Shown here in pieces: positions 1-64,000 of a DNA stretch of 64,000 bases; positions within the stretch are counted from its first letter, which is position 1; every line of letters starts with the position of its first letter. The stretch comes from Escherichia coli phage Wa28. Under the pieces are notes generated by a model that searched no databases, was not told where the DNA came from, and saw nothing but the letters and a program-made list of their open reading frames with translations. Where the stretch lies: sequence record LC788710.1; one strand, 5' to 3'. The position numbers were made by a program, and so were the translations under genes.

Positions 1-25
1 TTTTTTTTTTTTTTTTTTTTTTTTT
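1..25. repeat. poly(dT) homopolymer tract, 25 nt, at window edge
   Basis: 25 consecutive T read directly; followed by stem AGAGG...CCTCT. Confidence 0.9.
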
Positions 26-45
26 GAGAGGGTGCAAAACGAACC

Positions 46-73
46 TCTTGCATTTTGCATTTTGCATTTTGCG
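46..73. repeat. tandem heptamer GCATTTT x3 plus GCGTTTT
   Basis: direct reading of gcattttgcattttgcattttgcgtttt. Confidence 0.8.
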
Positions 74-213
74 TTTTCATATTGTACATAAGAACAGCCT
101 AAGAATCAGCGAACTGTTAACATAGCAGAACACGCGTTGCGTTGCTAGGATAATCAATGTTCAGGCTTGTTTCGCAGCAATATTTTTCAGTGACAGATTG
201 CACTCCACTTATA

Positions 214-2829
214 TTACGGTAGTTCTGTAATTGTTGGAGCATTTCCGTTAAGCATTGATTTTACAAGGTTTTTCAGTTCATATAACTCATTGCGTAATAC
301 GTTAATTTCCTCCTGTTGATTATCAATCTTTGCTTTTTGCTCTTTGAATGCGTTAACAAGAAGTGCGACAACACCATTATAGTTAATGCCTTTGATTGCC
401 TCGCCTTTTGGGTCTAGCTGACCATCGTTATTCAAAGAATGAACCGCTTCCGGCAAAACCCTTTCAACATCTTGTGCGATCAATCCAGCCTCAATACTAT
501 AAACGCTGTTTTCATCTTCAATTAGATTGTTGCGCTTGTAGTAAGTATAACCAGTTAGATAATCAATTTTGTCGGATGCCGTTTCGATCTCTTTTAGATG
601 TGTTTTTAATCTAATGTCAGACCTGCTAACCCAATTTGATGCGCTACCATTTCCAGCACTATCAAAAATAAATTCAGCGCCCTTAACATAAAGATGTGTT
701 TCAGCGCCGCCAGAAGTCCACGGAACAACATCCATGCCAGCTACCCAAACTTTCCCCCAATAAACAGATTTAAATATGGCAACCGCAGAATCAAATCCAG
801 TGTGCTCAACAAGCAATCCAGACGCACGACTACGCCAGTCGGCAAATGAACCACCCTCAACTTGACCAGCAATAAGAGCGTTTGGATCACCGCGCCTAAC
901 TCCATTTACATACATACCCCTTGCGTTATCATCAACATAAGATGATATGACCCTGTAAGTGTTTATTCCTAATGGAGTCCATGCAAATATTCTCGCTGAA
1001 TCAGCAAACGCGCTTATGTGACCATCACGATCCCATTTAAGACCTGAATCATGATCCCCAATTGCTATAGAGTAATCACCAAGAGCCGATTGAGCATCCG
1101 GACTTAATAACATCAATTGCCTATCAGATCTTGCTATCCTGTACCATCCACCCCAAGAGCCAGCACTGCAAATGATACCCCATTTATTACCGTTCATTGC
1201 GGTTGCAACAATATTTCCATACTCAACATGACCGTTTGCATTTTTACCGTGAACATGCAATTCATACATCCACCAACCAGAGGCTTCAGGTGGTTGATAT
1301 GTAACAAGTTCTCCGCTTGAGTAATAACCGCTTTCTGCGTATGTTGACATAAACCCAAGAATGTTTGAATTATTAGGAATAATAATTGCTTGACCACCAA
1401 CAGGAGTATTTAAGTTCTTTCTTGCTCCAACTTCAGTATTAGATCCAGTGCCGCCAGCATCAATTGAAAGAGGAATCCATCTTCCAGTTTCATCAGTCCA
1501 AACACCCCACGCCGCATCAGGTCTAATTGTGATTCGATAAGGTGAGTTACTCCCTGGTGCATACATCATAGTTTCTGTTTCTGTTTGCTTTAAACGATCA
1601 ATGCCAAAGTTTATTTTTGCGCCCTCAACGTTTTCAGCACCAGTACCGCCAGCACCAATAGAAAGCGCAGATGTGCTGTTATTGTCATTACGCGCAACGC
1701 GCCATTCCCCATTGTTAGCGATCCGTAATTCATAAGTCCATGCAGGATTACGAAAAGAATTATAAGCGCCAGCATATTGATCTTTTACAGAATTAACAGC
1801 CTCAACTTTTAGCGCCTCCCTTGCAAGGTCTTTGTTTGCAAGATCATTAAGGTTCTGATCCTTCTTTAACGACGCTTGCATAACCTGTTCTGCTGATGCA
1901 GCCGCTGTCTCCGCTCTATCTGCTGCACTGGTGGCATTAGTAGCTTTCTCTCCTGCTATTGTAGCGCTACCAGCGGCCTCCAGGGCCTTGTCTGTTGCTG
2001 TCGTTGCAGCAGTAGTGGCGGTATTTTTAAATACCTCTGCTTCGTCTCTGTAGCCTTTGGTTGTGGTCATCGCTTGCGTAGCTGTATTCGCACTACCTGA
2101 TGCACTTTGCTGAGCTAGCTTAGCAGCGTCTTCACTAGCTTTTGAGTTAATTTCACTAGTCTTTGTATTAGTTTCTGAGTTTTTTGCTGCTAATGCTGAT
2201 GTGGAGGCTTGTGCAGCGAATGCTTCTGCTTCATCCCTGAATCCTTTGGAGTCAGAAGCAGAGGCAGCGGAATCAGCAGCATTAGTCTCACTAGTTTTTG
2301 CTGCTGCTGCATATGCTGCTGCATTAGTCTCACTAGTTTTTGCATTAGTCTCACTAGTTTTTGCATTAATCTCACTAGTTTTTGCTGCAGCTGATGATTC
2401 TATAGCAGTAGTTTCACTAATTTTTGCTGCAGCTGATGATTCTGCAGCTTTAGTAGCGGATGCAGCAGATTGAGAAGCAGAAATAGCAGACTGAGAAGCA
2501 GAAGCTTCAGAAGCTTCAGCAGAAATAGCAGATTCATTCTCAGAATTCTTAGCATTAAGTTCTGAAGTCTTAGCAGCTATCTCGGAGTCTTTTGCAGTAG
2601 TAGCGTATTCTCCCGCCTCTGTAGCAGAACCAGCAGCAGCAATAGCCTGATTGGTAGACTCAGTAGCAGAAGCAGCAGAGGCCTCAACAGCCCCTGTTAG
2701 TTCACTAGCAGTAATAGAACTAATAGAAGTACCTAAAACTACCGTATACTTAGGGTATTTACTAGCAGTAGTTGTAGTGTCATCTATGTTCAGAATCTGC
2801 TGTACAATAATTTTAGTTTTAAGTGCCAT
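214..2829 (-). CDS. ltf: L-shaped tail fiber protein (pb1-like) with Ala/Ser/Thr-rich repeat shaft and C-terminal intramolecular chaperone (S74-type autoprocessing) domain
   Basis: 871 aa ORF; repeated AKTSETN-like units; C-terminal SDIRLK motif followed by coiled-coil typical of self-cleaving fiber chaperone domains; position at end of tail module. Confidence 0.75.
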   Translation of the reverse strand: MALKTKIIVQQILNIDDTTTTASKYPKYTVVLGTSISSITASELTGAVEASAASATESTNQAIAAAGSATEAGEYATTAKDSEIAAKTSELNAKNSENESAISAEASEASASQSAISASQSAASATKAAESSAAAKISETTAIESSAAAKTSEINAKTSETNAKTSETNAAAYAAAAKTSETNAADSAASASDSKGFRDEAEAFAAQASTSALAAKNSETNTKTSEINSKASEDAAKLAQQSASGSANTATQAMTTTKGYRDEAEVFKNTATTAATTATDKALEAAGSATIAGEKATNATSAADRAETAAASAEQVMQASLKKDQNLNDLANKDLAREALKVEAVNSVKDQYAGAYNSFRNPAWTYELRIANNGEWRVARNDNNSTSALSIGAGGTGAENVEGAKINFGIDRLKQTETETMMYAPGSNSPYRITIRPDAAWGVWTDETGRWIPLSIDAGGTGSNTEVGARKNLNTPVGGQAIIIPNNSNILGFMSTYAESGYYSSGELVTYQPPEASGWWMYELHVHGKNANGHVEYGNIVATAMNGNKWGIICSAGSWGGWYRIARSDRQLMLLSPDAQSALGDYSIAIGDHDSGLKWDRDGHISAFADSARIFAWTPLGINTYRVISSYVDDNARGMYVNGVRRGDPNALIAGQVEGGSFADWRSRASGLLVEHTGFDSAVAIFKSVYWGKVWVAGMDVVPWTSGGAETHLYVKGAEFIFDSAGNGSASNWVSRSDIRLKTHLKEIETASDKIDYLTGYTYYKRNNLIEDENSVYSIEAGLIAQDVERVLPEAVHSLNNDGQLDPKGEAIKGINYNGVVALLVNAFKEQKAKIDNQQEEINVLRNELYELKNLVKSMLNGNAPTITELP
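2270..2440. repeat. tandem ~21-bp DNA repeats (gcattagtctcactagttttt x4 and gctgcagctgatgattct x2) inside tail fiber gene
   Basis: direct reading; units are in frame and encode the repeated ETNAKTS-type peptide. Confidence 0.8.
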
Positions 2830-3251
2830 TATTGAGTTACTCCATCGCTGATGTATACTTTACCTTCCATAATACGGAAAGAATTGACTTCAGAGCCAAT
2901 TACATCACGAGTCATTAGGATATCATAATAACCAGCAAAACGTTGTCTTGGGTTATACTTATCACGTTCTTTAGATGCTTTTTCACCAATATTAGTAGTG
3001 TCTGCAATGGAAAGACTAATTGCAGCAGCACCTTGAGCAGCATCAATAACATGAGTTTTAAAATTAGCTAGAACCTCGGCGTTCTCATCTAAACTAGATT
3101 TAATAGTTCCTCTGAGTGAATACCCTGTCAAGTTAACAGGAAATTCTGTTGGCGGATATACGCTATCATCAACATCCATAAATTGCATGATAAGACTATA
3201 AGGCACTTTCTCATCAACAACAATATCAATAACTCGGTTTTCTGTACTCAT
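2829..3251 (-). CDS. tail fiber-associated collar protein (p132-like)
   Basis: 140 aa ORF; stop overlaps ltf start (TAATG); synteny between pb4-like and ltf. Confidence 0.45.
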
Positions 3252-3256
3252 TATAA

Positions 3257-5314
3257 TTACCTTATATGGATATACCCACTATTTAGGTCTATCTTCATCT
3301 TGTAGTATGCTTCAGGGTTTCCTGATAACGCAGCATTTCTATCGTAGATTATATTAACACCTATTTGTGATAAGAAGGCATTTCCTGCCACAATCTTATC
3401 AGCAGTTACAGTTCCATTAACAATCATGTTGCCATGAAGAACCATTGCAGGGTTAATCCATCCAGCCCCGTTCCATTGACGGGTAAATGCTGTTTGTGGA
3501 GCATTACTGTTAAATTGTGTTAGAACATCGTATTTAACCGGAGGTTTTCCAAAGTTATTTTGAAAGAATGCGTTAGCTTGTCCATCATCCCAACCGCCTA
3601 ATCCAGGAATACCCATGGAGTACATCCCAGGACCACGCTGTCCATCATGTCCTATAGTACCTTCAGTACCACTCCATTGAACTACATCAGACCAGCTAGT
3701 ACCTTCAAGAAGTTTGTTAGTAACTGGATCAAGTGTACCTGTAGTCGCATAGATATTTTGTGTCATATCTGTACGATTAGGTGGAGTTTTTGACCAACCA
3801 GGAGGTGGATAATCTTGTTCTAACGGTTTGGCCGGTAAAGATGTTGCTAACTTATAAACAAATACTGTTTGCTTACCTTGTAAACCAGTTCCAATATCTA
3901 CGTCACCATTTGGTGTTCCAATTACTACACCACTAGAAATACGCAGAGTAGTACCATCATAACGTATCCATTGTGTAGCATTACCAATGTCTAACTTAGC
4001 TTTGGCAGAGGTATTATCCATACCCATCCAAATACCAGAGTTATTATCTCCCCAAGATTTACCTTGAGTATAAATTGCTGGATTATCTTTACCAGATAAG
4101 TTAGTCATGATAAAGTTCGCAGCATTAATATCTCTAGTAATTACTTTACCATCGACGTTAACAACACGATTTATAGGGTCGAAAGAAATAGGTGCTTTTC
4201 CTTCTTCATCTAGCAGACCAATGTTAATAGCACCAGTAGCTGCATCAATTAAGAATGTCTGTCTCCAGATTTCTCCATCTTTCATACTACCCTTAATAAA
4301 GGCATAGTTAACATCAATACCAGTCTCATTGACAAAACTATTATCTAGAGGAGTATCTTCATTCAATATAAATGTTACAGGAGCTGATTCTGTTATATCT
4401 TGCTTATTTGGTCCCCAGGCAATTGATGAAACCTTAAAGGTATGTTCAACTTTCCATGGGAATGATATAATCGTTGCAGCTCTAGCAGCACCCACGTTTA
4501 TCTTTTGAGCTTTAGCCCATCCGGTTTTAGCGTATTCCTCGGAGTTTATATAAGTAACCAAGAACTCACGAACGTTAGCACCAGCACCACGTTCCCATTC
4601 CCACTCAATTCTAACATCATATCGTTCTTTACCATCAGCAATTCGTGCAGCTTTAAAAACAATATCGATAGGTGCAGTAGGTGGAACAAAGTTATAAGCT
4701 ACAGTTAGAATATTAGGAAACTCGTAGTATCCTGAAGAATCAACTGTAACACCATCAGGCATAGTTACTTGACCAGATATTCTGATCTTATAGTCTCCGA
4801 TAGGAACTCCACCAAATTTAATAGTAGAACCTAAAGCCCCAATATAATATTTAGTCCAAGGACTGTCTTCAGTGGCTGTACTTTTTAACTCAATAGTACA
4901 GTAACTTGCTTCACCAGTTGTTTCCACAACAACTATCGGTGCGCCCACCCCAACATCCGCAGGTTCTGACTCAGATCTTGCTGCGACAATTATTGGCTTC
5001 TCTTTTGTTTTAAAGTTAGTTTCATTAGAGAGGTTAATACCAATTTTTGCATTTAAAAGTTCTGAGTCAATAATCGAGTCATAAAAAGCTCCCTGAACCT
5101 GATAGGTAGTTGAGGGAGTTAAATTATTGATCATAACAAAGAAAGTGTCGATTCCAGTGAAATCTCTTCTATCCACTTCTTCGCCAAGTTTAAGCCAGAA
5201 TGATCTACCGATAACATCGTAGTCGGTATAGATAGAATGCTGGATATACGCCATCGTATACCCAGTCATAATACTATTTAAGACCATCTTGGCTGGTGCA
5301 TTATTCGAAATCAT
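3257..5314 (-). CDS. baseplate / tail tip protein (pb4-like)
   Basis: 685 aa ORF; synteny downstream of hub protein. Confidence 0.55.
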
Positions 5315-8164
5315 TTAAATAGATGCCCAATCCACAGATTGCTCGCCATTATCACCTTCTGCTCTTATACGGAAGCGTAACTTCCTATTAATACCCAGAG
5401 CATCCTCATTATGAAGAGCATAGTCTGCCTTATTGTATATCAGTAGATAATCGTAGACATACTGATCTTCAATTCGTACACTTCTTAATAAACGATCTAG
5501 GTTATCGTAGATTTCGAGAGTGTAGAAGATTCCATCAATGATATCTTCTTCTGGAATTCTATCCCAGGCCAATTTAACGTCTGGTCCTACAAACTCCGAA
5601 GCATCTCCTGAAGCTGTATTAGTAACCCTGAAGTTACTAACGACGCTTAAGTTTTTAGCAGAGTTAAGTTCTACCGATAGTGTTACAGGAGAACTTCGTC
5701 TACCATTAATATCTACAGCTCTAATCTCAAAGACTGCTAAACCAGCAGGTTCTCCAATAATTTCTTGGATCATTCGTAGATTTGGATTAGTTTCTAGTTG
5801 CTGTACTATATAAGGATCAGCATGCCCAGAGTGAACGATGGAGTAATAAACAACGTTATTAGTTAAGCTAGGAAGCCAAGATAGCTCACCATTCTTACCA
5901 ATAGATCCTACTTGTCCACCCGGTGTTGGTGTATACATAAAGTCTCTAGGAGGCAGTACGTTATTACTAACATCAGGGATATCGTTACCACTATTATCAA
6001 CCTGCTCGGAGTTAATGAATACATCCTCACCGTACTCTTGCAGTGTAATATTAATCTTACCTTCTCTAGAGTTTTCAACTTCATCAACTAGGAAGTATTT
6101 CTTGTCCCAACCATAACGACCGTATGTAAAAGCAATCGGATCGTTAGGCTCAATGCCTATGAAATGATATGGTAATGAGAATGTGAGAGTTCGTGAGTAA
6201 CGAGACTTTTTCAGTTCTCTATCTGCAAAGCTACGCGCAGTATAGTAGTTAGTGATGTTTGCAAAAGAAAGCTGAAGTTTTTTATCTAACCCTTTATCTT
6301 GCTCCTTAAATATAGAGTTAAAGAATGTAATGGAGTTAGTTTTCCAGCTTAATGCGGGATCTAATATAGAGGCCTGTACTGAGTTAAACTTATTTCTACC
6401 AGTAGTATCTGATAGCTCCAGATCACCATAGGTATCTAAGAAGTCAATCTCCAGTGGAGTATTCGAGAACTTCTCAACAGTTATTCTATACTGACCAGAT
6501 AAGTTGTTGATAGCACCTCCATAAGACTCTATTAATCCCTGCACGTTTTTAAATACTGACTCAGAGGTATCGAGAATAGTATTCATTTGAACTATTTGTC
6601 TATTCTCTCCTACAGCATCAGTCCATCCAACATATCTCCAGTAGGGTTGCCAAGAAACCTGATAGGATTCATCAATGATATCCAGGATAGCTGCTTCTTG
6701 AATAAGTTGCTGGAGAGGGAACTGATCAATAGTAATATTAGCACCGTAGCGGTCAGAGGTTAGGTAGTCCAGAGTTTGCCAGATACCATTTAAGCTAGTC
6801 TTATCAGCAGTTACTCTACCATCTGAATGATAGATCTTAATCTTCTTACCTTGAACTTCAGCGCTAACTTCTGGAATTTCTGTTCTGTTTTCATTAATAG
6901 TAAAGCGAACAATAGCATAAGCAGTATCTAACAGTTTATAACGAGAGTCCCAGTATTCCGGTCCATTCTCATTCATGTTCTGTAGATAGAAACCTTTCTC
7001 TTTTGCAATGTTAACTAGAACATCAGCAGCAGATTGATCAGCCTTACCATGATAAGTCCAGATACGGATATCGCCATTACCATCATTATACTTATATTCC
7101 TGTCCATGAACAGAAGGTTCAGAGCTTGGTTGACCAGAAGCAATACGTTTCATGGTATCACCAGCTACTTTCTTAGTACCAAAGCAAGTACGAGACTTAC
7201 TATCATTAGGATCAATACAGATCATTGGTACATCACCAAAGTAAAAATCTAGGAACCCATCAATCTCACCTTCACAGAAAGCGTATACTATATATACGAT
7301 ATTAGGATTATGCAGTTCAGTATCTGCAAATACTGGGATTCCAGGAATTTTCTGAACTCCATATACTACTGGCAGGAATTTAGCAGCTAAGTTAAAATCA
7401 AGATCTACTTCCTTAGTTACAGTCTCATAATATTTCTTTAGACTATAGCTTCTAGAAAGACCAAATAATTTTTTCTTAGATTGTAACTTATAACGTTCTT
7501 CCTGAACCTGATACTTAGCAAGAATAGAGATACTCTTGTTAGCGTGGAAGAACCCGTAGTCTTCTTGATATTCAGGTCGCTTAGCACCATTAGACGGAAC
7601 TAATTGGCCGGCAACAATCTCAAGCCCTCTATGGTCAGCATCATCTGTGAAACGTCCATTTACTCTATCAAAGTCATAGAATTGGTTTGAACAGTTCCAT
7701 GTAATAACGGATGTACTAACTCCAGAAGTACCAATGTTATCCTTAATACCACCACCAGTAATTTTACCACGGAAGTAAAGTAAAGGACCATTAGTGTCTG
7801 GATCTACAGGAAGAATATTACCTTCTTCATCAATAACCGCTTGATGGATTGAAATAGATCTATCTAGGAAGGATACACCATTTTGGACTAGTTTTAATAC
7901 TTCATCCTCAGCAGTACCTGTGATAGTAAAAGAAAGGCTACCAATGGAAAGTTTTCTATTTTGTTTATGTGTTGTTATAGACTTAACTTTACCGGATGTG
8001 TAAAGAATACCATTATAAATTACATCCCTAAAATAGTCTGTAAGATAAATGTACGCAGAACTTGATCCGGTAGAGCTTGGCAATTCAAGAGTAATAAGGC
8101 ATGCAGTTTTTATTTTATTATTGGTTCTTAAATACTCTCTTGCACTGTCAAGAATTTTCTTCAT
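5315..8164 (-). CDS. baseplate hub protein (pb3-like)
   Basis: 949 aa ORF immediately after distal tail protein; size and position as recalled for T5 pb3. Confidence 0.6.
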   Translation of the reverse strand: MKKILDSAREYLRTNNKIKTACLITLELPSSTGSSSAYIYLTDYFRDVIYNGILYTSGKVKSITTHKQNRKLSIGSLSFTITGTAEDEVLKLVQNGVSFLDRSISIHQAVIDEEGNILPVDPDTNGPLLYFRGKITGGGIKDNIGTSGVSTSVITWNCSNQFYDFDRVNGRFTDDADHRGLEIVAGQLVPSNGAKRPEYQEDYGFFHANKSISILAKYQVQEERYKLQSKKKLFGLSRSYSLKKYYETVTKEVDLDFNLAAKFLPVVYGVQKIPGIPVFADTELHNPNIVYIVYAFCEGEIDGFLDFYFGDVPMICIDPNDSKSRTCFGTKKVAGDTMKRIASGQPSSEPSVHGQEYKYNDGNGDIRIWTYHGKADQSAADVLVNIAKEKGFYLQNMNENGPEYWDSRYKLLDTAYAIVRFTINENRTEIPEVSAEVQGKKIKIYHSDGRVTADKTSLNGIWQTLDYLTSDRYGANITIDQFPLQQLIQEAAILDIIDESYQVSWQPYWRYVGWTDAVGENRQIVQMNTILDTSESVFKNVQGLIESYGGAINNLSGQYRITVEKFSNTPLEIDFLDTYGDLELSDTTGRNKFNSVQASILDPALSWKTNSITFFNSIFKEQDKGLDKKLQLSFANITNYYTARSFADRELKKSRYSRTLTFSLPYHFIGIEPNDPIAFTYGRYGWDKKYFLVDEVENSREGKINITLQEYGEDVFINSEQVDNSGNDIPDVSNNVLPPRDFMYTPTPGGQVGSIGKNGELSWLPSLTNNVVYYSIVHSGHADPYIVQQLETNPNLRMIQEIIGEPAGLAVFEIRAVDINGRRSSPVTLSVELNSAKNLSVVSNFRVTNTASGDASEFVGPDVKLAWDRIPEEDIIDGIFYTLEIYDNLDRLLRSVRIEDQYVYDYLLIYNKADYALHNEDALGINRKLRFRIRAEGDNGEQSVDWASI

Positions 8165-8775
8165 AGACTTTCCCTCAAGGAAAGTGAAATACCAGTATAT
8201 GTACCATTACTATTTAACGTAGAGCCAAAACTGTCTCCGTTCATTAATTTAGTTCTAAACAGAATACCATTAAATACCGGTTTCTCACTACCCGTAGTAG
8301 TAATGAATAGATCAGGATAAACACTTATATTCCAAGTATTTCCTGCTGTGTTGATAGAAGTGATTTTGTACACTTTTGGATGGTTGGACAATTTAAATAA
8401 ATCGCCTGGTTTAGGCAGTCCACGAAGTGTACCTTTAGTGTCCATAATAACTATTGAACCTTTTTGTCCGGCAGGAATATTTACAGCACTAGTATCACCA
8501 CGAACTCGGAAAGCCTCATATTGTGGTAATAACACATCAATATAGCTACCTGTTCTTTTATAATCTAGAATGAATGAGTCTAATTTAGCAAATTCATCTG
8601 GGAATAATTCTGGATAAGAGATATTAATACCCCAATATTGAGCAGACACCTTAACCTCCCTAACTTTACCATTAGGTAATTCATCACGAATCATAGGGTC
8701 ATTGTCTACTAAGTTAACGCTTTCAAAACCTAACCCTGATAGCTCTGGGTTCGTGTATGGGTCTGGTAGTCTCAT
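8161..8775 (-). CDS. distal tail protein (pb9-like)
   Basis: 204 aa ORF directly downstream of tape measure gene. Confidence 0.55.
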   Translation of the reverse strand: MRLPDPYTNPELSGLGFESVNLVDNDPMIRDELPNGKVREVKVSAQYWGINISYPELFPDEFAKLDSFILDYKRTGSYIDVLLPQYEAFRVRGDTSAVNIPAGQKGSIVIMDTKGTLRGLPKPGDLFKLSNHPKVYKITSINTAGNTWNISVYPDLFITTTGSEKPVFNGILFRTKLMNGDSFGSTLNSNGTYTGISLSLRESL

Positions 8776-8883
8776 AGTTAATTTCTCCTCTTAATAACAA
8801 TATTATAATAGGATTGGAAAATTTTATCAAGAAATTTTTATTTTTCCATAAAGAAAAGGAGGACATAAAGTCCTCCTCCAGTA

Positions 8884-11800
8884 TTAAGAATTACCAAGTG
8901 ATTTCAGGGTGGTTCCATTCTCATTAAGAGCCTGTTCTACGGCATCCCTGAAAGCAGCACTGTTGCTCGAAGCAAAGTCTCGGAAGCTAGCCGCATCCAT
9001 CGTACTGATGTTCAGCACAATAGGTCTACCCGATGTACCCTTTGAAGATCCTTTGAGTTCATCAGTAGGAGTAGCCTTCATCGGAACCATAGGAGTGATT
9101 ACTTCGGTACCATGCTCACCCATCTGGTAACTAACTCCAGGATACATATTACCACCTTCTGCACGAGGTACGAAAGAGTTAGCATTACCAATCCCTTGAT
9201 CCCCTCGAATATAAGAAAGTTCTCCTGCGTTAGCCGACATAGAAACGTCTACGTTCTTCTGGCGCTCTCCAAGAGTTAAGTAACCAGCTGTCTCAGCACC
9301 AGAGTCCCCAATAGAAGACATACCAGATGCAGAGGATGCTTGAGCAAGAGCCATAGCACCTGCTAAACCAGCCGCAACCATCAGAGGAATAGAAAATGGG
9401 TATGGAACAGCTGTTGCTGCTTGCATCACCGCTACTGCCGTCTGGATAATGATTTGCTTCTTAGCTGCATCTTGCTGGATCTTGAGCTTTTCAGCCTCTA
9501 ACTTCTTGATCTTAGCTTTGGATTGCTCAGATTTACCATCACGTTTCTGTTCTGCTGCAATAGCTGCATCAATAGCACTTACCTGTTGACCAACACTATA
9601 CTGAATCATTGAAGACACAGTTTGCATACCAGCAGCAACTAAAGATGTAGTATCCAGAGATCCCTGAGAGAACTGAATCATAGCATTAGTTAGGTTACCC
9701 ATACTTTGTGCCACTGCAGTTGCTTCAGAGTTCAGCTCGGATAGTTTAGAGATAGCCTGGTCATAGGATGCCATTCTATTCTGCATATCCGCGAAAGCTT
9801 TGTCATCTCCAGATAGTCCAGTTGTAGGTGTATATGTAGCTCCTACAGATGAACCTACTTGTTGTTGCATTTGAGCATTTCTTTGGGCTGCTAATGCGGA
9901 CATTTGTGCTTGAGTTTTTGATATCTCAGAATTCCATCGCATCTGTTCATCCGCATTACCTTTAGTAAACTCTTTCATTTGTTTATAGAATTCTAACTGC
10001 ATTTCCATCTTTTGCATTTCCCCTGCTAGAGGGTACATGCCAGTTAATGTATTCTCAAATGCTTCCTGTCTTTTTGCTGCAACTCTGGATATATTATCTA
10101 ACCTAGCTTTCCAGATTTCACGCTCAATCTGTGCCTGAGCACGTCTTGATTGTTCAGCTTCCTTCTGCTTATCAATCTGCTTGGAGTACCACACATACTT
10201 CTCTTTCTCGATAGTCAGTTCAAGGTTCAACTGAGCTAAACGATATTGAGTATCTGTCATAGTACGGTTATTCAGGAGAGCTATTTCACGATCAACACCA
10301 AGAATCTTATCCGTATAGTCCTTAACTTTCTTCTGAGCTTCCATGTCCTGGTTAGTAATTTTTATACGTTCTAACTGAACCTTAGCTATTTCATTCTCAA
10401 TTGCCTTGTTACCCTTGTTAGTTTCTAGGACACGCTTAAGAGCTGCTTCCTGTTCTTCTAACTGTTGGATTTCTAGACGTCTACCCGCTTCCTGTGCTTT
10501 CTCTTTATCCTTGGTCTGGTTGTACACTTCGGCAATCTTCTGCTGAACTTCTAACTGATTCTTAGTCTCATTACCAGTTAATTTTACGTAACCAGCAAGA
10601 GCTTGTGAAGCAGTCTTCATCTCACTAAGAGTATTATACCCTAAGTTCAGGCTCTTAACATACTCATCAGCATTTTTACCAGTACCCGCAGAAAGAGACT
10701 CAATAGTCTTAATCGTATCTGATAGGGATGCACTAGTTTTAGCCGCAGTATTAGTATTCTGAGCGATGTTCTGGATATCGTTAGCTAAGTCACTGGCAGT
10801 TTTCTTAGCTTGGTCATACGCTTTCTGCTGTTCTGTCAATCCTTTCAGAGTTGCAGAGTTAAAGTCATAAACCGCATCCGGGTCATTTGCATCTTTCTGT
10901 AGGTTAATTTGCTTCTGGAATGCTGTATTAGATTTGGCTGCGGCAGCACCAGCAGCTTGGTATGCCGATTTCCATGCATTAAGATTGCCAGTTGAATCCT
11001 CTACTTCCTTATCAAGACGCTCTACCTGGAGAGCTAATGCAGCAGTATCTGCAATGAATTTCTGGTTTTCTTCAGAAGATCCTATGCGAACTCCTCCTAC
11101 TTCAAAACCTCCTGCAGCTAACCCTACCGGTGCACCTTGAGCAACTAAACGAATAGCCCCTGCTGTAGATGCATCTGCTTGCTGCATACGCTTGTCTAGA
11201 TCAGCTTTTAACTTATTACGCTTTTCTAGAGATTCTTTGTACATATCAAGAGCTTTATTATATCCTTCCTCAGAAGCGGAAAGACTTAAAGCTACAGCAC
11301 CAACGTTAGCTGGGTCAATCTGGCGGTTAGTTTCTTCCTGTGCTCTAGCAGCAGAGGCCGAGATAGATGCTTGAGAAGTATAGAACACTGCGTTGATAGA
11401 ATCAATTACTGGCCCTAAATACTTAGCAGCAGCCTGTTGAACCTTTCTCAGTGCAGCATCAGCATTAGCAGCAAACTGTTCCCAGGGGGTTGCACGAAGT
11501 ACATCATCAAGATAGCCGAAACGTTTAGTAGATTCAGCGATAACTGCGTTAGCATATGCTTGTTGCTTCTGGAAAGTAGAGAGACTATTAACGTTATATG
11601 TAATACCTGTGTTAGCAGCATTTAACTGTTTAACGTAGTCTGCGTAAGCATCGTTAAGACGAATAGTAACACCAAGTTCGTCCAGAAGTTCGATTTCTTG
11701 TTTAGATACACCCTTGATTACACGGTTAAGTGCATCAGTCATATCAACACCAAGAACAGCAGCAGCACGACGAGCTACTAGACCAAATTTATTAAGTTGT

Positions 11801-12594
11801 TCAGCATCGAATCCATATGCAGAAGCAGAGGATGCCTGTCTCATTGCTTCTTCGAAGGAGATTGCATAACCAGCAGCCTCTTGTAGAGATCTAGCTAGAG
11901 TTTGTACAGGAGTACCTGTTTGAGTACCAACAATAGTACCAAACTTCTCAAGACGGTTTAACTGGTCACCCATCTTAAGCTGTTCGAATGCAGATTGTAG
12001 AACGAACACGTTAGACGCGATAGCAGCATACATAAGAGGTAAACTACCACCCACTTTAGCCATTGCTGCGAAGTCACGAGTAGCACCACGTGCTGAACCA
12101 GAAGTATTACCAATTGCACGACTAGCACGTCCTGCGGAGGTAGTTGTATCGTTAAAGCCTCTAGCAGTATTGCCTAGTGCTCGGTTAGTATCATATAATC
12201 TATCTTGAACTTTTTCGGTTGCAGCAGCTACATCATTACCCATAGCCTTAACAGATTTACCCACATGTGTAAATCCAGACTCTAGCTTCTCAGATACTTC
12301 GATCATAGCAAGGGCAAGATCATCTAGCTTATCACCAATACCTTCAATGGATTTAGTGATACCAGCCATACCTCTACTAGCCTGCATTTTAGTTAGACTT
12401 TTAGCTGCTCTATCCGCCGCCCTCTCAATGGAGTAAAGAGTTTTGGGCATTTTTCCTAACTGCTCATTAGTCAGTTCGGAAGCGGCAGCAGCATTTTCTA
12501 ACGCATCGGAAACGTTCTCAATAGATTTTGCAGTACGGGTTGCCCCTTTCTGCTTTACATCTATAAGTAGTTCTCGTATTAGCTTATCAGTCAT
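8884..12594 (-). CDS. tail tape measure protein (pb2-like)
   Basis: 1236 aa, long coiled-coil-rich Ala/Gln/Glu/Lys central region, hydrophobic C-terminal segment; largest ORF in tail module. Confidence 0.85.
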   Translation of the reverse strand: MTDKLIRELLIDVKQKGATRTAKSIENVSDALENAAAASELTNEQLGKMPKTLYSIERAADRAAKSLTKMQASRGMAGITKSIEGIGDKLDDLALAMIEVSEKLESGFTHVGKSVKAMGNDVAAATEKVQDRLYDTNRALGNTARGFNDTTTSAGRASRAIGNTSGSARGATRDFAAMAKVGGSLPLMYAAIASNVFVLQSAFEQLKMGDQLNRLEKFGTIVGTQTGTPVQTLARSLQEAAGYAISFEEAMRQASSASAYGFDAEQLNKFGLVARRAAAVLGVDMTDALNRVIKGVSKQEIELLDELGVTIRLNDAYADYVKQLNAANTGITYNVNSLSTFQKQQAYANAVIAESTKRFGYLDDVLRATPWEQFAANADAALRKVQQAAAKYLGPVIDSINAVFYTSQASISASAARAQEETNRQIDPANVGAVALSLSASEEGYNKALDMYKESLEKRNKLKADLDKRMQQADASTAGAIRLVAQGAPVGLAAGGFEVGGVRIGSSEENQKFIADTAALALQVERLDKEVEDSTGNLNAWKSAYQAAGAAAAKSNTAFQKQINLQKDANDPDAVYDFNSATLKGLTEQQKAYDQAKKTASDLANDIQNIAQNTNTAAKTSASLSDTIKTIESLSAGTGKNADEYVKSLNLGYNTLSEMKTASQALAGYVKLTGNETKNQLEVQQKIAEVYNQTKDKEKAQEAGRRLEIQQLEEQEAALKRVLETNKGNKAIENEIAKVQLERIKITNQDMEAQKKVKDYTDKILGVDREIALLNNRTMTDTQYRLAQLNLELTIEKEKYVWYSKQIDKQKEAEQSRRAQAQIEREIWKARLDNISRVAAKRQEAFENTLTGMYPLAGEMQKMEMQLEFYKQMKEFTKGNADEQMRWNSEISKTQAQMSALAAQRNAQMQQQVGSSVGATYTPTTGLSGDDKAFADMQNRMASYDQAISKLSELNSEATAVAQSMGNLTNAMIQFSQGSLDTTSLVAAGMQTVSSMIQYSVGQQVSAIDAAIAAEQKRDGKSEQSKAKIKKLEAEKLKIQQDAAKKQIIIQTAVAVMQAATAVPYPFSIPLMVAAGLAGAMALAQASSASGMSSIGDSGAETAGYLTLGERQKNVDVSMSANAGELSYIRGDQGIGNANSFVPRAEGGNMYPGVSYQMGEHGTEVITPMVPMKATPTDELKGSSKGTSGRPIVLNISTMDAASFRDFASSNSAAFRDAVEQALNENGTTLKSLGNS

Positions 12595-12608
12595 TTATTT
12601 TTCCCAAT

Positions 12609-12639
12609 AAAAAAGGCTCTGGGCAAATCACCCAGAGCC
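12609..12639 (-). terminator. rho-independent terminator/attenuator just upstream of tape measure start
   Basis: hairpin GGCTCTGGG-caaatca-CCCAGAGCC followed on minus strand by U6; shares TTTTTTATTGGGAAAAATAAATG leader with the site at 17629. Confidence 0.6.
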
Positions 12640-12674
12640 AAGCCTCATCGTGGAACGCCCATTGGAGGAAACTT

Positions 12675-13043
12675 TTACTGAGCTCGAGATCTAGCATGCG
12701 GTTTAATGTTCGGAGTACGACCATTAGGTTTACTATGCTTCTCGGCTCTCTTACGAGCTGCATCTACAGCTTTCGAATCAAATATATTGATGATGTGTAG
12801 AACAAACTCTTTCTCTATAGGATCAGTAATCCCATAGATATCAAATAAAACACCTAGTGCACTTTTGTCTTTTCCTATAAAGATAGGAAAGTCACCTGGT
12901 ATGAAACAGTCAATAAGACTGTTATAAATATTCATACTAGTAGATACAATAGGTGGAAAATCTTCGAGTTCAACAGGCATTGCCTTAGGATCAGGTTCAA
13001 TACCTAGTGACTCACAAAGCATTAAATATTGTTGTTTTGTCAT
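12675..13043 (-). CDS. putative tail assembly chaperone
   Basis: 122 aa ORF immediately upstream of tape measure gene; position only. Confidence 0.35.
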   Translation of the reverse strand: MTKQQYLMLCESLGIEPDPKAMPVELEDFPPIVSTSMNIYNSLIDCFIPGDFPIFIGKDKSALGVLFDIYGITDPIEKEFVLHIINIFDSKAVDAARKRAEKHSKPNGRTPNIKPHARSRAQ

Positions 13044-13104
13044 TTTAGATGCTGAGGATTTAATGCATTTATCTGCAAAATCGGCAACAGCATCTAGTAA
13101 CTGC

Positions 13105-13509
13105 TTACGCTTTTGAGCTACGAAAAGTGTCTAAGTGGAACACTGTCTGGTTGATCCAAGAATCAAACGCAGCAGAGTTCTGCATAAGCATGATAGCATT
13201 ATCGCGGCTAAATGGAACTTCAGTAGTAGGATCAGCTTCAGTTTCGATAAGCATCAGCTTCTCAACATCTCCAATCGTCAAGCCAGTCCAGCCAGCAATT
13301 GCAGTATCAACGAAAGCTTCAATAAACTTATCATCATCCTGAACCTGAATCATAGTACCGTTAACCCACTCATCACGCTTAGCGGAAGAGATAACACGCT
13401 TAGATGCAGCACGAGACATGTAGTTCAGTTGCAGCTTGAAGTTAGGCATACCTGGATAAGCCAGCTCAATAGTACGAGTTTCAAGGGTAATATCTTTTAA
13501 ATTGATCAT
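13105..13509 (-). CDS. putative tail assembly chaperone
   Basis: 134 aa ORF upstream of tape measure gene; position only. Confidence 0.35.
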   Translation of the reverse strand: MINLKDITLETRTIELAYPGMPNFKLQLNYMSRAASKRVISSAKRDEWVNGTMIQVQDDDKFIEAFVDTAIAGWTGLTIGDVEKLMLIETEADPTTEVPFSRDNAIMLMQNSAAFDSWINQTVFHLDTFRSSKA

Positions 13510-14405
13510 TTCTTTATTTCTCCAAAGAAGTCGATTCTTACCGGATCAGAGTCTGCAGTAGGGATTACATCCCATTCAACTCTGTATATATCCGAGAATT
13601 GTAGGCGTTTTGTTATACGTGCTGAAGGAAAGTCAATCGAAATATGTTCATTTCGGATGGTTAATGGTATGTCAGTTTCGGGTTCAATATTATAAAACAT
13701 ATCACCAGCAAATCGCTTAGTGTAGTAAAATGCAATTGTTGCCGAAGCATTCATCTCATTAACATAAGCTCTCTTATTATTATATATTTTGTTTATGTCA
13801 AATACGCTTTTATCTTCTCTCCAAGAACATTGTTGCTGGAATGACATAGAAGCGGATAAAAGAGCCGGTAAAACGTTACTGTTAGTAGATACTCTAGGAG
13901 GACTATATGACATAACTTCACCCTGAACAATAGAACCAGCAGGAGTAAAAGTAGACACCTCAGAGAACTTACCAGATTCAATTCCTACGTTTAGAATAGG
14001 AACGCTTTTATCTAGAGAAAAGTCTACAGTAGATACATAGCAATTCTCAAAATACACACAGTTATTATCTTTATTAACTATGTATATATTAAACATTGTT
14101 GGCTCAATATTTGTACTATAAAGTGGTAGTAGGAATGTGTTACCCTCTCGGTCAAAGCCCATCCATTCAAAGAAGTTAGCTTCAGTAAGGGTATTACTAA
14201 AATTTATAGCCAGCGATATTGAAGATGGAGTTTGTGCATTAATAATAGAGTCAGCATAGTTGGTTCTACGATGGATAGTCCTACGAAGAGTTTTAAATTC
14301 CTCATAGGACGTATTGATATCGTAATTTGACAGGGCATCAAAATGATAAGCCCTGCCATCATACTCAACTATAACTTTTGACTCCCTCATTAGAGAGTAG
14401 TACAT
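13506..14405 (-). CDS. tail protein of unknown function
   Basis: 299 aa ORF between tail tube and chaperone genes. Confidence 0.4.
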   Translation of the reverse strand: MYYSLMRESKVIVEYDGRAYHFDALSNYDINTSYEEFKTLRRTIHRRTNYADSIINAQTPSSISLAINFSNTLTEANFFEWMGFDREGNTFLLPLYSTNIEPTMFNIYIVNKDNNCVYFENCYVSTVDFSLDKSVPILNVGIESGKFSEVSTFTPAGSIVQGEVMSYSPPRVSTNSNVLPALLSASMSFQQQCSWREDKSVFDINKIYNNKRAYVNEMNASATIAFYYTKRFAGDMFYNIEPETDIPLTIRNEHISIDFPSARITKRLQFSDIYRVEWDVIPTADSDPVRIDFFGEIKK

Positions 14406-14409
14406 TTAA

Positions 14410-15819
14410 TTAGCCACCAGAAGCAGTAACTGTAATGCTCTTAGTACCTTCTACACCAGAACCATCTTTAGCTACGGCTTTCACAGTAACTGCACCAGTC
14501 TTAGAAGCATCAGCGGTCAGTAAACCAGAAGTTGCATCAATAGTAGCAGCAGTACCGGAGGAAATAGACCAAGTTACTTCCTTATTAGTAGCTTCAGCAG
14601 GCAAAATATCTACAGTCATCTGAAGAGTTGCACTATTATCAACGGAAGCTGCATCACCAGCGGATTTAACAGTAATACCTGTTACCTTAACCGGAGCTGC
14701 TTTACCACCGTCACCAGTTGCAATCAGATTTGCAATAGTAGTTTTGGTGTACTTATTAGAGAAACCAAGATAACCTTCATCACCAGTATCCAGATCAGTA
14801 GGAATTGCTTTGAACTCTACAGAAGTACCAAGTACATCGTCAGTCTCAATAGTTGGGATGTTTACGTGAGCTTGCTTAGCAACCAGAACAGCAGCAGGGC
14901 GCTCATCGTCATATTCACCACCAAGTACTAGAGCGATTTCGAAACGGTTAACTACTTTCAGGGTCTTAATTAGATCTTTGTACAGATCCATAGAACCTAG
15001 AGCTTTATCGTTAAGATAAGCAGTTAGAGAACCAGTTAATTCGAATGCACCAGTAAATGAACCGATTGGGATGTTAACACGGGACATGACGTTCGGAGTC
15101 AGATAGGTGATGTTGTTGTTGATTGTAAAGCTACCACCAGTGATCGGAATGTCATACGCCTTACCAGTATCCATATCCTTAATTTTGAGGATAGTCAGTT
15201 TGTTCTTGATGTAAGAACCCTGGATAGTCATGTAAGTTTCATCATCAATACCTACAGTATCAGGATCAAATGGGGCAGCATCCAGAGGGATTAGCTGGTT
15301 ACCATTACCTGACCAAGTTACACGACCGATATCTTCGATATCAACGTTTACTTCAGCCTGGTTGATCTGACAGGAATCGATATAACTCCATGCTTTATCA
15401 GTAAGGATGTAAATGTGCAGCATTGCCAGTTCGTGGTATGCGTTATCCTTAAAGTTAACCATGAAGTTAGTTTCGTTAGTGTGAGCACCTGTATCGCCAT
15501 CTAGGTTGATAGGCTTACCACTAGAAAGAGCATGCCACAGCATGTAGTCCGGAACGATCTGCTTACTAGTAGTCTTATCTAAGTAAGGCAGGATGTAAGT
15601 AGAGAAACTCCACTCAGCTGCGTTCAGGGAGTCGTTGAAACGTTTTGAACCACGAGTTGGACGCGGACCAGCTTCGTTAACAGTAATATCGGTTGAGTTA
15701 CTGTCCTGACCCCAAGAAATATCATCTTGAACTAGAATCTCTTGCGTGTTGGTCTTATCGTGACCAGTCTTAACCGTAGACACGAAGATTCGAGTATTAC
15801 GTAATAGTTGTAAAGACAT
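14410..15819 (-). CDS. major tail tube protein (pb6-like) with C-terminal Ig-like domain
   Basis: 469 aa; C-terminal ~90 aa has Big_2-like Ig repeat features (VTGITV...TVKAVAKDGSG...TVTASGG); synteny. Confidence 0.75.
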   Translation of the reverse strand: MSLQLLRNTRIFVSTVKTGHDKTNTQEILVQDDISWGQDSNSTDITVNEAGPRPTRGSKRFNDSLNAAEWSFSTYILPYLDKTTSKQIVPDYMLWHALSSGKPINLDGDTGAHTNETNFMVNFKDNAYHELAMLHIYILTDKAWSYIDSCQINQAEVNVDIEDIGRVTWSGNGNQLIPLDAAPFDPDTVGIDDETYMTIQGSYIKNKLTILKIKDMDTGKAYDIPITGGSFTINNNITYLTPNVMSRVNIPIGSFTGAFELTGSLTAYLNDKALGSMDLYKDLIKTLKVVNRFEIALVLGGEYDDERPAAVLVAKQAHVNIPTIETDDVLGTSVEFKAIPTDLDTGDEGYLGFSNKYTKTTIANLIATGDGGKAAPVKVTGITVKSAGDAASVDNSATLQMTVDILPAEATNKEVTWSISSGTAATIDATSGLLTADASKTGAVTVKAVAKDGSGVEGTKSITVTASGG

Positions 15820-15845
15820 TTATTTATATTCTCCTAATCTGTAAC

Positions 15846-16331
15846 TTATCTGCGAAGTGCCCTACGAGGTGGCTGATACCTCACTGTTACATTTATTTCC
15901 GCTAAACCATATGGGGCCAGTAGACCCTCATCTGTAGCTACTGAGGTGATGCTCATATCAGTTGCCTCACATGGGAAGGTCGATCCATTAGGTTTACTAA
16001 CAGTATATTCTAAATTTCCACCTGTGTCAATGACGGTTTTTATGTCAGCTACGAGTTTTTCAAGTTGCTCTTGAATATCTGTTTTCTCTTTGTCATACAC
16101 GAGGATTGGAAGTTCTAAAAACATCCACTGTTGGCCTGAGGGAAGATACTGCCCAGTTTCAGTTCCGATATGGACTGCCACATAAGGAAATTCTCGGATT
16201 TCCTCGAATTTATAAGTTTGACGAGAAACGTTTCCATAAAGGTTATTGAAATACTCGTCAGGTTGTGAACCATCCATTTGTGTGGCGATTCGGTCAACCA
16301 CTGCTTGTGCAATACTTGTTCTGTGATCCAT
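15846..16331 (-). CDS. putative tail terminator / tail completion protein
   Basis: 161 aa ORF immediately upstream of tail tube gene. Confidence 0.4.
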   Translation of the reverse strand: MDHRTSIAQAVVDRIATQMDGSQPDEYFNNLYGNVSRQTYKFEEIREFPYVAVHIGTETGQYLPSGQQWMFLELPILVYDKEKTDIQEQLEKLVADIKTVIDTGGNLEYTVSKPNGSTFPCEATDMSITSVATDEGLLAPYGLAEINVTVRYQPPRRALRR

Positions 16332-16334
16332 TTA

Positions 16335-17102
16335 CTAGGTTCCTTGATTAACCTTGATTTTATATCTAGAGTGAATCAGGTCTCTTGCAGCTTTTGCGAT
16401 TGCTTCCCCAATAAGTTTTTGAGGGTTTCGAGCGCCAGGGTAAGGTCGTAGAGAAAGTCTTCGATATGTAGAAACTGCGGGGTTGAACACAGAGTAAGGA
16501 CGAACCATATAGTTATACGTCACATTCAGCTCTGGAGCACCTTTACTAGTTTCTGCATCACGTAGCATAACGTCTTTAATCTTTAAGGAGTTAGCAAAGC
16601 GACCAGTTCTGAACTTCAATGGTGCCCCTGCTTTTTTCATATCCTTGATTAAGTATTCCTTAGCTACTATCTCAAGAATAGCACGCATGTTACTATTCGA
16701 TACGAAACGACCGGAAGTACCTGTTACTGCACCAGAATAGCCATCTTCAGTATCTCTAGGATCTCCAAAGTTTACCTGAACTCTACCGGTAGAACGTTTT
16801 TTACCAACGGCGGAACGTTTACCTGCGGTTGCTTGAATTAGATTCTCTAGAGCACCTAAATCACCAGAAAGATCTAAGTTAGAAGAAACAGCCTTCAGTA
16901 TAGATGCTGTCCTAACATTTAATAAGTCTTGTGATACTGGTTTCGAGAATTTGAAAGATACCTGTGCAACTGTACCATCTCTTGTAGGATCTTTCAAACC
17001 TGTCTCAACTGTATACACAACAGTATTCTTATTATTCTCAGATCGTCCTGCAGTATCTAGCTGCTCTTTAATAATTTGTCTAGCTAGGTCAGAAAGAGCC
17101 AT
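16335..17102 (-). CDS. putative head-tail connector / head completion protein
   Basis: 255 aa ORF between capsid and tail genes. Confidence 0.35.
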   Translation of the reverse strand: MALSDLARQIIKEQLDTAGRSENNKNTVVYTVETGLKDPTRDGTVAQVSFKFSKPVSQDLLNVRTASILKAVSSNLDLSGDLGALENLIQATAGKRSAVGKKRSTGRVQVNFGDPRDTEDGYSGAVTGTSGRFVSNSNMRAILEIVAKEYLIKDMKKAGAPLKFRTGRFANSLKIKDVMLRDAETSKGAPELNVTYNYMVRPYSVFNPAVSTYRRLSLRPYPGARNPQKLIGEAIAKAARDLIHSRYKIKVNQGT

Positions 17103-17614
17103 TATACTCTCCTGTAGACTTCGATGATTGTACGAATATGCTCTGGAATACCAGACTTAGTATTGTTAAACGTAACTGTCTCACCACCAATAGTCTTGGC
17201 TTGACGATAATCTTGCTTATGCCAGTGATCTACTAACAGACATGCTGCCAGTTTAAGATCTTCAGGCATTGGATTGAAACCACCTTGAGTATACTCTACA
17301 TCCATATATCCTTCAGGAGGATTAAACTTAAGGAGAATAACACCATCAGGATACAGTTTAAACTGTTCCGGGTCTATTTCATTCTCGTTAATAGTCATCT
17401 TTGTAATAGATGTGGCTGAGGGAGAACTCAGGAAATATTTCCTACGGCTAGGTTTTGTAGTGATTAATTGATCTACCGCATCTGCATCATCCATACCTAG
17501 AAGGCTTGTAATCAGCGTATTGGCAGCTTTAATCATCATCTCAACCTGAGTTTCCATATCAGGTCGCTTTGCATTAGCATATAGTCTGTAGTCTTCAACA
17601 GTGATGATTTGCAT
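17102..17614 (-). CDS. putative head completion / adaptor protein
   Basis: 170 aa ORF downstream of major capsid gene. Confidence 0.35.
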   Translation of the reverse strand: MQIITVEDYRLYANAKRPDMETQVEMMIKAANTLITSLLGMDDADAVDQLITTKPSRRKYFLSSPSATSITKMTINENEIDPEQFKLYPDGVILLKFNPPEGYMDVEYTQGGFNPMPEDLKLAACLLVDHWHKQDYRQAKTIGGETVTFNNTKSGIPEHIRTIIEVYRRV

Positions 17615-17628
17615 TTATTTTTCCCAAT

Positions 17629-17652
17629 AAAAAAGGAGAGCCGAAGCTCTCC
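17629..17652 (-). terminator. rho-independent terminator after major capsid gene
   Basis: hairpin GGAGAGC-cgaa-GCTCTCC (UUCG tetraloop on the transcript) followed by U6 on minus strand. Confidence 0.65.
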
Positions 17653-17673
17653 TTATCGGCTGAAAAGCCTGTA

Positions 17674-19050
17674 TTAAGATGCAGCGTAAGCACCAGATAC
17701 AACGCCGTTTTCGAAGTAACGTTGCAGGTTAACACGCTGGGTAACGTAGTATGCGTCACGCTGTTTGCCAGCTTGGCGCTCACGTTCAACAGTAACGGCA
17801 CGCTGACGCGGCATTACGAAGTTATCTTTATAAACAATAACTGCGAATTCAGCGGAAGCAGCTTTAGCTGGGAAGTACTCAGAAACTACAACCGGCAGAC
17901 CGTAAATACGACCAACCTGACCCTGCAGTTTAACAGCATCGTTACCAACCTGGGCAACATCCTGCCATTCTTCATCTTCCAGCAGATCGTAGTAAGCATC
18001 CATAGATACGATCAGTACCAGTTTGCTCAGTTTCAGACCGTGACGGCCCAGTTTACGACGCAGCTTGGAGATAGTCTTAGCAGTTACCAGAACAGAACCG
18101 TCAGCTTTAGCTTCGGTAACAACCTTAGCACCATCATCAGCAGCCAGTTTCAGCAGACCCTTAGGCTGACCAGTACCATTACCGGACATGAAAGCTTCTT
18201 CGATAGAAACAGCGTGTGCTTCGATCAGACGCTTACGCAGCAGAGGCAGTAGGGAGAAGATTGCATCTTCTTCAGTTTCATCAGTGATGAAGGACTTAGC
18301 AGCCAGCTTGTAAGTTTTGAAGCTGATTTCAGTCAGTTGACCTTTAACTTCGTCACCAACAGTTTCGTCAGTACCGAATTTGGAAGCATCTACCCAAGTA
18401 GCACGACCAGCTTCTGGTTCAACGAGCATAGTAAGGATTTTGCTGGACATTGGCAGTTCATCGAACAGTGCACCAACTACCAGTTCCTTCTGCAGGTCAC
18501 GGATAATACGGGTAGAGAAGATAGTTTCGTATGCTTCGCTAGACATGGAAACGGAAGAAGAACCGTTAACAGCTTTAACGTGAGCCTTACCATGTTCAGT
18601 TTCGAATACGTCTTTCTCCATCATATAAGACAGAAGAACCAGTTTCTCAACTTCATCTTCGAAAGCATCCTGAGTGCCATAAAGAGCTTTAGCTACGCTA
18701 TCACCAACGAAGGAACGACCTTCACGAGCTGCCAACAGAGACTTGATTTCGTCCTGAAGACCAACGATGGTTTCCTGTTGCTTTTCTACAGTCTGTGCAA
18801 ACAGTTCTGCGCTCTTCTTAGACTTCTCATCCAGGTTCTTAACCAGATCCAGAGCTTCTTCCAGACGCTTACGGTCTTCACCAACAGCTTTAGATACTAG
18901 GTCGTTCATACGAGCCAGTTCTTTTTCTTCCTGCTCTTCACGCAGACGCTTAGCTTCCGCAGCTTTCTGAGCAGCAGTCAGACCTTCCAGAGATTTAGCC
19001 AGATCACCCAGACCAAGTTCTTCCTTCAGCTTATTAATATCAATAGTCAT
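17674..19050 (-). CDS. major capsid protein precursor (pb8-like, HK97 fold) with N-terminal scaffolding delta domain
   Basis: 458 aa; N-terminal ~150 aa charged coiled coil then capsid-like body; higher GC and codon bias typical of a highly expressed gene; terminator follows. Confidence 0.8.
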   Translation of the reverse strand: MTIDINKLKEELGLGDLAKSLEGLTAAQKAAEAKRLREEQEEKELARMNDLVSKAVGEDRKRLEEALDLVKNLDEKSKKSAELFAQTVEKQQETIVGLQDEIKSLLAAREGRSFVGDSVAKALYGTQDAFEDEVEKLVLLSYMMEKDVFETEHGKAHVKAVNGSSSVSMSSEAYETIFSTRIIRDLQKELVVGALFDELPMSSKILTMLVEPEAGRATWVDASKFGTDETVGDEVKGQLTEISFKTYKLAAKSFITDETEEDAIFSLLPLLRKRLIEAHAVSIEEAFMSGNGTGQPKGLLKLAADDGAKVVTEAKADGSVLVTAKTISKLRRKLGRHGLKLSKLVLIVSMDAYYDLLEDEEWQDVAQVGNDAVKLQGQVGRIYGLPVVVSEYFPAKAASAEFAVIVYKDNFVMPRQRAVTVERERQAGKQRDAYYVTQRVNLQRYFENGVVSGAYAAS

Positions 19051-19067
19051 TTTTAAATAATTCTCCG

Positions 19068-19700
19068 TTATTCTTTAACGTAGCCTAAAGCTATCGCAAG
19101 TTTTTCTAGTTCAGAAAGATTACGTTCTTGAGCTGGGACAGCCTTAGAACTTGTTGCAGTAAAAGATTTGCGCCATTCAGTGTAATCGTGGCCATTCATA
19201 CTCTTAGCGAGGTTGAACGTTGAGTCCTGATTACAGGGTACAGAAACTACCGAAACTTCGTATAGTTCTAAATCTTTAATAATAAATATGTCAGTAGCTT
19301 CATCCCATTCTGCGTCTAGGCAGCGGAATCCGATACTGAAGGTTTTCAGTACACCGTTTTTAATTAGTGAGAAGATAGCTGGATCAGAACTTTCATAAAT
19401 CTCGCATTCAATTTCGAGACCCATTTCAGTAGGGTTAAGATCAATACACTTGCCGATTGGACGACGATGGTCGTGGCCGAAAAGAATAATCGGGTTTTTC
19501 ATGTAGTTAGCAAGTGCATTAGACGTTTTCCATGCCGAAGCAGGAATTACGTCACCAGCGCGATCTTTACTAATTGTATTAGCGAATCCACGGATTTTTA
19601 CAACACCCTCTTTGGATTCGCTATCAATAGACTTAATGTAAGCGTCTAAATGAACCGGTGCTGATTTTAACTTGTTATAGTCAATAGCAGCATTTGTCAT
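19068..19700 (-). CDS. prohead maturation protease
   Basis: 210 aa ORF directly upstream of capsid gene; synteny. Confidence 0.6.
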   Translation of the reverse strand: MTNAAIDYNKLKSAPVHLDAYIKSIDSESKEGVVKIRGFANTISKDRAGDVIPASAWKTSNALANYMKNPIILFGHDHRRPIGKCIDLNPTEMGLEIECEIYESSDPAIFSLIKNGVLKTFSIGFRCLDAEWDEATDIFIIKDLELYEVSVVSVPCNQDSTFNLAKSMNGHDYTEWRKSFTATSSKAVPAQERNLSELEKLAIALGYVKE

Positions 19701-19703
19701 TTA

Positions 19704-20186
19704 TTAAGCCTCCGGCGCAGGGTTGATAGTTGTTACACACTCATTAGAAGTAATGGAAGTAGATTTACTATCCGTTACAACAACTTTGTAAGTACCAGCA
19801 TCTTCTGCAGCAGCTGTAGCTTTGTTGAAGTTAGGGCCAGTAACACCACTAAGTGGAGAACCGTCTTTAGTCCAAGCATAAGTATATGGTGCAGTACCAC
19901 CAGTAACTGTTACGCCCAGATTAATTGCTGCACCAGTATCAACAGCTAGAGTTTTAGCCAGATTCTTCGTGAAAGCTAGAGCCGGAACAACCGGAGCAGT
20001 AACTTCGTATTCTTCTTTGAACTTATTCCAAACCTTGCGGTTGGTATGTGCAGTGGTCATTCCAAACTCTTTACGTAGAGTAGCGTAGTTTGGAACGAAC
20101 TTGTGTGCTGCAACCGTAGCAAAGAAGATATGAGATTCTGGCAGCTTTTCACCAAAAATGGCCTTTAGACCATCATAATCAATCAT
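19704..20186 (-). CDS. Ig-like domain capsid decoration protein (pb10-like)
   Basis: 160 aa; C-terminal Ig-like motif TVTGGTAPYTYAWTKDGSPL...AGTYKVVVTD. Confidence 0.55.
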   Translation of the reverse strand: MIDYDGLKAIFGEKLPESHIFFATVAAHKFVPNYATLRKEFGMTTAHTNRKVWNKFKEEYEVTAPVVPALAFTKNLAKTLAVDTGAAINLGVTVTGGTAPYTYAWTKDGSPLSGVTGPNFNKATAAAEDAGTYKVVVTDSKSTSITSNECVTTINPAPEA

Positions 20187-21400
20187 TCTTTATCCCCATC
20201 GGCAGTGCCTTGCGGTCTACCACCTTCTTGACCAGATACACCTGTTGCAGAACCAGCAACGTTAGCAGGAATACGAATCTTATTCATCTGCTCATCATCT
20301 AAAGGTTCAAGGTTAAGCTCTTCACGAGCCTCGTTACCAGTCATGATACCGTTATTAACCAAAGAGGTTAAATGTTTAGCCTCAGCTTCTTTATCTGGCG
20401 TCAGTGCAGCTACTTCCTTAGTATTAGGAGTAACCTTGTAGCCAAAGAAGAAAGTAAGAGAACTAGTCAGCTTGTTCAGCATAGGAATGATAGTCATGTA
20501 ATAGAACAATTCGATGTTTGGTCGAATGTTAGCATTATTACCGCCATCAAGTAACACTTGCGGAACACCAAAGGCAAGACAGATGGATTTATTAAATCCT
20601 TCGATATCTTCCTTGAAGTCTAGATCTTTAAAAGAGGATATTTGGGAGTACGGTTTTGCTTTCATACCACCATCTAGAATCAGGACAGTAGACTGACCTG
20701 TACTAGGATTATAATCGAGTTGTAATTCTTCTTGTTTACGCTCACGCAATTTCTTGTTCAGGATTTCATCCGTCTCAAGAATAAGACCAATCACAGTGCC
20801 GTTATCGAGGAACTTCTCTTTAAAGTTAAGCATTTTAGAACGCTTCTCAAGAGAGTCAATAACTGTAGCAACACGAGATTGTCCAGAAATTTGGGAGTTT
20901 GTGCCACACACGTAACTGTTATCCTTTATAAAGATAATCTCATCTACGCGATAGTCTATCTGGTTATTAAATATGAATTTTTTGATAAACTTATTGGCAT
21001 CTGCCTCTACTTGCATTAGTGCAGCAGGGACATGGTAAAGTGCTGTGCCATCCCAATAGATGTATGCACAACCCTCAAAAAGTAGGTCAGTGACTACAAG
21101 TCTACGGAATGTGCTTATATCCATGAATGGATTAGGTCGTACATTTAAGAGAGTGTCTAGAGTCTTTGCCTTGACGCCATTAGCGTACGTGACAATATTA
21201 TATTTATCTCCGACAGTATAAGAACACTCCGCCGCACTATCGATAACCATGTTAGCAGTTCGGTTGAGAATCTCAATCTTACTGTAGGCTTGTCCAGTGG
21301 TAAATGGCTTACGGTTAGTGCGATGACTAACTGGTTCCATGTCTCTTATAATACGTTGACCCGGATTTAGCTTTTCAGTAATCCAGCTTTTTAAACCCAT
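20183..21400 (-). CDS. portal protein
   Basis: 405 aa ORF between terminase/HNH and protease; synteny and size. Confidence 0.7.
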   Translation of the reverse strand: MGLKSWITEKLNPGQRIIRDMEPVSHRTNRKPFTTGQAYSKIEILNRTANMVIDSAAECSYTVGDKYNIVTYANGVKAKTLDTLLNVRPNPFMDISTFRRLVVTDLLFEGCAYIYWDGTALYHVPAALMQVEADANKFIKKFIFNNQIDYRVDEIIFIKDNSYVCGTNSQISGQSRVATVIDSLEKRSKMLNFKEKFLDNGTVIGLILETDEILNKKLRERKQEELQLDYNPSTGQSTVLILDGGMKAKPYSQISSFKDLDFKEDIEGFNKSICLAFGVPQVLLDGGNNANIRPNIELFYYMTIIPMLNKLTSSLTFFFGYKVTPNTKEVAALTPDKEAEAKHLTSLVNNGIMTGNEAREELNLEPLDDEQMNKIRIPANVAGSATGVSGQEGGRPQGTADGDKE

Positions 21401-21924
21401 TATAAGAACCTTGCGAATCCTGATTTAGTTTCAGTCTTGACTTGTGTCTTTTCTTGAGGATTCTGTAGCTTTTCCTTTTGTTTAAGAACCCATGCCTTCT
21501 GCTTATTAGCAGAGAAAAGGGGAGGTTCCTTAGTGTACACCTTATGTAATAGTTGGTGATGGTGGACACAAAGGGTAACAGTGTCATCTACTAGCTCATG
21601 CCTATATCTTTCATAGAATGCCGTCCTATTTGAGAGGACTGTTTCTTCGTCAGTGAAATCCAATTGGAGTTCTTTAGCAAATTTTTTAACTAGTAGAGAC
21701 ACTGTATGGTAATGATGAAGCTCTAATTCTTCACCACAACCACAGATTTCGCAGCGATCGGCTTTTTTATATTGACTTTTTATACCGTCTCGCATGAGTG
21801 ATATAGCATCACGTTTATATTTTACATTTCCTGCCACAGTATTCTCCTCAACTGTATGAATATAGTATACATAATCATGTCGAATTTGTAAAGGGGATTT
21901 TAAAATGCAGGAATGGGATACCAA
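21400..21924 (-). CDS. HNH endonuclease
   Basis: 174 aa; CEICGC...ELHHYH...CVHHHQLLH zinc-binding HNH-type motifs; next to terminase. Confidence 0.65.
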   Translation of the reverse strand: MVSHSCILKSPLQIRHDYVYYIHTVEENTVAGNVKYKRDAISLMRDGIKSQYKKADRCEICGCGEELELHHYHTVSLLVKKFAKELQLDFTDEETVLSNRTAFYERYRHELVDDTVTLCVHHHQLLHKVYTKEPPLFSANKQKAWVLKQKEKLQNPQEKTQVKTETKSGFARFL

Positions 21925-21951
21925 CTGAGTAGTATCCCATCCTATACTTAT

Positions 21952-23268
21952 TTATTTCCCACGGGAAATTGAGTAAATTCCATAACGCAGTGCGTCACAA
22001 AGGTGAGAGTTCGCATCATGACGTGGTTTTTCACGTGATAATTTCTCTTCGCCCTCCTGGAAGTCCCACTTGTAGTTCGCTAGGGCGTGGATCAATGAGG
22101 TACATGAAGCATCTACGATGATCTTACCTTGCTGGAACAGTGCTTGTAGGCATGCCAGACCATCTAGGACAGATTTCTTAGCAGGAGCAGAAGCGATTTC
22201 ATGTTCATATGCTAAGTCCTGACGGAACTGAGCAGCAGCGGAGTCTACAAATATACGATCAACATTATAACGATCTATGCAGTGTTGGATATAAGCAGCG
22301 TGTTGAGCTGTAGTCTTTTCAGCTTGCTGATATTCTTCCAGTACGTAATAAACATCAGTATCATAGTGATACTTGATAGTAAGAACTGCTGTAGGGTCAC
22401 GATAACCAACGTCGATACCAAGTAATGTTTCGAAAGCCTCATCATCTTTAAAGAAGTGGCGCATACCTTTGAGGTCTTTAACATGTTCGATAGCATTGAA
22501 GGTGTCAAAGATCTGACCTTCGAATACAGAGAAGTCAGCCTCATATTCTTGACGGAAGTAGTTTTTACTAACAGTACGACGCGCTTCTTCGATATCGTTC
22601 AGATCAGCACGTGGGTTATCACGATATGTACCATGAATAGATACCCAGTTAGGTAGAGTTTCGTTAAATCCTTTCTCATAGAACTCTTTAAACCAGTTAC
22701 CACCACGAGGTGTGGAAATAAACAGAGCTTTAGAGTTTGGCTTATCTAGAGTAGGACGTAACTGAATATCGAAAGCTGCACCACCAACGTCGGAAATCGC
22801 TGCTTCGTCAAAAATGATGAAGTCATATGAACGACCAACCGCGGAGTCAGCCTGCGCCGCAGAAGCCAGCTTAAAGAGAGAACCATTCGCTAGTTCAATC
22901 TCTTTATCTTTTGCGTTCTCACGTTCAGTCTGTAATCCATACTTCTTAATAAGACCACGAATCTGTGACCAACCTATGTTAGCCAGTGAGTAGTTAGGTG
23001 CAACTACCAGCACCTTCACATTGGGTTCCAGAAGTTTTAGGAACCCAAGTGTATATGCGATGAATGACTTACCTACACGACGTGATACACATGCAGTCAC
23101 GAAGCGGTGTCTTGGGTCTTCCAGCGCATTAATGATTGCAATCTGAGGGGCATTAGGTGTAATTCCCTCTTGAGCTAGAATGCTAGAGACTGGCAGACGG
23201 AAGAATCGTTTGTCAATACCAAAGTCAATAACATCTGTGGTGTTAATATAGTCTCTAGAGACTTTCAT
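21952..23268 (-). CDS. terminase large subunit
   Basis: 438 aa; Walker A-like VSRRVGKS, Walker B IIFDEAA, C-terminal nuclease-like acidic motifs. Confidence 0.8.
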   Translation of the reverse strand: MKVSRDYINTTDVIDFGIDKRFFRLPVSSILAQEGITPNAPQIAIINALEDPRHRFVTACVSRRVGKSFIAYTLGFLKLLEPNVKVLVVAPNYSLANIGWSQIRGLIKKYGLQTERENAKDKEIELANGSLFKLASAAQADSAVGRSYDFIIFDEAAISDVGGAAFDIQLRPTLDKPNSKALFISTPRGGNWFKEFYEKGFNETLPNWVSIHGTYRDNPRADLNDIEEARRTVSKNYFRQEYEADFSVFEGQIFDTFNAIEHVKDLKGMRHFFKDDEAFETLLGIDVGYRDPTAVLTIKYHYDTDVYYVLEEYQQAEKTTAQHAAYIQHCIDRYNVDRIFVDSAAAQFRQDLAYEHEIASAPAKKSVLDGLACLQALFQQGKIIVDASCTSLIHALANYKWDFQEGEEKLSREKPRHDANSHLCDALRYGIYSISRGK

Positions 23269-23750
23269 TATCTCTTACCTCCTCCTGCTAGAGCGGTAAT
23301 AAGATTCATATAGTTTTCGTCACCACTTCCAGCAATAATATTATTCTGAATATTAGTCTGGTTAGCCGGAGTACGGGCTGCTGCCTTCACTTTCTCCAGT
23401 TCTACCATCATTTTCATTTCTTCCATCTTCATCTTGTGCGCCTTCCAGAGAATATCCATGATATCCTGGTCAGAACCCATGCCAGTTTCTTCGAGTTCTT
23501 CCAACTTGCGCTTGATAACTTCATCAAGAACTCCGAATAAGCGGTCACGATTACGGAAGCCGCTTTCCATAAAGATATCGTTAAGATAGTTTTTAACTTC
23601 CCCACGATTCATTATATCACGGAATGCAATCTCGGACATTCCAAGACTACGAGCGGCGGCAGGAACATCACTACCGCACTGTAAATAGGCTTCAATAACA
23701 TCCATGCCTTCGGGAGACATGAGATCGGGAACTAATACATCATTTGCCAT
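23268..23750 (-). CDS. putative DNA-binding protein / small terminase candidate
   Basis: 160 aa; N-terminal HTH-like segment; adjacent to large terminase. Confidence 0.4.
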
Positions 23751-23760
23751 ATATCCTCCT

Positions 23761-25542
23761 TTAGGTTAGGCGTTGAACTGTTACACGTAGTCTTGGCAAG
23801 AAAACAGCTGCCGCTTCTGCAGCGTGAATGATAACACCCAACTCAACGTTGCCATTACCAAGGTTTTTAATAGTATAAATATATCCGTTCCTACGGAAAG
23901 CAAACTCATCAGGCCTACTAGCCCAAGTTTGTGTATAACTATAGGAAGTTGTACTGTGATAAGGTACTAGATATCCAGGTGGCAGAGTAAGAATCTGGTG
24001 GAATACACCATCACCAGCTGTATAACTTTGTTGACGTCTACCCTGTACCTGCCAAGCGCTACCGCCGTAAGTACGTACAGGCATTCCAGCAGTATTAAGA
24101 TTACCCATAATAACTTCAGTAGTTAATATAACAGTAGAGTGAGCATTTGGTAATCCCAACCAAACTGTGGCCAAAGGTGTGTAGAAGTCACCAGCACCAG
24201 GGTAGGATGGAGTTATATCGTCCCCTACATAAGTACTTGCAACGTTGCCTGGGAATAACCTGAGGGGTACAGTACTAGGACTCCACACAGGTCCATGTTC
24301 ATTACCAATGGAGTTGGTATTAGTATCTACATACCATTGTTTACCTACACCAAATTTATATAAGCTAATTTGAGAAGCTGCACCACCATAGTTAACAGGA
24401 GACCACAACCCGCCATTACTAGAGCCGATAAATTCACATCGTGCAGTATTATCACCAAAAACTCCGGTATACGCAGCGTTATTACCAACATACTCCATAT
24501 CAGGGCGATAGCCTAAGTTTCCGAAAGCATTCTGGTTAATAAATTTATAGCCTGTATTTGGTAGGCTAACACCTTTAATAGTAAAATTAGACGGAGATAT
24601 TAGGATATCTGAACCGGTAAATGGATTACCAGAAACTCCCATACTACCATTAGAATAGCGCAGATTTAGCACATACCAAATAACCTTAGTTGGCGTAACG
24701 TTATACCAGTCCTGTACATATACCTTTCTAGCAGACTGAGCAGCCATATTAGAAGTAGAACCTCTACAAACATATATTTTTTCTGGGTATGCAGGAGATT
24801 GGTAAAGAACGTTTACGTTATCTGGTAGTACGCCTTTTTTACCTGCGAAGCCACGAATATTAGAACTACAAACATAAAACCAATCATGGCCTCTACCAGC
24901 AGAACCAATAGGCGCCTGCCAGTTAGGTTCCCAATAATCTGCGTTACCACCATCTAAAGGAACAGTAGAGACACCAGTTGGAAAACCCATAAGACTCCAG
25001 GCTCTGGCAATGGCTTCACCAGCAGAAACACCACCAGGTCTAAAGATCTGGAAACCAGAGGACTGTAGTAAACTGCCTCCAGAACCTTGCCTAGCAATAG
25101 ATTCCTCATGACCAAGACCACCATTATAGATATAAGTACCATGAGCTAAACTATCACCGATCGCAAAAGCAGATGTTACAGATAATTCAGCACCAGCACG
25201 TGGTGGGTCTTCAAAGAATGATAAGAACTGGCCAACCTGAGATTGAGTACCATTCAGAAATCCACGATGAGTACCGTTTATCTCAATAGCAGTTAATATA
25301 ACTCTACCCGGATCATTGGATTTAATATTTATAATATCCCAAGGCATCTGAGTAACAAAGTATCCATTACCTGCATTACCTAGGGCTGCTTCATAAGTCC
25401 CATCAACTAGGACAAATGGCATATCTGAGTGGAAGATACTATTAGTATTTGGAGAGTAGTGCTGATTTATATCACCACCATTAGCAGCGTTTAGAGATAA
25501 TACAGTTTTACCATCACTAAATTTTCCTGCGAAAAAACTCAT
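23761..25542 (-). CDS. receptor-binding protein (pb5/Oad-like)
   Basis: 593 aa Gly/Asn/Ser-rich ORF located between terminase and a divergent llp-like lipoprotein gene. Confidence 0.55.
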
Positions 25543-25625
25543 ACAATCTCCTTCTTTAAAAATGTATTTGCTTAGATCCCTCTATTTTGCTATAATATAT
25601 TTATAAATTAAACAGAGGAACGATT

Positions 25626-25892
25626 ATGAAAAAGTTACTAGCCATCGTAGTTGCAGCAGTAGTGTTGACGGGTTGTGTGCCAGCTCCCGAGCCATTTTGT
25701 AAGGCATATGTGAAGTCTTATGGTCATGTTGGTGAAGAACACTACGCTTTAGATATTCGAGAAGCACGTACTGTGGGCTACCGATTCCCTAAAACTCAGT
25801 TACGCACTAAGTTTGGGTGGTGGGATTTGTCACAGTTTGATCTCAAATATGGTGATTGCAAATTTAAACTAGAACAATCTGGTCACTTGTAA
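25626..25892 (+). CDS. llp: Llp-like lytic-conversion lipoprotein (receptor-blocking superinfection exclusion)
   Basis: 88 aa; signal peptide with lipobox LTGC; divergent and adjacent to the RBP gene. Confidence 0.6.
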   Translation: MKKLLAIVVAAVVLTGCVPAPEPFCKAYVKSYGHVGEEHYALDIREARTVGYRFPKTQLRTKFGWWDLSQFDLKYGDCKFKLEQSGHL

Positions 25893-26170
25893 TTAGTATA
25901 AAGTAAAAAGATCTCGAAGTAAACAAAAATTTTTATTTCTGGGATGAGGTACAGGTAGCAAACACAATGCAAGATGAAGAAAAGTCCTTTCAGGAACCTG
26001 TTAACTTTGAAATAAATCCCAGGAATAAAAAGCAATACATGATGCAATTGATGAAATCATTCAAGACGTCATAGAAGATACAATAGAAGACGTGATGGGA
26101 ACATCCTTCTTACTAGAAGAATCCGGCTTCGACGAAGTAATGGATCTAATCGGGACAGTCGTAATGGTTC

Positions 26171-26356
26171 GTGCAATTGCTAGGGTATTCCAAATACCAA
26201 GACTATAGGAGAAGCAAAGAGATGTCAGACGACAACAGAAGAAAGAACAGACGCGGGGAAGTGTACGAAAGTTGGATAAATAGTTTCGGATTCGGGACTG
26301 TGTTATTCTTTATCTTTGTACTCTTTTGGTTAGCAGCTATGGCGGGGTGGTTATAA
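26171..26356 (+). CDS. small membrane protein
   Basis: 61 aa; C-terminal hydrophobic helix VLFFIFVLFWLAAMAGWL. Confidence 0.3.
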   Translation: MQLLGYSKYQDYRRSKEMSDDNRRKNRRGEVYESWINSFGFGTVLFFIFVLFWLAAMAGWL

Positions 26357-26459
26357 TGGAAGTAGTAATTATTACTTTACTAGTTGTGGTAATTATAGGG
26401 CAGTGTATTTTAGATAACCACTTAGCTCGTATTGAACGTAAGCTGCGGGGAGATAAATA

Positions 26460-26654
26460 ATGGATTGGTTAGGACTTATTACACTTGTAGTATGGATTGT
26501 CTGGATTGTTGGATACATGACGTCACATCGTAATCGTATACAGAAGCTAGAGGATAAAGTCACCCAACTAAACATTAATATGGATAAGTTACTGGACTCC
26601 CAACGTAATGATCGGGCGCGTATTCACCAACTTGAGAGGGAATTAGATGTTTAG
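26460..26654 (+). CDS. small membrane protein
   Basis: 64 aa; N-terminal TM helix then charged tail. Confidence 0.3.
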   Translation: MDWLGLITLVVWIVWIVGYMTSHRNRIQKLEDKVTQLNINMDKLLDSQRNDRARIHQLERELDV

Positions 26655-26892
26655 CTTTGTAGCTATCTTCATTATCGGAGTGCTTGCGGGGATCTTCGGA
26701 ACACTCGGGGCGATTAACAAGCATCGTGAATACGTTGCGGGAATATCGCGGGAGCTTTCGGAAAGGGAGCGGAGGTTTGCGGAGAAACGTGCGGAGTTTG
26801 AGCGGGAGTGGTCGGATGGATCTCGGGCGTCGCGGAGGAGATTTCGTATGTCAGAATCAGGAGACAAGCCGGTAGACCGGTGTTCCTCCTAA
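26647..26892 (+). CDS. small membrane-anchored Arg/Glu-rich protein (GC-rich ORF)
   Basis: 81 aa; N-terminal TM helix; DNA has GCGGAG hexamer repeats and locally elevated GC. Confidence 0.35.
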   Translation: MFSFVAIFIIGVLAGIFGTLGAINKHREYVAGISRELSERERRFAEKRAEFEREWSDGSRASRRRFRMSESGDKPVDRCSS

Positions 26893-27055
26893 GTTAGCGC
26901 TAATTACCAATTCTCGAAATCTCATAAGATTACACATGAAGGTGTGCCCAGAGGTTACCTAGATGAGAATGAGTCTCATTACCGCCCCGGTACTTAGCAA
27001 GCTAATAGTCACACTATGTGATGATAACATAGTGTGACTATTTTATTTTTAATTG

Positions 27056-27790
27056 TTAGGCGACTTTTAATTTATCAATGAATTGTTGCGGGCTGCAACT
27101 ATATTCTGCGCGTTCTTCCTCGGTCATACCTTCCCAACACATTTTTAAACGGTCGGCTAGGAATTGATAATCATTATCATCATCTAATGATTCATCAATA
27201 AAGGTTTCACCGATCAATGTTACGCCGATTGATAGGATATCATTAACGGCTTGAGCGTCCAGCGTTTTAAATCCAGCACTTGCCGCCGCCGATAATACGC
27301 CTTTATGATCATCAATCATCGTAAAATCAGCGTTCGGATATAACTGTTTAAACAGTTCAAAGTAATAGCTTTTGTATACAGCGTCTTTACTATGATATAT
27401 TTCGCTAACCTTATCCGCTTCAAAGTATTTGTGTAATGTATCGCGAGAGAATACGCGGATATTGCTATTTCCGCGCCCTCGCAAGCCTTGTTTACGCAAA
27501 TAAAAGTAATCGCTTTTAGACATAAGGCGCGCGGTACAAATAATATTTAAAGTATTTGCATCATTCATACATTGGCGCATATATTCAACCAATGGCAATA
27601 AAGAATCCTGCATAATTAAATCATGTTTACAGGCTTCGCGTGAATACTTATTTAAATTTAAATTCCCGTTATCATCAAAGCAAGGCGCTACACGGTGGAA
27701 AGAATTAATGATAGTTCCGTCTAAGTCCCAAATCATAACGCGGGAAATATGCGGGAAAGCGCGGGCAATATTCAAGGTTACTTGATTCAT
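27056..27790 (-). CDS. dmp: 5-prime deoxyribonucleotidase (Dmp-like, HAD superfamily)
   Basis: 244 aa; HAD motif I DLDGT near N-terminus; first gene of a pre-early-like block. Confidence 0.65.
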   Translation of the reverse strand: MNQVTLNIARAFPHISRVMIWDLDGTIINSFHRVAPCFDDNGNLNLNKYSREACKHDLIMQDSLLPLVEYMRQCMNDANTLNIICTARLMSKSDYFYLRKQGLRGRGNSNIRVFSRDTLHKYFEADKVSEIYHSKDAVYKSYYFELFKQLYPNADFTMIDDHKGVLSAAASAGFKTLDAQAVNDILSIGVTLIGETFIDESLDDDNDYQFLADRLKMCWEGMTEEERAEYSCSPQQFIDKLKVA

Positions 27791-27877
27791 TTGTTACATT
27801 CTCCATTTAAGGGATTTAGGTTAATTCAATCTTGCCAGCTAATTATATTGGATTAGCTGGCAATGTTCAATTAACTA

Positions 27878-28270
27878 TTAATTAGTGAGGCCATACGCTA
27901 GCGCGTCACCAATAAAGCTAATATCCTCACCATGTACGCTAGAACGAATCCCCGCGCAAGTGTAAACCATCGCGCTAGCTTCTGGATTGCAGACCGGACA
28001 CGGCTTAACAACTGCAAACGCTAGACCGGATTTAAGCGCATCAATAATAATTGTTTGCACTGTCAAAGTATCAGCGTAAACGCCTTTTGCTTTCGTATGG
28101 CTTGCCACTTTGCCGGTATCATAAGCAAAGGTAGTAACCTGCAAAGCGTCGTTATAATTCAGCAAATCAAAATTAACTTGCCCCGCCTCGACGTGATAAC
28201 GTTCACCATTAGAATAAACTAGAACGATGGAAGAAGTAGCACGATCAAAAGGAATGTTTTGGTTTTTCAT
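27878..28270 (-). CDS. hypothetical protein
   Basis: 130 aa ORF. Confidence 0.4.
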   Translation of the reverse strand: MKNQNIPFDRATSSIVLVYSNGERYHVEAGQVNFDLLNYNDALQVTTFAYDTGKVASHTKAKGVYADTLTVQTIIIDALKSGLAFAVVKPCPVCNPEASAMVYTCAGIRSSVHGEDISFIGDALAYGLTN

Positions 28271-28302
28271 GTTTATGACTCCAGATTATTTAATTACGGG
28301 AT

Positions 28303-28581
28303 TTATTGAAAAAATACATTTAAAGATAAATCAGTTTTACGAAAATATGTTTCGTCGCCGTCTTTCCTTTCTTGATTAAGGTAATCGCCTGTCATTACCT
28401 GAATATGATCTTTTTCGAAAAAGATCATATTTTCGCCAATATTACTATCCCATACGGCATACATTCCCGCGTACATTCCACGGGTAACTAAATAAACGCA
28501 ACTATCAAAAGACATTTCAGACCATGCAATATCTTCTAAACAATTGCTATCAGGGATAGATATATTAATTTTACTAGCCAT
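28303..28581 (-). CDS. hypothetical protein
   Basis: 92 aa ORF. Confidence 0.4.
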   Translation of the reverse strand: MASKINISIPDSNCLEDIAWSEMSFDSCVYLVTRGMYAGMYAVWDSNIGENMIFFEKDHIQVMTGDYLNQERKDGDETYFRKTDLSLNVFFQ

Positions 28582-28633
28582 TTAATAAACCTTTTATTAA
28601 TGGCGGTATATTTCAACCGCCGATTAAATTTAA

Positions 28634-30298
28634 TTATGCAAAGAATTTACCGTTTTTGAAATCAATCAAAGTACGTTGCCCGTTTGCATAGGTAATTAAA
28701 TGCGTTTGCGTCCAGCTTGACGCGCCCACGTTGTAGCCCATATCAAGGGAACCAGCAACGCCAGCGGTATAAACGCCGCCGTAAATGCTAGCCGTGTGAG
28801 TGTGACCAGTGTTAAGGCGTCCCAACTTTTTAAACTGCTTAGGATTGCCCCGACTGCCGTTAATGCCATTGTGACCATGTACGCCGCATTCAATGCCAGC
28901 GATTTTAAAGGACTGGTCAGTAGTCAAAAAAATGGCGTTAAATTCGCATCCTGCAACGTTTCTAAGCGCATAATCTAACACGTTAAAGGTATCATCCTTT
29001 TCAGCAATAGCGGCGTAAATCGCAGCGTTTAGACGGTGATACAGTTCCGCGTTTGCGGGATCATCTTTAATGTTTGCGTTACGATCATCTAACCAGCGGG
29101 ATAATGCTAAATCATGGTTAGATTCCACAATGATTGTTTGACTAAAATCACGTTCCATAGATTCTAATACGCGTCCAGTATCGATAAGATCATCAATAAC
29201 TTTATCACGTCCGGCGGCGTATTGTTTCGCAAGGAATACACCACTAGCGCGGTTATGATGGTTACGCGATGTAAAATCATGCACGTCATGAATAAATTGA
29301 TATTTCGGTTTAAGAATATCAAGCAAGCTGTTTTCACTAGCCCATGAAGCGACGGCGCAATCATCATCTAATTTTTCGGCGTGAATATCGCCATATTGCA
29401 AGCCTAGAACATGATCGGACGTTTCAAAACATCCGGTAGGCATAGCGCAAACATTCAAATCATAGAACATTCCGCTTTCATCCATTGTTTCAATCTGGCG
29501 AGCATAAAATTCGCCGTCGTCGTCGAACTCTACCAGCAAAGCGCCATAATTATGTAAAGCCTCAGCTTTTTGACCTGCTTTCTGCTGAATGTAGTTTTTA
29601 AGCGTAGCCGTTCCGGTTGAATACATACGGCACACTACTTCACCTTTTAACGCTGGCACACTTTCAGCGGTAATTTTAGCGTGACCAATTGCCAGACCTT
29701 CAATATTTAAAGCCGTGGCGGTTTCTGCGAATCCTGAAAGCGGGTAATCTGCCGTTGGTAAAACGTTAATTTCAGCCATGAAAGCAAAGCGGCGGTTATT
29801 TAAAAATACGTTTTTATCACAAACATATTTATCAAATGCGGGATCGTATTTAATACCGTTTGCCCCTTCCCCGTTCTGAAATCCGTTTTTGTTGTAAATG
29901 AATTTGCTAACAAGTAATTCAGCGCCGCAATATTCAGCGAATTTTTCCAGACTTGCTAAAAAGTTTTTATGCGGGAAAGTATTATTTTGAATCGACGTTA
30001 GAATAAAACGGCGACCGGACTTAACTTCCCATTGCTCAACGGTGCTAGAAACAATTCCCGCCGCCTCTGGGCGATCATCGTTTTTAATCGCCTTTTCGGC
30101 TTTTGCCGCTTTCGGTTTCGCTGGTTTATTTGCTTCCAGCCAGTCACAAATTGCGGTCGAATGTTTCGGCGTACCATAAACAGCTTTTGAAATATCGTCG
30201 CAAACTTCCAATTTAGTAGCGCGTAAACGCTTACCGTAGAAGTTAAAATCTGCGGCCATTTTCAAAATTTGAGCTTGTTTTTCTGCGGAAATATTCAT
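28634..30298 (-). CDS. A1: A1-like pre-early protein with metallophosphoesterase motifs
   Basis: 554 aa; GDIH and GHTH metallophosphatase-like motifs; synteny with dmp and A2-like gene. Confidence 0.6.
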   Translation of the reverse strand: MNISAEKQAQILKMAADFNFYGKRLRATKLEVCDDISKAVYGTPKHSTAICDWLEANKPAKPKAAKAEKAIKNDDRPEAAGIVSSTVEQWEVKSGRRFILTSIQNNTFPHKNFLASLEKFAEYCGAELLVSKFIYNKNGFQNGEGANGIKYDPAFDKYVCDKNVFLNNRRFAFMAEINVLPTADYPLSGFAETATALNIEGLAIGHAKITAESVPALKGEVVCRMYSTGTATLKNYIQQKAGQKAEALHNYGALLVEFDDDGEFYARQIETMDESGMFYDLNVCAMPTGCFETSDHVLGLQYGDIHAEKLDDDCAVASWASENSLLDILKPKYQFIHDVHDFTSRNHHNRASGVFLAKQYAAGRDKVIDDLIDTGRVLESMERDFSQTIIVESNHDLALSRWLDDRNANIKDDPANAELYHRLNAAIYAAIAEKDDTFNVLDYALRNVAGCEFNAIFLTTDQSFKIAGIECGVHGHNGINGSRGNPKQFKKLGRLNTGHTHTASIYGGVYTAGVAGSLDMGYNVGASSWTQTHLITYANGQRTLIDFKNGKFFA

Positions 30299-30406
30299 AA
30301 CTAAATCAACTCCTATAAAGGGATAAATATTAATACTGGCAATATTGCCAAATATAACGCCTTGCCTGAAGTGAGGACAATTTAAAAGGCGTTATAATTT
30401 GCAATA

Positions 30407-30652
30407 TTATTCTAGAATTGGCATAAGACTAGAACTAAAACCGCAACTAATAGCCAGCGTTAAAAATATAATCGCTAGATATTTTTGTTTATTAGCTTGA
30501 CGTTTAAACATATCAGCGGCATAAGCTGAATTAATGCCGATAATAGAGATTATATATTTGCCGTAATTAAATATAAATATAGCGGCAACTATAAATAAAC
30601 CTAAAATAAACGCTTCACTAGGGAAGAAAATCATTTTAATAACTCCGGTCAA
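30407..30652 (-). CDS. small integral membrane protein
   Basis: 81 aa, three hydrophobic segments. Confidence 0.4.
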   Translation of the reverse strand: MTGVIKMIFFPSEAFILGLFIVAAIFIFNYGKYIISIIGINSAYAADMFKRQANKQKYLAIIFLTLAISCGFSSSLMPILE

Positions 30653-30664
30653 AGGGAAATTATA

Positions 30665-30682
30665 GCGGGGAATATTCCCCGC
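30665..30682. terminator. perfect 18-bp palindrome GCGGGGAATATTCCCCGC, likely bidirectional terminator
   Basis: read directly, just downstream of A2-like stop. Confidence 0.5.
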
Positions 30683-30692
30683 TAATTAGAAT

Positions 30693-31109
30693 TTATTCAC
30701 CTGCGGCCTGTTTTACTTCCTCCGCTACGCCTAACAATTGCGCTACGGCGTCCAGCGTTTCCAGTTTAGCACTTTCAAGGCTTGCCAGATCGTCGGCATC
30801 TTTTACGATACCTGAATCAATGGCGTGTTTAGCGATGACGCGCACATAGTGAGCTTTACGAATTGAGCTACCGCCGCCAACTTTACGCGGTTTATCGCTT
30901 TTCTGGTATGCTTTTGCGCTTGTCAGTTTAGAACGTACAGAAACAGGACTTGCAGCGCCAACGGCGGCGGCAATTTCTTTCAGGCCGTCACTGTTAGCAA
31001 ATTCAATTCCGCTTTTAGCGACCATTTCAGAATACATAGAAACAGCTTTTTCGGTGTTTTCTTCGTTCCAAGAGAATTTTGCTGTTTTTTCGGTTTTAAC
31101 GTTAGACAT
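30693..31109 (-). CDS. A2: A2-like pre-early DNA-binding protein
   Basis: 138 aa; position upstream of A1-like gene. Confidence 0.45.
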   Translation of the reverse strand: MSNVKTEKTAKFSWNEENTEKAVSMYSEMVAKSGIEFANSDGLKEIAAAVGAASPVSVRSKLTSAKAYQKSDKPRKVGGGSSIRKAHYVRVIAKHAIDSGIVKDADDLASLESAKLETLDAVAQLLGVAEEVKQAAGE

Positions 31110-32099
31110 AATTTAATACTCCATTCAATTATTAATTAAGGGATTATGATTAACTAATGTTAATCCATATATTCCCCATATTTCAGGGGAATATAAAGTT
31201 AGCACTAATTAGCTAATAGCTTGCCATTTATCATCTTTCTGAATGATCTTTACAACGTCGCCGGATTTAACGCGAACATTATAAATTGGCTTGCCGTGGT
31301 TACTGCGTTCCGTTTCCGCAAAGACCGCTTCAATTTTATCGAAAGGATCTAGCGCCGCACCTTTAATACGTTCGGCTTTTCCAGTTAATTCATCCGTTTT
31401 AGTAACGAAAGGAATAAATACAGATTGACCTACTTTCGGCGCGGTAAACTTCCCCGCCGTTGTAGTCTGGCCTTTCGTTTCCGTCTTGCCGTCCTACGAG
31501 ATAAATAATAGGTTATTCCCGAAAATGGCGCAAGCGTATTTTTGTAAAGAAACGTAAAGACAAACGCCACCGCACCACGTCCAGCGGCGCACTAAATTTA
31601 ATGAAACGGGCGCGCGAATAACACCAAAACAACCATTTTAGCAAGTAATTTTTTCATTTATATCTGCTCTAGGGTACTTGACAAAATCTAAAATCCTCGT
31701 GGTGAGGTTTTCTCGGTGTACCCCTTATGATTGCCTATCTTTTCCTTTGAGGCGCTTAGAATCGCTTACAGAGCGTTTTAGACCCTGTTAATAACTTATA
31801 CAAAAAGCAAAAATGAAATTTAATGAGTTATCCACTTGATTTTTCAAAAAAGTATTTTCTGCTGTTATTTTTCATTGACAAATAAGTTTAGACGTGCATT
31901 GATTGGTTAGCAGACTAACAATCGCTAGGATGATAATCACGCTGGTGGATTGTAGCAGCCGAAACAGTTAGCAGACTATTAATCATGGAAAATCTCATTA
32001 GCCAACTAACTATTTCATATTATATAATATACTTATAAATTAAAGAGAAATAATAACTATAAGAAACTATCGGCTAAGTGAGAACCACTATCATTTAAC

Positions 32100-32220
32100 T
32101 TATGCACAAAGTTATCCACAGCACTTTTTGACTTGACACAATAAGCAACATTTTGGCGACTTATCCACAGACTTATATACAGGTTATCCTACTGTATAAA
32201 TATACAGGGTAGAATGGTAG
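32100..32220. repeat. left copy of ~110-bp imperfect inverted repeat with DnaA boxes and LexA-box-like palindrome
   Basis: TTATCCACA at ~32111 and ~32161; CTGTATAAATATACAG at ~32200; reverse complement matches 36180-36320. Confidence 0.7.
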
Positions 32221-32456
32221 CAGTAACAACCGCAATCAAATTTAAGCGGTCTAAAACGCGCTACACGGCGTTTTCTCACTGCTGCCCTTATTATAATAAA
32301 GCCTTGTGTACGCTTACAGAGAGCTAGAAATAGAAAACGCGCGGTTATCATAAAAACAGGCAGTAAGCAAGAAATAAAAAACCTTTTCTTTTTTCTTGCC
32401 CCTAGCGAACAATTATATATATCATTCACTCACCGATTAACGAGGGAGACAAAGAA

Positions 32457-33458
32457 ATGTCTACTGTAAGAATTGCAGTACCAGCAAACGCCACTATTAT
32501 TAATGGTAGTTTGCGCAACCTGCTAGATGGTAGTAGTGCGGCAAGCGTACAACATACCGCTACTATTGTAGAAAAGATTCACGATGAAATTTTAGACAAT
32601 AATGATACTCATTATTCAGTTGATGATTTCACGCTATTACTAGACCAGACAAGGGCGCTAGTAATTTTCAACCGTGATTATCACATTTTCCGTAATAGTC
32701 GGGGAACTGATATTGATTTTATCATTGTTGGTTATAGTGAGTCTCATAGTGGTTACATTGCGCGATTATATAACGTGCAAGAAAAAGAGCAGGTAACAGC
32801 AACAAAAGTAAATAATATCAGACTGGATAGTGTCGGATCGTTATTAAATAGTATCTGGCGTGAATTATCATCCAGTTATAAAGGTGCTGATAGTGACGCA
32901 ATCGAAACAACTGGCGTATTGTGTTTTGAACGCGCTACGGGTAACATGTTGATTCCTAATGATTATTTAGAGTATGGGAATGAATCAAACGTTGCAAACG
33001 CTGGATTTACACTTCTCCCGCTTGACAATGTAGCAAAACAGGCTGTACAATCTCAAACTTCAAGCGCAAATGCGCAAACTACTGAAAATAAAGGAAATAT
33101 TATGTCTAAAGTATCTTCTATCGTTGCCGCTAATAAATCCGCCGTTATTAACGCTGCTAAACTGGAAGCGGGTAAAATTGCACTGACTCAAATCACAAAA
33201 GTAGCGGCGAAAAAAGCGCCGTTTATGATTAAAGGGTATATTGATACGCCGATTGGTCGTGTAGTGATCGCTAACCTGCTGAGTGTAGCGGTTGACCAGT
33301 ACGCCCCGACTAACCAGAAAGCGAAAGCGGTAGCAGGCGCGGCAATGGAAGCGGCAATGTTGGAAATGGTACAGAGTTTCAATATTGCTGAAATGATCGA
33401 TGAAATGGTAAAAGGCATTGACATTTCTACCTTTACCCAAAACACCGAAACAGAATAA
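32457..33458 (+). CDS. hypothetical protein (first gene of opposite-strand block)
   Basis: 333 aa ORF with Shine-Dalgarno GAGGGAG upstream. Confidence 0.5.
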   Translation: MSTVRIAVPANATIINGSLRNLLDGSSAASVQHTATIVEKIHDEILDNNDTHYSVDDFTLLLDQTRALVIFNRDYHIFRNSRGTDIDFIIVGYSESHSGYIARLYNVQEKEQVTATKVNNIRLDSVGSLLNSIWRELSSSYKGADSDAIETTGVLCFERATGNMLIPNDYLEYGNESNVANAGFTLLPLDNVAKQAVQSQTSSANAQTTENKGNIMSKVSSIVAANKSAVINAAKLEAGKIALTQITKVAAKKAPFMIKGYIDTPIGRVVIANLLSVAVDQYAPTNQKAKAVAGAAMEAAMLEMVQSFNIAEMIDEMVKGIDISTFTQNTETE

Positions 33459-33467
33459 TAATTACTA

Positions 33468-33497
33468 GCGGGGATTATTCCCCGCTTTACTATTTCC
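33468..33497 (+). terminator. rho-independent terminator
   Basis: palindrome GCGGGGATTATTCCCCGC followed by T-rich tract. Confidence 0.55.
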
Positions 33498-33524
33498 CTG
33501 TTAATTGTTAGGAGACTAATTATT

Positions 33525-33836
33525 ATGCAACTGAACCAAACCATGTTGGCGCAATTAGCCGAAAAAATGCCGAATAGCCCACACGTTAATTATTCAGATG
33601 ATAAAAGCAATATTCCTGTATGGGAAAAGCAAGGGCGTCCCTTTTTATGGGAACATGTAGAAAGCGCTAATAATTATCATGCTTTCTTTGATCGTGGTTA
33701 TGGCTGGCTATGTATTTTTGTAGGTGAAACTTTGCTGGATTATGGAATGGATGAAATAGTCCGTGATGACGTAATTTTCTTGAATAAAGGATTTTACGAT
33801 GTAGCAAATTCTCTTTATTTCCCTGTTAATTGTTAG
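33525..33836 (+). CDS. hypothetical protein
   Basis: 103 aa; preceded by conserved leader TTTCCCTGTTAATTGTTAGGAGACTAATTA. Confidence 0.45.
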   Translation: MQLNQTMLAQLAEKMPNSPHVNYSDDKSNIPVWEKQGRPFLWEHVESANNYHAFFDRGYGWLCIFVGETLLDYGMDEIVRDDVIFLNKGFYDVANSLYFPVNC

Positions 33837-33846
33837 GAGACTAATT

Positions 33847-34341
33847 ATGTCAGAAGAAAAATATGGCTTTTCGCTAGAAAGTGTGAATGAAGCTAAACAC
33901 GATATGATCGTTTTAGTTGATTGTCATACTGGCTATTGCGGGGAGGGCTGGACGGAGGAACATTTTGTTCCCGCTGGCTGTGATCTGGACGCTTTCGCAA
34001 ACGAACACGCATATGATAATGCTTCTCGTTTCGGTAGCGATGGGGAAGAAGATGAAGAAACAGGGGAATGGATTGAAAATGATAATGTTTATGCGAGTAT
34101 TTATCATTATCAATTGAGTAAATCCGGTATTTATGTAAATGGCGGCGATCCTATTAATACCGTTATGAAACTAATTATTAAACACGGTGGCGCGGAAATA
34201 ATTGGTAACAAGGCGTTATTATATGCAAATCGATTAAAACAGCTTGTTTATATTCCTGATAATTCCCGTTGGGATGAATATGCCGTTTTACAGAAAGAAC
34301 TAAAACGCTGTTTCGGTGTGGAAGCATTAGAAATAGTCTAA
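33847..34341 (+). CDS. hypothetical acidic protein
   Basis: 164 aa; same conserved leader/RBS as previous gene. Confidence 0.5.
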   Translation: MSEEKYGFSLESVNEAKHDMIVLVDCHTGYCGEGWTEEHFVPAGCDLDAFANEHAYDNASRFGSDGEEDEETGEWIENDNVYASIYHYQLSKSGIYVNGGDPINTVMKLIIKHGGAEIIGNKALLYANRLKQLVYIPDNSRWDEYAVLQKELKRCFGVEALEIV

Positions 34342-34355
34342 TGTAAAGTTTTGTA

Positions 34356-34383
34356 AAGGTCGCCTATTATGGCGACCTTTTTT
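34356..34383 (+). terminator. rho-independent terminator
   Basis: 10-bp stem AAAGGTCGCC/GGCGACCTTT then T-run. Confidence 0.7.
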
Positions 34384-34448
34384 GTTATAATGCCTTTACA
34401 CCGAAACGGTGGGTTGAAAATTTTCCCTGATTTCTAGGAGGCGTTAAA

Positions 34449-34676
34449 ATGGTACATTCATCATCTTCTGCAATTTTTAACGGTATGGAATGGGTATCCG
34501 TTCCCGCTATTGTCAGCGTTATGGTTTCTGAGTTCGGCATAGGTAAAACTTATGTTACCATTCAGGGGCTTTACGACAATGACAAGATTGACCAGCAAAC
34601 CGCCGGATTTTTGCTGGATGAATTGAAAGCTAACCATTGCACTAAAAAGCAAGCGGCAAAAATTGTTTTAATGTAA
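34449..34676 (+). CDS. hypothetical protein
   Basis: 75 aa; RBS TCTAGGAGG. Confidence 0.4.
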   Translation: MVHSSSSAIFNGMEWVSVPAIVSVMVSEFGIGKTYVTIQGLYDNDKIDQQTAGFLLDELKANHCTKKQAAKIVLM

Positions 34677-34874
34677 TTATTAAAGGGGGTATATTATCCC
34701 CTAATTTCTAGGAGCTAATAAAATGGTTATTTTTCGATCTATTCTGGCTAGTATCTTGGGCGCTATTTTATCGCTGTTTGTAATAGCTTTCGGCGTTCAC
34801 GTGGTTATTATTGGAGCAGGTATCGCGGGGTTTTCTTACTTGTTAGGCTGTATGACTGGTAAAGGGGAATAAAA

Positions 34875-35087
34875 ATGTTAAAGAATGTTTCCCTTGCCCG
34901 TTCCAAAGGTTTTAAGCTGGTGGATGTTAACACGTTCGAGCGTCCAGATTGTAAAATTGAATATGTAGCACGCAACAAAAATGCTTTCCGTGTTACAGAA
35001 AAGAAGTTTGACAAGCGCGGCAATTTGGTAGCCGAAACGATTAAACACTTTGCCACCTTTTACGCTGCATTTCGTGGGGTATTATAA
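34875..35087 (+). CDS. hypothetical protein
   Basis: 70 aa ORF. Confidence 0.4.
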   Translation: MLKNVSLARSKGFKLVDVNTFERPDCKIEYVARNKNAFRVTEKKFDKRGNLVAETIKHFATFYAAFRGVL

Positions 35088-35193
35088 TGGAAAGGGCAAT
35101 TGTTAAAATGTTAACTTTTGTTTGTGGCGTGTCTAGTGCTGCAATGTTGATCACGCTAGTGATTATGATTATCCGTGACGCGAGGATCTTTTA

Positions 35194-35538
35194 ATGGTAA
35201 TTTATGAGGGCAATCGCTTTATTACTAATTGCCGTCCGGCATTATTAGCAAACTATTTAAATCAGCTTTCACCAGTTTATAAAGGCGTAGTTAATATCTA
35301 TGAGGGCAAAGCACATTATAAAATTTCTGCCGTTGTCGCCCGTGAACTAGCGTTTCAATTTTTAACTTTTGGGTCTTGTGACGTTCAGGTTATGGGGGAA
35401 GCGTTAATAGCGGAAAATGAAAATGAATTTATTGACATTTTCCGCAAAGTATGTACGGAGCGCCTGATTATGAAAGGCGCATATATTCAATCAACCGCTG
35501 AAAGTATTGAAACAGCGTTTCGAAAGGTGGCGCAATGA
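35194..35538 (+). CDS. hypothetical protein
   Basis: 114 aa ORF. Confidence 0.45.
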   Translation: MVIYEGNRFITNCRPALLANYLNQLSPVYKGVVNIYEGKAHYKISAVVARELAFQFLTFGSCDVQVMGEALIAENENEFIDIFRKVCTERLIMKGAYIQSTAESIETAFRKVAQ

Positions 35539-35735
35539 CTAAAGATGAAGCACTAGAAAAAATGAAACAAGGTTTCAAAGTTAGTAATCAATATTTTACT
35601 AGCGATGAATTTTTGTACATGAAAGAAAACGGCGTGATCATGTCAGAAGATGGTTACAATTTTAATGATTGGTTTTTCAATATTCGCAAGGGGGAGGAAT
35701 GGAAGCTAGACGGTTGGAGCGTTTACCGTGAATAG
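35535..35735 (+). CDS. hypothetical protein
   Basis: 66 aa; start overlaps previous stop (ATGA). Confidence 0.4.
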   Translation: MTKDEALEKMKQGFKVSNQYFTSDEFLYMKENGVIMSEDGYNFNDWFFNIRKGEEWKLDGWSVYRE

Positions 35736-35861
35736 CTGGTGGCGAAAAACACAAAGCCATAAATCTAATAATACCGCTGGGAAACATTCCCAGCGTTTAC
35801 GATTTGGTAATGGCTTTACAATGATATTGATAATCATTCTCATTCTAGGAGCGATGGCGTT

Positions 35862-36056
35862 ATGAGTGATAAAATTGTTGTAACTAAAACTACTGTTACC
35901 GTTGATACTTTCTTTGTGCCTGATACGCTGGAAAATCGGCAAGCGGTGGAGCGTGGCGATTATGATAAAGTGATTTATGATAACGATGGTTACTACCAAC
36001 ATTTGGTAGACTCCTACGGCGAAAGCGAAAAGATCACACATCGACTACCAGACTAA
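35862..36056 (+). CDS. hypothetical protein
   Basis: 64 aa; RBS TCTAGGAGCG. Confidence 0.4.
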   Translation: MSDKIVVTKTTVTVDTFFVPDTLENRQAVERGDYDKVIYDNDGYYQHLVDSYGESEKITHRLPD

Positions 36057-36179
36057 TAATAACGGGGCGCAACTATCTGCCCCCTTTTCTGGCCTCCTCC
36101 AATTTTGCCCTTATTAAAATACCTCCTCCAAAAATAAACGCGTTAGAATGCGTTACAGAGCGTTTAAAGGCTATATTAG

Positions 36180-36320
36180 ATTATTCTCCTACTGGAATAT
36201 ACTGTATATTTATACAGTAGAATAACCTGTTAATAAGTCTGTTGATAACGCCTCAAAATCGCTAGGATTTTGTCAAGTCAAATCATGCTGTTAATAAACC
36301 TGTGGATAACTTAAATAGCA
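36180..36320. repeat. right copy of inverted repeat with near-consensus LexA-box-like palindrome and DnaA boxes
   Basis: TACTGTATATTTATACAGTA at ~36196; TGTGGATAA at ~36301; reverse complement aligns to 32100-32220. Confidence 0.7.
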
Positions 36321-36480
36321 GTGTTTCTCACTTCCCTTTCTAAATGCGAATCATTATCATTATGCAACTCATTCGCATTCAATTCTGTAAATGATAACCA
36401 TTCTCATTCCACTTTCTAAACGCGAATCATTATCATTCGCATTCAACTTTTTAAATGAGAATCAATCTCATTATCATTCG
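36300..36480. repeat. AT-rich imperfect palindrome repeats (GCGAATCATTATCATTCGC family, about 4 copies)
   Basis: direct reading. Confidence 0.7.
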
Positions 36481-36521
36481 CATTTCGGCAGGCAGGGCAT
36501 TTTCATTTTGCCCTGCGCTTT

Positions 36522-37123
36522 TGTGCAAATCCGACATTGCTCCACGGGTGTTACGTGCGGGCGTGTATGTGCGAATCCGACAATTTTTGGTAGTGTGCAA
36601 ATCCGATGGGAAATATTTTTATAGTGTGCGAATCCGACAATGAATTTTCCTAAAAACTCCAGCAATCCGCAACTGCGATGCAATCCAGCTGGATTTACTA
36701 GAGTATGTGCAAATCCGACAAGTGTTAAGGTGTGCGAATCCGATAAGATTTTTGTGATTTCGATTGGAGGGTGTGTGATTGTGTGGGTTTGGGGAGAAGT
36801 TGAGAGAGTGAGAGAAAATAAGGGTAGAAACTGGAGTGGGCAGCATGGGTGGCGTGAAACGCCTGGTTTGCTGCGTTTTTGGGGATAATGCGGGATGTTT
36901 TGGCTAGAATTGAGATTAGGGGAGATAAAGCGAAATTTTATTAGCAAAATGGGGCAAAATCGCTTGACAAGTGAAAATTCCTGTGGCTCTAAAAAACTCA
37001 GGCAAATATGGGCCTTCGGCCCGAAATAATGCTGCTATTTTCAGTGTTCCTAAAAACTTTGGAGACTCCTATCAATGTGCAAATCCGACCATAAATTTCT
37101 AGAAACACAGTGTGCAAATCCGA
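36522..37123. repeat. direct repeat array of 14-15-mer GTGCRAATCCGAYA (about 9 copies, irregular 30-45 bp spacing); candidate injection-stop-signal-like region
   Basis: copies near 36522, 36568, 36595, 36626, 36706, 36731, 37077, 37110 plus a degenerate one near 36666. Confidence 0.75.
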
Positions 37124-37285
37124 TAGCAATTTCCAGAAATGTGTTTTGGAAAAATGTCTCCTAGAAATAACCGCCCTCCCTATAACCGCCCTGTATTAAA
37201 CCGCCTATTGCTGGAGTTTCTAGGAACATGAAAACCGCCTGAGTTGGCGAGAGTTTTCCTAGAAACTTAGGAGTCTACTAGAAAG
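37085..37285. repeat. palindromic TTYCTAGRAA motif, about 6 copies
   Basis: direct reading (tttctagaaac, ttccagaaatg, ctcctagaaat, tttctaggaac, ttcctagaaac, tactagaaag). Confidence 0.6.
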
Positions 37286-37587
37286 TGTTGTGCTATCCTA
37301 GCAGATGAGCGGCAACAGGTGTATCATCTTGAACATTAATTTATCTATTCAACAGTATTAGTTTTTATATAAGTATAAGATCCCCAGGGGATTGTGAGAG
37401 ATGCTCCACCCCTGGGATACGAATTGCGTGAGATGGTACAAAACTTCTGAAGATTTCCCTAGCCCTCCGACAAGCTACGGGGAAATAGAAGTTTCCCATC
37501 CACCATCCGTATCCGGGTGGATCTCTTTATTCTATGTTATTTCATAGAGTTATTATAACATGCAGAAATCATAACGTCAAGTAGAGT

Positions 37588-38478
37588 TTATTCATCGAAC
37601 ATGAGATTTCCTTTCATCCCCATCTCCGCATACTCCATGAGTTCTCCTAGGGATCTCACAGGGTAATCTACTTTACTGAAGTTATCATAGATCTTACATG
37701 AACTCTCGTACAACTCGTTAGGTATCTGCAATTTGTTATCAGTTAGCTTCTCATAACGTGTAGAAGATTTTGTACCTTCAAACAGAACTGCAATAACTGC
37801 GGCGATTTGTTTGGTAAGATCATCTGCTCCTAGAATTATTCTATTAATAGCAATCGTTACTTCATGCTTAGGTTTCACAGGTGGAAGGATAGGCTTGAGA
37901 TCCTTAGGTAAAGGTTCTGTTCCTAGGAATCCTTCTTTTGTGCGGAACCAATAATTATCTAGATCAGATATTGTCTTAGACTTATTCCATATAGTGAAGC
38001 AAGGTTTATTTCCTTCACGATCTCTGTATTCACGAACTGGAAGATAATGATCAGGGAATGAGTTGAGTGCATCATGCATTGGTGAGCCTGTCTTTTTAAA
38101 TGACAAACCGTACAACTCATTATAATTCATAACTTCATCTTCATAAACATGGAAATCTTTATATGCTGGAAGATTAAACCATTCCTGAAGTGAATGAACT
38201 GCAAAACGTTGTGCCCAAGCATGCATCACAAGAACTCTGTACTCTTTTACTTCATCTTTTGGAGAAGTACCTCTAACTGTTCTAGCTGACCGAATACAGA
38301 ACATCTCAACAACACGTCTCTCGTTTAAAGAAAGCTCAGAGTAACAACGTTCATGGCAACCTTCTAGCATTTCTAGAAGTTCACGTAGTTTCTCTACATC
38401 GACCGGTGGAAAAGGTCTCTCTTCCACCGCGAATTTACCAACTACACCTTTCGGCTTTCTATTACTATAAAATCCCAT
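37588..38478 (-). CDS. hypothetical protein
   Basis: 296 aa ORF. Confidence 0.45.
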   Translation of the reverse strand: MGFYSNRKPKGVVGKFAVEERPFPPVDVEKLRELLEMLEGCHERCYSELSLNERRVVEMFCIRSARTVRGTSPKDEVKEYRVLVMHAWAQRFAVHSLQEWFNLPAYKDFHVYEDEVMNYNELYGLSFKKTGSPMHDALNSFPDHYLPVREYRDREGNKPCFTIWNKSKTISDLDNYWFRTKEGFLGTEPLPKDLKPILPPVKPKHEVTIAINRIILGADDLTKQIAAVIAVLFEGTKSSTRYEKLTDNKLQIPNELYESSCKIYDNFSKVDYPVRSLGELMEYAEMGMKGNLMFDE

Positions 38479-39089
38479 TAACGACCTCTAGCCTTATCTG
38501 CATCAATAGCTTCGAATACTTTCGTTAACATTTCTTCAAGCTCACCTTCTTTGCTAGGATTGCTCAAACGAATAGTATATGAGTTCCTAGAAACTCCTGA
38601 GTCTTCTTGTGCTCCGCGATCTTTTGCAAAGCCCATCATTGCAACGCCAGCTTTATTCCACTCGTCTACGCTAGATGCTTCCCCAAATTTATATGATTGC
38701 GTATTGCTTACCACGCCACCACAAGGAACATTGTGCATATCCGACATTAATCTTTTATCGGAATTATTCAGCATTGCGATTGGTCCCGACTGCCACGGAT
38801 CTCGAATAGTCACTGGAGTACTCGGGCGGTTCACTTCAGTCTTCACGAGTTTGTATCCAGCATCGATTAGTGCATTAATCAGATTATCAGCCGGGATACG
38901 AGCCGTGCCAAAGATAGCACGAGCATTCATAAGCTTAGCCTGAAATTCCTTGCAACCTTGAAGATCAGTGTGCAAAAACGACAGTTGCATAGATTTAAAC
39001 TGTACTGTAGCAGTCAGATCTTTAAAGCTGTAATCCCATGTGTCGAGTTCATGATCTGCAACTACTTTAATGGTTTGTTGTGTAAACAT
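38478..39089 (-). CDS. hypothetical protein
   Basis: 203 aa ORF. Confidence 0.45.
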   Translation of the reverse strand: MFTQQTIKVVADHELDTWDYSFKDLTATVQFKSMQLSFLHTDLQGCKEFQAKLMNARAIFGTARIPADNLINALIDAGYKLVKTEVNRPSTPVTIRDPWQSGPIAMLNNSDKRLMSDMHNVPCGGVVSNTQSYKFGEASSVDEWNKAGVAMMGFAKDRGAQEDSGVSRNSYTIRLSNPSKEGELEEMLTKVFEAIDADKARGR

Positions 39090-39273
39090 TATTTATTCTC
39101 CAGTTTATCTAACAGCTTACGAGCTGCGATATTGTGTTGTTTAATTTCTCTGTTAAGAATCTCGTTCTCACAGTTTAACTCTAGATTCTTAGTATTAAGA
39201 CGACTGCAAATCAGTATCAAGCCTAGAATAGTTAAGAGTGAACCGCCCAGTAATATAAGAAGTAATGTTTCCA

Positions 39274-39507
39274 TTATTTGATTCCCATGTAACGTTTAAG
39301 ATAAACAATGAAGTCTTCCGGTGCATGCTCTAGGCTACCTTGAGCCACGAATAACTTCAGAGCTTCACGTTGTAGTTTAAGAGTCGCCACCTCGCCACGT
39401 AACTTTGTTAGATCCTCTGCTAATTCTCTGGCTCTACGCATAATAACGAAAGATACAAGTATTACTATGAATAACATAACTACTAAGACGCTTGCTACAA
39501 TTTCCAT
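39274..39507 (-). CDS. small membrane protein
   Basis: 77 aa; N-terminal TM helix then coiled coil. Confidence 0.35.
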   Translation of the reverse strand: MEIVASVLVVMLFIVILVSFVIMRRARELAEDLTKLRGEVATLKLQREALKLFVAQGSLEHAPEDFIVYLKRYMGIK

Positions 39508-39717
39508 TAGTTACCCCAAATTAACATCCAACTCTTATCAAAGTTAGATACTCTATTAATTAATTCGCCCATAGAAATGTTATTGTTGTCTATGGCTTCT
39601 TGTACAAACTCTTTACCGAAATCATCTACTAGGTATTCTGTACCATTTATAATAATCTTGTAGAGAGCTGGGACTAAAGGATGTTGATGATTAAGAGGAC
39701 TCTCGTTAACAATTATC

Positions 39718-40260
39718 TCATTCTTTCCCCACGTCGTCTTGAACAGTTTGTGAGAGAGTAGAGCTAAGGGGTTTGACCAGACTACGTACTCCATCTTTCT
39801 TTAACTCCTGTTTTAACTTTTGATCTTTATTATACCAAATTATGTGCTCACCGTCAACTACAAATTTGTGGAAAGGTGCTGGTACGGTGTACACTCCATA
39901 TTCTGTTAAGCGTGTCACAACTTTATGTGCACATAATCGGCAACCATGTCCTTCTAAGTGAGACCGTGCAGTTTGCAAGAAGTAACCATCATGATCTGGA
40001 CAATAGATCTCAACTTGCTGTTGCATAGTTCTATACTTAACTCTCTCGTATCCAAAGAACTTACCATGTGCTTCTACAGCTCTCCTGATAAAGATTAGAT
40101 TAAGTGCATCTTGCTGGAAGTCTGGATGAAGTTGTTTGAGTTTAATTCTATTAATAGATCCATCTGATTTAGTGAATCTATTTATGGGAAACTGTAATGC
40201 TTCCTCATAAAGTAATTCGTTTATTTTATCTCTCATAGTATACACGAAAGGCCAGAACAA
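39718..40260 (-). CDS. hypothetical protein
   Basis: 180 aa ORF. Confidence 0.4.
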   Translation of the reverse strand: MFWPFVYTMRDKINELLYEEALQFPINRFTKSDGSINRIKLKQLHPDFQQDALNLIFIRRAVEAHGKFFGYERVKYRTMQQQVEIYCPDHDGYFLQTARSHLEGHGCRLCAHKVVTRLTEYGVYTVPAPFHKFVVDGEHIIWYNKDQKLKQELKKDGVRSLVKPLSSTLSQTVQDDVGKE

Positions 40261-40281
40261 TTAAGTCCTGGCCTCTAGAAA

Positions 40282-40734
40282 TTAGGTAGCGTCAATGCTC
40301 ACTAAATCCGTTATAAATTCACCTGATTCCATAGGGATAGAGATCGCAGGGTCACATTCACAGGAGGTTATCCATTCGTCCCATTTACTATCAAGTAAAG
40401 AGATAAAGCTATCAGGACTTCCTCTTTCTTTATACCTAGCTAAATATTCTTCTTTTAGCTCTCGTTCTGGATAAAGCAAAATAAAATCTATTCCAGCAGC
40501 ATGAAGAGCATCTCGTACTTCTTTATGGCTAGAAACTAAGATCAGTTTACCTTCTTCTATAGCTTGTGAAATGTGCTCAATATAGTTTGCTGGAAAGTTA
40601 TCCTTCGGGAACTTAGAAGAATCCGAATCTAGTACACGTGGAAAACACTTAGTGAAGTAAGTCTTACCGCACCCTGGAAAAGCAGATATAACATTAAATT
40701 GCATAATTATTTCCTTAATGAAGTTGCTTGCCAT
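40282..40734 (-). CDS. P-loop NTPase-like protein
   Basis: 150 aa; Walker A-like AFPGCGKT. Confidence 0.4.
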   Translation of the reverse strand: MASNFIKEIIMQFNVISAFPGCGKTYFTKCFPRVLDSDSSKFPKDNFPANYIEHISQAIEEGKLILVSSHKEVRDALHAAGIDFILLYPERELKEEYLARYKERGSPDSFISLLDSKWDEWITSCECDPAISIPMESGEFITDLVSIDAT

Positions 40735-41164
40735 TTAAGGCCATATCAGCGGTTTCCAGAAGAGATTCAGTAATCTCACGAGAAACTAGATATTCATCAA
40801 TTGAGTGGCGGCGTTTGCAGGCATAAGCATTAACAATCAGATCTAGAGCACCAAGAACATCATGAATAGTTACTTCTTCATCCTTGTCTAACTCTTCTTT
40901 GGTAATCTCAATTAACTGGCCAACTGCCATTAAAAGCCCAAGAATATCTGCTGTTTCGCCTGCCACCAGCGGATTAGCACATCCTACTGTAAGATCGAAA
41001 GCATGATTGACAATTGACTGCCCATCAACGCTTCCTTCCTCAATCTGCTTCTCCAACTGCTTCATCTGCTCTAGCACTGGATTTTTCTTTTGTGTCATGG
41101 TAAAGATTTCCTGTATCAGTTGGAAGGAATGCCGATTGTGCCTTCGGCGGATGTTGTTTAGCAA
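40715..41164 (-). CDS. hypothetical protein
   Basis: 149 aa ORF; true start may be internal Met. Confidence 0.35.
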   Translation of the reverse strand: MLNNIRRRHNRHSFQLIQEIFTMTQKKNPVLEQMKQLEKQIEEGSVDGQSIVNHAFDLTVGCANPLVAGETADILGLLMAVGQLIEITKEELDKDEEVTIHDVLGALDLIVNAYACKRRHSIDEYLVSREITESLLETADMALNGKQLH

Positions 41165-41507
41165 TCCAGTTGAGGATCAGTACACGGCTAGGAACGATAT
41201 CGGTATTATACCAGAAATCATGAACCCAATGTCGTGCATTTTCAAACTTACCGAACTTATACGCTTTCTTGAACAGCTCAAAACCAAAACAGTCAGGTGC
41301 AAAATCTACATCACGATAAGGAATTACCTTAGATCCGGTGAGATCTTGAATCGCTGCGTTAATCTCTGTATGCGAGAACTTCGTTTCATGGAAAGTATTA
41401 AAGAAGCGGTAATTAAAACGTCCGTTCGTTTCGACAAACAACTGGATGAATAAATCATTAAATTGGCCATCAAACCAGTAATTCTGTAATCTTTGCAGTG
41501 CTGTCAT
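41040..41507 (-). CDS. hypothetical protein
   Basis: 155 aa ORF. Confidence 0.35.
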   Translation of the reverse strand: MTALQRLQNYWFDGQFNDLFIQLFVETNGRFNYRFFNTFHETKFSHTEINAAIQDLTGSKVIPYRDVDFAPDCFGFELFKKAYKFGKFENARHWVHDFWYNTDIVPSRVLILNWIAKQHPPKAQSAFLPTDTGNLYHDTKEKSSARADEAVGEAD

Positions 41508-41804
41508 TTACGAACCCCATTTATTGCTGCGATAACGCCTTCATACATGAAAGGAAGAACTTGTGAAATGTGGAAATCTTGGACTGTCCAACCAGCTTCT
41601 TGATACATAATGTTAATGATTGCACAACTTAACATAAAAGCTGGTAGAATTATAAAGTAATCCCACGTTGCTTTCTGCAAGTTAGGGTTATAAAAATTAA
41701 TCATCTGTTTTTAAGTCTCCGTATTACTTTGGCCTGCTCAACGATTATGAAAGCGGCAACCACTAAACCGAAGATTAGGATTGCCGTAACAGTTGTTAAA
41801 TCAA

Positions 41805-42137
41805 TCAAGGCAGACGCCAAATATAATGGGCTGTCCAAAGTGTTTCTGGTTCATCGTCATGATGCATCACTAGGGACTCTGGAGAATAACTATTAGCCAG
41901 TTCTTTACGAACCATCTCACGTTCTTCGCCAGTTTCAATATTTTTAACAATCACTTTCATATTAAGAGGAGTTAGCTCAGAAAGTGGTCGCCATAAGTCT
42001 TCCAGATCTGTTTTAGTTTTATTCTGGATGGATTGCAAGACTTCTAGTGTCTGAGGATCTACATTAATAAACCCACGTTCAGTAACAAAACCTAGAAACT
42101 CGTCCAGCAGGGTTAATTCACTAAAATTAAGCTTCAT
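41805..42137 (-). CDS. hypothetical protein
   Basis: 110 aa ORF. Confidence 0.4.
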   Translation of the reverse strand: MKLNFSELTLLDEFLGFVTERGFINVDPQTLEVLQSIQNKTKTDLEDLWRPLSELTPLNMKVIVKNIETGEEREMVRKELANSYSPESLVMHHDDEPETLWTAHYIWRLP

Positions 42138-42372
42138 CTTTCAGAATATCCTCGATCATGTCAGAAGATTGCTGTAGTTCGTCTACAATGCGTTTAACGT
42201 CAGTTTTTGTCACTTTACAGGCCAACATCGTGAACAGCATTGCAACGATGATGATAGGAACTGGCAGAACAAACAGTGCTACTTTAGCAACGTTCTTCGG
42301 GGTCCAGGTATGATACTTAGTAACCAGAACACCAACAATAACCAGATAAAAAGCTAAGATAATTAACATCAT
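42127..42372 (-). CDS. small membrane protein
   Basis: 81 aa, two TM helices. Confidence 0.35.
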   Translation of the reverse strand: MMLIILAFYLVIVGVLVTKYHTWTPKNVAKVALFVLPVPIIIVAMLFTMLACKVTKTDVKRIVDELQQSSDMIEDILKDEA

Positions 42373-42650
42373 TTCTTAATCTCCGTGATTACCTGAGCGC
42401 GCAGGACTTTAATAGGAAGTTTAGTGTTACCAACAAGAGTTTCAATATTCGTTAGCTTTTCTTTAAGAAGATCTGAGCGTCTTTGTGCTAATTCGATATC
42501 TTCTTCCTGTTCAACGAGACGTTTAACTAGCCCATCATTGGTGAGGCGCATCCTATCCATATTTTTATTAGCATTAATAATGCCAATGATTCCACCAATT
42601 GCTGCTAAAGTCGTGAGAACCAGTAATCCAATTAAAATTTCTGTTATCAT
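42369..42650 (-). CDS. small membrane protein with coiled coil
   Basis: 93 aa; N-terminal TM helix. Confidence 0.35.
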   Translation of the reverse strand: MITEILIGLLVLTTLAAIGGIIGIINANKNMDRMRLTNDGLVKRLVEQEEDIELAQRRSDLLKEKLTNIETLVGNTKLPIKVLRAQVITEIKK

Positions 42651-43054
42651 TTAAATACTCCATTAGCACACCACATGGATGGTGGGACTTCTTCTACATT
42701 TCCATAAAATTTGATCTTAAATAAGACACTACCTTTATTTTGGCAGAAAATCTTTCCTTCCTCTACCATAATTTTTGCTTGATTTGTGTCACCAGATCTT
42801 AAAACATCTATTACTGTAACCCCTGTAAATCTGGAGAATTGTTCATCAGCATATTCACCTTGTTGACGGTGTCTCTGCTCCATTTCCATGGCTGCTTTCT
42901 TTGCCTCTTCCCATTTATCCTTATGCTGGGTTGGGGCTTCCTTAACTTCTACTTTATCACGCTGGTTAAGCATGAAATCGGTAACACCGAGTGTGATAGC
43001 TAGAGAGACTAGGGCATTCAGCCCTAGTACAAGTAAGAATTTTCCATTAGTCAT
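42647..43054 (-). CDS. membrane-anchored protein
   Basis: 135 aa; N-terminal TM helix. Confidence 0.4.
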   Translation of the reverse strand: MTNGKFLLVLGLNALVSLAITLGVTDFMLNQRDKVEVKEAPTQHKDKWEEAKKAAMEMEQRHRQQGEYADEQFSRFTGVTVIDVLRSGDTNQAKIMVEEGKIFCQNKGSVLFKIKFYGNVEEVPPSMWCANGVFK

Positions 43055-43305
43055 TATTTCTTACCTTTCAGTTGCTTAACTTCACGCTCAAAAGATGCTG
43101 CACGACGTTCGGCAGTTGCCTGATGCTCTTTCGCAAAACGTGCTTCTTGTTTCGCAAGGTTGAATGCCATAGCATTCTTGTTCAGAGAATCATACATCTT
43201 TTTCATTGCCGGAATAGACATCTTCATGAGCTGACCTTCAAACCCTTGCATGTCCAACAGGATAGCCAATACGTTTGCCATTTCAGTTTTAGTCATGTTT
43301 TCCAT
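43054..43305 (-). CDS. hypothetical protein (start moved to Met7, downstream of promoter and RBS)
   Basis: the track ORF start at 43323 overlaps the -10 box; AGAGAGGAAG RBS precedes the ATG at 43305. Confidence 0.4.
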   Translation of the reverse strand: MENMTKTEMANVLAILLDMQGFEGQLMKMSIPAMKKMYDSLNKNAMAFNLAKQEARFAKEHQATAERRAASFEREVKQLKGKK

Positions 43306-43337
43306 TTGAACTTCCTCTCTCATTAATTTATAAATAT

Positions 43338-43366
43338 ATTATATAAGATTTCTGGACATTTAGCAA
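43338..43366 (-). promoter_or_regulatory. T5-type sigma70 promoter (TTGCTA-17-TATAAT)
   Basis: reverse complement reads TTGCTA, 17-bp spacer, TATAAT, with AT-rich upstream tract. Confidence 0.6.
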
Positions 43367-43371
43367 GTAAA

Positions 43372-43902
43372 TTATTTATTTAATTCTTCTAATGCTGGAA
43401 GCAACCCGCGAAAGACTTCCTTAACTGCTAGCTCTCCGTGAAGCTCTTCCCTTAGTATATTAGCTGCTTCAACAGCTAAATTTAGATCTTGGTATCTAAA
43501 GTAGCCACCATGTACTGGAGTACTTTCAGAATTTCTGGCTTGGACTCTCCATTGCTGGAGATCTTTCTTCCAGCTAACCCCTAGATATCCAGAATTAGAT
43601 TGTGCGACTTTATTACGATTATTTTCCTGAGATGTGGCATCCTTTAGATTACACCATCTGTTATCTTTTCTTATATTATTTAAGTGATGAACTAAACCTG
43701 GGATATAACCCTCCATATACAGGAAAGCTAATCTATGGGCTGCATATCTTTTTCTGTTTATCCCGATAAATATATAACCATCTTTATCGGGACTGCCAGC
43801 GATAGCTCCAGCTTTAGCTCTACCCTTACTGACTTTCCTTATAAAGTCTCCTGTATCGGGATTATATTCAAATAGTTCTTTTAGTAGTTCTTGTGTTATC
43901 AT
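43372..43902 (-). CDS. HNH homing endonuclease
   Basis: 176 aa; AHRLAF...VHHLNNIRKDNRWCNL HNH motif. Confidence 0.6.
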   Translation of the reverse strand: MITQELLKELFEYNPDTGDFIRKVSKGRAKAGAIAGSPDKDGYIFIGINRKRYAAHRLAFLYMEGYIPGLVHHLNNIRKDNRWCNLKDATSQENNRNKVAQSNSGYLGVSWKKDLQQWRVQARNSESTPVHGGYFRYQDLNLAVEAANILREELHGELAVKEVFRGLLPALEELNK

Positions 43903-44334
43903 TTACCAATCGTTAACGAAACCTGAGAACTCAGAAGCAAAGACTAACTCAAATTTCTCAGCAATTTCAGGATGATCTTTACAGATCAGTTCAATGCACT
44001 TCTCAGGTTCCATACCATCTTCTTCAGGATCACCGTAATACTTGTCCCAAAGATCATCAGGAATAACTTGCTCAGCTAGATCTTGGAAGTTCACTAACTG
44101 ATAGCGTGGAGTATCCTCATTAATAAAGATCTCATGCAATTCCTCAGATACTTCTCCCTTATAATCGGAAATTAGCAGAGCATTGCAAGCAAAACATTCC
44201 CACATCATCAAACGCTCAGAAATCGGGTTCGATTTGTCTTGAACATAGGACTGAAAGACTGCCTTAAAAGTAGCTTTAACTTGCTCAAACTTATCTGCTG
44301 TTGCGATTAAAAGTGCTTTATCAATCTTTTGCAT
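43903..44334 (-). CDS. hypothetical protein
   Basis: 143 aa; promoter and RBS directly upstream. Confidence 0.45.
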   Translation of the reverse strand: MQKIDKALLIATADKFEQVKATFKAVFQSYVQDKSNPISERLMMWECFACNALLISDYKGEVSEELHEIFINEDTPRYQLVNFQDLAEQVIPDDLWDKYYGDPEEDGMEPEKCIELICKDHPEIAEKFELVFASEFSGFVNDW

Positions 44335-44363
44335 TTTGATTCCTTCTCATCAATTTATAAAGT

Positions 44364-44392
44364 AATTATACAGAAAACTAAGCATTTTAGCA
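44364..44392 (-). promoter_or_regulatory. T5-type sigma70 promoter (TTGCTA-17-TATAAT)
   Basis: same conserved architecture, followed by ATAAATTGATGAG leader. Confidence 0.6.
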
Positions 44393-44495
44393 AATGAAGT
44401 TTTAAAATAAAAGGCCTAAGCCTAGGCCCGTAAAGAAAGAGATAAGAACTACTATCCCTATTGCTATAAATATCTCACGAGCCATGCCATCAAAA

Positions 44496-45086
44496 TCAAA
44501 CATTGATATCTCCCCTCAATACCGCTGCCACATCTTCATCGATTTGGAGTATTTCACCAGTAGTGCAGTTAACCACTTTATCATAGCTTGTGAACTTGCC
44601 AGACACAATATCCTCTAGAGGAATAGGAGTCTTGCTCATCTCAAAAGAGACGTTGATATAACGTGGGTCACGCACAGAATTGGTGTGCACATGTCCGTGA
44701 ATGTTTAGCTTACCACGAAGTTCTGCTTCGTGCAATGGACAATGTGACAGCCAAAACTTCTTGCCACCACCTGTTTGCTTACCTAGAGCCTGAATATCAT
44801 CATAAACGTCTACAAGATCTTTAATACGCAGACCCTGACGTTCAGCATCGTGGTTGCCCATGATTAATTGGTTAGGCACATTGTAGATAACCGACTTCAA
44901 TTTAGCCAACCCTTCACGCCCCACGGCAATATCTCCTAGCAATACAAGTTTTGTACGCTTGCCAATGTGCTTGGACAAAGTATCTAGGATATATTCATCG
45001 TGCTCTTTCCTGTTCTTAAACCACGGACGGAAGCGAAGAGTTCCAGGATGGTCTAGGTGCAAATCCGACCAGAATTTAACTTTCAT
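44496..45086 (-). CDS. calcineurin-like metallophosphoesterase
   Basis: 196 aa; DLHLDH, GDIAVGREG, GNHD motifs. Confidence 0.55.
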   Translation of the reverse strand: MKVKFWSDLHLDHPGTLRFRPWFKNRKEHDEYILDTLSKHIGKRTKLVLLGDIAVGREGLAKLKSVIYNVPNQLIMGNHDAERQGLRIKDLVDVYDDIQALGKQTGGGKKFWLSHCPLHEAELRGKLNIHGHVHTNSVRDPRYINVSFEMSKTPIPLEDIVSGKFTSYDKVVNCTTGEILQIDEDVAAVLRGDINV

Positions 45087-45292
45087 TACTTATTCCTTAC
45101 ACAAGTTGAGGTAATAGTATAACTATCGTAGAATATACCTTTTGTGAGTCCAATTTGGATGCTGGAATTATCCAGCTTACCTCCAGCTACGTCACACAAG
45201 TGTCTAGTATCTTCTGCGGTGAATCTCATACTATTATCATAAGGATCACATCCAGCTAGTATTAGTACTGATACTAGTAGTAATCTCTTCAT
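45086..45292 (-). CDS. putative lipoprotein
   Basis: 68 aa; signal peptide with lipobox LAGC. Confidence 0.4.
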   Translation of the reverse strand: MKRLLLVSVLILAGCDPYDNSMRFTAEDTRHLCDVAGGKLDNSSIQIGLTKGIFYDSYTITSTCVRNK

Positions 45293-45660
45293 TACAGAAC
45301 TTCCTCCGCATATTTATTCCAACCCTGACAATAACTACTAATACCACGAAGTTTGAATATTTCATCATAAACCTCATGGTGCTCTTTTGCTTCTTGATAT
45401 CCTTTGTCAAGTTCTTCTTGTCGTGCTTGCTCAAAATCAACACGATTCTCTAGCATTTTCCAGACTTTTTCATACTCTGGCCAGTCATGCTCTACCACAA
45501 CGGTTTTGAGATCCTCTTTTCCACGTTGTGCTCGACTATACCACAGTTTGGATAAGATATGTTCCAAAGTGGTAAAGTTGCTTTGAGTGATATGCCCTAA
45601 TTCTAGGGCTTTCTCAATATCAGACAACTTTATAACTACATAACGTTCTTCACGTTCCAT
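45292..45660 (-). CDS. hypothetical protein
   Basis: 122 aa ORF. Confidence 0.4.
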   Translation of the reverse strand: MEREERYVVIKLSDIEKALELGHITQSNFTTLEHILSKLWYSRAQRGKEDLKTVVVEHDWPEYEKVWKMLENRVDFEQARQEELDKGYQEAKEHHEVYDEIFKLRGISSYCQGWNKYAEEVL

Positions 45661-46523
45661 TATAGAATCCTCTGTACACCACAGCTATCATTTTTATCTG
45701 TGGTAAATGTCAAGATCTTACCAGCTTCATCATTAACTTGCGCAACCGTCAACTGCCCGTTGAAAACACCGCCAGTATCGAGATAAACACGGTTCTTGTA
45801 CAGAATTGGGTAAGGAACACCAGTGTGGCCATGGAATACGAAATCTACACTTTCAACTTCTGGCACTTCCACAGTCAGTTCATCTTTAAATCCTGCATAA
45901 CGCTGGAAATAGGGGTGCTCTGCACCTTGCTTAGACAGATGAAAACCAATTTCCTGAATTACATCACGATCCCATAGATATGGCTCAATGTAATAACTAG
46001 GATGATCATTAGGATCATTTTCACTTGCAGCGATATGATCAATAATATCATCCCAATTAGGTGTATGTACATCGAATCCCGCATCTTTATACTGGAATGG
46101 TATTCCACCATGAACAACACCATATTTCTTGCCACGATGGAGTACAGTCATGAATACTGGCATTTTAACTGCCATATCTTCTGCGATACCTTTAATTGTA
46201 TCGGTATCTAGATCATTCATTGCCCACATTCCACCATTATACATCCAGTTGGCGTAGTCACCAGCAATCATAAACTGATCATGGTTGCCACGAACGCTGC
46301 GGAAGCGTGGGTTATATAAGAATTTGGCTAGAACCTGTAAGTTCTGCGGGCCACGGTCAATTAAGTCGCCAACACAGACAACATAGTCACGCTTCTCTTT
46401 ATATCCTGCTAGTTTAAGAGCATCTTCCAGCATATCATTACAGCCGTGAATATCTCCTACGAAGAACAGGTTAACATCGTCTGGTACTACTAACATTTCA
46501 TGCAGGTTAAATTCTTTTTTCAT
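45660..46523 (-). CDS. Ser/Thr protein phosphatase (PPP family)
   Basis: 287 aa; GDIHG, GDLIDRG, GNHD motifs in canonical order. Confidence 0.7.
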   Translation of the reverse strand: MKKEFNLHEMLVVPDDVNLFFVGDIHGCNDMLEDALKLAGYKEKRDYVVCVGDLIDRGPQNLQVLAKFLYNPRFRSVRGNHDQFMIAGDYANWMYNGGMWAMNDLDTDTIKGIAEDMAVKMPVFMTVLHRGKKYGVVHGGIPFQYKDAGFDVHTPNWDDIIDHIAASENDPNDHPSYYIEPYLWDRDVIQEIGFHLSKQGAEHPYFQRYAGFKDELTVEVPEVESVDFVFHGHTGVPYPILYKNRVYLDTGGVFNGQLTVAQVNDEAGKILTFTTDKNDSCGVQRIL

Positions 46524-46554
46524 TATCTGGTTCCTTTCTCAAGTTTATAGGTAT

Positions 46555-46583
46555 ATTATATCAAAATTTTAAGCGTTTAGCAA
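46555..46583 (-). promoter_or_regulatory. T5-type sigma70 promoter (TTGCTA-17-TATAAT)
   Basis: conserved architecture upstream of the phosphatase gene. Confidence 0.6.
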
Positions 46584-46625
46584 ATAAAGAAAAACCCAGA
46601 TCAGCTAAGATCTGGGTTGGATTTA

Positions 46626-46916
46626 TTAATCTTCTGGATTATCTTCCAGGAAGTTTTTGATTGCATCGTGCATAGTTTCCTTACGAAGCTGACGACCAAT
46701 CAGAATGTGGTTGGCTTCCACACGACCATTCGGTAGACGATCTGCTAGAACTACTACAGGAACTTGTCTAACACCGAACTTCTGCATAAGTTCTGTATTA
46801 TCAGTCTCTTTATGAACTTCTAGACTGTAGCCCTGTACTACTTTATCGAATACAGGCTCGAAAAGTTTACATGGGTTGCAAGTGGAACCTTTTAATAGAT
46901 ATATTAATTTACTCAT
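46626..46916 (-). CDS. thioredoxin/glutaredoxin-like protein
   Basis: 96 aa; CNPC redox motif near N-terminus. Confidence 0.5.
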   Translation of the reverse strand: MSKLIYLLKGSTCNPCKLFEPVFDKVVQGYSLEVHKETDNTELMQKFGVRQVPVVVLADRLPNGRVEANHILIGRQLRKETMHDAIKNFLEDNPED

Positions 46917-47319
46917 GTTTATTAATGGCCTCCAAAAAGCCTTTCATTACCTTGACAGTTGCAGTGCTAAGATCTAAGGTAGCACCTAAGCACTCGGATA
47001 CAGCAGCTTGATAAGGGGCTTTTAGCCTGCCTTCCGGTACTTGTACTTTCTTATAGGTTTTCTTCTTGACTTTATCCAGCATCGTTTCAAGAACATTGAG
47101 AGGCAACTTCTGACCTTCAATATTCACGCCAAGCTCTTCCATTAGCATGGTATTTAAGTCAATACGAGTAAGTTTCTTGCCCTTGCTAGACATACGAATT
47201 CCCGCCTTTTTCTCAAGTTTTGCACGCTCTGGTGAATCGAGGTCACGTAATGCGATGTTCAATTCATACGGAGCCATATTGTAATGGTTAGCCATCTGAG
47301 TATAGTAACGATCTGACAT
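46909..47319 (-). CDS. hypothetical protein
   Basis: 136 aa; GAGGAG RBS. Confidence 0.4.
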   Translation of the reverse strand: MSDRYYTQMANHYNMAPYELNIALRDLDSPERAKLEKKAGIRMSSKGKKLTRIDLNTMLMEELGVNIEGQKLPLNVLETMLDKVKKKTYKKVQVPEGRLKAPYQAAVSECLGATLDLSTATVKVMKGFLEAINKHE

Positions 47320-47352
47320 TTGTGAAACTCCTCTGATTCAATTTATATAAAT

Positions 47353-47381
47353 ATTATATAAAAATTTCAGCGGAAAGTCAA
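47353..47381 (-). promoter_or_regulatory. T5-type sigma70 promoter (TTGACT-17-TATAAT)
   Basis: conserved architecture. Confidence 0.6.
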
Positions 47382-47394
47382 CTACTTTTTTATA

Positions 47395-47811
47395 TTAGTG
47401 TGCTTGATGTGGGAATCTCTTCCTAACTAAGTACATAGTTATTGGATATATTGAATACATAAGTATAGGGGAGAAAAGGGTGAAATAAGCCGTGACTCCC
47501 CCAGCTAACATTAGTGGTATCAATGCTAGAGTAAGGGCCATAAGAATCATACCGAATGAGACAGCCAGGGCTACTGTGATGCAGTTCTCTAACTCCATCC
47601 AAAGCCAACAATATTTCGTATTCCTCTGGCAGTTGCATTTGCAAACGCCGAATGTGCCCATAATTATATACTCTAGCCCATGAACGACTTTCTTTAATGT
47701 ATCATTTTGGGTAACTAGTGCGACAACAGTGAGAATTATCATTAAGATGAAAATTACTAGGCTTATTTTCCATATTCCTAGTAATATCATGGTGAATAGT
47801 TCTGCAAACAT
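47395..47811 (-). CDS. integral membrane protein
   Basis: 138 aa, multiple TM helices. Confidence 0.4.
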   Translation of the reverse strand: MFAELFTMILLGIWKISLVIFILMIILTVVALVTQNDTLKKVVHGLEYIIMGTFGVCKCNCQRNTKYCWLWMELENCITVALAVSFGMILMALTLALIPLMLAGGVTAYFTLFSPILMYSIYPITMYLVRKRFPHQAH

Positions 47812-47886
47812 GGCTTTCTCCTATCATTAAGTTTTTAAAGCCCCCTTTGCTTTAAAAGGCGGGAATTACCCCGCCTTGATTTATTA

Positions 47887-48300
47887 TCAGACTAATTCTA
47901 CGTGACCACCGTCGTAAGTACCACGATCGATCTCATCATGATAATCACCAGAACTATTCCAGTCGGCACCAAAACGAAGTTTGACACCAAGTTCCTTACC
48001 GGCTTGTTCAAAAGCCTTCTTAACAGCCCAAAATGCTTCCAGATCTTTCCAATCAATCTTTCCATTAATATATGGTGCAAAATCGATAGCGTCTCCAGTT
48101 ACATGCTTACTCTTGCTAGGGTCTTTCAAAAATGAAGTACCATTAGCAATGTTTTGGGCACTTTGTGCTACTGTACGAATACCCTGTACGATTGTGAAAT
48201 CATATGGAGATAATTCTAAAGCCCTACGAGCTACCTTTTGTAGCTCGGGCTTAACAGTTGCTAATTGTTTTTCGCTATTTTTACCAAATTTAAAACTCAT
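47887..48300 (-). CDS. lys: endolysin, L-alanyl-D-glutamate peptidase (M15-like)
   Basis: 137 aa; H...D...H metal-binding pattern (SKHVTGDAIDF ... DGGHVEL); adjacent to holin-like gene. Confidence 0.7.
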   Translation of the reverse strand: MSFKFGKNSEKQLATVKPELQKVARRALELSPYDFTIVQGIRTVAQSAQNIANGTSFLKDPSKSKHVTGDAIDFAPYINGKIDWKDLEAFWAVKKAFEQAGKELGVKLRFGADWNSSGDYHDEIDRGTYDGGHVELV

Positions 48301-48953
48301 ATAGATCTACCTAATGATCTCCGTTGTGGGGAACAGAGCTTTGCTAAGTACTCATTAAATTGTTCCGAATCAGCTGTATCTACGGGTTTATCCTTCCATG
48401 CAATACCTATGTATCCAGCATAGATATTATTTAGGTTGAAATATGGACAAGTGTAGACGTAATTAAAAGTAATGTTCTTAAATGCTGGTATATTTGACCC
48501 TGTATATTTATTTACTTTTACACTTAAATCCGCAGCGTAGTTAAAGCCTTCCAGGTGACGTCTATAAAGTTCAGACGTCTTATTTACTGCTTTATCGGCC
48601 AAGTCAGCCCTATCCAATTGCGCATTGCTTTCCCATGCAATAATGTTTGAATAATCATTTATAGCATCTGGTTTATACTTTACTACAAAAACGGCATCCG
48701 CACCAGTCTGGGAGAAAAGAACCATACTCTTTTCTCGTGCTACATTAGGAAAGTTATCTATCCTTTGGGTTTGAACATCCTGTAAAACCGAAGACGTGGA
48801 GAAAGTCTTTAAAAATGACATCACCTCGCTAGTGTTACTTACAAACAAGAAAATAATGACAGCAACTAAGATAGTTAGCAGACGTTTTAGTAGTGAAGCT
48901 GGATCTTTCGCTTCTTGTAGCAGTATCGTTAATAGTTGTATAAACTTTTCCAC
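48297..48953 (-). CDS. putative holin
   Basis: 218 aa; N-terminal TM helix; immediately upstream of and overlapping endolysin start. Confidence 0.5.
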   Translation of the reverse strand: MEKFIQLLTILLQEAKDPASLLKRLLTILVAVIIFLFVSNTSEVMSFLKTFSTSSVLQDVQTQRIDNFPNVAREKSMVLFSQTGADAVFVVKYKPDAINDYSNIIAWESNAQLDRADLADKAVNKTSELYRRHLEGFNYAADLSVKVNKYTGSNIPAFKNITFNYVYTCPYFNLNNIYAGYIGIAWKDKPVDTADSEQFNEYLAKLCSPQRRSLGRSI

Positions 48954-49063
48954 TTGTAACCTCCTCTAACCACTACCATTATACTAATTCTAGAGTAAAA
49001 TTACAATGTGTTTTTTAAGATCACTTCTGGAGCACAATTTTTTGTCGTTGTCAAGAAGAATTT

Positions 49064-49099
49064 TAGGCAAAAGAAAAGCCAGAGTCGTTAAACTCTGGC
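49064..49099 (-). terminator. rho-independent (bidirectional) terminator
   Basis: 9-bp stem AGCCAGAGT/ACTCTGGCT flanked by A/T runs on both sides. Confidence 0.6.
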
Positions 49100-49109
49100 T
49101 TAAAACTAC

Positions 49110-49709
49110 TTACACTTCTCCATGTTCTTCTGGATGCGGGGCTTGAGCTTTACTACACTGCTCTTTACGATAATTCGCCAAAATTTCAATACGCTTATTG
49201 ATTTCTTTGCTGTTGAGATAGATATTCTTATTCTCTTTTACCATGTCCTCGATTTCGTCGACAGAGAAGAACGGAAAGTAAATATCTAGCATCATATCTT
49301 CTACAAACTGGTTGTAGGATTCATATGCTTTCTTGATTTCTTGACCTTTCTCGCAGAATCCGCCAGAGAACGTATGTCCCATAAGCGTAGCATGTGGATG
49401 TACAACCCAACCGTGGCAAGATAGGAAGATTGTGCAGTAAGCAGAAGCACTAGGACCGAGTAGGTGTCCAATAACAGTTCCACGACAGTTAGCGATTAGG
49501 TTAGATAGTTGTGCAGCAGTATCAACGTAACCACCCGGCCCATTAATCATCAGATTAATTTCATCATCTTCACCAGCCTGCATCAGTATCATGGATAGGT
49601 CACGATACTCATCCGGTGAGCCTAATTCTTCATCAAAGAAAAAGGTATATTCGTTAGATTGGCGAACAGTGTGAAACAGGTTAGTCTTTTCTTCTTTCTT
49701 GTTAGTCAT
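49110..49709 (-). CDS. ClpP-like serine protease
   Basis: 199 aa; INGPGGYV and catalytic-region-like segments. Confidence 0.5.
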   Translation of the reverse strand: MTNKKEEKTNLFHTVRQSNEYTFFFDEELGSPDEYRDLSMILMQAGEDDEINLMINGPGGYVDTAAQLSNLIANCRGTVIGHLLGPSASAYCTIFLSCHGWVVHPHATLMGHTFSGGFCEKGQEIKKAYESYNQFVEDMMLDIYFPFFSVDEIEDMVKENKNIYLNSKEINKRIEILANYRKEQCSKAQAPHPEEHGEV

Positions 49710-49721
49710 AGTGATCCTTAA

Positions 49722-50474
49722 TTATCCAACTAGTGGTTCTAGCTCTAAGTCACAGAAGTGGTACACATCGGTACGAAGTGCATCAAGTCCGTTGAAGGTA
49801 TTCTCAAATTTATGAGAAATATATTTTTCAGGAATACCGCTTTCAGACGGATGATCTGTCTCGATGCGATACTTATTAGTAATACCAGATTCAACCTTAA
49901 TAAGCATGGAATCCATATCTAGAGTATTGGTTTCCATGATTAGTTCTCCCTCATTGGGGAAACGCACATCGGTAACGATTGCGACGTCTGGGTCGTCTTT
50001 ATCGATGGATTGCTCCAGAATTATGAGCCAAATGCGTTCATGCACCAGCTGCCTTCCTAACTCAGTACCTACAAGCTGTAGCATTTTTCTTGGGGAGATA
50101 AATACGCTATACAGCGCATCATCAGCTTGCCCAATTAACTGCTGAGGATCAAGGTATTTTCCTTCAAATATCGGCCAAACGTACGAGAAGTCCTCAAACT
50201 TATCGATACCATACTTAAACCATACGTCTCTAGCTCGCTCCAATTGAGATTGTGTGACTGTAAACCATTGGTCAATCTCTTTTCCCCTGCGCTCTCCCAG
50301 AAACTCTGGAGTTACCCCGAGGATTACGGATGCAAGTTCGTAAACGGGTTTAGCAAAACTGTAACGACGGGATAAACACGTTGGGAACGTGTCATTACAC
50401 CAGTCAATCATTAATTCTGCAACGGTATCTTTTCCCGCACCAGCCTCACCATGTAAACCGACTAATACTGACAT
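49722..50474 (-). CDS. dnk: deoxynucleoside monophosphate kinase
   Basis: 250 aa; P-loop GEAGAGKDT at N-terminus. Confidence 0.6.
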   Translation of the reverse strand: MSVLVGLHGEAGAGKDTVAELMIDWCNDTFPTCLSRRYSFAKPVYELASVILGVTPEFLGERRGKEIDQWFTVTQSQLERARDVWFKYGIDKFEDFSYVWPIFEGKYLDPQQLIGQADDALYSVFISPRKMLQLVGTELGRQLVHERIWLIILEQSIDKDDPDVAIVTDVRFPNEGELIMETNTLDMDSMLIKVESGITNKYRIETDHPSESGIPEKYISHKFENTFNGLDALRTDVYHFCDLELEPLVG

Positions 50475-50827
50475 TAATCTTTCCTATTTGTAATGGGTGG
50501 ATAGTAAACTAAGCAACGTTTTTCTTGTAAATCTTGACGATAGAAGCAAACCATACCAGTCAGTCGTGAAATGTAAGAGTAAACTGCTTCCTCGCATTTT
50601 GCTTTTGCATTCCAATCTTTGTAAGGTACAACAACTACTACGCCATCTTCGCCATTCGTAGCTAATTTCTTTTCGAATTTGAAATCAAAGCTACACGGCT
50701 GAAGTCCTTTAGGCCAGTCAACATGGGCTTGCTTTAACTCATGTGAAGGCTCTGGTTTTATTTCTTCTGCACAGCCTGTGATTGTGATTGCGGCTGCGAG
50801 CAGTACTCCAAGTTTCCAGTTAAGCAT
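50474..50827 (-). CDS. lipoprotein (o-spanin candidate)
   Basis: 117 aa; lipobox ITGC; start embedded in 3-prime end of the upstream TM/coiled-coil ORF. Confidence 0.35.
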   Translation of the reverse strand: MLNWKLGVLLAAAITITGCAEEIKPEPSHELKQAHVDWPKGLQPCSFDFKFEKKLATNGEDGVVVVVPYKDWNAKAKCEEAVYSYISRLTGMVCFYRQDLQEKRCLVYYPPITNRKD

Positions 50828-51207
50828 GCTAATCTTTCCTCGAACTCCTTACTCTGCTTTTTAGCAATTAATGTAACCAATCCAGGCTTTGCAGCTATAA
50901 TGTCTTGACGACTAAGTGCTTTATCAAGCTGACTAATTTTCTTGTCTAGATCTGCTTGGGAAACATTATTCATTGTGAAATACTGATTCATACGAGTTTC
51001 ACGAAGTTCACTTTCAGCTTTCACATTATTAAGGGAAGTCTCTAGGGACGTAATCTTTTTAGTAGCTACTGCAAGATCACCTGCTAGAGTCTCAACCTTA
51101 TTTACTAAGTGATAAGCACCGAATCCGATACCTATCGCAAGACCAGCTCCCAGGATATACCACTTACCTTGCCATATTCCTGAAAGAAGTTTTTGTATCA
51201 AATCCAT
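50758..51207 (-). CDS. membrane-anchored coiled-coil protein (i-spanin candidate)
   Basis: 149 aa; N-terminal TM helix then coiled coil; 70-nt overlap with downstream lipoprotein ORF. Confidence 0.35.
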   Translation of the reverse strand: MDLIQKLLSGIWQGKWYILGAGLAIGIGFGAYHLVNKVETLAGDLAVATKKITSLETSLNNVKAESELRETRMNQYFTMNNVSQADLDKKISQLDKALSRQDIIAAKPGLVTLIAKKQSKEFEERLACLTGNLEYCSQPQSQSQAVQKK

Positions 51208-51862
51208 GTGCTGCTAACCTGTCTTTATCTGATACGGTAATCATATCAGGCTCACCAGTTCCTAGTACACCGAAGATATACTGTTCGAGAACTTGGTGTA
51301 AACGGTATAAGTTACTTTCAATTTCCTGCCACGGAATACCTGACTGGTGGAAACGAATGTTTGTCTGAATTACGAAGTTACGAACATCATCGTTATCGTT
51401 CTTCTTAATACCTTTCACATATGCAATTGGTACGCGCAGTTCAGATAAGATACGTTCTGCTTTAGGTTTTGCTTCAACCAACATATCTCGCATGGTTTCA
51501 CGAACATCACCACGATTCTTGTCTAGTAAGTAAGAACGGGCATGTAATCCCATTTCTTCCATTTTATCAAATACAGCATCGATGTTGAACGTTTTGAAAC
51601 TGAATGCCGGATGCCAGCAGGACAGCTCATGTAACCAGTAAACTTCACCTGCAATAAACAGCGGATTTACTGAGTATTCGAAATCACCACGGAAGGATAA
51701 GGAACCTTCACGAAACACCTGACGATTATGAACAATATTCTTTTCTACATCGTCGGTTACTTTTACTCGCAGCTCTTCAGTTTTACGCTCCCAGACACGA
51801 TCTGGATCAAATAAACTATTCTGCAAATCGTATACATCATTGAACTTTGAAATGATTCTCAT
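51164..51862 (-). CDS. hypothetical protein
   Basis: 232 aa; promoter upstream. Confidence 0.45.
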   Translation of the reverse strand: MRIISKFNDVYDLQNSLFDPDRVWERKTEELRVKVTDDVEKNIVHNRQVFREGSLSFRGDFEYSVNPLFIAGEVYWLHELSCWHPAFSFKTFNIDAVFDKMEEMGLHARSYLLDKNRGDVRETMRDMLVEAKPKAERILSELRVPIAYVKGIKKNDNDDVRNFVIQTNIRFHQSGIPWQEIESNLYRLHQVLEQYIFGVLGTGEPDMITVSDKDRLAAHGFDTKTSFRNMAR

Positions 51863-51893
51863 AAATTATCCTTTTGCCTCAATCTATAAACAT

Positions 51894-51922
51894 ATTATAC
51901 AATACTTGTGGCATCTGAGCAA
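51894..51922 (-). promoter_or_regulatory. T5-type sigma70 promoter (TTGCTC-17-TATAAT)
   Basis: conserved architecture. Confidence 0.55.
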
Positions 51923-52007
51923 CTGAAATTTTATTACAAAAATAGCCCAGTCGCAAAATTGCAGGCTGGGCTTTGTCATTATTATTCTTGCTAGGAGGTG
52001 ATTATCA

Positions 52008-52397
52008 TCACTCTTGTTTACTTAATTCTCTAGCACGACGTAGCGATCCAGCGGTTCTCCATAGTTTAATGTCGTCAACAACTTCTTTGTAGGGAGCAAT
52101 AGTAAGACCTAGCGGCCCCGCTACCAACAGTCCAAAGAAACCAATTACACGCATGTAAAGCAAGCATTCTTTGGGAGTCATTGACTGGACAGCCTGTCTT
52201 TCCTCAGCACTGTCGAACTCGTGTTCTCGATCGTCTAAACGTAGGTACTTAATAAACCATTCAGCAGAATATTCATCCAGATGACGAATAACTGCAATAG
52301 CATAGCCTAAACCAATAATAAACCATGCTGCTACAATGAATAAAATAAAGCTCATGATATCTCCAGTTAAAGTTGAGGTCAGCGACCAACTCACCAC
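52008..52397 (-). CDS. membrane protein
   Basis: 129 aa, two TM helices. Confidence 0.4.
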   Translation of the reverse strand: MVSWSLTSTLTGDIMSFILFIVAAWFIIGLGYAIAVIRHLDEYSAEWFIKYLRLDDREHEFDSAEERQAVQSMTPKECLLYMRVIGFFGLLVAGPLGLTIAPYKEVVDDIKLWRTAGSLRRARELSKQE

Positions 52398-52472
52398 TTA
52401 CCGCACTAAAGGGGCACGACTCCCTTATCCGTAACAGTTGCAGGTGACGCAACTCGGTCCTACGCGAGTTCT

Positions 52473-52757
52473 TTACTTGCTCTGCATTTCAGCGCGAAAC
52501 TTTTTCATCTTACGAGTTTTACGGAAGAAGAAGTAAGTAGCTACTGGCCCGAACAAGGTGTCCATGATAAGCATACCTGACATAATGAATTTGAACATCT
52601 TTTCATCGTCAAATTCTGCTAATTCTGGTGGACGATATTTGTTTATAACATAAAGAATAACATCTTTATTTTTAGAGATATACAGATCATCAATCAGGCT
52701 GTAAATCGCGACAACTGCACCAATAACAAACCACAAAGCAAATGGAGAGATAATCAT
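52473..52757 (-). CDS. membrane protein
   Basis: 94 aa. Confidence 0.35.
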   Translation of the reverse strand: MIISPFALWFVIGAVVAIYSLIDDLYISKNKDVILYVINKYRPPELAEFDDEKMFKFIMSGMLIMDTLFGPVATYFFFRKTRKMKKFRAEMQSK

Positions 52758-53047
52758 TTAAGATCCTTTTCATCAATTAGAATAGTAACAAACAATGGTA
52801 CACAACCTGGGCACAAATCTTTACCAAACTTTTCCATCACATCCCAAAGTGGTAAAGTAATCACACCATTCTTAACTCTAGAATCTGTATACTCAGCTAT
52901 TCGTTTATTTGCAAAATCAGTAGCTAAATCTGAGTTATGCTCGTAGCTATAATCAGTCCAGAATTTAACATGATCCTTTCTAAGATATTCTAGCACAGCA
53001 TCAGTTGCTGGAATCTGTACTAGACTGTTGAGATTTAGCTCTTTCAC
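52754..53047 (-). CDS. hypothetical protein
   Basis: 97 aa. Confidence 0.35.
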   Translation of the reverse strand: MKELNLNSLVQIPATDAVLEYLRKDHVKFWTDYSYEHNSDLATDFANKRIAEYTDSRVKNGVITLPLWDVMEKFGKDLCPGCVPLFVTILIDEKDLK

Positions 53048-53498
53048 GTTCTTCTCTCCGACGTTTGCGTTCTTTCATCATGTAAGCTGCTACAACTTCA
53101 TGGTAGTAGTCGTTAATGTTACCTTCAGGCAAGAAATGCTTAATCGTTTCTAGCTGGCAGACAACACGGTAAAGATGTTTATTTGGTAAACATAATTTCA
53201 TGCCCATAACAAATCCAGAGAAGCCTGGAACACTGAACATGGGTTGGGCTTCTACGTTGCCCTCTGGATTGATACTAAGTTCAATCGAGATGCCCATTTT
53301 CATGCTATAAAGCTGACAGCCTTCACCATTGCCAAATCTTGACCAAACAGTGAAGTCCTCATCTATCTGATCTTGGATTTCTTCGACTGCATGTTTAATT
53401 CTAGGGTCTAAATTACTCATCTTCACCTTCAAAGCCGCAGTCATAACGGCAAGTAAAAGAATCAGAACTATTAGTACGTTGAGTAGTGATTTCACCAC
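53001..53498 (-). CDS. hypothetical protein
   Basis: 165 aa. Confidence 0.35.
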   Translation of the reverse strand: MVKSLLNVLIVLILLLAVMTAALKVKMSNLDPRIKHAVEEIQDQIDEDFTVWSRFGNGEGCQLYSMKMGISIELSINPEGNVEAQPMFSVPGFSGFVMGMKLCLPNKHLYRVVCQLETIKHFLPEGNINDYYHEVVAAYMMKERKRRREERERAKSQQSSTDSSN

Positions 53499-53823
53499 GT
53501 TTACTAACAGTAATAGCCGGAGTAGAGAAGTTTTTATTAGTATAGATTTCTACTTTGCCATTACGTTCTTTAACATCACGTACTTTACCATATTCGGTGG
53601 TAATGCCGTTCTGCTGAACTTTAACATTACCATTTTTCATAGAAACTTTGGTAGATGCCAGAGAACCGAAACTAACTGCTGAAATTACCAGAGCAATAAT
53701 AAACTTATTCATCAGGATCTTCCTCATTACAGTCACGGCATACATCATAATCGTTGTAAGAATGTTCGTGCGCTTCACACCACCAGCCACATTCGTCACA
53801 CAGAAAGATTTCGGTCTTTTCAA
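53413..53823 (-). CDS. secreted/periplasmic protein
   Basis: 136 aa; internal signal-peptide-like segment, so true start is probably downstream. Confidence 0.3.
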   Translation of the reverse strand: MKRPKSFCVTNVAGGVKRTNILTTIMMYAVTVMRKILMNKFIIALVISAVSFGSLASTKVSMKNGNVKVQQNGITTEYGKVRDVKERNGKVEIYTNKNFSTPAITVSKRGEITTQRTNSSDSFTCRYDCGFEGEDE

Positions 53824-53986
53824 TGGCTTGGCCTAGTAATTCGTAGGCTTCATCATGTGTAATCTTCAGGCTACAAACATCAGCTACTTGTTGAACAATC
53901 AGACTCCCTACTTTGTGGTAGGACATGCAGGTTCCTTGTGCATCATGCTCAAGGACGTGGATAGCACAGTCTAAGCGATTTTTCAT
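53705..53986 (-). CDS. Cys-rich zinc-ribbon protein
   Basis: 93 aa; CDECGWWC...CRDC. Confidence 0.35.
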   Translation of the reverse strand: MKNRLDCAIHVLEHDAQGTCMSYHKVGSLIVQQVADVCSLKITHDEAYELLGQAIEKTEIFLCDECGWWCEAHEHSYNDYDVCRDCNEEDPDE

Positions 53987-54016
53987 TTCAAAGCCCTCTC
54001 ATCAATTTATATAAAT

Positions 54017-54045
54017 ATTATATCAAAAGGAGAGGGTTTTAGCAA
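54017..54045 (-). promoter_or_regulatory. T5-type sigma70 promoter (TTGCTA-17-TATAAT)
   Basis: conserved architecture. Confidence 0.6.
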
Positions 54046-54062
54046 ATGAATTATTTACGAAA

Positions 54063-54458
54063 TTAGTCGTAAACCCACCATAACCCACGCTTACGCAGGT
54101 CATGATCACGGTTATAGTCATAATTTTCTGGATCTTTCAGTACACGGTGAAGTTCGCGACGGCTTCCCTGACGAACCATTTTGTTAGAATGCCACTTAAC
54201 ACTTCTGCTAATAGAATCCCACCAGTGTCCATCTTTCTTCTCGTTACGGATGATATTTTCCTGAATCTCCTTCTCAATTTCATCCCAAGTTTTAGCCCAT
54301 GCTTCATTGGAGCGAACTTGATAATATTTCCACTGCTTACCATCCCTATCCGTGTAGATATACGGAATACGGATATTAGTGCTATGAAAATTATAAGTAG
54401 AACGATGTGCAGCACGCCAGTGACGATCACCAGATTGTTTACGGTATGTACGGCTCAT
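54063..54458 (-). CDS. hypothetical basic protein
   Basis: 131 aa. Confidence 0.4.
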   Translation of the reverse strand: MSRTYRKQSGDRHWRAAHRSTYNFHSTNIRIPYIYTDRDGKQWKYYQVRSNEAWAKTWDEIEKEIQENIIRNEKKDGHWWDSISRSVKWHSNKMVRQGSRRELHRVLKDPENYDYNRDHDLRKRGLWWVYD

Positions 54459-54766
54459 ATTACCTCCATTAAGTCTTTTAAATTAACTTAATGTGGGCGA
54501 ACTTCAAAATATAACATCAGTAATCTCCGTTGTCGTTGTATACTACCCCACTGCTGGGGAGTTCTTCTACTGTCACATTTTCGAATTCTATAGAACTTCT
54601 ATGGTTTCTAGCCAGTTCGATTGCTTCTTCCGCAGTTTCTGCAACGACAATAGCTGTACCACCTAACCACAGACCTCTATAGCTCACTTTAAAAATTTTC
54701 ATTTCGAAAATCCTATATACAAGAAAACCCCAGACTACTTATTCAATAGCTGGGGTTTGTTATTAA

Positions 54767-55066
54767 TTAGATAATTTCTACAATATCCTGAGTTACAAAA
54801 CCGTCGAATTCATCAGAGATACCACCTGTAAAGGTGATGCCCATAATCATTGCATCCATCTTTTTAATCTCCGAGATTTTCATGCCTGCTTTACTATTCT
54901 TATAGTATTTGCGAGGATTCCCACACATCCAACAAGAACAGATGCAAGGAGTGGTAGTGATAATGCCTAACCGCTTAGGACTTTCTTCATGTGGGAAGAC
55001 TGTCCAATACTTTTTGCGATTGTTTTTCACACGTTGCCGGTGATGGCGTCTTAATGCTCGATCCAC
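54767..55066 (-). CDS. Cys-rich protein
   Basis: 99 aa; CICSCWMC. Confidence 0.35.
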   Translation of the reverse strand: MDRALRRHHRQRVKNNRKKYWTVFPHEESPKRLGIITTTPCICSCWMCGNPRKYYKNSKAGMKISEIKKMDAMIMGITFTGGISDEFDGFVTQDIVEII

Positions 55067-55147
55067 ACATTTCTCCTAAAACTTGGGAGATAAATGGAGT
55101 TTGCTCGACTACCTTGCGTAGTTGGTAGAAATCGTACCCAAACCCCA

Positions 55148-55516
55148 TTACATCGCCTGAGTAAATGTACGACTAATAACGTCGTTCTGTTGTTCACGCG
55201 TCAATGCGTTAAATCGAACAGCATAGCCAGAGACACGGATGGTCAACTGAGGATATTTTTCAGGATGTTTCTGTGCATCCAAAAGCTGATCACGGCTTAA
55301 CACATTGACATTTAGGTGCTGACCACCCTCGACTTGAGGAACCACTTCCACATCTACAATGCGAAAGGCCTCAGGGTCAAAGTGAGGTGTGATACCTTCT
55401 AGATCTTCGACTAGAACTTTCTGTTTAAGTTCACCATCTTTAGAATATAGTTGAATGATCTGATTGTTATGAACAATGTTAATTACGCCAGACTTAAGAC
55501 TTTGATATGCTTTCAT
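55148..55516 (-). CDS. autonomous glycyl radical cofactor (GrcA/YfiD-like)
   Basis: 122 aa; C-terminal glycyl-radical fingerprint [17 protein letters not shown]. Confidence 0.65.
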
Positions 55517-55881
55517 TAGATCTCCCTGATGTTAGAATTTGGCTCAGCTTTTTGTTAACCCAGAAGCAAGATAAAAACTGGAAGGCAGGCTTGCTTATTA
55601 AGTGAATACCCGATAATCGCTCGTAGTCCGGCTTGTGGATTGATAGTCCCATTCAGTTTAATAAGCACAGGAGCTTTGATTTTAACGTTGCGATCTTCCA
55701 GGTCTGTTGCAACTACGTGATTGCTCACGCTAAGACAATGGCTATCTAAAGTCTTAGCTTCTACATTTATACTCCTGGATAGCATGGAGTTGCAGTCTAC
55801 TTCCTGCTGTCACGCCCGGCCATTTATAGAATGTGGACTCTCTTCTCAGCAGGATCTGGTACAATGACCTGATCCTCTGTT

Positions 55882-55957
55882 TGGTAGTTAGTAGTGGATT
55901 TGAACCACTGTAGTCGCTCCGTATGAAGGAGGTGCATAACCACTCTGCCAACTAACT
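55882..55957 (-). tRNA. tRNA-Met/Ile2 (anticodon CAT)
   Basis: hand-folded cloverleaf; T-loop TTCAAAT; anticodon loop TTCATAC; CCA encoded. Confidence 0.6.
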
Positions 55958-55963
55958 ATAATT

Positions 55964-56039
55964 TGGTACTCCGACTTGGGATCGAACCAAGATTTGACGA
56001 TTATCGGTCGCCTGTTCTAACCGTTTGAACTATCGGAGC
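55964..56039 (-). tRNA. tRNA-Ile (anticodon GAT)
   Basis: cloverleaf; anticodon loop CCGATAA (C at position 33). Confidence 0.55.
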
Positions 56040-56040
56040 A

Positions 56041-56334
56041 TTACATCATTTCGTCTAAGTAAGAAGTATACTGGTATTTAGCTTCTCCAGTTTTATCTAC
56101 TTCGACTTCTGTTCTAGGTACTTTTCGTACCAGACCGTGAATCATCTTGTACTGAATAGACTTAGATGGTTCGTGATCTTTTGGAAATACTTGTTTAACC
56201 GTTACTACTTTGAAGCCTTCACGAGGTGTTAGCACAACAACTTGATCACCTTCTTTTATTTTCCAAGACTCAGGAAATTCGTAAGTGTAGCGTTGACCAC
56301 CCGTTTGGAACACGACAGAAAGATAACGTTTCAT
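56041..56334 (-). CDS. hypothetical protein
   Basis: 97 aa; promoter upstream. Confidence 0.4.
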   Translation of the reverse strand: MKRYLSVVFQTGGQRYTYEFPESWKIKEGDQVVVLTPREGFKVVTVKQVFPKDHEPSKSIQYKMIHGLVRKVPRTEVEVDKTGEAKYQYTSYLDEMM

Positions 56335-56363
56335 TTGGTTTCCCTCTCATTAATTTATGTAAA

Positions 56364-56392
56364 TATTATAACAAGAAATAAGAGAGAAGGCA
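56364..56392 (-). promoter_or_regulatory. T5-type sigma70 promoter (TTGCCT-17-TATAAT)
   Basis: conserved architecture. Confidence 0.55.
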
Positions 56393-56408
56393 AATGAATT
56401 TTTAAATT

Positions 56409-56483
56409 TGGTGCTCCCACCAGGAATCGAACCCGGTTCAGATGCTTACAAGGCAACTGCATCGCCAGCAATGCTTTAGGAGC
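56409..56483 (-). tRNA. tRNA-Thr (anticodon TGT)
   Basis: cloverleaf; anticodon loop CTTGTAA. Confidence 0.6.
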
Positions 56484-56650
56484 AATAAACCCGTTATTTC
56501 AACGGAATTTCTTTTTCAAATACAGGAGACTTATCAGACATTACTGTCATAGCCAACTGCTGTAGAAATTCGAATGAGAGTTTTAAACGTTCTTCACCCA
56601 ACTCAACCTCAACACACTTCATTTGCTTATCAACCTTTAGCTTTAGATTA

Positions 56651-56872
56651 TCAGCCCTCTTCGGGTTCTCTTTGCTCAGCTATTGCTAGCCAGTCTGGTA
56701 AAAGAAACTTAGTACGAAATTCTTCATATGTTTCTTCTGGATGAAAGCTATAGCCTTGCTTTTCATCATTTAATAAAACCGAACCGTCTTCCTGTTCATA
56801 AGCTCGGTATGTTTCACCAATAATTAAAACTCGTCTATTGGGGTTTTTATTACGAAACTCAAAAACGTCCAT
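56651..56872 (-). CDS. hypothetical protein
   Basis: 73 aa. Confidence 0.35.
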   Translation of the reverse strand: MDVFEFRNKNPNRRVLIIGETYRAYEQEDGSVLLNDEKQGYSFHPEETYEEFRTKFLLPDWLAIAEQREPEEG

Positions 56873-56887
56873 AACGTTTCCTTAAGT

Positions 56888-56962
56888 TGGTGCGGGATAC
56901 GAGAGTCGAACTCGTGTCTACTGGTTGGAAGCCAGTTATTCTAGCCACTGAACTAATCACGC
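56888..56962 (-). tRNA. tRNA-Gly (anticodon TCC)
   Basis: cloverleaf; anticodon loop CTTCCAA. Confidence 0.55.
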
Positions 56963-56968
56963 ATAAAT

Positions 56969-57044
56969 TGGCTGGAGAAGGAGGAATCGAACCTACCATT
57001 AACGGAGTCAAAGGCCGTTGTGCTAACCGTTACACTACTCTCCA
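56969..57044 (-). tRNA. tRNA-Gln (anticodon TTG)
   Basis: cloverleaf; anticodon loop CTTTGAC. Confidence 0.55.
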
Positions 57045-57050
57045 AGTATT

Positions 57051-57126
57051 TGGCTGGGATGCCACGGATCGAACGTGGAACCTTCGGAGTCAGAGGCCGA
57101 CGATCTGCCAATTGATCTACATCCCA
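57051..57126 (-). tRNA. tRNA-Gln (anticodon CTG)
   Basis: cloverleaf with perfect acceptor stem; anticodon loop CTCTGAC. Confidence 0.6.
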
Positions 57127-57133
57127 ATAATTT

Positions 57134-57334
57134 TTATTCTACAGGAACCGTGGCAATTGGATCTGGTTCTTCTAGACGTTTACCATTATGGTCAACACGA
57201 ATAATACCACAACCTTCACAGATTACAACAGCACCATAGCCTTCTTTAACTTCGGCTTCTGTAATCAGACCAGAAAGATCACCAGTATCTTTGCCCCACA
57301 TATCGATAGAGCATTCTTTGCAGAAATCAGCCAT
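57134..57334 (-). CDS. zinc-ribbon protein
   Basis: 66 aa; CKEC...CEGC. Confidence 0.35.
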   Translation of the reverse strand: MADFCKECSIDMWGKDTGDLSGLITEAEVKEGYGAVVICEGCGIIRVDHNGKRLEEPDPIATVPVE

Positions 57335-57358
57335 ATTTTAGTTCCTGTATAAGTTAAT

Positions 57359-57433
57359 TGGTGCATCCTCAGGGAATCGAACCCCGATCGTAAAGTTCGT
57401 AGCTTTACATTCTTTCCGTTGAAATAAGGACGC
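57359..57433 (-). tRNA. tRNA-Arg (anticodon ACG)
   Basis: cloverleaf; anticodon loop CTACGAA. Confidence 0.55.
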
Positions 57434-57438
57434 ATATT

Positions 57439-57515
57439 TGGGGTGGCTAGTGGAATTCGAATCCACATAGGCCTGATTCACAATCAGGATCATTAACCAA
57501 TTATGATATAGCCAC
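57439..57515 (-). tRNA. tRNA-His (anticodon GTG)
   Basis: cloverleaf; anticodon loop TTGTGAA; perfect acceptor. Confidence 0.65.
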
Positions 57516-57896
57516 AATTGAATACTATTAGGGGATGATCAGTCCTCCATTTGGCCGTCTAAGGTACCAAAGTTAGTCATTCTGCGCACAGGTTTTTCTC
57601 CTGATTCTTTATTGCGAATGCTCTCTAATAATACTCAATTGTGGCGGCTCTCCGAAACTCTTCTACTCTAGCCTTAGCAGCTTACTCCCGAACGCATGTC
57701 GGGAAAGTCTTACTAAGAACATCAAATAGCACCGTTACACTTTGAGCCATTAATGTATCAAGAAGCAGAAGGACTTGAACCTTCACGAGATAGACCATTT
57801 ATCTCAGCCTCGTTTTCGGGTATCTTATGAGGAGTGGATGTTCCCCTTACGCCCTTTAGGAAGCCCCGTCTACCGATTCCGGCATACTTCAAGATT

Positions 57897-57986
57897 TGGC
57901 AGAAGATAATGGAGTCGAACCATCACCGTATCACTACAGCGGGCCGGTTTTCAAGACCGGTTACGTACCACTACGTCCTATCTTCT
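57897..57986 (-). tRNA. tRNA-Ser (anticodon TGA), class II
   Basis: 90 nt; anticodon arm CCGGT-CTTGAAA-ACCGG; long variable arm. Confidence 0.6.
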
Positions 57987-58213
57987 AGTATTTGTTCTAC
58001 TTCTTTTCGAAGATCTTCTGGATTATCATGATAGGTTGTTTGCCATACATAAATAACTCCAGTATCACATGCTTTATCAAATATTTCTCGCTCAGGAAGT
58101 TTCATGCCCATTGCGTACTTGATATGAAACTCTAAAGCTTGCTTACTAGGGAATGTATGACGCAAGAAAAACTTATCATTAACTAAATCCAACATCATAA
58201 TCTTGACTTTCAT
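57971..58213 (-). CDS. hypothetical protein
   Basis: 80 aa; 3-prime end overlaps tRNA-Ser. Confidence 0.35.
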   Translation of the reverse strand: MKVKIMMLDLVNDKFFLRHTFPSKQALEFHIKYAMGMKLPEREIFDKACDTGVIYVWQTTYHDNPEDLRKEVEQILEDRT

Positions 58214-58233
58214 TTATATTCCCTATTAGTTGT

Positions 58234-58326
58234 TTGGCGGAAGAAGAGAGATTCGAACTCTCAAGCCTGCTTTAACAAGTCAGCCACTTTCCAAGCGGTT
58301 TTCGTCACCTAATCGATTTGCTCTTC
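58234..58326 (-). tRNA. tRNA-Ser (anticodon GGA), class II
   Basis: 93 nt; T-arm GAGAG-TTCGAAT-CTCTC; anticodon loop TTGGAAA; fold less certain. Confidence 0.45.
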
Positions 58327-58501
58327 CGTAGATCTCAGGATTAAATCATAAACTTCATTAGCAGATACTGGAAGTATGAGATTATACATCTTTTGGTCAT
58401 ACCTCTGACCATACTCTATAAACACATACTCTTTAGTTAATGTATTAACAGCTAACCAGATATCAGTTATAGGAGTTTTCATCATGAGTTAATCCAATGT
58501 T

Positions 58502-58582
58502 TGGTAGGGATGGAGGGACTCGAACCCACACCCGAAGACTAGAACCTAAATCTAGCGCGTCTGCCAATTTCGCCACATCCCC
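58502..58582 (-). tRNA. tRNA-Leu (anticodon TAG), class II
   Basis: 81 nt; anticodon arm CTAGA-TTTAGGT-TCTAG. Confidence 0.55.
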
Positions 58583-58589
58583 ATTTTAT

Positions 58590-58808
58590 TTAGTTAGAAA
58601 TAAATAGTAACCCTGCAACAATGGAACCTATGCCACTGAATACCATTATCAGCATAGCTTCTAAGCTGATAAAGCGGACGTTATATGGAGCGCCCCAAGA
58701 ATAATCAGTAAAGAAAGTTTTCTTTTCTTTAGCTAAATCTTTAATAGTTCTAAAATAGATAGCTAGTGCTAAAGCTACAAGAACTACAGAGGCTGCTAAG
58801 AATACCAT
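58590..58808 (-). CDS. small membrane protein
   Basis: 72 aa, two TM helices. Confidence 0.35.
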   Translation of the reverse strand: MVFLAASVVLVALALAIYFRTIKDLAKEKKTFFTDYSWGAPYNVRFISLEAMLIMVFSGIGSIVAGLLFISN

Positions 58809-58827
58809 ATTATTTCCTTAATTTGTT

Positions 58828-58903
58828 TGGTGGAGTCACTCAGAATTGAACTGAGTTCCACTGCTTGCAAGGCAGTAAGTTTAACCAAATAACCTATGAC
58901 CCC
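58828..58903 (-). tRNA. tRNA-Ala (anticodon TGC)
   Basis: cloverleaf; G3:U70 wobble; anticodon loop CTTGCAA. Confidence 0.65.
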
Positions 58904-58908
58904 GAATT

Positions 58909-58987
58909 TGGTGGAGAATAAGAGATTCGAACTCTTCTGATATCCTCGGTGCAAGCGAGGTGTCCACTCCAAGCAGACCCATTCCCC
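58909..58987 (-). tRNA. tRNA-Ala-like (anticodon TGC), atypical
   Basis: 79 nt; G3:U70; anticodon loop CTTGCAC; G8G9 and 7-nt variable loop are non-canonical. Confidence 0.45.
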
Positions 58988-58996
58988 AAAATCTTT

Positions 58997-59225
58997 AAGT
59001 TTACTAAGGCTATTAGCTCGGTGTGCGTATTACCCTCAGACATTAGCCAGTAGAGGATAACCGCTCTTCACAAACCCGATACACTATTCAGTTGCCGCTG
59101 AATCTAGTGGACTAATCTAGAACTTATTGCAAAGTATCCCCCGCCATTAAGGGTCTACTTGCAATTGTGCTTTTTGGCAGCCAGTCCTAGGTCGAGCTAA
59201 TACCTTAGTGAACTTTGATGAGGAT
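58997..59225 (-). ncRNA. candidate structured RNA (~230 nt) closed by a ~24-bp terminal helix
   Basis: 58997-59022 pairs with 59200-59225 (2 mismatches); no ORF; promoter at 59250-59278 fires into it; leader hairpin GATGAGGA-gaaa-TCCTCATC. Confidence 0.35.
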
Positions 59226-59249
59226 TTCTCCTCATCAATTTATATAAAT

Positions 59250-59278
59250 ATTATAACAAGAAATTAAGCATCAAGCAA
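59250..59278 (-). promoter_or_regulatory. T5-type sigma70 promoter (TTGCTT-17-TATAAT) driving structured RNA and downstream tRNAs
   Basis: conserved architecture; -35 overlaps stop of upstream ORF. Confidence 0.6.
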
Positions 59279-59630
59279 GTACATTTTTAGCGATTTCTTG
59301 TATTTCCTTAACGTCACTAACGAAAAGGTAATCAGAGCTTCCAGAGTGCATACTCTGCATAACCACACCATCCTCTGGTGCATCTTCTTTCAAAGTAATA
59401 CCTAACCAGAACTCGGCAAAACTAGGTGTTACCTCACCTTGACTTGCCTTGAATACATCGGCTTCTGTGATCTCCTGACCAGTAGAGAGTCCCATGTACG
59501 GTACGTTCAGATCAATATCTTTGTAAAACTCAGCTAGATCTTGTTCGAAGTCCCAACCTTTAGAGATAGCGAACTCCATTGTTACATGACCGAAATAGCC
59601 TTGAACCTTGCTTGATAATTGCATTTGCAA
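59271..59630 (-). CDS. hypothetical acidic protein
   Basis: 119 aa. Confidence 0.4.
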   Translation of the reverse strand: MQMQLSSKVQGYFGHVTMEFAISKGWDFEQDLAEFYKDIDLNVPYMGLSTGQEITEADVFKASQGEVTPSFAEFWLGITLKEDAPEDGVVMQSMHSGSSDYLFVSDVKEIQEIAKNVLA

Positions 59631-59648
59631 TTCCTTATTTTGAGTTAA

Positions 59649-59722
59649 TTGGTACTCGGTGATAGAATCGAACTATCGCAACCGCCGTGTAAAGACGGGG
59701 TTCTCCCATTAAACTAACCGAG
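59649..59722 (-). tRNA. tRNA-Val (anticodon TAC)
   Basis: cloverleaf; anticodon loop TTTACAC. Confidence 0.55.
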
Positions 59723-59726
59723 CAAT

Positions 59727-59804
59727 TTGGTGGATTGCCTGGGATTCGAACCCAGAACTGACGGATTAAAGGTCCGCTACTCTTATCCGGTTGAGCTAGC
59801 AATC
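59727..59804 (-). tRNA. tRNA-Lys (anticodon TTT), C33 variant
   Basis: cloverleaf with perfect acceptor; anticodon loop CCTTTAA. Confidence 0.5.
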
Positions 59805-60269
59805 CAATTTTTCTACTAATAATTTAAAAGCATCTAGTACAGGTACTTCAAACCATTCCCCGGATACTCTGTAGTCTTTGAGAAGATTATGTAACTCTTT
59901 CTCCGTACGTCTTTTATCTGACGAAAATCTGAAATGGTGTAGCTTGTAGTCTCTATTAGGTGAATAGGTTTGATAACTTGCTAACCTCTCATTTACATCT
60001 ATAGTCATACCTATTTTATACATGCCTGGCCATGCGGGATTACCGATTACATATACAAAACCTTCCGTTATAGGTATTTTATGTTCTCTTTTGTATTTTA
60101 AGAGATTTAAAGCTGCCATTCGATAACAGAATTTAAATTCTGAAGTTTTTAACTTACCCTCTTTACCAGAAATTTCATTATATTTGCTCATATAAGCTCT
60201 TATAAGCTTATCATCTATAATAAAATTATCAGGAAGGTTTAAGGCAGCTAAAACTTTATTAATTAGCAT
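59796..60269 (-). CDS. T5orf172-domain (GIY-YIG-like) putative homing endonuclease
   Basis: 157 aa; VYVIGNPAWPGMYKIGMT...YQTYSP motif; paralog of 63369-63860. Confidence 0.55.
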   Translation of the reverse strand: MLINKVLAALNLPDNFIIDDKLIRAYMSKYNEISGKEGKLKTSEFKFCYRMAALNLLKYKREHKIPITEGFVYVIGNPAWPGMYKIGMTIDVNERLASYQTYSPNRDYKLHHFRFSSDKRRTEKELHNLLKDYRVSGEWFEVPVLDAFKLLVEKLDC

Positions 60270-60444
60270 AAACTTCCTTAATAGAGTAGACTTTCAAGTA
60301 AGGATGATTAATACCAAATTCCGCCATTACTTCATTTTCATCTTTACCATAATGGGCTAGTGGATACTTCTTACGATCTTTACTAGAACGTAAATCACTT
60401 ACTTTTAAACGAAATAATTTCATTTCGAAATCCTTCTATTAAAT

Positions 60445-60522
60445 TGGAAGCGGGTGCAGGAATCGAACCTACCTCTTTCTAGCTTATGAGACTAGCGATC
60501 TCTACCAGAGATCTAACCCGCA
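60445..60522 (-). tRNA. tRNA with CAT anticodon (Met/fMet/Ile2), 1:72 mismatch
   Basis: cloverleaf; anticodon loop CTCATAA; unpaired first acceptor pair. Confidence 0.5.
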
Positions 60523-60528
60523 ATTGTT

Positions 60529-60606
60529 TGGTCTCCGTGGGAGGATTTGAACCCCCGACCCTATCGCCCCAAACGAAACGCTCTAGCCAAACTGAGCTAC
60601 ACGGAG
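60529..60606 (-). tRNA. tRNA-Pro (anticodon TGG)
   Basis: cloverleaf; perfect acceptor; anticodon loop TTTGGGG (G37). Confidence 0.6.
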
Positions 60607-60638
60607 AATATTCTTTGTTAACTCACTTTATAAAATAT

Positions 60639-60667
60639 ATTATACAGAGAATTAAGCTAAATAGCAA
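60639..60667 (-). promoter_or_regulatory. T5-type sigma70 promoter (TTGCTA-17-TATAAT) upstream of tRNA-Pro
   Basis: conserved architecture. Confidence 0.6.
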
Positions 60668-60921
60668 CTACATTTTTTAATAAATTTACTTATTGCGTAG
60701 GCCACCTGGAGGGTTCAAGCCCCACGGCTGACAAAGAAGTTTGCGAGACTTCTCTTAAACGCCAGAATAGACCCGCCGATCTATCGGAACCTACTCAATA
60801 AGTAAACTTTCGTTTACCTACACCTACCTGGTCGGGAGGATTTTCAGCGACTAGAACCGGCCGGAAACTCATCGCCTTGTTTATCTAGGAGTCCGTTCTC
60901 TAGGAAGCAGAAACCTAAATT

Positions 60922-60995
60922 TGGTGCGGTCGGAGGGAATCGAACCCTCAACTTCTGGTTGGCAACCAAAAATTATACCTTTTAACTACGAACGC
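60922..60995 (-). tRNA. tRNA-Gly (anticodon GCC)
   Basis: cloverleaf; anticodon loop TTGCCAA. Confidence 0.55.
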
Positions 60996-61005
60996 ATAAT
61001 AAGTC

Positions 61006-61126
61006 AATCTAGGCAGGACTTGAACCTGCTATCACTTGTGCGGATTTACGAGAACCATTCTTTCACTCGAATCGAACGAGCTTCTACCCTCGGCAAGCTG
61101 GTGTCCCCTCTCCACCACGCTAGAAT
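61006..61126 (-). other. tRNA-like element (~121 nt) with perfect T-arm but no standard cloverleaf
   Basis: T-arm GCAGG-TTCAAGT-CCTGC at 61013-61029; acceptor-like pairing only to 61120-61126. Confidence 0.25.
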
Positions 61127-61208
61127 GATAATTAGTGCCTGCTCCTTTGAATCAAGAAGTCCACCCCGGACTTTGGGTCTTTGCAGTACATCACGCTGCT
61201 CTGATGTT

Positions 61209-61285
61209 TGGTACACCCACTAGGACTTGAACCTAGAACCTACCGCTTAAGAGGCGGTAGCTCTAACCAATTGAGCTATGGATGT
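61209..61285 (-). tRNA. tRNA-Lys (anticodon CTT)
   Basis: cloverleaf; D-arm GCTCAATTGGTTAGAGC; anticodon arm ACCGC-CTCTTAA-GCGGT. Confidence 0.65.
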
Positions 61286-61291
61286 ATAATT

Positions 61292-61366
61292 TGGCGGTAC
61301 TAAGGGTAATCGAAACCCTACCTCTCCCGTGACAGGGGAGTATCCTAACCGTTAGACTATAGTACC
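61292..61366 (-). tRNA. tRNA-Asp (anticodon GTC)
   Basis: cloverleaf; anticodon arm CTCCC-CTGTCAC-GGGAG; perfect acceptor. Confidence 0.65.
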
Positions 61367-61938
61367 TTTAACTTTTTAAGTTCTTTAGGATTGCCTCCTA
61401 AAGAAGTGTATCTTTTACGCAACCCATTATCTGAATAACTTAACTTTCTCCCTGCACCTGACCAGCCTAGCTCTCTTACTGTAACCTCGATTATTTCTTT
61501 AGTTATAGAGATATCTTTTGGTTTATGTGAAGAGCACTCCTGACATTTTTCAGCTTTTAAAGAAATAGCTTTACCACAATCCTTACAACAATTATCATGG
61601 TTTAGTTTACTAAATCCTTTATCTTTTAAAGTCTTTTCTAGATGCTGCTCTTTTGTGAGCACTTGTAAGTTATTAAGACCCCAATAAGTAATGTCTGTGT
61701 TAATATGGTCAACTTCTAGTTCAGAGTCTAGACTTGGTAATTTCTTAAATGCACATGCTAAAATCCTATGTACACCGGTATTTCTCTGTTGACCATTTTT
61801 ATGGAGACGTATAGATAAGTATCCGTAATTACTGGTTATTTGGGTTAGTATTTTGTTTGATTTGATACTAAATACTAACCCATCCAAACTTACTAAGTAC
61901 TCCTCAAACCCTGGAATGGGTAAGGATATTCCGTGCAT
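61357..61938 (-). CDS. HNH homing endonuclease
   Basis: 193 aa; GVHRILA...EVDHIN...NNLQVLTKEQH HNH motif plus C-terminal Cys cluster. Confidence 0.6.
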   Translation of the reverse strand: MHGISLPIPGFEEYLVSLDGLVFSIKSNKILTQITSNYGYLSIRLHKNGQQRNTGVHRILACAFKKLPSLDSELEVDHINTDITYWGLNNLQVLTKEQHLEKTLKDKGFSKLNHDNCCKDCGKAISLKAEKCQECSSHKPKDISITKEIIEVTVRELGWSGAGRKLSYSDNGLRKRYTSLGGNPKELKKLKVL

Positions 61939-61941
61939 AAT

Positions 61942-62127
61942 TTACTCAGTTTTGAGTTTTTCGATAGCTTCCTCAACCTCTTTTAGAGCTTCACGACGCT
62001 CTACTTGACCTTGAAGTTCTTCAAGAAGTTCAGCTTTCAGAGCCTTAATAATATTACCACGAACCTTAATATTATTAATCAGATTATCACGATCAGCTTC
62101 TAGTCGAGCAATTGCACGAGTTGTCAT
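61942..62127 (-). CDS. small coiled-coil protein
   Basis: 61 aa. Confidence 0.3.
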   Translation of the reverse strand: MTTRAIARLEADRDNLINNIKVRGNIIKALKAELLEELQGQVERREALKEVEEAIEKLKTE

Positions 62128-62230
62128 ATCTATTTCCTCAGTTGTTAATGAAAAATGGTATCTGTGACTGAATTCGATATCAGCAATGATAGCTGGTTGG
62201 CTACCGGTTTACTTAACTCTACACAGAATA

Positions 62231-62313
62231 TGGCGGGCCGTGTAGGATTCGAACCTACGTTGTCTTTCGACATGGATTAACAGTCCACCGCCAAACCGCT
62301 TGGCTAACGACCC
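62231..62313 (-). tRNA. tRNA-Asn (anticodon GTT) with unusually long 13-nt variable arm
   Basis: 83 nt; anticodon arm GGACTGTTAATCC; extra arm GTC-gaaa-GAC. Confidence 0.55.
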
Positions 62314-62320
62314 TAAAATT

Positions 62321-62396
62321 TGGACGACCGCATGAGATTCGAACTCACATAAGGAGGTTTTGCAGGCCTCCGCCTAAGCCATTCAGCCAACGGTCG
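62321..62396 (-). tRNA. tRNA-Cys (anticodon GCA)
   Basis: cloverleaf; anticodon loop CTGCAAA. Confidence 0.6.
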
Positions 62397-62574
62397 ATTT
62401 ATCTTGCTTTTCGAGATTAGTAAACTCTAGATCTTTAGAATGTCCTATAGATCTAGCATAATAGCCATCTCCAGCATCGTAGCCTGATTTACCGCACTCA
62501 CACATCTTAAACTCTCTATAATGAGTGAAAATATGTTCAGAACCACAACACTTAAATTTAACTAACATTTTCAT
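62383..62574 (-). CDS. small zinc-ribbon protein
   Basis: 63 aa; CCGSEH...CECGKS. Confidence 0.3.
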   Translation of the reverse strand: MKMLVKFKCCGSEHIFTHYREFKMCECGKSGYDAGDGYYARSIGHSKDLEFTNLEKQDKSTVG

Positions 62575-62813
62575 TTAACACGCTCCGGTAAATCTTCGAG
62601 TTTATATTGAGTAGCCACATTAGCAGCATCTAGTAACAAACCCATATGTTTAAGAATCCTAGTGATAGCCTCGCCTTCTGCTTCTTCTACAAAAGTGCGT
62701 AGTTGAATGAAGTCAATACCCCCATCCATACCAGAGAAAATGTTTAGTAAGCGAAGCATTACCAGCTTACGTTCTTTCAATTCTTGTTCTGTCATGTTGC
62801 TTCTCCAGTTCAA
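62571..62813 (-). CDS. hypothetical protein
   Basis: 80 aa; promoter upstream. Confidence 0.35.
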   Translation of the reverse strand: MNWRSNMTEQELKERKLVMLRLLNIFSGMDGGIDFIQLRTFVEEAEGEAITRILKHMGLLLDAANVATQYKLEDLPERVK

Positions 62814-62824
62814 TTTATGTAATA

Positions 62825-62853
62825 ATTATACAGAACTTTAAGCGGTTAAGCAA
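62825..62853 (-). promoter_or_regulatory. T5-type sigma70 promoter (TTGCTT-17-TATAAT)
   Basis: conserved architecture. Confidence 0.6.
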
Positions 62854-63124
62854 CTACATTTTTTAAGAATTTGATGCCTTTCTTTTTCTTCTTATATTTC
62901 CACGTTAACGGGTTCTGTCGATTATGAACGCTTGAGATCTTTGTCTCGTCAAAGTTCTTCAAAACCATGTAATCACAGGCCAACTGTTCTAGTGGGATGT
63001 GATCTCCATCAAAAGCATAAACATAAGGCTGTTGACTAGCACGATAATGATAGACTTTGTTAATTCTGCGTTTCAGTGACTTATCCGCACAGTAAATAAA
63101 GAAGTTTTCAGGATGCATCAGCAT
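62846..63124 (-). CDS. hypothetical protein
   Basis: 92 aa. Confidence 0.35.
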   Translation of the reverse strand: MLMHPENFFIYCADKSLKRRINKVYHYRASQQPYVYAFDGDHIPLEQLACDYMVLKNFDETKISSVHNRQNPLTWKYKKKKKGIKFLKNVVA

Positions 63125-63135
63125 CTCCTTAAAAT

Positions 63136-63210
63136 TGGTGCACCCTGTTCGTATCGAACGAACCTCTCAAGCTCTTCAGGCAAGCGCTAATCCATCTCAG
63201 CTAAAGGTGC
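63136..63210 (-). tRNA. tRNA-Phe (anticodon GAA), weak anticodon stem
   Basis: cloverleaf; anticodon loop CTGAAGA; two U-U mismatches in anticodon stem. Confidence 0.45.
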
Positions 63211-63216
63211 AAATAT

Positions 63217-63293
63217 TGGCAAACCTACTAGGACTCGAACCTAGACCGTACGGTTTTGGAGACCGACATGCTGTCCAGTAACACTCTAGGAAT
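63217..63293 (-). tRNA. tRNA-Trp (anticodon CCA), mismatched acceptor
   Basis: anticodon loop CTCCAAA and T-loop TTCGAGT as in enterobacterial tRNA-Trp; two U-U mismatches in acceptor. Confidence 0.45.
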
Positions 63294-63301
63294 GCAGAAA
63301 T

Positions 63302-63378
63302 TGGCGTCCTGTGCGGGGATCGAACCCGCAAACCCCACCTTGAAAGGGTGGTGACTTTACCAGTTTGTCTAACAGGAC
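63302..63378 (-). tRNA. tRNA-Glu (anticodon TTC)
   Basis: perfect acceptor; anticodon arm CCACC-CTTTCAA-GGTGG. Confidence 0.65.
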
Positions 63379-63860
63379 TTAAATTGTTTATTGGATAGAT
63401 TGTTAAACTCGGAAAGTATGTCGTCTACACTTCTGTCTAACACTACCCATTCATTAAGCCGTTCAGGAAAGCTATTATGAAGCATTTTCTCCGCTTCTCT
63501 AGCATTAAACCAAAATGACCAATGTATTAACTTATAATCACGTAAGGGAGAATAAGTTTGGTAATTTCCTAATCTTGTTTTAGGATCAGAAGACATACCA
63601 ATTTTTACATAGTTATCCCACGCTGGGTTAGTTATTGCATAAATAAAACCACAGCTGGATTTTTCTCCAATACTTTTGTTATACTTGATAAAAGATAGGG
63701 CAGATAACTTCAAGCTATATCGACGATTACTATCGCGACCAAAGTTAGCTGTACCAAATGTGAGGCTTTCTAATATTAGATCTTTGTTTATATCGGCGGG
63801 TGAACCCAACTGTATAATACCTCTATTTGCAGCTTCTTGAATTATCCGATCAATATACAT
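63369..63860 (-). CDS. T5orf172-domain (GIY-YIG-like) putative homing endonuclease
   Basis: 163 aa; FIYAITNPAWDNYVKIGMS...YQTYSP motif; paralog of 59796-60269. Confidence 0.55.
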   Translation of the reverse strand: MYIDRIIQEAANRGIIQLGSPADINKDLILESLTFGTANFGRDSNRRYSLKLSALSFIKYNKSIGEKSSCGFIYAITNPAWDNYVKIGMSSDPKTRLGNYQTYSPLRDYKLIHWSFWFNAREAEKMLHNSFPERLNEWVVLDRSVDDILSEFNNLSNKQFKSC

Positions 63861-63877
63861 ATCCTTTACCTTTAATT

Positions 63878-63965
63878 TGGTGGGCGTTAATGGAGTCGAA
63901 CCACTCGAGTCGCAATGACCAGGGATTTACAATCCCCTCCGCTACCACTTACGGAATAAACGCCC
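63878..63965 (-). tRNA. tRNA-Tyr (anticodon GTA), class II
   Basis: 88 nt; perfect acceptor; anticodon loop TTGTAAA. Confidence 0.6.
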
Positions 63966-64000
63966 ATATTTAGAAGTATTCAAATACTTGTTTAAACACT

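What the first reader, a model, noticed from the sequence alone, without database searches (positions are those of the whole stretch)
26000..37600. Window spans a collapsed terminal-repeat (pre-early) module joining the late and early regions
Gene order is late module (tail fiber to terminase, RBP, llp), then dmp-like, A1-like and A2-like genes, then the early region with tRNAs. As I recall, in T5 the pre-early genes lie in ~10-kb terminal direct repeats. Finding them once, between late and early genes, implies the assembly circularised or collapsed the repeat. The physical genome ends should then map near 26-27 kb and ~37 kb.
Basis: partly seen in the sequence, partly recalled or inferred. 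Interest (0 to 1): 0.5.

Follow-up and report, generated by a model that had tools for sequence, protein, structure and literature searches.

The report
Collapsed T5-type terminal repeat junction
The window is an ordinary T5-like phage genome whose two identical 10-kb end repeats appear as one copy, joining the late genes to the early genes. This is a common and already documented way of assembling and depositing this phage family.

Summary

- **What the window is.** It is an Epseptimavirus (T5-like) genome, 97.8% identical to phage Shin27 over 24-40 kb and in the same orientation as T5.
- **Gene order.** TerL, TerS, a Pb5-like receptor-binding protein, an Llp-like lipoprotein and four small membrane ORFs come first. 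One copy of the pre-early module follows (dmp, A1, A2, the rightward operon and the injection-stop repeat region). Then come the early genes and 25 tRNAs.
- **Repeat boundaries.** Alignment to relatives deposited with both repeats puts the repeat at 26,946-36,989 (10,044 bp). Four Epseptimavirus left ends start at the base matching 26,946 (GCCCAGAGG...) and T5's one base earlier. Five right ends, T5 included, stop at the base matching 36,989 (...CCTGTGGCTC).
- **Flanks.** They are colinear with the right-unique and left-unique regions of EscoHU1, so the window reads right-unique, one repeat, left-unique. That is a circularised or collapsed assembly, equivalent to a concatemer junction.
- **How common it is.** At least about 84% of public T5-like records carry one repeat copy, and three papers describe this behaviour.
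- **Not tested.** No reads were available, so the second copy and the ends themselves were not observed.
- **Side observation.** A 480-bp deletion, seen in no listed database hit, removes the start of the conserved p007 gene.

The parts
21952..23268 (-). Terminase large subunit, in the late module of the right-unique region
   Evidence: 96% aa identity to T5.155. Pfam Terminase_6N and Terminase_6C.
23268..23750 (-). Terminase small subunit
   Evidence: 95% aa identity to T5.156.
23761..25542 (-). Receptor-binding tail protein (Pb5/oad type, divergent from T5)
   Evidence: 29% aa identity to T5 Pb5 over the full length, E 1e-48. Lies in DNA about 97.6% identical to EscoHU1, under the gene annotated 'receptor-binding protein'.
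25626..25892 (+). Llp-type receptor-blocking lipoprotein (not homologous to T5 Llp)
   Evidence: Signal peptide and lipobox MKKLLAIVVAAVVLTGC. No tblastn hit to T5.158. Same position as EscoHU1_154 'receptor-blocking protein'.
26171..26892 (+). Four small membrane-protein ORFs (homologs of T5.159-162), the last genes of the right-unique region
   Evidence: tblastn hits to T5.159, T5.160, T5.161 and T5.162. In T5, vB_SenS-3 and EscoHU1 the right terminal repeat starts 42-54 nt after the last of these ORFs.
26946..36989 (.). The single copy of the T5-type long direct terminal repeat (10,044 bp). It corresponds to the first-step-transfer (pre-early) DNA plus the injection-stop region. The predicted left physical end is at 26946 and the predicted right physical end at 36989.
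   Evidence: Left-end sequences of vB_SenS-3, EscoHU1, Stitch and Seafire, and the reversed record NBSal002, start at the base matching 26946; T5 starts one base earlier. Right ends of T5, vB_SenS-3, EscoHU1, Elw and HdH2 stop at the base matching 36989. BLAST alignments to the EscoHU1 left repeat begin at 26946 = EscoHU1 base 1, and those to its right repeat end at 36989 = EscoHU1 base 123079.
27004..27042 (.). Hairpin of 19-nt arms (18 of 19 complementary) with a T-run, a terminator-like site just downstream of dmp
   Evidence: Inverted repeat I12, 95% complementary. Terminator-like site. Seafire annotates a terminator at the equivalent place.
27056..27790 (-). dmp, deoxynucleoside-5'-monophosphatase
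   Evidence: 92% aa identity to T5.001. phrog_415.
27878..28270 (-). Homolog of T5.002 (pre-early, function unknown)
   Evidence: 73% aa identity. phrog_4576.
28303..28581 (-). Pre-early ORF at the position of T5.003, with no similarity to it
   Evidence: No tblastn hit to T5.003. phrog_18783.
28634..30298 (-). A1, DNA transfer protein
   Evidence: 90% aa identity to T5.004. phrog_1745, E 7e-242.
30407..30634 (-). Small membrane protein (T5.005 type)
   Evidence: 44% aa identity to T5.005. The corresponding Shin27 gene carries Pfam Phage_Bf23_A1.
30693..31109 (-). A2, DNA-binding protein
   Evidence: 89% aa identity to T5.006. phrog_1725.
31212..31445 (-). Homolog of T5.007 (p007) that has lost its start codon. 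A 480-bp deletion has its junction at 31441-31447.
   Evidence: 77% aa identity to T5.007 residues 6-83. The frame is open but has no ATG/GTG/TTG that would give an ORF of 35 aa or more. The deletion has 7-bp microhomology GCGGTAA relative to BSP22A. All 15 listed database hits need two pieces.
32076..32207 (.). IRC-spacer-IRD (Repeat Region 2), with four DnaA-type boxes in two pairs separated by 3 bp
   Evidence: Inverted repeats I1 and I2 pair with 36202-36333. Boxes at 32100, 32112, 32161 and 32173. Architecture as described in Davison 2020.
32457..33458 (+). Homolog of T5.011 (DUF7566), first gene of the rightward pre-early operon
   Evidence: 56% aa identity. Pfam DUF7566, E 7e-141.
33525..34341 (+). 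Two accessory pre-early ORFs (103 and 164 aa) absent from T5, each preceded by the same 33-nt sequence
   Evidence: phrog_16959 and phrog_6741. No DNA match to T5 across 33465-34337. Exact 33-nt direct repeat D3.
34449..36056 (+). Rest of the rightward pre-early operon: homologs of T5.012, T5.013, T5.014, T5.015 and T5.017
   Evidence: tblastn identities of 72%, 62%, 91%, 88% and 80% respectively. phrog_4227 and phrog_4379.
36202..36333 (.). IRD'-spacer-IRC', the core of the proposed injection stop signal, with four DnaA-type boxes
   Evidence: Inverted repeat with 32076-32207. Boxes at 36228, 36240, 36289 and 36301 on the minus strand. Aligns to the matching part of the T5 iss region. Described in Davison 2020.
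36322..36484 (+). Array of about 40-nt direct repeats (...AAATGNGAATCATTATCATT...) in Repeat Region 3
   Evidence: Repeat families D1, D4 and D9. Conserved in T5.
36518..36519 (-). Site homologous to the T5 major single-strand interruption (nick)
   Evidence: T5 annotates the nick at 9748/9749 in CCCTGCGC|TTTTGTGCAAATCCGAC. The same 25 nt are present in the window. The nick itself was not observed.
36523..37123 (+). Eight copies of GTGCRAATCCGA (the T5 'DRD' repeats). Six lie inside the repeat and two lie beyond its right end.
   Evidence: Ten matches in the window, eight of them clustered here, against 0.25 expected by chance. Conserved in T5. Nine DRD copies are described for T5.
36990..37587 (.). 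Non-coding start of the left-unique (second-step-transfer) region
   Evidence: Aligns to T5 10220-10664 and to EscoHU1 9915-10177.
37588..38478 (-). First early-region gene (T5.018 homolog)
   Evidence: 42% aa identity to T5.018.
55882..63965 (-). Early-region cluster of 25 tRNA genes
   Evidence: ARAGORN. Colinear with the EscoHU1 tRNA region at 27.9-35.2 kb.

Best explanation
**What it is.** The window comes from a T5-like (Epseptimavirus) phage. Its virion DNA is predicted to be linear, with a direct terminal repeat of about 10,044 bp at both ends. In this sequence the two identical copies are represented once. The right-unique end (late genes, RBP, llp, small membrane ORFs) runs into the repeat at 26,946. 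The repeat runs into the left-unique start (early genes, tRNAs) at 36,989/36,990.

**How it arises.** An assembler merges two identical 10-kb ends into a circular path, and the path is then opened at an arbitrary point. The same sequence corresponds to a concatemer junction.

**What the repeat does.** It is the canonical first-step-transfer module. It holds a leftward operon (p007, A2, small membrane protein, A1, two small ORFs, dmp), a rightward operon (T5.011-T5.017 homologs plus two accessory ORFs) and the non-coding injection-stop region.

**Shown here.** Gene identities, single copy within the window, colinearity of both flanks, and conservation of the terminal sequences and of the iss architecture.

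**Inferred.** That the virion carries two copies, that the ends lie exactly at these bases, and the two-step injection function (from T5 literature).
For: **Closest relatives and gene identities**
- 554 phage records match. The best is Shin27 (97.8% identity), a 112,034-bp record with the same late-repeat-early arrangement.
- dmp, A1, A2, TerL and TerS are 89-96% identical in protein to those of T5.

**Boundaries**
- T5, vB_SenS-3, EscoHU1 and Stitch annotate repeats of 9.5-10.2 kb at both ends, and Seafire annotates one at its left end. All have dmp-A1-A2 at the left of the repeat.
- the window holds the right-unique-to-repeat junction and the repeat-to-left-unique junction. The terminal sequences are conserved (GCCCAGAGG... 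at 26946...CCTGTGGCTC at 36989).
- EscoHU1 88,917-113,162 matches window 2,665-26,942. EscoHU1 1-9,914 and 113,166-123,079 match window 26,946-36,989. EscoHU1 9,915-35,132 matches window 36,990-63,385.
- 5 of 11 two-copy records end exactly at the base matching 36,989.

**Copy number and frequency**
- there is no second copy in the window.
- an A1 query finds 454 records but only 527 places, so at least about 84% of records hold one copy. Many of them hold it at an internal position.

**Literature**
- Davison notes GenBank T5-likes with dmp, A1 and A2 in the late region because of assembly problems with the repeat.
- phiR2-01 assembled to 112,795 bp, showed 2x coverage over the repeat, and is really 122,696 bp.
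- collapse into a circular topology with a >2x coverage segment, confirmed by PFGE.

**Internal architecture**
- the iss architecture matches the published T5 description (paired inverted repeats, eight DnaA-type boxes, DRD array, nick site).
Against: - No reads, coverage or sequence outside the 64-kb window are available. The second copy and the physical ends were therefore not observed; both are inferred by homology.
- Deposited right ends of relatives are not unanimous. Relative to 36,989, Stitch ends at +5, Kenya-K37 at -29, 100268_sal2 at -53, saus111K and saus176N at about -210, and Seafire at about -472.
- It is not known how the ends of some reference records were determined.
- The sequence cannot distinguish an assembly collapse from a real concatemer or circular junction.
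Confidence: 0.9

Rival explanations
1. The junction is a real molecule rather than an assembly artefact. The DNA sequenced would include replicative concatemers or a circular intermediate in which neighbouring genome units share a single repeat copy. That is the accepted picture for T7-type concatemers, and Davison proposed a one-repeat circle for T5.
For: The sequence is exactly what such a junction would look like. Davison's model posits circle formation carrying one complete genome (abstract).
Against: Assembly collapse alone is enough to produce it, and it is documented for virion-DNA libraries of this family. Nothing in the window identifies the sample type. This rival predicts the same ends and the same repeat, so it changes nothing about the biology of the module.
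Confidence: 0.06
2. This phage has no fixed terminal repeats. It packages by a headful mechanism, so the circular map with one pre-early module is the true genetic map.
For: No direct evidence. It simply cannot be excluded without reads.
Against: TerL and TerS are 95-96% identical to those of T5. The sequences flanking both T5-type cut sites are conserved, nearly to the base. The iss region, nick site and DRD array that straddle the repeat end are all retained. Relatives tested by coverage and PFGE have fixed long repeats.
Confidence: 0.02
3. The arrangement is a misassembly or chimera that has moved the pre-early module to a wrong place. This is the kind of error Davison suspected in some GenBank T5-like records.
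For: Davison reports records with dmp, A1 and A2 in the late region or late genes in the repeat, and attributes them to assembly trouble. The window does contain a 480-bp deletion in Repeat Region 1 that no listed database hit shares.
Against: Both junctions reproduce, base for base, the two genuine junctions of complete genomes, namely right-unique to right repeat and left repeat to left-unique. Nothing is rearranged other than the merging of two identical copies. In 79 records a single place covers at least 80% of window 24-40 kb.
Confidence: 0.02

Closest known systems
Terminal repeat (first-step-transfer / pre-early region) of Escherichia phage T5, NC_005859: 1-10,219 and 111,532-121,750
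   Same: - The leftward operon has the same order: dmp, T5.002, A1, T5.005, A2, T5.007.
- The rightward operon is the same: T5.011 to T5.017.
- The non-coding architecture is the same: IRC-spacer-IRD paired with IRD'-spacer-IRC', paired DnaA-type boxes, DRD array and nick-site sequence.
- The repeat ends at the same base on the right and within one base on the left.
- The flanking genes are the same: T5.159-162 on one side and T5.018 on the other.
   Different: - DNA identity is only about 75-85%.
- There is no hegG HNH endonuclease, and no homologs of T5.003, T5.008, T5.009 or T5.016 were found.
- Two extra ORFs lie at 33525-34341.
- The p007 homolog lacks a start codon because of a 480-bp deletion.
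- Only one copy is present in the sequence, joined to both unique ends.
Epseptimavirus genomes deposited with both repeats: EscoHU1 LC659915 (repeat 9,914 bp), Stitch NC_027297 (9,982 bp), vB_SenS-3 MT004791 (9,455 bp)
   Same: DNA identity is about 86-98% and the whole window is colinear with EscoHU1. The first 40 nt of the left end match at 39 positions. The last 40 nt at the EscoHU1 right end are identical.
   Different: Those records show the virion arrangement, with the repeat at both ends and late and early regions not adjacent. The window shows one copy in the middle.
Single-repeat or permuted T5-like records such as Shin27 LC788709, SE20 MK972709 and vB_EcoS-26175I to V
   Same: They show the same collapsed representation. 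Shin27 has the module at 27.4-38 kb of a 112,034-bp record, and SE20 has A1 at 28.9 kb. The five 26175 records hold dmp at five different offsets.
   Different: Shin27 differs by about 2% and by indels at 31.2-31.5 kb and 35.5-36.0 kb. None of the listed records shares the 480-bp deletion.

Membership tests
T5-type long direct terminal repeat / first-step-transfer module (Markadamsvirinae) | dmp, A1 and A2, in this order and on the same strand, at the left end of the repeat | tested here: met
   dmp 27056-27790, A1 28634-30298 and A2 30693-31109, all on the minus strand and 89-92% identical in protein to T5. PHROGs agree.
T5-type long direct terminal repeat / first-step-transfer module (Markadamsvirinae) | A large untranslated region at the right end of the repeat. 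It should hold IRD'-spacer-IRC' paired with IRC-spacer-IRD, about eight DnaA-type boxes in pairs 3 bp apart, and DRD repeats. | tested here: met
   Inverted repeats 32076-32207 and 36202-36333. Eight boxes in four pairs with 3-bp gaps. Eight DRD motifs.
T5-type long direct terminal repeat / first-step-transfer module (Markadamsvirinae) | Repeat boundaries at the conserved terminal sequences, flanked by T5.162-type and T5.018-type genes | tested here: met
   Boundaries at 26946 and 36989.
T5-type long direct terminal repeat / first-step-transfer module (Markadamsvirinae) | A second, identical copy at the other end of the linear virion DNA | not testable with these tools
   Only one copy is in the window. 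The rest of the contig and the reads are not available.
T5-type long direct terminal repeat / first-step-transfer module (Markadamsvirinae) | Two-fold read coverage and read-end pile-ups at the repeat boundaries, with a virion DNA about 10 kb longer than the collapsed contig | not testable with these tools
   This needs raw reads or PFGE. It has been shown for the relatives phiR2-01 and Kenya-K37.
T5-type long direct terminal repeat / first-step-transfer module (Markadamsvirinae) | A site-specific nick in the minus strand near the right end of the repeat | tested here: inconclusive
   The 25-nt sequence around the T5 nick is identical at window 36510-36534. The nick itself cannot be seen in a sequence.
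Genus Epseptimavirus | High nucleotide identity and colinearity with classified members | tested here: met
   97.8% identity to Shin27 over 16 kb. Between 86% and 98% identity to EscoHU1, colinear across the window. Both are classified as Epseptimavirus. Only 64 kb of the genome was compared.

The most novel reading that the evidence does not exclude
The join of late genes, one repeat and early genes could be a real intracellular molecule rather than an assembler's merge of two ends. Candidates are the one-repeat circle that Davison proposed as the T5 replication intermediate, or a concatemer junction. Separately, the 480-bp deletion may be real. It removes the start of the otherwise consistently conserved p007 gene and the region homologous to the T5 promoters P-H22 and P-D/E20. 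If real, those elements would be dispensable for a viable T5-like phage.
Probability: 0.05. Interest if true: 0.35.

Novelty: already known. Interest (0 to 1): 0.08.

Why it matters
**Practical value only.**
- The true genome of this phage should be about 10 kb longer than a collapsed contig.
- The record should be re-opened at 26,946 and the segment 26,946-36,989 duplicated at the right end.
- Genes in the repeat are present in two copies per virion.
- Restriction or CRISPR target sites inside 26,946 to about 36,500 are the ones exposed during first-step transfer.

**No new biology.** The architecture matches the published T5 description element for element.

**A caution for whoever checks the ends with reads.** The conserved nick site lies about 470 bp inside the right boundary. 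It coincides to within 1 nt with the point where the PhageTerm-derived repeat annotation of the relative Seafire ends.

Tried and rejected
**Tried without result**
- I looked for the source contig by exact protein look-up, to read its length and ends. A1 and the T5.018 homolog are on record only in Shin27. The T5.011 homolog is not on record at all. The origin of the window therefore stayed unknown.
- I looked for a second, partial copy of the repeat inside the window and found none.
- I compared the two cut sites by eye for a shared sequence that could be a terminase site. I saw no convincing similarity.
- I searched for the DRD motif near the left boundary. All clustered copies lie around the right boundary only. 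A role for DRD as a symmetric cut-site signal is therefore not supported.

**Limited value**
- The Pfam copy available here gave no hits for dmp, A1 or A2. Precomputed hits on the Shin27 genes do name T5-specific families: Phage_T5_dNMPase, Phage_T5_A2 and Phage_Bf23_A1.
- The sigma-70 promoter scan was not informative: 49 sites found against 38.9 expected.

**Rejected explanations**
- Headful packaging, chimeric misassembly, and any prophage or host context.

Full report
**Identity of the window.** Almost all ORFs longer than 80 aa lie on the minus strand. The exceptions are two short plus-strand blocks at about 25.6-26.9 kb and 32.4-36.1 kb. There are 25 tRNA genes at 55.9-64.0 kb on the minus strand. 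A megablast of 24,000-40,000 against 50,697 phage records found 554 matching records, nearly all Salmonella or Escherichia T5-like phages. The best is Escherichia coli phage Shin27 (LC788709, genus Epseptimavirus), at 97.8% identity over 96% of the query and at almost the same offset in its record. The window is not Shin27 itself. It differs by indels, and exact-protein look-ups did not identify a source contig.

| Gene | Window coordinates | Identity to T5 protein |
|---|---|---|
| TerL | 21952-23268(-) | 96% |
| TerS | 23268-23750(-) | 95% |
| Pb5-type receptor-binding protein | 23761-25542(-) | 29% |
| T5.159-162 homologs | 26171-26892(+) | 38-88% |
| dmp | 27056-27790(-) | 92% |
| A1 | 28634-30298(-) | 90% |
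| A2 | 30693-31109(-) | 89% |
| T5.011 to T5.017 homologs | 32457-36056(+) | 56-91% |
| T5.018 to T5.022 homologs | from 37588(-) | 42-78% |

- The 88-aa ORF at 25626-25892(+) has a lipoprotein signal and lipobox. It is not similar to T5 Llp. It lies in DNA 97.6% identical to EscoHU1, where the gene is annotated 'receptor-blocking protein'.
- PHROGs agrees on dmp, A1 and A2 and on the Ung-related endonuclease family. Pfam confirms the terminase.
- The module occurs once in the window.

**Locating the repeat boundaries.** T5 annotates its repeats at 1-10,219 and 111,532-121,750. dmp lies 124 nt from the left end, and T5.162 and T5.018 lie just outside the two boundaries. Three Epseptimavirus records annotate both copies, and Seafire annotates a PhageTerm-predicted copy:
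- vB_SenS-3, 9,455 bp
- EscoHU1, 9,914 bp
- Stitch, 9,982 bp

*Left boundary.* The left ends of all four Epseptimavirus records begin GCCCAGAGGTT..., which is unique in the window at 26,946. T5 begins one base earlier in the alignment. The reversed circular record NBSal002 ends at the complement of the same base.

*Right boundary.* T5, vB_SenS-3, EscoHU1, Elw and HdH2 end at ...AAAATT(C/T)(C/T)TGTGGCTC. This corresponds to window 36,989.

*Length and spread.* The repeat unit is therefore 26,946-36,989, or 10,044 bp. Other deposited right ends scatter around this point, which probably reflects how each was derived:
- Stitch, +5
- Kenya-K37, -29
- 100268_sal2, -53
- saus111K and saus176N, about -210
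- Seafire, about -472

The Seafire end falls within 1 nt of the homolog of the T5 major nick.

**The flanks.** A megablast of the whole window against EscoHU1 gives three colinear blocks:
- window 2,665-26,942 matches EscoHU1 88,917-113,162, the end of the right-unique region (the right repeat starts at 113,166);
- window 26,946-36,989 matches EscoHU1 1-9,914 and also 113,166-123,079;
- window 36,990-63,385 matches EscoHU1 9,915-35,132.

The alignment to the left repeat starts exactly at 26,946. The alignment to the right repeat stops exactly at 36,989. So the window reads right-unique, one repeat, left-unique. This is not the virion molecule. It is what results when two identical 10-kb ends are merged. 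Nothing else is rearranged, which argues against a chimera.

**How ordinary this is.**
- An A1 query finds 454 records but only 527 places, so at most 73 records (16%) hold two copies.
- In an evenly spaced sample of those records, single-copy ones have A1 either about 1.6-3.3 kb from the record start or at internal positions. Examples are 28.9 kb in SE20, 48.6 kb in 26175IV and 67 kb in Sds2.
- The five vB_EcoS-26175 records hold dmp at five different offsets.
- Davison (bioRxiv 10.1101/866236, section 2.3) writes that many GenBank T5-like sequences have dmp, A1 and A2 in the late region because assembly software has difficulty with the large terminal repeats.
- For phiR2-01 the joined contigs were 112,795 bp. 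The repeat was recognised by about 2000x coverage against about 1000x, and the genome is 122,696 bp (PMC8624392).
- For Kenyan T5-like phages the authors describe the two repeats overlapping during assembly into a single segment of more than 2x coverage in a circular topology. They confirmed the larger size by PFGE (PMC10783031).

**Anatomy and likely function of the module.** The non-coding architecture matches the published T5 description.
- A 132-bp inverted repeat pairs 32,076-32,207 (IRC-spacer-IRD) with 36,202-36,333 (IRD'-spacer-IRC').
- Together the two arms hold eight DnaA-type boxes, in four pairs separated by 3 bp: 32100/32112, 32161/32173, 36228/36240 and 36289/36301.
- An array of about 40-nt repeats lies at 36,322-36,484.
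- The 25 nt around the T5 nick are identical at 36,510-36,534.
- Eight copies of GTGCRAATCCGA (the DRD repeats) lie at 36,523-37,123 and straddle the repeat end. Ten matches were found in the window against 0.25 expected by chance.

By inference from T5 literature, the left copy enters the cell first. Host RNA polymerase transcribes the two divergent pre-early operons. Transfer pauses in the iss region, and A1 and A2 are needed for the rest of the DNA to enter. None of this was tested here.

**Differences from T5 and from close relatives.**
- There is no hegG, and no homologs of T5.003, T5.008, T5.009 or T5.016 were found.
- Two extra ORFs (103 and 164 aa) lie at 33,525-34,341. Each is preceded by the same 33-nt sequence.
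- A clean 480-bp deletion has its junction at 31,441-31,447, flanked by 7-bp microhomology (GCGGTAA). The flanks are otherwise almost identical to BSP22A.
- This deletion removes the start codon and first five codons of the p007 (T5.007) homolog and a whole DUF7416 gene. It also removes the region corresponding to about T5 4,468-5,016, where T5 annotates promoter P-H22 and part of P-D/E20.
- All 15 listed database hits need two pieces to cover this junction, so none of them shares the deletion. It may be a real deletion or an assembly error in Repeat Region 1.

**Verdict.** The phenomenon and the module are both already known, so interest is low. Direct proof (coverage, read ends, PFGE) could not be obtained with the tools available.

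Noticed in passing
window 31441-31447 (deletion junction); affected gene remnant at 31212-31445(-): There is a clean 480-bp deletion relative to BSP22A and the other 14 listed hits, with 7-bp microhomology GCGGTAA at the junction. It removes the start codon and first five codons of the p007/T5.007 homolog, which Davison lists among the four consistently conserved pre-early ORFs. It also removes a whole DUF7416 gene and the region homologous to the T5 promoters P-H22 and part of P-D/E20. All 15 listed hits need two pieces to cover the junction. It could be a real deletion or an assembly error in Repeat Region 1.
   Followed up: partly
window 36518/36519, compared with L009 (Seafire NC_048110) position 9592: The PhageTerm-predicted terminal repeat of phage Seafire ends at ...GCCCTGCG|CTTTTGTGC. 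That is within 1 nt of the homolog of the T5 major single-strand nick and about 470 bp short of the end used by T5, EscoHU1, vB_SenS-3, Elw and HdH2. End calls based on read starts may therefore be misled by the conserved nick in this family.
   Followed up: partly
window 36523-37123: Eight same-strand copies of GTGCRAATCCGA (the T5 DRD repeats) straddle the right repeat boundary, six inside and two outside. None occurs near the left boundary. They are highly conserved between the window and T5 although the surrounding sequence diverges. I found no function assigned to them.
   Followed up: partly
window 33491-33523 and 33816-33848: An exact 33-nt direct repeat (TATTTCCCTGTTAATTGTTAGGAGACTAATTAT) lies immediately upstream of each of two accessory pre-early ORFs (103 aa and 164 aa) that T5 lacks. 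Weaker copies of its core occur at 31967 and 34162. This looks like a reused ribosome-binding or leader cassette.
   Followed up: no
window 23761-25892: The receptor-binding protein is only 29% identical to T5 Pb5, and the adjacent lipoprotein has no similarity to T5 Llp. Published work on BF23 describes this receptor-binding / receptor-blocking pair as a modular locus. The receptor specificity here is probably not FhuA.
   Followed up: no
window 34875-35087 and 35194-35538; L021 12788-13135: The annotations disagree. RefSeq and PHROGs name the T5.014 homolog (70 aa) 'endonuclease nicking abasic sites generated by host Ung'. The precomputed Pfam hit Phage_T5_AP_Endonuclease instead falls on the Shin27 counterpart of the T5.015 homolog (115 aa).
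   Followed up: no
window 214-2829(-): The L-shaped tail fibre gene at the window start matches EscoHU1 LtfA only at its N-terminal end; the match starts at window 2665. The distal, receptor-binding part of the fibre has therefore been exchanged.
   Followed up: no

What the first reader, a model, noticed from the sequence alone, without database searches (positions are those of the whole stretch)
32100..36320. Opposite-strand 8-gene block flanked by ~110-bp inverted repeats carrying DnaA boxes and near-consensus LexA-box palindromes
The segment 32100-32220 and the reverse complement of 36180-36320 align over ~110 bp. Each copy carries consensus DnaA boxes (TTATCCACA at ~32111 and ~32161; TGTGGATAA at ~36301) and a CTGT-N8-ACAG palindrome. 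The right copy, TACTGTATATTTATACAGTA, matches the E. coli SOS-box consensus TACTGTATATATATACAGTA at 19 of 20 positions; the left copy is TACTGTATAAATATACAGGG. The repeats bracket the only plus-strand gene block in the pre-early region (32457-36056). In the left copy the palindrome overlaps a plausible -10 (TATAAAT). An SOS-type operator in a strictly lytic phage module would be unexpected. Alternatives are an ori-like DnaA-binding region, a remnant of an inversion, or a cassette boundary.
Basis: partly seen in the sequence, partly recalled or inferred. Interest (0 to 1): 0.7.

Follow-up and report, generated by a model that had tools for sequence, protein, structure and literature searches.

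The report
T5-type injection-stop inverted repeats, LexA-like palindrome
The two ~130-bp inverted repeats are the already described DnaA-box repeats that border a swappable gene cassette in the first-injected DNA of T5-like phages, but each also carries a near-perfect binding site for the host SOS repressor LexA, which I found conserved across the whole phage family and mentioned in no paper I could search.

Summary
Arms 32076-32209 and 36200-36333 are inverted copies. Each holds two pairs of DnaA or DnaA-like boxes and, at its cassette-facing end, a CTGT-N8-ACAG palindrome.

The window is an Epseptimavirus, a T5-like phage. The arms are the known 131-bp IRC-spacer-IRD and IRD'-spacer-IRC' repeats of the T5 first-step-transfer region. 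They were described with their eight DnaA boxes in T5 and 25 relatives, including EPS7, and proposed as part of the injection stop signal. The structure is therefore already known.

What I could not find in the literature is the LexA reading.
- The right palindrome scores above all 16 literature E. coli operators; the left scores above 10 of them.
- The palindrome core is the best-conserved segment of 61 distinct arms, at fixed spacing from the DnaA boxes.
- A CTGTAT-N4-ATACAG palindrome beside DnaA boxes recurs in Proteus, Aeromonas and Vibrio relatives, and in unrelated metagenomic phages that lack A2 in the stretches fetched.

No promoter overlap is supported. The mapped cassette promoter lies about 190 bp downstream of the left palindrome. 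The cassette varies in content, carries no recombinase, and is inverted in My1-type phages.

Best reading: a host DnaA plus LexA landing pad at the cassette borders and at the transfer boundary. Binding and function are untested.

The parts
32076..32209 (+). Left (A1-proximal) arm, equivalent to T5 IRC-spacer-IRD. Order: conserved GTGAGAAMCACTATCATTTAA motif, DnaA pair 1, spacer with a conserved CTTGACA, DnaA pair 2, a TTATCC, then the palindrome.
   Evidence: Inverted-repeat detection. 77-79% alignment to T5 6098-6237. T5 nomenclature from Davison.
32100..32120 (+). DnaA box pair 1 of the left arm: TTATGCACA, a 3-bp gap, TTATCCACA.
   Evidence: The same columns hold consensus or one-mismatch boxes in most of 61 distinct arms.
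32161..32181 (+). DnaA box pair 2 of the left arm: TTATCCACA, a 3-bp gap, TTATATACA (one mismatch).
   Evidence: The pair-1-to-pair-2 offset is 61 bp in 59 of 61 arms.
32190..32209 (.). LexA-type palindrome of the left arm, TACTGTATAAATATACAGGG (core 32192-32207).
   Evidence: 21.0 bits on the literature-based LexA matrix. The same 16-mer core lies at T5 6213-6228. The distance from pair 2 to the end of the palindrome is 47 bp in 61 of 61 arms.
32396..32425 (+). Probable cassette promoter (TTGCCC-18-TATCAT), counterpart of the experimentally characterised T5 promoter upstream of gene 011.
   Evidence: T5 annotation at 6411-6489. Literature statement.
32457..36056 (+). Variable pre-early accessory cassette of nine ORFs. 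It includes a DUF7566 protein, the T5.014-type small protein and several proteins of unknown function. It holds no recombinase.
   Evidence: Gene presence and absence across 40 loci.
36064..36083 (+). Terminator-like hairpin at the end of the cassette.
36200..36219 (.). LexA-type palindrome of the right arm, TACTGTATATTTATACAGTA (19 of 20 to the consensus).
   Evidence: 27.3 bits, above all 16 known E. coli boxes. The T5 counterpart lies at 9409-9428.
36200..36333 (-). Right (distal) arm, equivalent to T5 IRD'-spacer-IRC'. It lies about 9.65-9.8 kb from the genome's left end, which is the first-step-transfer boundary.
   Evidence: EPS7 coordinates 9748-9927. The T5 hit lies under the annotated 'injection stop signal (iss)' feature.
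36228..36309 (-). Four DnaA or DnaA-like boxes of the right arm: 36301-36309 TTATCCACA, 36289-36297 TTATTAACA, 36240-36248 TTATCAACA, 36228-36236 TTATTAACA.
36322..36484 (.). AT-rich repeats and palindromes adjoining the right arm (AATGCGAATCATTATCATT type). They correspond to the T5 DRE/DRC region and resemble Fur boxes.
   Evidence: Repeat family D1 and inverted pair I11. Fur-consensus scan.
36519..36751 (+). Five copies of GTGCGAATCCGACAA-type direct repeats, corresponding to the T5 DRD series of the injection-stop region.
   Evidence: Repeat family D2. Davison's description of Repeat Region 3.

Best explanation
**What it is.** The two arms are this phage's copies of the T5-family IRC-spacer-IRD and IRD'-spacer-IRC' repeats. 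They sit in the terminal-repeat, first-step-transfer DNA. Each arm is a fixed-geometry landing pad for host DNA-binding proteins. It holds two pairs of DnaA boxes 61 bp apart. Its cassette-facing end carries a 16-20 bp palindrome that is, by sequence, a top-affinity LexA operator.

**Where it sits.** The pads stand in mirror orientation at both borders of a dispensable, exchangeable pre-early accessory cassette. The distal pad lies at the ~8% point where DNA transfer pauses.

**How I think it works.** Host DnaA and LexA are both present and intact when only this DNA is inside the cell, and they occupy the pads. The resulting nucleoprotein blocks mark or insulate the cassette borders. At the distal arm they help hold the DNA at the transfer boundary. 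The pair of repeats has also served as a substrate for cassette inversion and exchange during evolution.

**Shown here:**
- identity with the T5 repeats;
- composition, spacing and conservation of the sites;
- variability and inversion of the cassette.

**Inferred:**
- that DnaA and LexA bind (I put LexA binding in vitro at about 0.85);
- that binding matters to the phage (about 0.45);
- the hold or insulator role (about 0.35).
For: **Identity.**
- The window is 94-99% identical to EPS7-type phages.
- Both arms align to the T5 arms.
- The T5 counterpart of the right arm lies under the annotated iss feature.
- Davison describes the 131-bp repeats, the eight DnaA boxes in pairs 3 bp apart, and the variable coding region between them.
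- The arm occurs in 537 GenBank phage records, usually twice per terminal repeat.

**Site quality.** 27.3 and 21.0 bits against 3.9-25.3 for known operators; the shuffle maximum is 20.6.

**Constraint.** Across 61 distinct arms, mean column conservation is:
- palindrome core 0.958
- DnaA pair 2 0.906
- DnaA pair 1 0.874
- spacer 0.75
- inner flank 0.657.

The spacings of 61 bp and 47 bp are essentially invariant.

**Family-wide recurrence.** The loci below were picked only by A1 homology, at 31-42% amino-acid identity. Four of five such lineages carry CTGTAT-N4-ATACAG palindromes next to DnaA boxes, flanking their divergent cassettes where a flanking pair is present:
- Proteus phage Stubb
- Aeromonas phage AhSzw-1
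- Vibrio phage 70E37.1
- Vibrio phage Cody

**Host factor rather than phage factor.**
- The same module (two DnaA boxes 11-12 bp apart, then the palindrome) occurs in metagenomic contigs with no A1, A2 or Dmp in the stretches fetched.
- Those contigs carry an SU10/P22-type portal or a CobT/CbbQ gene pair distantly like Vibrio phage ICP2.

**Exclusive location.** No other site above 13.3 bits exists in the 64 kb.

**Link to pausing.** Davison reports that Rhoades saw two first-step bands, at about 9.6 kb and about 5.8 kb, near the two arms.

**Cassette behaviour.** Size 1.5-4.6 kb, content variable, inverted in L038 and the My1-type loci.
Against: - No binding data exist for DnaA or LexA on this DNA. 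The 2023 and 2026 papers say functional studies are lacking.
- LexA is not membrane-bound, and no physical mechanism by which bound proteins would stop DNA entry is established.
- The left arm appears dispensable. A T5 mutant deleted from hegG to 017 is viable with smaller plaques. That the deletion is contiguous and removes the arm is my inference.
- Vibrio phage River4 keeps the DnaA pairs but has lost the palindrome in one arm.
- Five Tequintavirus left arms carry ACAA in place of ACAG.
- T5 plates on recA1 laboratory strains (my own knowledge), so LexA cleavage cannot be a required step.
- A2, a dimeric DNA-binding protein, has an invariant SVRSKL segment across the family and could read a conserved palindrome.
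- The palindrome halves resemble degenerate DnaA-type boxes of the form TTATATACAG. The LexA likeness could therefore partly be a by-product of inverted box-like repeats.
Confidence: 0.55

Rival explanations
1. Classical SOS operator. LexA bound at the palindromes represses a promoter inside or just outside each arm. The cassette, or a short arm-proximal transcript, would then be expressed more strongly in SOS-induced cells.
For: - Operator quality equals or exceeds chromosomal SOS boxes.
- A promoter-like TAGCCA-18-TATAAT (31999-32028, plus strand) reads into the left arm and is conserved in T5.
- A weaker TTGAAT-18-GATAAT (36382-36353, minus strand) reads into the right arm.
- In non-T5 contigs the module lies in divergent intergenic regions, upstream of early-type promoters.
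Against: [quoted passage not shown] None of them overlaps an arm.
- No acceptable -35/-10 pair overlaps either palindrome.
- The right palindrome follows the cassette terminator, and no downstream gene lies on either strand.
- No conserved structured RNA follows the arms. The hairpin has z = -3.9 in this lineage only; T5 and the right arm give z between -0.1 and -0.9. There is no Rfam hit.
Confidence: 0.15
2. The palindrome is the target of a phage protein, A2 or the A1-A2 complex. That protein binds or cuts there to restart DNA transfer. This is Davison's restriction-type model, which lists the palindromes of this region as candidate cleavage sites. The match to LexA would be coincidental or competitive.
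For: - A2 is a dimeric double-stranded-DNA-binding protein required for second-step transfer (literature).
- Its SVRSKL segment and the flanking residues are invariant from Salmonella to Vibrio phages, matching the family-wide constancy of CTGTAT/ATACAG.
- Davison names the region's palindromes as possible cleavage sites.
Against: - The conserved 12 bases coincide exactly with the LexA half-sites. That is roughly a 1 in 4,000 coincidence per half-site.
- The same module occurs in phages with no detectable A2 or A1 within the fetched 6-15 kb.
- No sequence specificity has been reported for A2 in the text I could read.
- A2 has no solved or Pfam-classified homologue to support a specificity prediction.
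Confidence: 0.15
3. The repeats are mainly recombination substrates or scars, that is, cassette boundaries left by insertion, exchange and inversion. They would have no protein-binding function of their own.
For: - Cassette content and length vary widely between the arms.
- The whole cassette is inverted in L038 and in the My1-type loci.
- The centre of the palindrome flips between AA and TT among arms, as expected from exchange between the copies.
Against: - A pure recombination substrate needs only sequence identity. Here specific 9-mers and the palindrome are conserved while the spacer and flanks drift.
- Spacing is fixed.
- The boxes and palindrome persist in lineages where the rest of the arm is no longer alignable.
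- Per Davison, type 4 phages keep the distal arm alone.
Confidence: 0.07
4. An oriC-like or datA-like DnaA element. The DnaA-box arrays next to an AT-rich palindrome would act as a replication origin, or as a sink that inactivates or titrates host DnaA.
For: - Eight DnaA-type boxes lie in about 260 bp with fixed spacing.
- An AT-rich 16-mer lies directly beside them.
Against: - T5 origins were mapped near the genome centre, and the replication genes are not yet in the cell during first-step transfer (Davison).
- I saw no 13-mer or DnaA-trio type unwinding element.
- One or two copies per cell cannot titrate about 1,000 DnaA molecules (my own estimate).
Confidence: 0.05

Closest known systems
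T5 IRC-spacer-IRD and IRD'-spacer-IRC' repeats (Repeat Regions 2 and 3 of the left terminal repeat; injection stop signal region)
   Same: - Position, orientation and ~131-bp length.
- Two pairs of DnaA or variant boxes, 3 bp apart within each pair.
- A variable coding block between the arms, and DRE/DRD-type repeats beyond the distal arm.
- Direct sequence homology at 75-85% identity.
   Different: Nothing structural; this is the same element in an Epseptimavirus. The only addition here is reading the terminal palindrome as a LexA-type operator, and its family-wide conservation.
E. coli SOS boxes (LexA operators such as umuDC/sbmC, dinD, recN, sulA)
   Same: - A 20-bp TACTGTAT-N4-ATACAGTA palindrome scoring as high as or higher than the strongest chromosomal operators.
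- The natural variants seen among the phages, CTGG and CCAG, also occur in chromosomal boxes.
   Different: - It does not overlap a mapped promoter.
- It sits in a strictly lytic phage's first-injected DNA.
- It comes as an inverted pair about 4 kb apart, fused at fixed distance to DnaA boxes.
- Binding and SOS inducibility are untested.
Host LexA co-opted by temperate phages (GIL01, CTXphi, coliphage 186 tum)
   Same: A phage genome carries canonical host LexA sites. The GIL01 example is in PMC4551915, listed; the others are from my own knowledge.
   Different: Those sites overlap switch promoters and couple induction to DNA damage. There is no lysogeny here, no promoter overlap, and LexA cleavage cannot be required because T5 grows on recA hosts (my own knowledge).
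DnaA-box clusters oriC, datA and DARS
   Same: Several consensus and near-consensus DnaA boxes at fixed spacing.
   Different: No recognisable unwinding element, and T5 origins map elsewhere. The cluster is present as two inverted copies in DNA that is in the cell before any phage replication gene.
Invertible gene segments of phages (Mu G, P1 C; Gin/Cin/Hin systems)
   Same: A gene block flanked by inverted repeats and found in both orientations among relatives.
   Different: - No invertase gene in or beside the block.
- Orientation is uniform in the 35 Markadamsvirinae loci where cassette genes were detected.
- The inversion is an evolutionary event between subfamilies, not a switch.

Membership tests
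T5-family IRC/IRD first-step-transfer inverted repeats | A pair of ~131-bp inverted repeats inside the terminal repeat, between the A2-A1-dmp operon and the non-coding repeat region at the ~8% point. | tested here: met
   Arms at 32076-32209 and 36200-36333. A2 is at 30693-31109 and A1 at 28634-30298. The EPS7 equivalents are 5508-5688 and 9748-9927.
T5-family IRC/IRD first-step-transfer inverted repeats | Four DnaA or variant boxes per arm, arranged as two pairs with 3 bp between the boxes of a pair. | tested here: met
   Boxes at 32100/32112 and 32161/32173, and at 36301/36289 and 36240/36228, each pair with a 3-bp gap.
T5-family IRC/IRD first-step-transfer inverted repeats | Constant spacer geometry between the two halves of an arm (Davison gives 52 bp). 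| tested here: met
   The pair-to-pair offset is 61 bp in 59 of 61 distinct arms, including both window arms and T5. I could not reproduce Davison's exact IRC/IRD boundaries without his figure. The constancy is met; the number 52 was not checked.
T5-family IRC/IRD first-step-transfer inverted repeats | Sequence homology to the T5 repeats. | tested here: met
   75-85% identity over 130-180 nt to T5 6098-6237 and 9381-9559. The T5 hit lies under the iss annotation.
T5-family IRC/IRD first-step-transfer inverted repeats | Functions as (part of) the injection stop signal. | not testable with these tools
   This is only proposed in the literature, and experiments are lacking.
LexA operator (SOS box) | CTGT-N8-ACAG palindrome with an AT-rich spacer, scoring within the range of proven operators. 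| tested here: met
   27.3 and 21.0 bits against 3.9-25.3 for 16 literature sites. The shuffle maximum is 20.6.
LexA operator (SOS box) | Overlaps or directly adjoins a promoter, so that LexA represses transcription. | tested here: not met
   - The mapped cassette promoter starts 186 bp after the end of the left 20-mer.
- No -35/-10 pair overlaps either site.
- The right site follows a terminator.
LexA operator (SOS box) | Bound by LexA, and the target derepressed on RecA-dependent LexA cleavage. | not testable with these tools
   No binding or expression data were found. The two 20-mers occur in no paper of the searchable library.
DnaA-dependent replication origin | DnaA-box cluster next to an unwinding element where replication starts. 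| tested here: inconclusive
   The box cluster is present. I recognised no 13-mer or DnaA-trio element by eye. The literature places T5 origins near the genome centre.
Site-specific invertible segment (Gin/Hin type) | A serine-invertase or tyrosine-recombinase gene in or next to the segment, with both orientations present within one phage population. | tested here: not met
   No recombinase domain in the nine cassette proteins or in A2. All 35 Markadamsvirinae loci with detectable cassette genes share one orientation; only the My1-type and L038 loci are inverted.

The most novel reading that the evidence does not exclude
The T5-family injection-stop repeats are composite landing pads for two, possibly three, host global DNA-binding proteins. 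DnaA boxes are fused at fixed distance to a top-affinity LexA operator, with Fur-box-like repeats alongside. Host LexA would then be a previously unrecognised player in the first minutes of infection by strictly lytic Demerecviridae. It could help hold or insulate the first-transferred DNA, or tune the pre-early programme to the SOS state. The same DnaA-plus-LexA module is also used by unrelated lytic phages upstream of their early promoters, which would make it a general cis-element of leading-end phage DNA.
Probability: 0.4. Interest if true: 0.65.

Novelty: already known. Interest (0 to 1): 0.42.

Why it matters
How T5 stops DNA transfer at about 8% and restarts it has been open for some sixty years. 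The 2023 and 2026 papers I read say that functional studies of these sites are lacking and that the mechanism of second-step transfer is still poorly understood.

The repeats themselves are not news. What may be new is that their best-conserved element is a near-consensus LexA operator welded to the DnaA boxes. It is kept from Salmonella to Vibrio phages and is present in unrelated phages.

That names a second concrete host factor. It can be tested with standard tools: gel shifts, lexA and dnaA host mutants, point mutations in the palindrome, and first-step-transfer fragment assays. If LexA matters, it would be a rare case of a strictly lytic phage building host SOS-repressor sites into its entry DNA.

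Tried and rejected
1. **Promoter overlapping the palindrome.** The consensus scan and direct reading found no acceptable -35 for TATAAA/TATATT or for TAGAAT. The literature places the block promoter elsewhere.
2. **Small structured RNA next to the arms.**
   - The left inner flank 32216-32286 folds well (z = -3.9).
   - T5's left flank, T5's right flank and the window's right flank do not (z -0.9, -0.3 and -0.1).
   - The left-flank sequences of 28 lineages fall into unrelated types.
   - Rfam gave only two sub-threshold hits inside the cassette.
3. **Programmed invertible segment.** There is no recombinase.
4. **LexA cleavage as the 'go' signal for second-step transfer.** Attractive because A1 drives host DNA degradation, but rejected because T5 grows on recA1 strains (my own knowledge, not tested here).
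5. **Host-specific motif switching as a test of LexA.**
   - The distant A1-bearing loci L043-L056 proved mostly not T5-like. They carry A1 only and hold no DnaA or LexA sites.
   - The one T5-like low-GC contig, L045, uses a different 36-bp palindrome present four times, and its host is unknown. The test could not be made.
6. **A2 fold or specificity.** No solved homologue and no Pfam family. I ran no further search on it.
7. **A named non-T5 isolate carrying the module.** A BLAST of the L175 module returned only T5-like genomes among its top rows.
8. **Davison's 2015 review.** It is not held in the library. Heusterspreute 1987 and Wang 2005 are not searchable either, so an earlier mention of LexA cannot be excluded.

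Full report
**What the window is.** The stretch 31800-36600 is 98-99% identical to Salmonella phages SE18, 9-29 and 1-19. It is 94.6% identical to Escherichia phage EPS7 (Demerecviridae, Epseptimavirus). In EPS7 the matching stretch lies at 5247-10165 from the left genome end.

This is the terminal-repeat, first-step-transfer (pre-early) region of a T5-like phage. A1 is at 28634-30298 and A2 at 30693-31109, both on the minus strand. The plus-strand block at 32457-36056 holds nine ORFs.

**Checking the observation.** The inverted repeat is real. Arms 32076-32142 and 32150-32207 pair with 36267-36333 and 36202-36259 at 78% and 86%.

- Four of the seven TTWTNCACA matches in the 64 kb fall in the two arms.
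- Two of the three CTGT-N8-ACAG matches fall there as well.

For scoring I first built a LexA weight matrix from operator sequences I remembered. I then rebuilt it from the 16 boxes printed in Table 4 of PMC3009722.

- The right palindrome scores 27.3 bits and the left 21.0.
- The 16 known operators score 3.9-25.3 when each is left out in turn.
- The next best site in the window scores 13.3.
- The best score in 100 shuffles is 20.6.

**The structure is already known.** T5 has the same two arms, at about 6098-6237 and 9381-9559 of NC_005859. It has the same 16-mer, CTGTATAAATATACAG, in both.

Davison's preprint (10.1101/866236) describes them as the 131-bp IRC-spacer-IRD and IRD'-spacer-IRC' repeats. 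He reports eight DnaA or variant boxes arranged in pairs 3 bp apart. The repeats bracket the poorly conserved coding block of T5 (T5.011-T5.017 in NC_005859; Davison numbers the ORFs differently). He compares them in 25 T5-like phages including EPS7, and argues that they belong to the injection stop signal.

The T5 RefSeq record annotates 9140-10149 as the injection stop signal, and the window's right arm aligns under it. The arm occurs in 537 GenBank phage records. Papers from 2023 and 2026 repeat the DnaA-box description and say functional studies are lacking.

**What I could not find in the literature.**
- Davison's text contains no mention of LexA, SOS or promoters.
- No paper in the library combines LexA with T5 terms in a relevant way.
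- The two 20-mers occur in no paper, while the E. coli operators I searched alongside them do.

The older subscription papers (Heusterspreute 1987, Wang 2005, Davison 2015) could not be read. An earlier remark on LexA therefore cannot be excluded.

**Conservation within close relatives.** I fetched 54 IMG/VR loci by A1 homology. Forty of them, with A1 at 67% identity or more, have both arms. Pooling 61 distinct arm sequences gives these mean column conservations:

| Segment | Mean conservation |
|---|---|
| Palindrome core | 0.958 |
| TTATCC before the palindrome | 0.951 |
| DnaA pair 2 | 0.906 |
| DnaA pair 1 | 0.874 |
| Outer flank | 0.786 |
| Spacer | 0.75 |
| Inner flank | 0.657 |

- Geometry is fixed. 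Pair 1 to pair 2 is 61 bp in 59 of 61 arms, and pair 2 to the end of the palindrome is 47 bp in 61 of 61.
- The departures from CTGT/ACAG are CTGG and CCAG, both found in chromosomal LexA boxes, and ACAA in five left arms.
- The two central bases are either AA or TT, never TA or AT. The palindrome therefore seems to flip as a unit.

**Conservation in distant relatives.** Loci chosen only by A1 homology, at 31-42% amino-acid identity, show the same pairing of DnaA boxes with a CTGTAT-N4-ATACAG palindrome.

- Proteus phage Stubb: sites at 4573 and 9839.
- Aeromonas phage AhSzw-1: sites at 3393 and 4923, an inverted pair flanking its divergent block.
- Vibrio phage 70E37.1: sites at 7165, 10262 and 10939.
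- Vibrio phage Cody: sites at 516 and 586.

The central four bases differ between lineages (AAAT, GGAT, ATCC) while the half-sites stay the same. Vibrio phage River4 keeps the DnaA pairs but has lost the palindrome in one arm, so the element is widespread but not universal.

A1-only loci from other phage types (L043-L056) have neither feature.

**The module outside the family.** I scanned IMG/VR for TTATCCACA, then 0-30 bases, then CTGTAT-N4-ATACAG. It returned 82 stretches. My rough estimate of the chance expectation is one to a few.

Most are T5-like, but several are not. They have no A1, A2 or Dmp, and no match to any ORF of 80 aa or more from the window or from four distant Demerecviridae loci. 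They carry an SU10/P22-type portal and a GP88-family protein (L166). Others carry a CobT/CbbQ gene pair distantly like that of Vibrio phage ICP2 (L133, L175, L178).

In these contigs the module sits in divergent intergenic regions about 85-150 bp upstream of early-type promoters. L166 has two DnaA boxes, the palindrome, then two more DnaA boxes. L102 has six LexA-like sites and five DnaA boxes within about 600 bp.

A shared cis-module without a shared phage protein points to host factors. The caveat is that only 6-15 kb of each contig was available.

**Is it a working SOS operator?** By sequence, yes. By context, not in the usual sense.

- The T5 literature recognises three experimentally characterised pre-early promoters: PH22, PD/E20 and one just upstream of gene 011. 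The last is annotated at T5 6411-6489.
- Its window counterpart, TTGCCC-18-TATCAT at 32396-32425, starts 186 bp after the end of the left 20-mer.
- The right palindrome follows the cassette's terminator-like hairpin at 36064-36083.
- No acceptable -35/-10 pair overlaps either palindrome.
- Promoter-like hexamers read into each arm from outside: TAGCCA-18-TATAAT at 31999-32028 and TTGAAT-18-GATAAT at 36382-36353. A roadblock role is therefore conceivable but unsupported.
- No conserved structured RNA follows the arms.

**The cassette.** The block between the arms ranges from about 1.5 to 4.6 kb, and its gene content varies. It contains no recombinase.

In L038 and in the My1-type loci L039 and L040, homologues of cassette genes lie on the A1 strand. 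In L038 these are the first three genes and the last; in L039 and L040, the first and the last. They keep the window's gene order but begin next to the distal arm. The first gene is 46-50% identical at the amino-acid level and the last is 53-54%.

The whole cassette is therefore inverted relative to the 35 Markadamsvirinae loci in which cassette genes were detected. This fits recombination between the arms as a rare evolutionary event, not a switch.

A T5 mutant deleted from hegG to 017 is viable with small plaques. If that deletion is contiguous, which I infer, it removes the left arm, so the left arm is dispensable.

**Who binds the palindrome?**

For LexA:
- the exact coincidence of the conserved bases with the LexA half-sites;
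- scores at the top of the natural range;
- exclusive location in the only DNA that meets an intact host proteome;
- presence of the module in phages without A2.

For a phage protein:
- A2 is a dimeric DNA-binding protein needed for second-step transfer;
- its SVRSKL segment is invariant across the family.

My estimates are about 0.85 that LexA binds in vitro, about 0.45 that this matters to the phage, and about 0.15 that A2 is the relevant reader. LexA cleavage cannot be a required step, because T5 grows on recA1 strains (my own knowledge).

**Mechanism I commit to.** Each arm is a landing pad for host DnaA and LexA. The pads stand in mirror orientation at both borders of an exchangeable pre-early cassette. 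The distal pad lies at the transfer boundary.

The bound proteins form nucleoprotein blocks that mark or insulate the cassette. At the distal arm they help hold the first-transferred DNA. This is in line with Davison's DnaA-tether idea. It also fits Rhoades's two first-step bands near the two arms, as reported by Davison.

The identity, composition, spacing, conservation and cassette behaviour are shown here. Binding and the hold or insulator role are inferred. Overall confidence in this reading is 0.55, and about 0.35 for the specific role.

**Verdict.** The structure and its DnaA boxes are already known. Its function is open. Interest is moderate.

Noticed in passing
window 26965-36475 (best matches at 27166, 35823 and 36340-36475): Fur-box-like 19-mers, at least 14 of 19 matching GATAATGATAATCATTATC, cluster in the pre-early terminal-repeat region. 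Thirty of the 34 hits in the window lie there, the best at 17 of 19. Thirty shuffles of the window give a mean of 5.4 hits and a maximum of 11. The repeats beside the right arm contain TGAGAAT-N-ATTCTCA-type palindromes, and the same motif sits just upstream of the module in the non-T5 contig L175.
   Followed up: partly
L102 12000-12560; L133 ~10572; L136 5200-5346; L166 6464-6527; L175 6705-6743; L178 ~13103: The 'DnaA-box pair plus CTGTAT-N4-ATACAG' module occurs in metagenomic viral contigs that are not T5-like. They carry an SU10/P22-type portal, a GP88-family protein, or a CobT/CbbQ pair distantly like Vibrio phage ICP2. The module lies in divergent intergenic regions upstream of early-type promoters. 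L102 has six LexA-like sites and five DnaA boxes in about 600 bp.
   Followed up: partly
L038 2975-5300; L039 2884-4700; L040: In the My1-type and L038 loci the cassette between the arms is inverted relative to T5 and EPS7. Homologues of window genes 32457-33458 and 35862-36056 lie on the A1 strand, starting at the distal arm. Davison describes this block as replaced by other sequences read in the opposite direction; some of those genes are in fact homologous.
   Followed up: partly
window 32199-32200 and 36209-36210; arms of L001-L042: The two central bases of the palindrome are AA in some arms and TT in others, never TA or AT. The window's two arms agree in the arm frame, whereas T5's two arms disagree. 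This suggests that the palindrome flips as a unit, by exchange between the arms or by template switching.
   Followed up: no
window 32078-32098 and 36311-36331 (minus strand): A third conserved motif, GTGAGAAMCACTRYYATTTAA, lies just outside the first DnaA pair in both arms. It is also present in Proteus phage Stubb and in My1-type arms. I know of no binding protein for it.
   Followed up: no
window 31756-31771; L059 about 10905-10920: The 16-mer TTAGAATCGCTTACAG in Repeat Region 1 of the window is identical in Vibrio phage 70E37.1, where it lies directly upstream of a third LexA-like palindrome (L059 10939). Stubb (L057 9839) also has a palindrome in the equivalent A2-upstream region. The window has none there.
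   Followed up: no
window 32216-32286: The inner flank of the left arm folds into a stable nested hairpin (-27.4 kcal/mol, z = -3.9). This holds in this lineage only; T5 and the right arm lack it.
   Followed up: partly
L045 5260-5520, 6281, 7785, 9666, 13242: A low-GC (32%) T5-like metagenomic contig with A1, A2, Dmp and a T5-type terminase has no DnaA or LexA sites. Instead it carries a 36-bp palindrome, ATATAAGCATATTAGAATATTCTAATATGCTTATAT, at four places (three perfect copies and one at 89%), plus tandem GCATATTA repeats.
   Followed up: no
window 35535-35735: The 66-aa cassette protein has a sub-threshold match to the Thoeris anti-defence Tad2-like domain (E = 0.005, 17.8 bits against a cut-off of 25).
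   Followed up: no
window 33491-33523 and 33816-33848: A 33-bp perfect direct repeat, TATTTCCCTGTTAATTGTTAGGAGACTAATTAT, precedes two consecutive cassette genes. It looks like a duplicated ribosome-binding or intergenic unit (family D6).
   Followed up: no

What the first reader, a model, noticed from the sequence alone, without database searches (positions are those of the whole stretch)
36300..37300. Repeat-dense non-coding kilobase: GTGCRAATCCGAYA array, AT-rich hairpins and TTYCTAGRAA palindromes, a candidate injection-stop-signal or terminal-repeat boundary
About 9 direct copies of a 14-15-mer (GTGCAAATCCGACA / GTGCGAATCCGAYA) lie at irregular 30-45 bp spacing between 36522 and 37123. They are preceded by 4 copies of an AT-rich imperfect palindrome (GCGAATCATTATCATTCGC) and followed by 6 copies of palindromic TTYCTAGRAA. 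No ORF explains the region, which sits between convergent gene blocks at the edge of the pre-early module. From memory, T5 has a repeat and DnaA-box-rich locus where first-step DNA transfer pauses, and this region is the positional equivalent. The 14-mer itself looks like a binding site for an unknown factor.
Basis: partly seen in the sequence, partly recalled or inferred. Interest (0 to 1): 0.7.

Follow-up and report, generated by a model that had tools for sequence, protein, structure and literature searches.

The report
T5-type injection-stop and terminal-repeat-end region
This repeat-packed non-coding kilobase matches a region already described in phage T5, where first-step DNA entry pauses and the 10-kb terminal repeat ends; it is real and conserved across the phage family, but how it works is still unknown.

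Summary
Eight same-strand copies of GTGCRAATCCGA lie at 36523-37123, where about 1 would be expected. Four AT-rich palindromes precede them, and six TTYCTAGRAA-type palindromes follow. No conserved ORF or Rfam RNA covers the region.

The window is a T5-like phage. The region is 78% identical over 1.35 kb to T5 "Repeat Region 3". GenBank annotates that T5 region as the injection stop signal, the 7.9% nick, "direct repeat D" copies 1-9 and the end of the left terminal repeat. The repeat spacing (46/26/31/81/25/~344/35) is the same here.

By homology the genome's left end is at 26946 and the repeat ends at 36989. That end falls between copies 1-6 and 7-8.

- The 12-mer array flanks the repeat end in every record whose repeat end does not coincide with the nick (T5-like genera, IME260, My1). 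The core persists in Vibrio phage pVp-1, where no repeat end is annotated.
- The AT-rich palindromes behave like Fur operators. A matrix built from them picks out the fhuA and ent-fep promoters in E. coli.
- A near-perfect LexA-type box sits beside the DnaA boxes.
- Two motifs are shared with the left terminus.

The mechanism is not resolved: arrest of entry, restart of entry, or packaging recognition.

The parts
26946..26990 (+). Predicted left genome terminus, which is also the start of the terminal repeat. It carries a Fur-like palindrome (26962-26980) and ACCGCCC (26981-26987).
   Evidence: The first base of the Sw2 record (PhageTerm) and the last base of the SIY1lw record both align to 26946. 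The palindrome family hit is and the ACCGCCC hit. ATGAGAAT(G/A)AGTCTCATTACCGCCC is shared by the window, Sw2 and My1; in the K38 record, which starts 19 nt further in, it is cut at its 5' end. T5 and IME260 keep only AGTCT...A(A/C)CGCC.
32076..32207 (+). Distant inverted partner of 36202-36333 (T5 'IRC-spacer-IRD', Repeat Region 2). It holds three consensus DnaA boxes and a LexA-like box at 32190-32209.
   Evidence: Inverted repeats of 67 nt (78%) and 58 nt (86%). DnaA boxes at 32100, 32112 and 32161. CTGT-N8-ACAG at 32192.
35823..35844 (.). Strongest Fur-box-like site, GATATTGATAATCATTCTC, 2 mismatches from the 19-bp consensus. It lies just upstream of the small pre-early ORF 35862-36056.
   Evidence: 23.2 bits.
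36064..36093 (+). Terminator-like hairpin that closes the last rightward pre-early operon.
36200..36219 (.). LexA-type SOS box TACTGTATATTTATACAGTA (T5 'palindrome D').
   Evidence: One mismatch from the ideal 20-mer, with 0 expected by chance. Near-invariant in 24 relatives. Present in T5, Sugarland, IME260, L057 and Vibrio phage pVp-1.
36202..36333 (+). T5 'IRD'-spacer-IRC'' element. It has two pairs of DnaA-type boxes 3 bp apart: 36228/36240 and 36289/36301. The box at 36301 is consensus TTATCCACA on the - strand.
   Evidence: The element and its DnaA boxes are described by Davison (bioRxiv 10.1101/866236).
36340..36475 (.). Four AT-rich palindromes (T5 direct repeats C/E), which are Fur-operator-like. 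Cores start at 36343, 36390, 36419 and 36454.
   Evidence: A matrix built from the phage palindromes retrieves the E. coli fhuA, fepD-entS, fepB-entC and fepA-fes promoters.
36492..36518 (+). GC hairpin (T5 'palindrome J') ending in CCCTGCGC. This is the sequence of T5's major 7.9% single-strand nick. The predicted nick lies between 36518 and 36519.
   Evidence: Fold of -9.3 kcal/mol, z -3.3. The position is (36518-26946)/~122 kb = 7.9%.
36523..36745 (+). Direct repeat D copies 1-6 (GTGCRAATCCGAYA), inside the terminal repeat.
36760..36940 (+). G-rich, C-poor tract (GC skew +0.68 to +0.70).
   Evidence: Equivalent tracts occur in T5, L049, L057 and pVp-1.
36951..36996 (+). Conserved box GGGGCAAAA-N4-TTGACA-N20-|TAAAAAAC. 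The right end of the terminal repeat is predicted after 36989.
   Evidence: The T5, Sw2 and SIY1lw ends are at the identical position. The box is also present in IME260, Sugarland and My1. Contig ends of several two-repeat genomes lie 465-467 nt after copy 1.
37010..37022 (+). Small hairpin GGGCCTTCGGCCC just outside the repeat end.
   Evidence: weak, z -1.2. Conserved in the alignment.
37077..37125 (+). Direct repeat D copies 7-8, outside the terminal repeat.
   Evidence: near-invariant.
37047..37265 (.). Six TTYCTAGRAA-type palindromes.
37168..37240 (+). Four AACCGCC motifs. The first two form the pair ATAACCGCCCTC / AACCGCCCTG.
   Evidence: The pair is conserved right of the repeat end in T5, IME260, Sugarland and My1; L049 keeps the first member and a variant of the second.
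36644..37229 (.). A 23-nt inverted repeat (36644-36666 and 37207-37229, 91% complementary) that brackets the repeat end.
   Evidence: I1. Both arms can be read in the T5 sequence.

Best explanation
The region is the counterpart, in a T5-like phage of the Epseptimavirus type, of T5 'Repeat Region 3'. That is the non-coding block at the right end of the about 10-kb terminal repeat. In T5 it holds the annotated injection stop signal, the 7.9% nick and the repeat boundary.

Shown here:
- Homology and synteny with the T5 region.
- Motif-for-motif correspondence with the T5 annotation.
- Predicted genome ends at 26946 and 36989.
- Conservation of the whole 1.2 kb (36155-37335), while the flanking sequence diverges.

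Inferred: it works as a composite protein-binding site, not as a gene or an RNA.
- The inner part (36200-36475) is the last DNA to enter in the first step. It is a pad of operator-like sites for host proteins: one LexA-type box, two pairs of DnaA boxes and four or more Fur-type boxes. I take this pad to be the part that holds or arrests the DNA at the envelope, extending Davison's DnaA model.
- The outer part is the same-strand GTGCRAATCCGA array on both sides of the repeat end, the TTGACA-N20 box and the AACCGCCC pair. I take it to be bound by a still unidentified factor, most likely phage-encoded. That factor would act on DNA ends or on resumption of transfer.

The confidence given applies to the identity and to the 'cis-acting multi-protein site' reading. 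Any single assignment of the 12-mer's function stands at 0.3 or less.
For: Identity:
- 451 phage records match, all of them T5-like.
- 78% identity to T5 over 1352 nt.
- The T5 GenBank features coincide with the window's motifs.
- The repeat spacing is identical in about 40 loci.
- A2, A1 and dmp lie to the left.

Non-coding and constrained.

Repeat boundary.

Protein-site nature of the 12-mer:
- It stays exact while the spacers diverge completely in Sugarland, IME260, My1, L049 and L057.
- Only its first half is kept in Vibrio phage pVp-1.

Host-factor pad:
- LexA-type box and DnaA boxes.
- Fur-like sites number 16 against 2.55 expected, and 14 of the 16 lie inside the terminal repeat.
- In 100 kb of E. 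coli, 5 of the top 6 hits of the phage-derived matrix fall in the four known Fur-regulated intergenic regions.
- The module order is conserved across genera.

Literature: the repeats and DnaA boxes are described, and no function is assigned to repeat D.
Against: - Nothing here shows that DNA entry pauses in this phage, or that any protein binds these sites.
- The matches to Fur, LexA and DnaA sites are sequence resemblances only.
- The phage palindrome consensus is TGAGAAT-n-ATTCTCA, which differs from the Fur core TGATAAT-n-ATTATCA at one symmetric position. A phage protein could be the real ligand.
- Proteins that bind on the cytoplasmic side would be expected to help entry rather than stop it.
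- My1 and L049 lack the strict LexA pattern.
- Some published repeat ends differ. chee158 and saus47N end about 50 nt after copy 6, and Seafire and Sugarland end at the nick.
Confidence: 0.85

Rival explanations
1. The GTGCRAATCCGA arrays, the TTGACA-N20 box and the AACCGCCC pair are the packaging recognition site, in the manner of pac or cosB. Terminase, through a small subunit or helper, would bind the arrays on both sides and cut at 36989. This would either start right-to-left packaging or end a packaging run. The coincidence with the injection stop would then be secondary. This reading can coexist with the best explanation.
For: - The repeat end lies between two 12-mer clusters in T5, Sw2, SIY1lw, K38, IME260 and My1.
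- The sequence around the cut is conserved across three genera.
- Two motifs of the region recur within 45 nt of the left terminus: the Fur-like palindrome and ACCGCCC.
- All copies are on the same strand.
- A 23-nt inverted repeat brackets the cut.
- From established knowledge, the last DNA packaged exits first. The T5 left end enters cells first, so packaging should start at the right end, which is this site.
- Known analogues are the lambda cosB R sites, SPP1 pacL/pacR flanking pacC, and the T7 short-repeat arrays beside its terminal repeat.
Against: - There is no 12-mer at the left terminus.
- No T5 small terminase subunit or pac site was found in the searchable literature.
- An invariant 12-mer across subfamilies is unusual for recognition sites of fast-evolving small terminase subunits.
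- No satellite or bacterial element carrying the array turned up in Enterobacterales.
Confidence: 0.3
2. The 12-mer array is the restart signal for second-step transfer. It is the first DNA to enter after the pause. It would be bound by the pre-early DNA-binding protein A2, together with membrane-associated A1, and this would ratchet or release the DNA.
For: - Copy 1 starts 5 nt beyond the nick and shear point.
- A2 and A1 are encoded in every phage examined for them that carries the array. This includes the divergent metagenomic phage L057 (46% A2 identity) and Vibrio pVp-1 (37%).
- A2 is reported to be a DNA-binding dimer required for the second step (Davison).
- The degenerate 12-mer in pVp-1 goes with its more divergent A2.
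Against: - Co-occurrence carries little information, because every family member has both.
- Copies 7-9 lie outside the repeat, and copies 1-6 are duplicated at the right genome end, where no restart is needed.
- A dimer would be expected to prefer palindromic sites.
Confidence: 0.25
3. The region is an iteron-type replication origin or a partition site. DnaA boxes, an AT-rich stretch and same-strand direct repeats bound by a phage initiator would make up the origin.
For: The architecture resembles P1 oriR, F ori2 and RK2 oriV: DnaA boxes, then an AT-rich region, then direct repeats, then a GC-rich tract.
Against: - According to Davison, citing earlier electron-microscopy work, T5 origins map near the centre of the genome. 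The replication genes are not expressed during the first step.
- No initiator gene is adjacent.
- The AT-rich stretch is made of palindromic operator-like units, not 13-mer unwinding repeats.
Confidence: 0.08
4. The region encodes a protein, for example the 157-aa ORF 36474-36947(-), or a structured RNA. The repeats would then be a by-product.
For: Some GenBank records annotate hypothetical proteins here, such as Seafire gp018 and saus47N P47N_0014. A strong minus-strand promoter lies at 37580-37552.
Against: - The ORFs shift frame, break, or start at TTG in relatives. T5 has only an 87-aa remnant.
- There is no Pfam or PHROG family match.
- The long minus-strand ORFs are expected from the G-rich + strand.
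- There is no Rfam match.
- The promoter points into a stretch that is not conserved.
Confidence: 0.02

Closest known systems
Phage T5 Repeat Region 3 / injection stop signal (iss) with the left-terminal-repeat end (AY587007 9194-10409; NC_005859 iss 9140-10149)
   Same: - It is homologous (78% nucleotide identity).
- It occupies the same position, between the pre-early and early genes.
- It shows the same order: palindrome D, DnaA-box inverted repeats, C/E repeats, palindrome J with the nick sequence, repeat D copies 1-6, G-rich tract, repeat end, repeat D copies 7-8.
- The repeat spacing is identical.
   Different: - There are eight repeat D copies, not nine. The stretch holding T5's copy 9 is absent.
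- All four DnaA-type boxes of the element are intact here, whereas Davison reports that T5 has lost one.
- About 20% of bases differ.
- The genome record appears to be a permuted, collapsed assembly, so the repeat occurs once, in mid-window.
Terminase recognition sites next to a cut site (lambda cosB R1-R3; SPP1 pacL/pacR around pacC; T7 short-repeat arrays beside its terminal repeat)
   Same: Short repeated motifs cluster within a few hundred bp of a defined genome end. As in SPP1 they lie on both sides of the cut, and as in T7 they lie beside a direct terminal repeat.
   Different: - No binding protein is known.
- The motif is absent from the other genome end.
- The distances are larger: 245-466 nt inside the end and 88-123 nt outside it.
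- This comparison rests on recalled knowledge of those systems. It is not a test.
E. coli Fur operators (fhuA, fepA-fes, fepD-entS, fepB-entC)
   Same: - The phage palindromes match the 19-bp Fur consensus at 13-17 of 19 positions.
- They occur as overlapping sites 6 bp apart.
- A matrix built from them ranks these operators at the top of 100 kb of E. coli DNA.
   Different: - The phage consensus has G/C where Fur sites have T/A (TGAGAAT against TGATAAT).
- No iron-related gene lies downstream.
- Binding was not tested.
Iteron-type plasmid origins (P1 oriR, F ori2, RK2 oriV)
   Same: DnaA boxes, an AT-rich segment and same-strand direct repeats of 12-15 bp at irregular spacing.
   Different: There is no adjacent initiator gene. 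T5 origins are reported elsewhere. The context is a terminal repeat end in a lytic phage.

Membership tests
T5 Repeat Region 3 / iss | Non-coding block at the right end of the terminal repeat, between the pre-early genes (dmp, A1, A2 and others) and the leftward early genes | tested here: met
   dmp is at 27056-27790, A1 at 28634-30298 and A2 at 30693-31109. The flanking ORFs are convergent. No conserved ORF lies within the block.
T5 Repeat Region 3 / iss | Sequence homology to the T5 region | tested here: met
   T5 locus positions 760-2085 align with window 36129-37389 at 78.4% over 1352 nt.
T5 Repeat Region 3 / iss | IRD'-spacer-IRC' element with DnaA-type boxes in pairs 3 bp apart, and an inverted partner about 4 kb to the left | tested here: met
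   Boxes lie at 36228/36240 and 36289/36301. The inverted partner is at 32076-32207.
T5 Repeat Region 3 / iss | Direct repeat D series with the T5 spacing | tested here: met
   There are 8 of T5's 9 copies. The spacing is 46/26/31/81/25/345/35 here and 46/26/31/81/25/344/35/137 in T5.
T5 Repeat Region 3 / iss | Major single-strand nick at 7.9% next to repeat D copy 1 | not testable with these tools
   The nick sequence CCCTGCGC is present at 36511-36518, which is 7.9% from the predicted left end. The nick itself needs virion DNA.
T5 Repeat Region 3 / iss | DNA transfer actually pauses here until A1 and A2 are made | not testable with these tools
   This needs blender or shear experiments, or time-resolved entry assays.
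Terminal-repeat boundary | Maps to ends that were determined in relatives | tested here: met
   The T5 end at 10139, the Sw2 PhageTerm end at 9816 and the SIY1lw repeat end all fall at ...CCTGTGG(C/A)TC|TAAAAA, which is window 36989. The left end maps to 26946.
Terminal-repeat boundary | Two-fold read depth and read-start pile-ups at both ends | not testable with these tools
   No reads are available.
Fur operator | Match to the 19-bp consensus GATAATGATAATCATTATC, with overlapping hexamer arrays | tested here: met
   16 sites have at most 5 mismatches, against 2.55 in block shuffles. Seven of them lie in 35817-36475, and pairs offset by 6 bp occur.
Fur operator | Equivalence to proven operators | tested here: met
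   In 100 kb of E. coli K-12, 5 of the top 6 hits of the phage-derived matrix fall in the fhuA, fepD-entS, fepB-entC (two hits) and fepA-fes regions. That these operons are Fur-repressed is established knowledge.
Fur operator | Binding by Fur | not testable with these tools
   This needs a gel-shift, footprint or ChIP experiment.
LexA (SOS) box | TACTG(TA)5CAGTA / CTGT-N8-ACAG | tested here: met
   The site at 36200-36219 has 1 mismatch. The site at 32190-32209 has 3 mismatches with the CTGT-N8-ACAG core intact. None is expected by chance. Binding was not tested.
Terminase recognition (pac/cos-like) site | Repeated motif next to the cut, bound by terminase and present where cuts are made | tested here: inconclusive
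   The arrays flank the right cut in every record whose repeat end does not coincide with the nick. They are absent from the left terminus. Binding cannot be tested here.
Iteron-type origin | Direct repeats with DnaA boxes, an AT-rich region, an adjacent initiator gene and origin activity | tested here: inconclusive
   The sequence architecture is present. No initiator gene is adjacent. T5 origins are reported mid-genome.
Known structured RNA (Rfam) | Covariance-model match | tested here: not met
   There were only two chance-level hits (E 0.6-0.7), far below the gathering scores.

The most novel reading that the evidence does not exclude
The T5-type stop region is a two-part device. The last 330 bp of first-step DNA is a landing pad for three host regulators: LexA, DnaA and Fur. 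Their occupancy would hold or gate the DNA at the envelope, which would tie phage entry to host iron, SOS or replication state, or to the release of these proteins as host DNA is degraded. The family-wide GTGCRAATCCGA array that straddles the repeat end would be the long-missing terminase or end-processing recognition site of T5-like phages. Neither the Fur-type nor the LexA-type reading appears in the T5 literature I could search.
Probability: 0.25. Interest if true: 0.65.

Novelty: already known. Interest (0 to 1): 0.35.

Why it matters
Why T5 DNA entry stops after 8%, and how it restarts, has been an open question since the 1960s. The cis-acting site has been sequenced and catalogued but never dissected.

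For this window the result is mainly an annotation. It fixes the genome ends at 26946 and 36989. It marks the region as non-coding, and it warns against calling ORFs there.

The comparative results narrow the experiments.
- Three host proteins become testable candidates through fur, lexA and dnaA host mutants and footprints.
- One invariant 12-mer becomes a target for pull-downs.
- Two published PhageTerm repeat ends probably mark the nick, not the genome end.

Tried and rejected
- Rfam at a permissive threshold gave nothing.
- Coding potential was rejected, because the ORFs are not conserved and match no family.
- TTGACA at 36964 as a sigma-70 promoter was rejected. No usable -10 lies at 16-19 nt, My1 has none, and the scan did not call it.
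- I compared the 12-mer by eye with CRP, marbox, IHF, FadR, the XerC arm of dif, the F-plasmid iteron and the tRNA T-arm. None gave more than a partial match, and none was pursued.
- KOPS and Chi are not enriched in the G-rich tract.
- A scan of 185,579 bacterial genomes for paired 12-mers found no enterobacterial host site. Two of the 18 loci are mis-binned T5-like contigs. The other 16 are unrelated tandem repeats whose whole units repeat, most likely by chance.
- The A2 alignment across genera does not discriminate between a host and a phage ligand.
- Literature searches for a T5 pac site, a T5 small terminase subunit, or Fur or LexA boxes in T5 found nothing relevant.
- Davison 2015 and Heusterspreute 1987 are not in the library. 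Prior mention of these boxes in those papers cannot be excluded.
Full report
**What is in the sequence**

Window 36100-37340 contains no conserved gene. Rightward genes end at 36056 and leftward genes begin at 37588.

The 14-mer GTGCRAATCCGAYA occurs 8 times with at most one mismatch, and its 12-nt core is exact in all 8. The starts are 36523, 36569, 36595, 36626, 36707, 36732, 37077 and 37112, all on the + strand. The whole 64 kb holds 14 matches at up to 2 mismatches, against 1.05 expected. Only one other exact core exists, at 45057 inside a gene.

To the left lie four AT-rich palindromes of one family, at 36343, 36390, 36419 and 36454. To the right, six TTYCTAGRAA-type palindromes lie within 219 bp.

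There are 8 copies, not 9, and the gaps are 25-81 nt plus one of 345 nt. The description is otherwise correct.

The ORFs in the region are an effect of a G-rich + strand (GC skew up to +0.70).
- They change frame, break or start at TTG in 23 relatives.
- They match no protein family.
- No Rfam family matches the region.

**What it is**

The segment matches 451 phage records, all of them T5-like Demerecviridae. The best matches are 93-97% identical and are Epseptimavirus or close relatives. It aligns with T5 at 78% over 1352 nt.

The T5 record AY587007 annotates, in the same order:
- palindrome D
- inverted repeats D' and C'
- direct repeats B and C
- palindromes E-J
- "major single-stranded nick 1, 7.9%"
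- direct repeat D copies 1-9
- the end of the left terminal repeat, between copies 6 and 7

The window's 14-mers are repeat D copies 1-8, with identical spacing. About 40 loci share that spacing.

The T5 RefSeq record labels the homologous kilobase "injection stop signal (iss)". A Salmonella phage record, S114, copies that label. Davison's preprint (bioRxiv 10.1101/866236) describes this "Repeat Region 3", its nine repeat D copies and its DnaA boxes in 25 phages. It assigns no function to repeat D.

The element is therefore already known. This is one more member.

**Genome ends**

The start of the Sw2 record (PhageTerm) and the end of the SIY1lw record both align to window 26946.

The T5 repeat end, the Sw2 PhageTerm end and the SIY1lw repeat end fall at the same nucleotide...CCTGTGGCTC|TAAAAAAC, which is window 36989. 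Contig ends of several two-repeat genomes lie 465-467 nt after copy 1.

The predicted terminal repeat is 26946-36989, about 10.04 kb. The window must come from a permuted, collapsed assembly.

CCCTGCGC, the T5 nick-1 sequence, sits at 36511-36518, which is 7.9% from the left end. A second copy at 50285 lies at about 19%, close to T5's 18.5% nick.

**Comparative results that go beyond the literature I could read**

1. The 12-mer behaves as a protein site, not as a relic.
   - In Klebsiella phages Sugarland and IME260, Pectobacterium phage My1 and metagenomic phages L049 and L057, the spacers are unalignable. The exact core persists in 5-10 same-strand copies, at 14-17, 21 or 27 nt and a few longer gaps.
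   - In Vibrio phage pVp-1 only GTGCRAA is kept.

2. In every record whose repeat end does not coincide with the nick, the end lies between two clusters of the 12-mer.
   - Those phages are T5, Sw2, SIY1lw, K38, IME260 and My1.
   - The box GGGG(G)CAAA-TTGACA-N20-22 before the cut is conserved across three genera.

3. The pair ATAACCGCCCTC / AACCGCCCTG lies to the right of the cut in T5, IME260, Sugarland and My1; L049 keeps the first member and a variant of the second.
   - ACCGCCC occurs only four times on the + strand of the window. One copy lies 36 nt inside the left terminus.
   - The AT-rich palindrome family also has a member 17 nt inside the left terminus.
   - The palindrome and ACCGCCC form one string, ATGAGAAT(G/A)AGTCTCATTACCGCCC. 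It is shared by the window, Sw2 and My1, and is cut at its 5' end in the K38 record. T5 and IME260 keep only a shorter AGTCT...A(A/C)CGCC.

4. The AT-rich palindromes look like Fur operators.
   - Sixteen sites lie within 5 mismatches of the 19-bp Fur consensus, against 2.55 in block shuffles. Fourteen of the 16 lie inside the terminal repeat.
   - A matrix built only from 68 distinct phage palindromes was scanned over 100 kb of E. coli K-12. It ranked the fhuA promoter first, then fepD-entS, then fepB-entC twice, and fepA-fes sixth.
   - Those four intergenic regions make up under 1% of the DNA scanned.

5. Palindrome D is a near-perfect LexA-type box, with 1 mismatch. A second one lies in the inverted partner at 32190.

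6. The order LexA-like box, DnaA pairs, Fur-like palindromes, YTGCGC at -10, then the 12-mer array is kept in T5, this phage, Sugarland and IME260. Parts of it are kept in My1, L049, L057 and pVp-1.

Davison's text does not mention Fur, LexA or packaging roles.

**How it most likely works**

Homology, position, constraint and non-coding status are shown. The following is inferred.

The region is a composite binding site. The inner 330 bp is the last first-step DNA to enter. I read it as a pad for host proteins that holds or gates the DNA, extending Davison's DnaA idea with Fur and LexA.

The 12-mer array and the box at the cut bind an unidentified factor. Three readings remain open and are not mutually exclusive:
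- Packaging or end recognition (about 0.3). It is favoured by the flanking of the cut, by the motifs shared with the left end, and by the rule that the end injected first is packaged last.
- Restart of transfer through A2/A1 (about 0.25). It is favoured by the array starting 5 nt beyond the nick and by A2 being a DNA-binding protein needed for the second step.
- An iteron-type origin (about 0.08).

A weakness of the host-pad idea is that cytoplasmic binders should pull DNA in rather than stop it. The phage palindrome consensus also differs from the Fur core at one symmetric position.

**Verdict**

It is already known as the T5 iss / terminal-repeat-end region. Interest is modest. It rests on the new, testable leads for an old open question.

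Noticed in passing
window 36200-36219 and 32190-32209: LexA-type SOS boxes (CTGT-N8-ACAG) lie next to the DnaA-box pairs in both arms of the 4-kb-apart inverted repeat. The first has 1 mismatch to the ideal 20-mer. The box is conserved in T5, the Klebsiella phages, L057 and Vibrio phage pVp-1. It is not mentioned in the Davison preprint.
   Followed up: partly
window 26946-36989 (whole terminal repeat); best site 35823-35841: Fur-box-like sites are concentrated in the first-step DNA: 14 of the window's 16 sites with at most 5 mismatches. The strongest site has 2 mismatches and sits just upstream of the small ORF 35862-36056 (phrog_6973). Two more lie inside dmp, at 27160 and 27166.
   Followed up: partly
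window 26946: The predicted left genome terminus lies in mid-window. The sequence to its left (1-26945) is the right end of the unique region, so the source record is a permuted assembly with the terminal repeat collapsed to one copy.
   Followed up: partly
window 50285-50292: A second CCCTGCGC lies about 19% from the predicted left end. This matches the position of T5's second major nick (18.5%) and suggests that this 8-mer marks major nick sites.
   Followed up: partly
L004 (Seafire, NC_048110) 1868; L009 (Sugarland, NC_042093) 2776: The PhageTerm 'terminal repeat' ends in these two records fall within 1 nt of the GCGC| nick site, 5-6 nt left of repeat D copy 1. They are about 370-470 nt short of the ends found in IME260, T5 and Sw2. 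They probably mark the nick rather than the genome end.
   Followed up: partly
window 37552-37580 (- strand), pointing into 37340-37550: A near-consensus sigma-70 promoter (TTGACG-17-TATAAT with an upstream TG, 11 of 12) lies just after the end of the early gene 37588-38478. It aims into a stretch that is not conserved among relatives and holds a 44-aa ORF (37365-37499) and two hairpins.
   Followed up: no
L067-L080, L082 and L083 (bacterial genomes and MAGs): The same 12-mer occurs as 2-6 same-strand tandem copies, at 18-43 bp period, in 16 unrelated bacteria. These include Paenibacillus, Bacteroidales, Myxococcota, Planctomycetes and cyanobacteria. No occurrence was found in Enterobacterales. 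The whole units repeat, so chance is likely, but I had no control scan.
   Followed up: partly
L066 (Spirochaetia MAG SABI01000336) and L081 (Clostridia MAG RZZU01000077): These two short contigs in bacterial MAGs are 80-97% identical to this window (37037-39087 and 34338-36588). They are T5-like phage DNA binned into bacterial genomes.
   Followed up: yes
window 38733-38746 and 45057-45070: Extra repeat D-like copies lie inside early genes. GTGCATATCCGACA at 38733 is conserved in relatives, and the same variant is used in the outer array of the Klebsiella phages. An exact core lies at 45057, with flanks similar to a copy in L049.
   Followed up: partly
window 36644-36666 and 37207-37229: A 23-nt inverted repeat (91% complementary, 540 nt apart) brackets repeat D copies 5-6, the G-rich tract, the repeat end and copies 7-8. 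Both arms are also present in T5.
   Followed up: partly
L035 (Shigella phage SHSML-45); hit H54 (Salmonella phage SE3): Homing or HNH endonuclease genes are inserted inside the repeat D array, with a gap of 616 nt after copy 3. The exact spacing of the inner copies is therefore not essential.
   Followed up: no
window 55882-63965 (- strand): A cluster of 25 tRNA genes, as expected for a T5-like phage.
   Followed up: no
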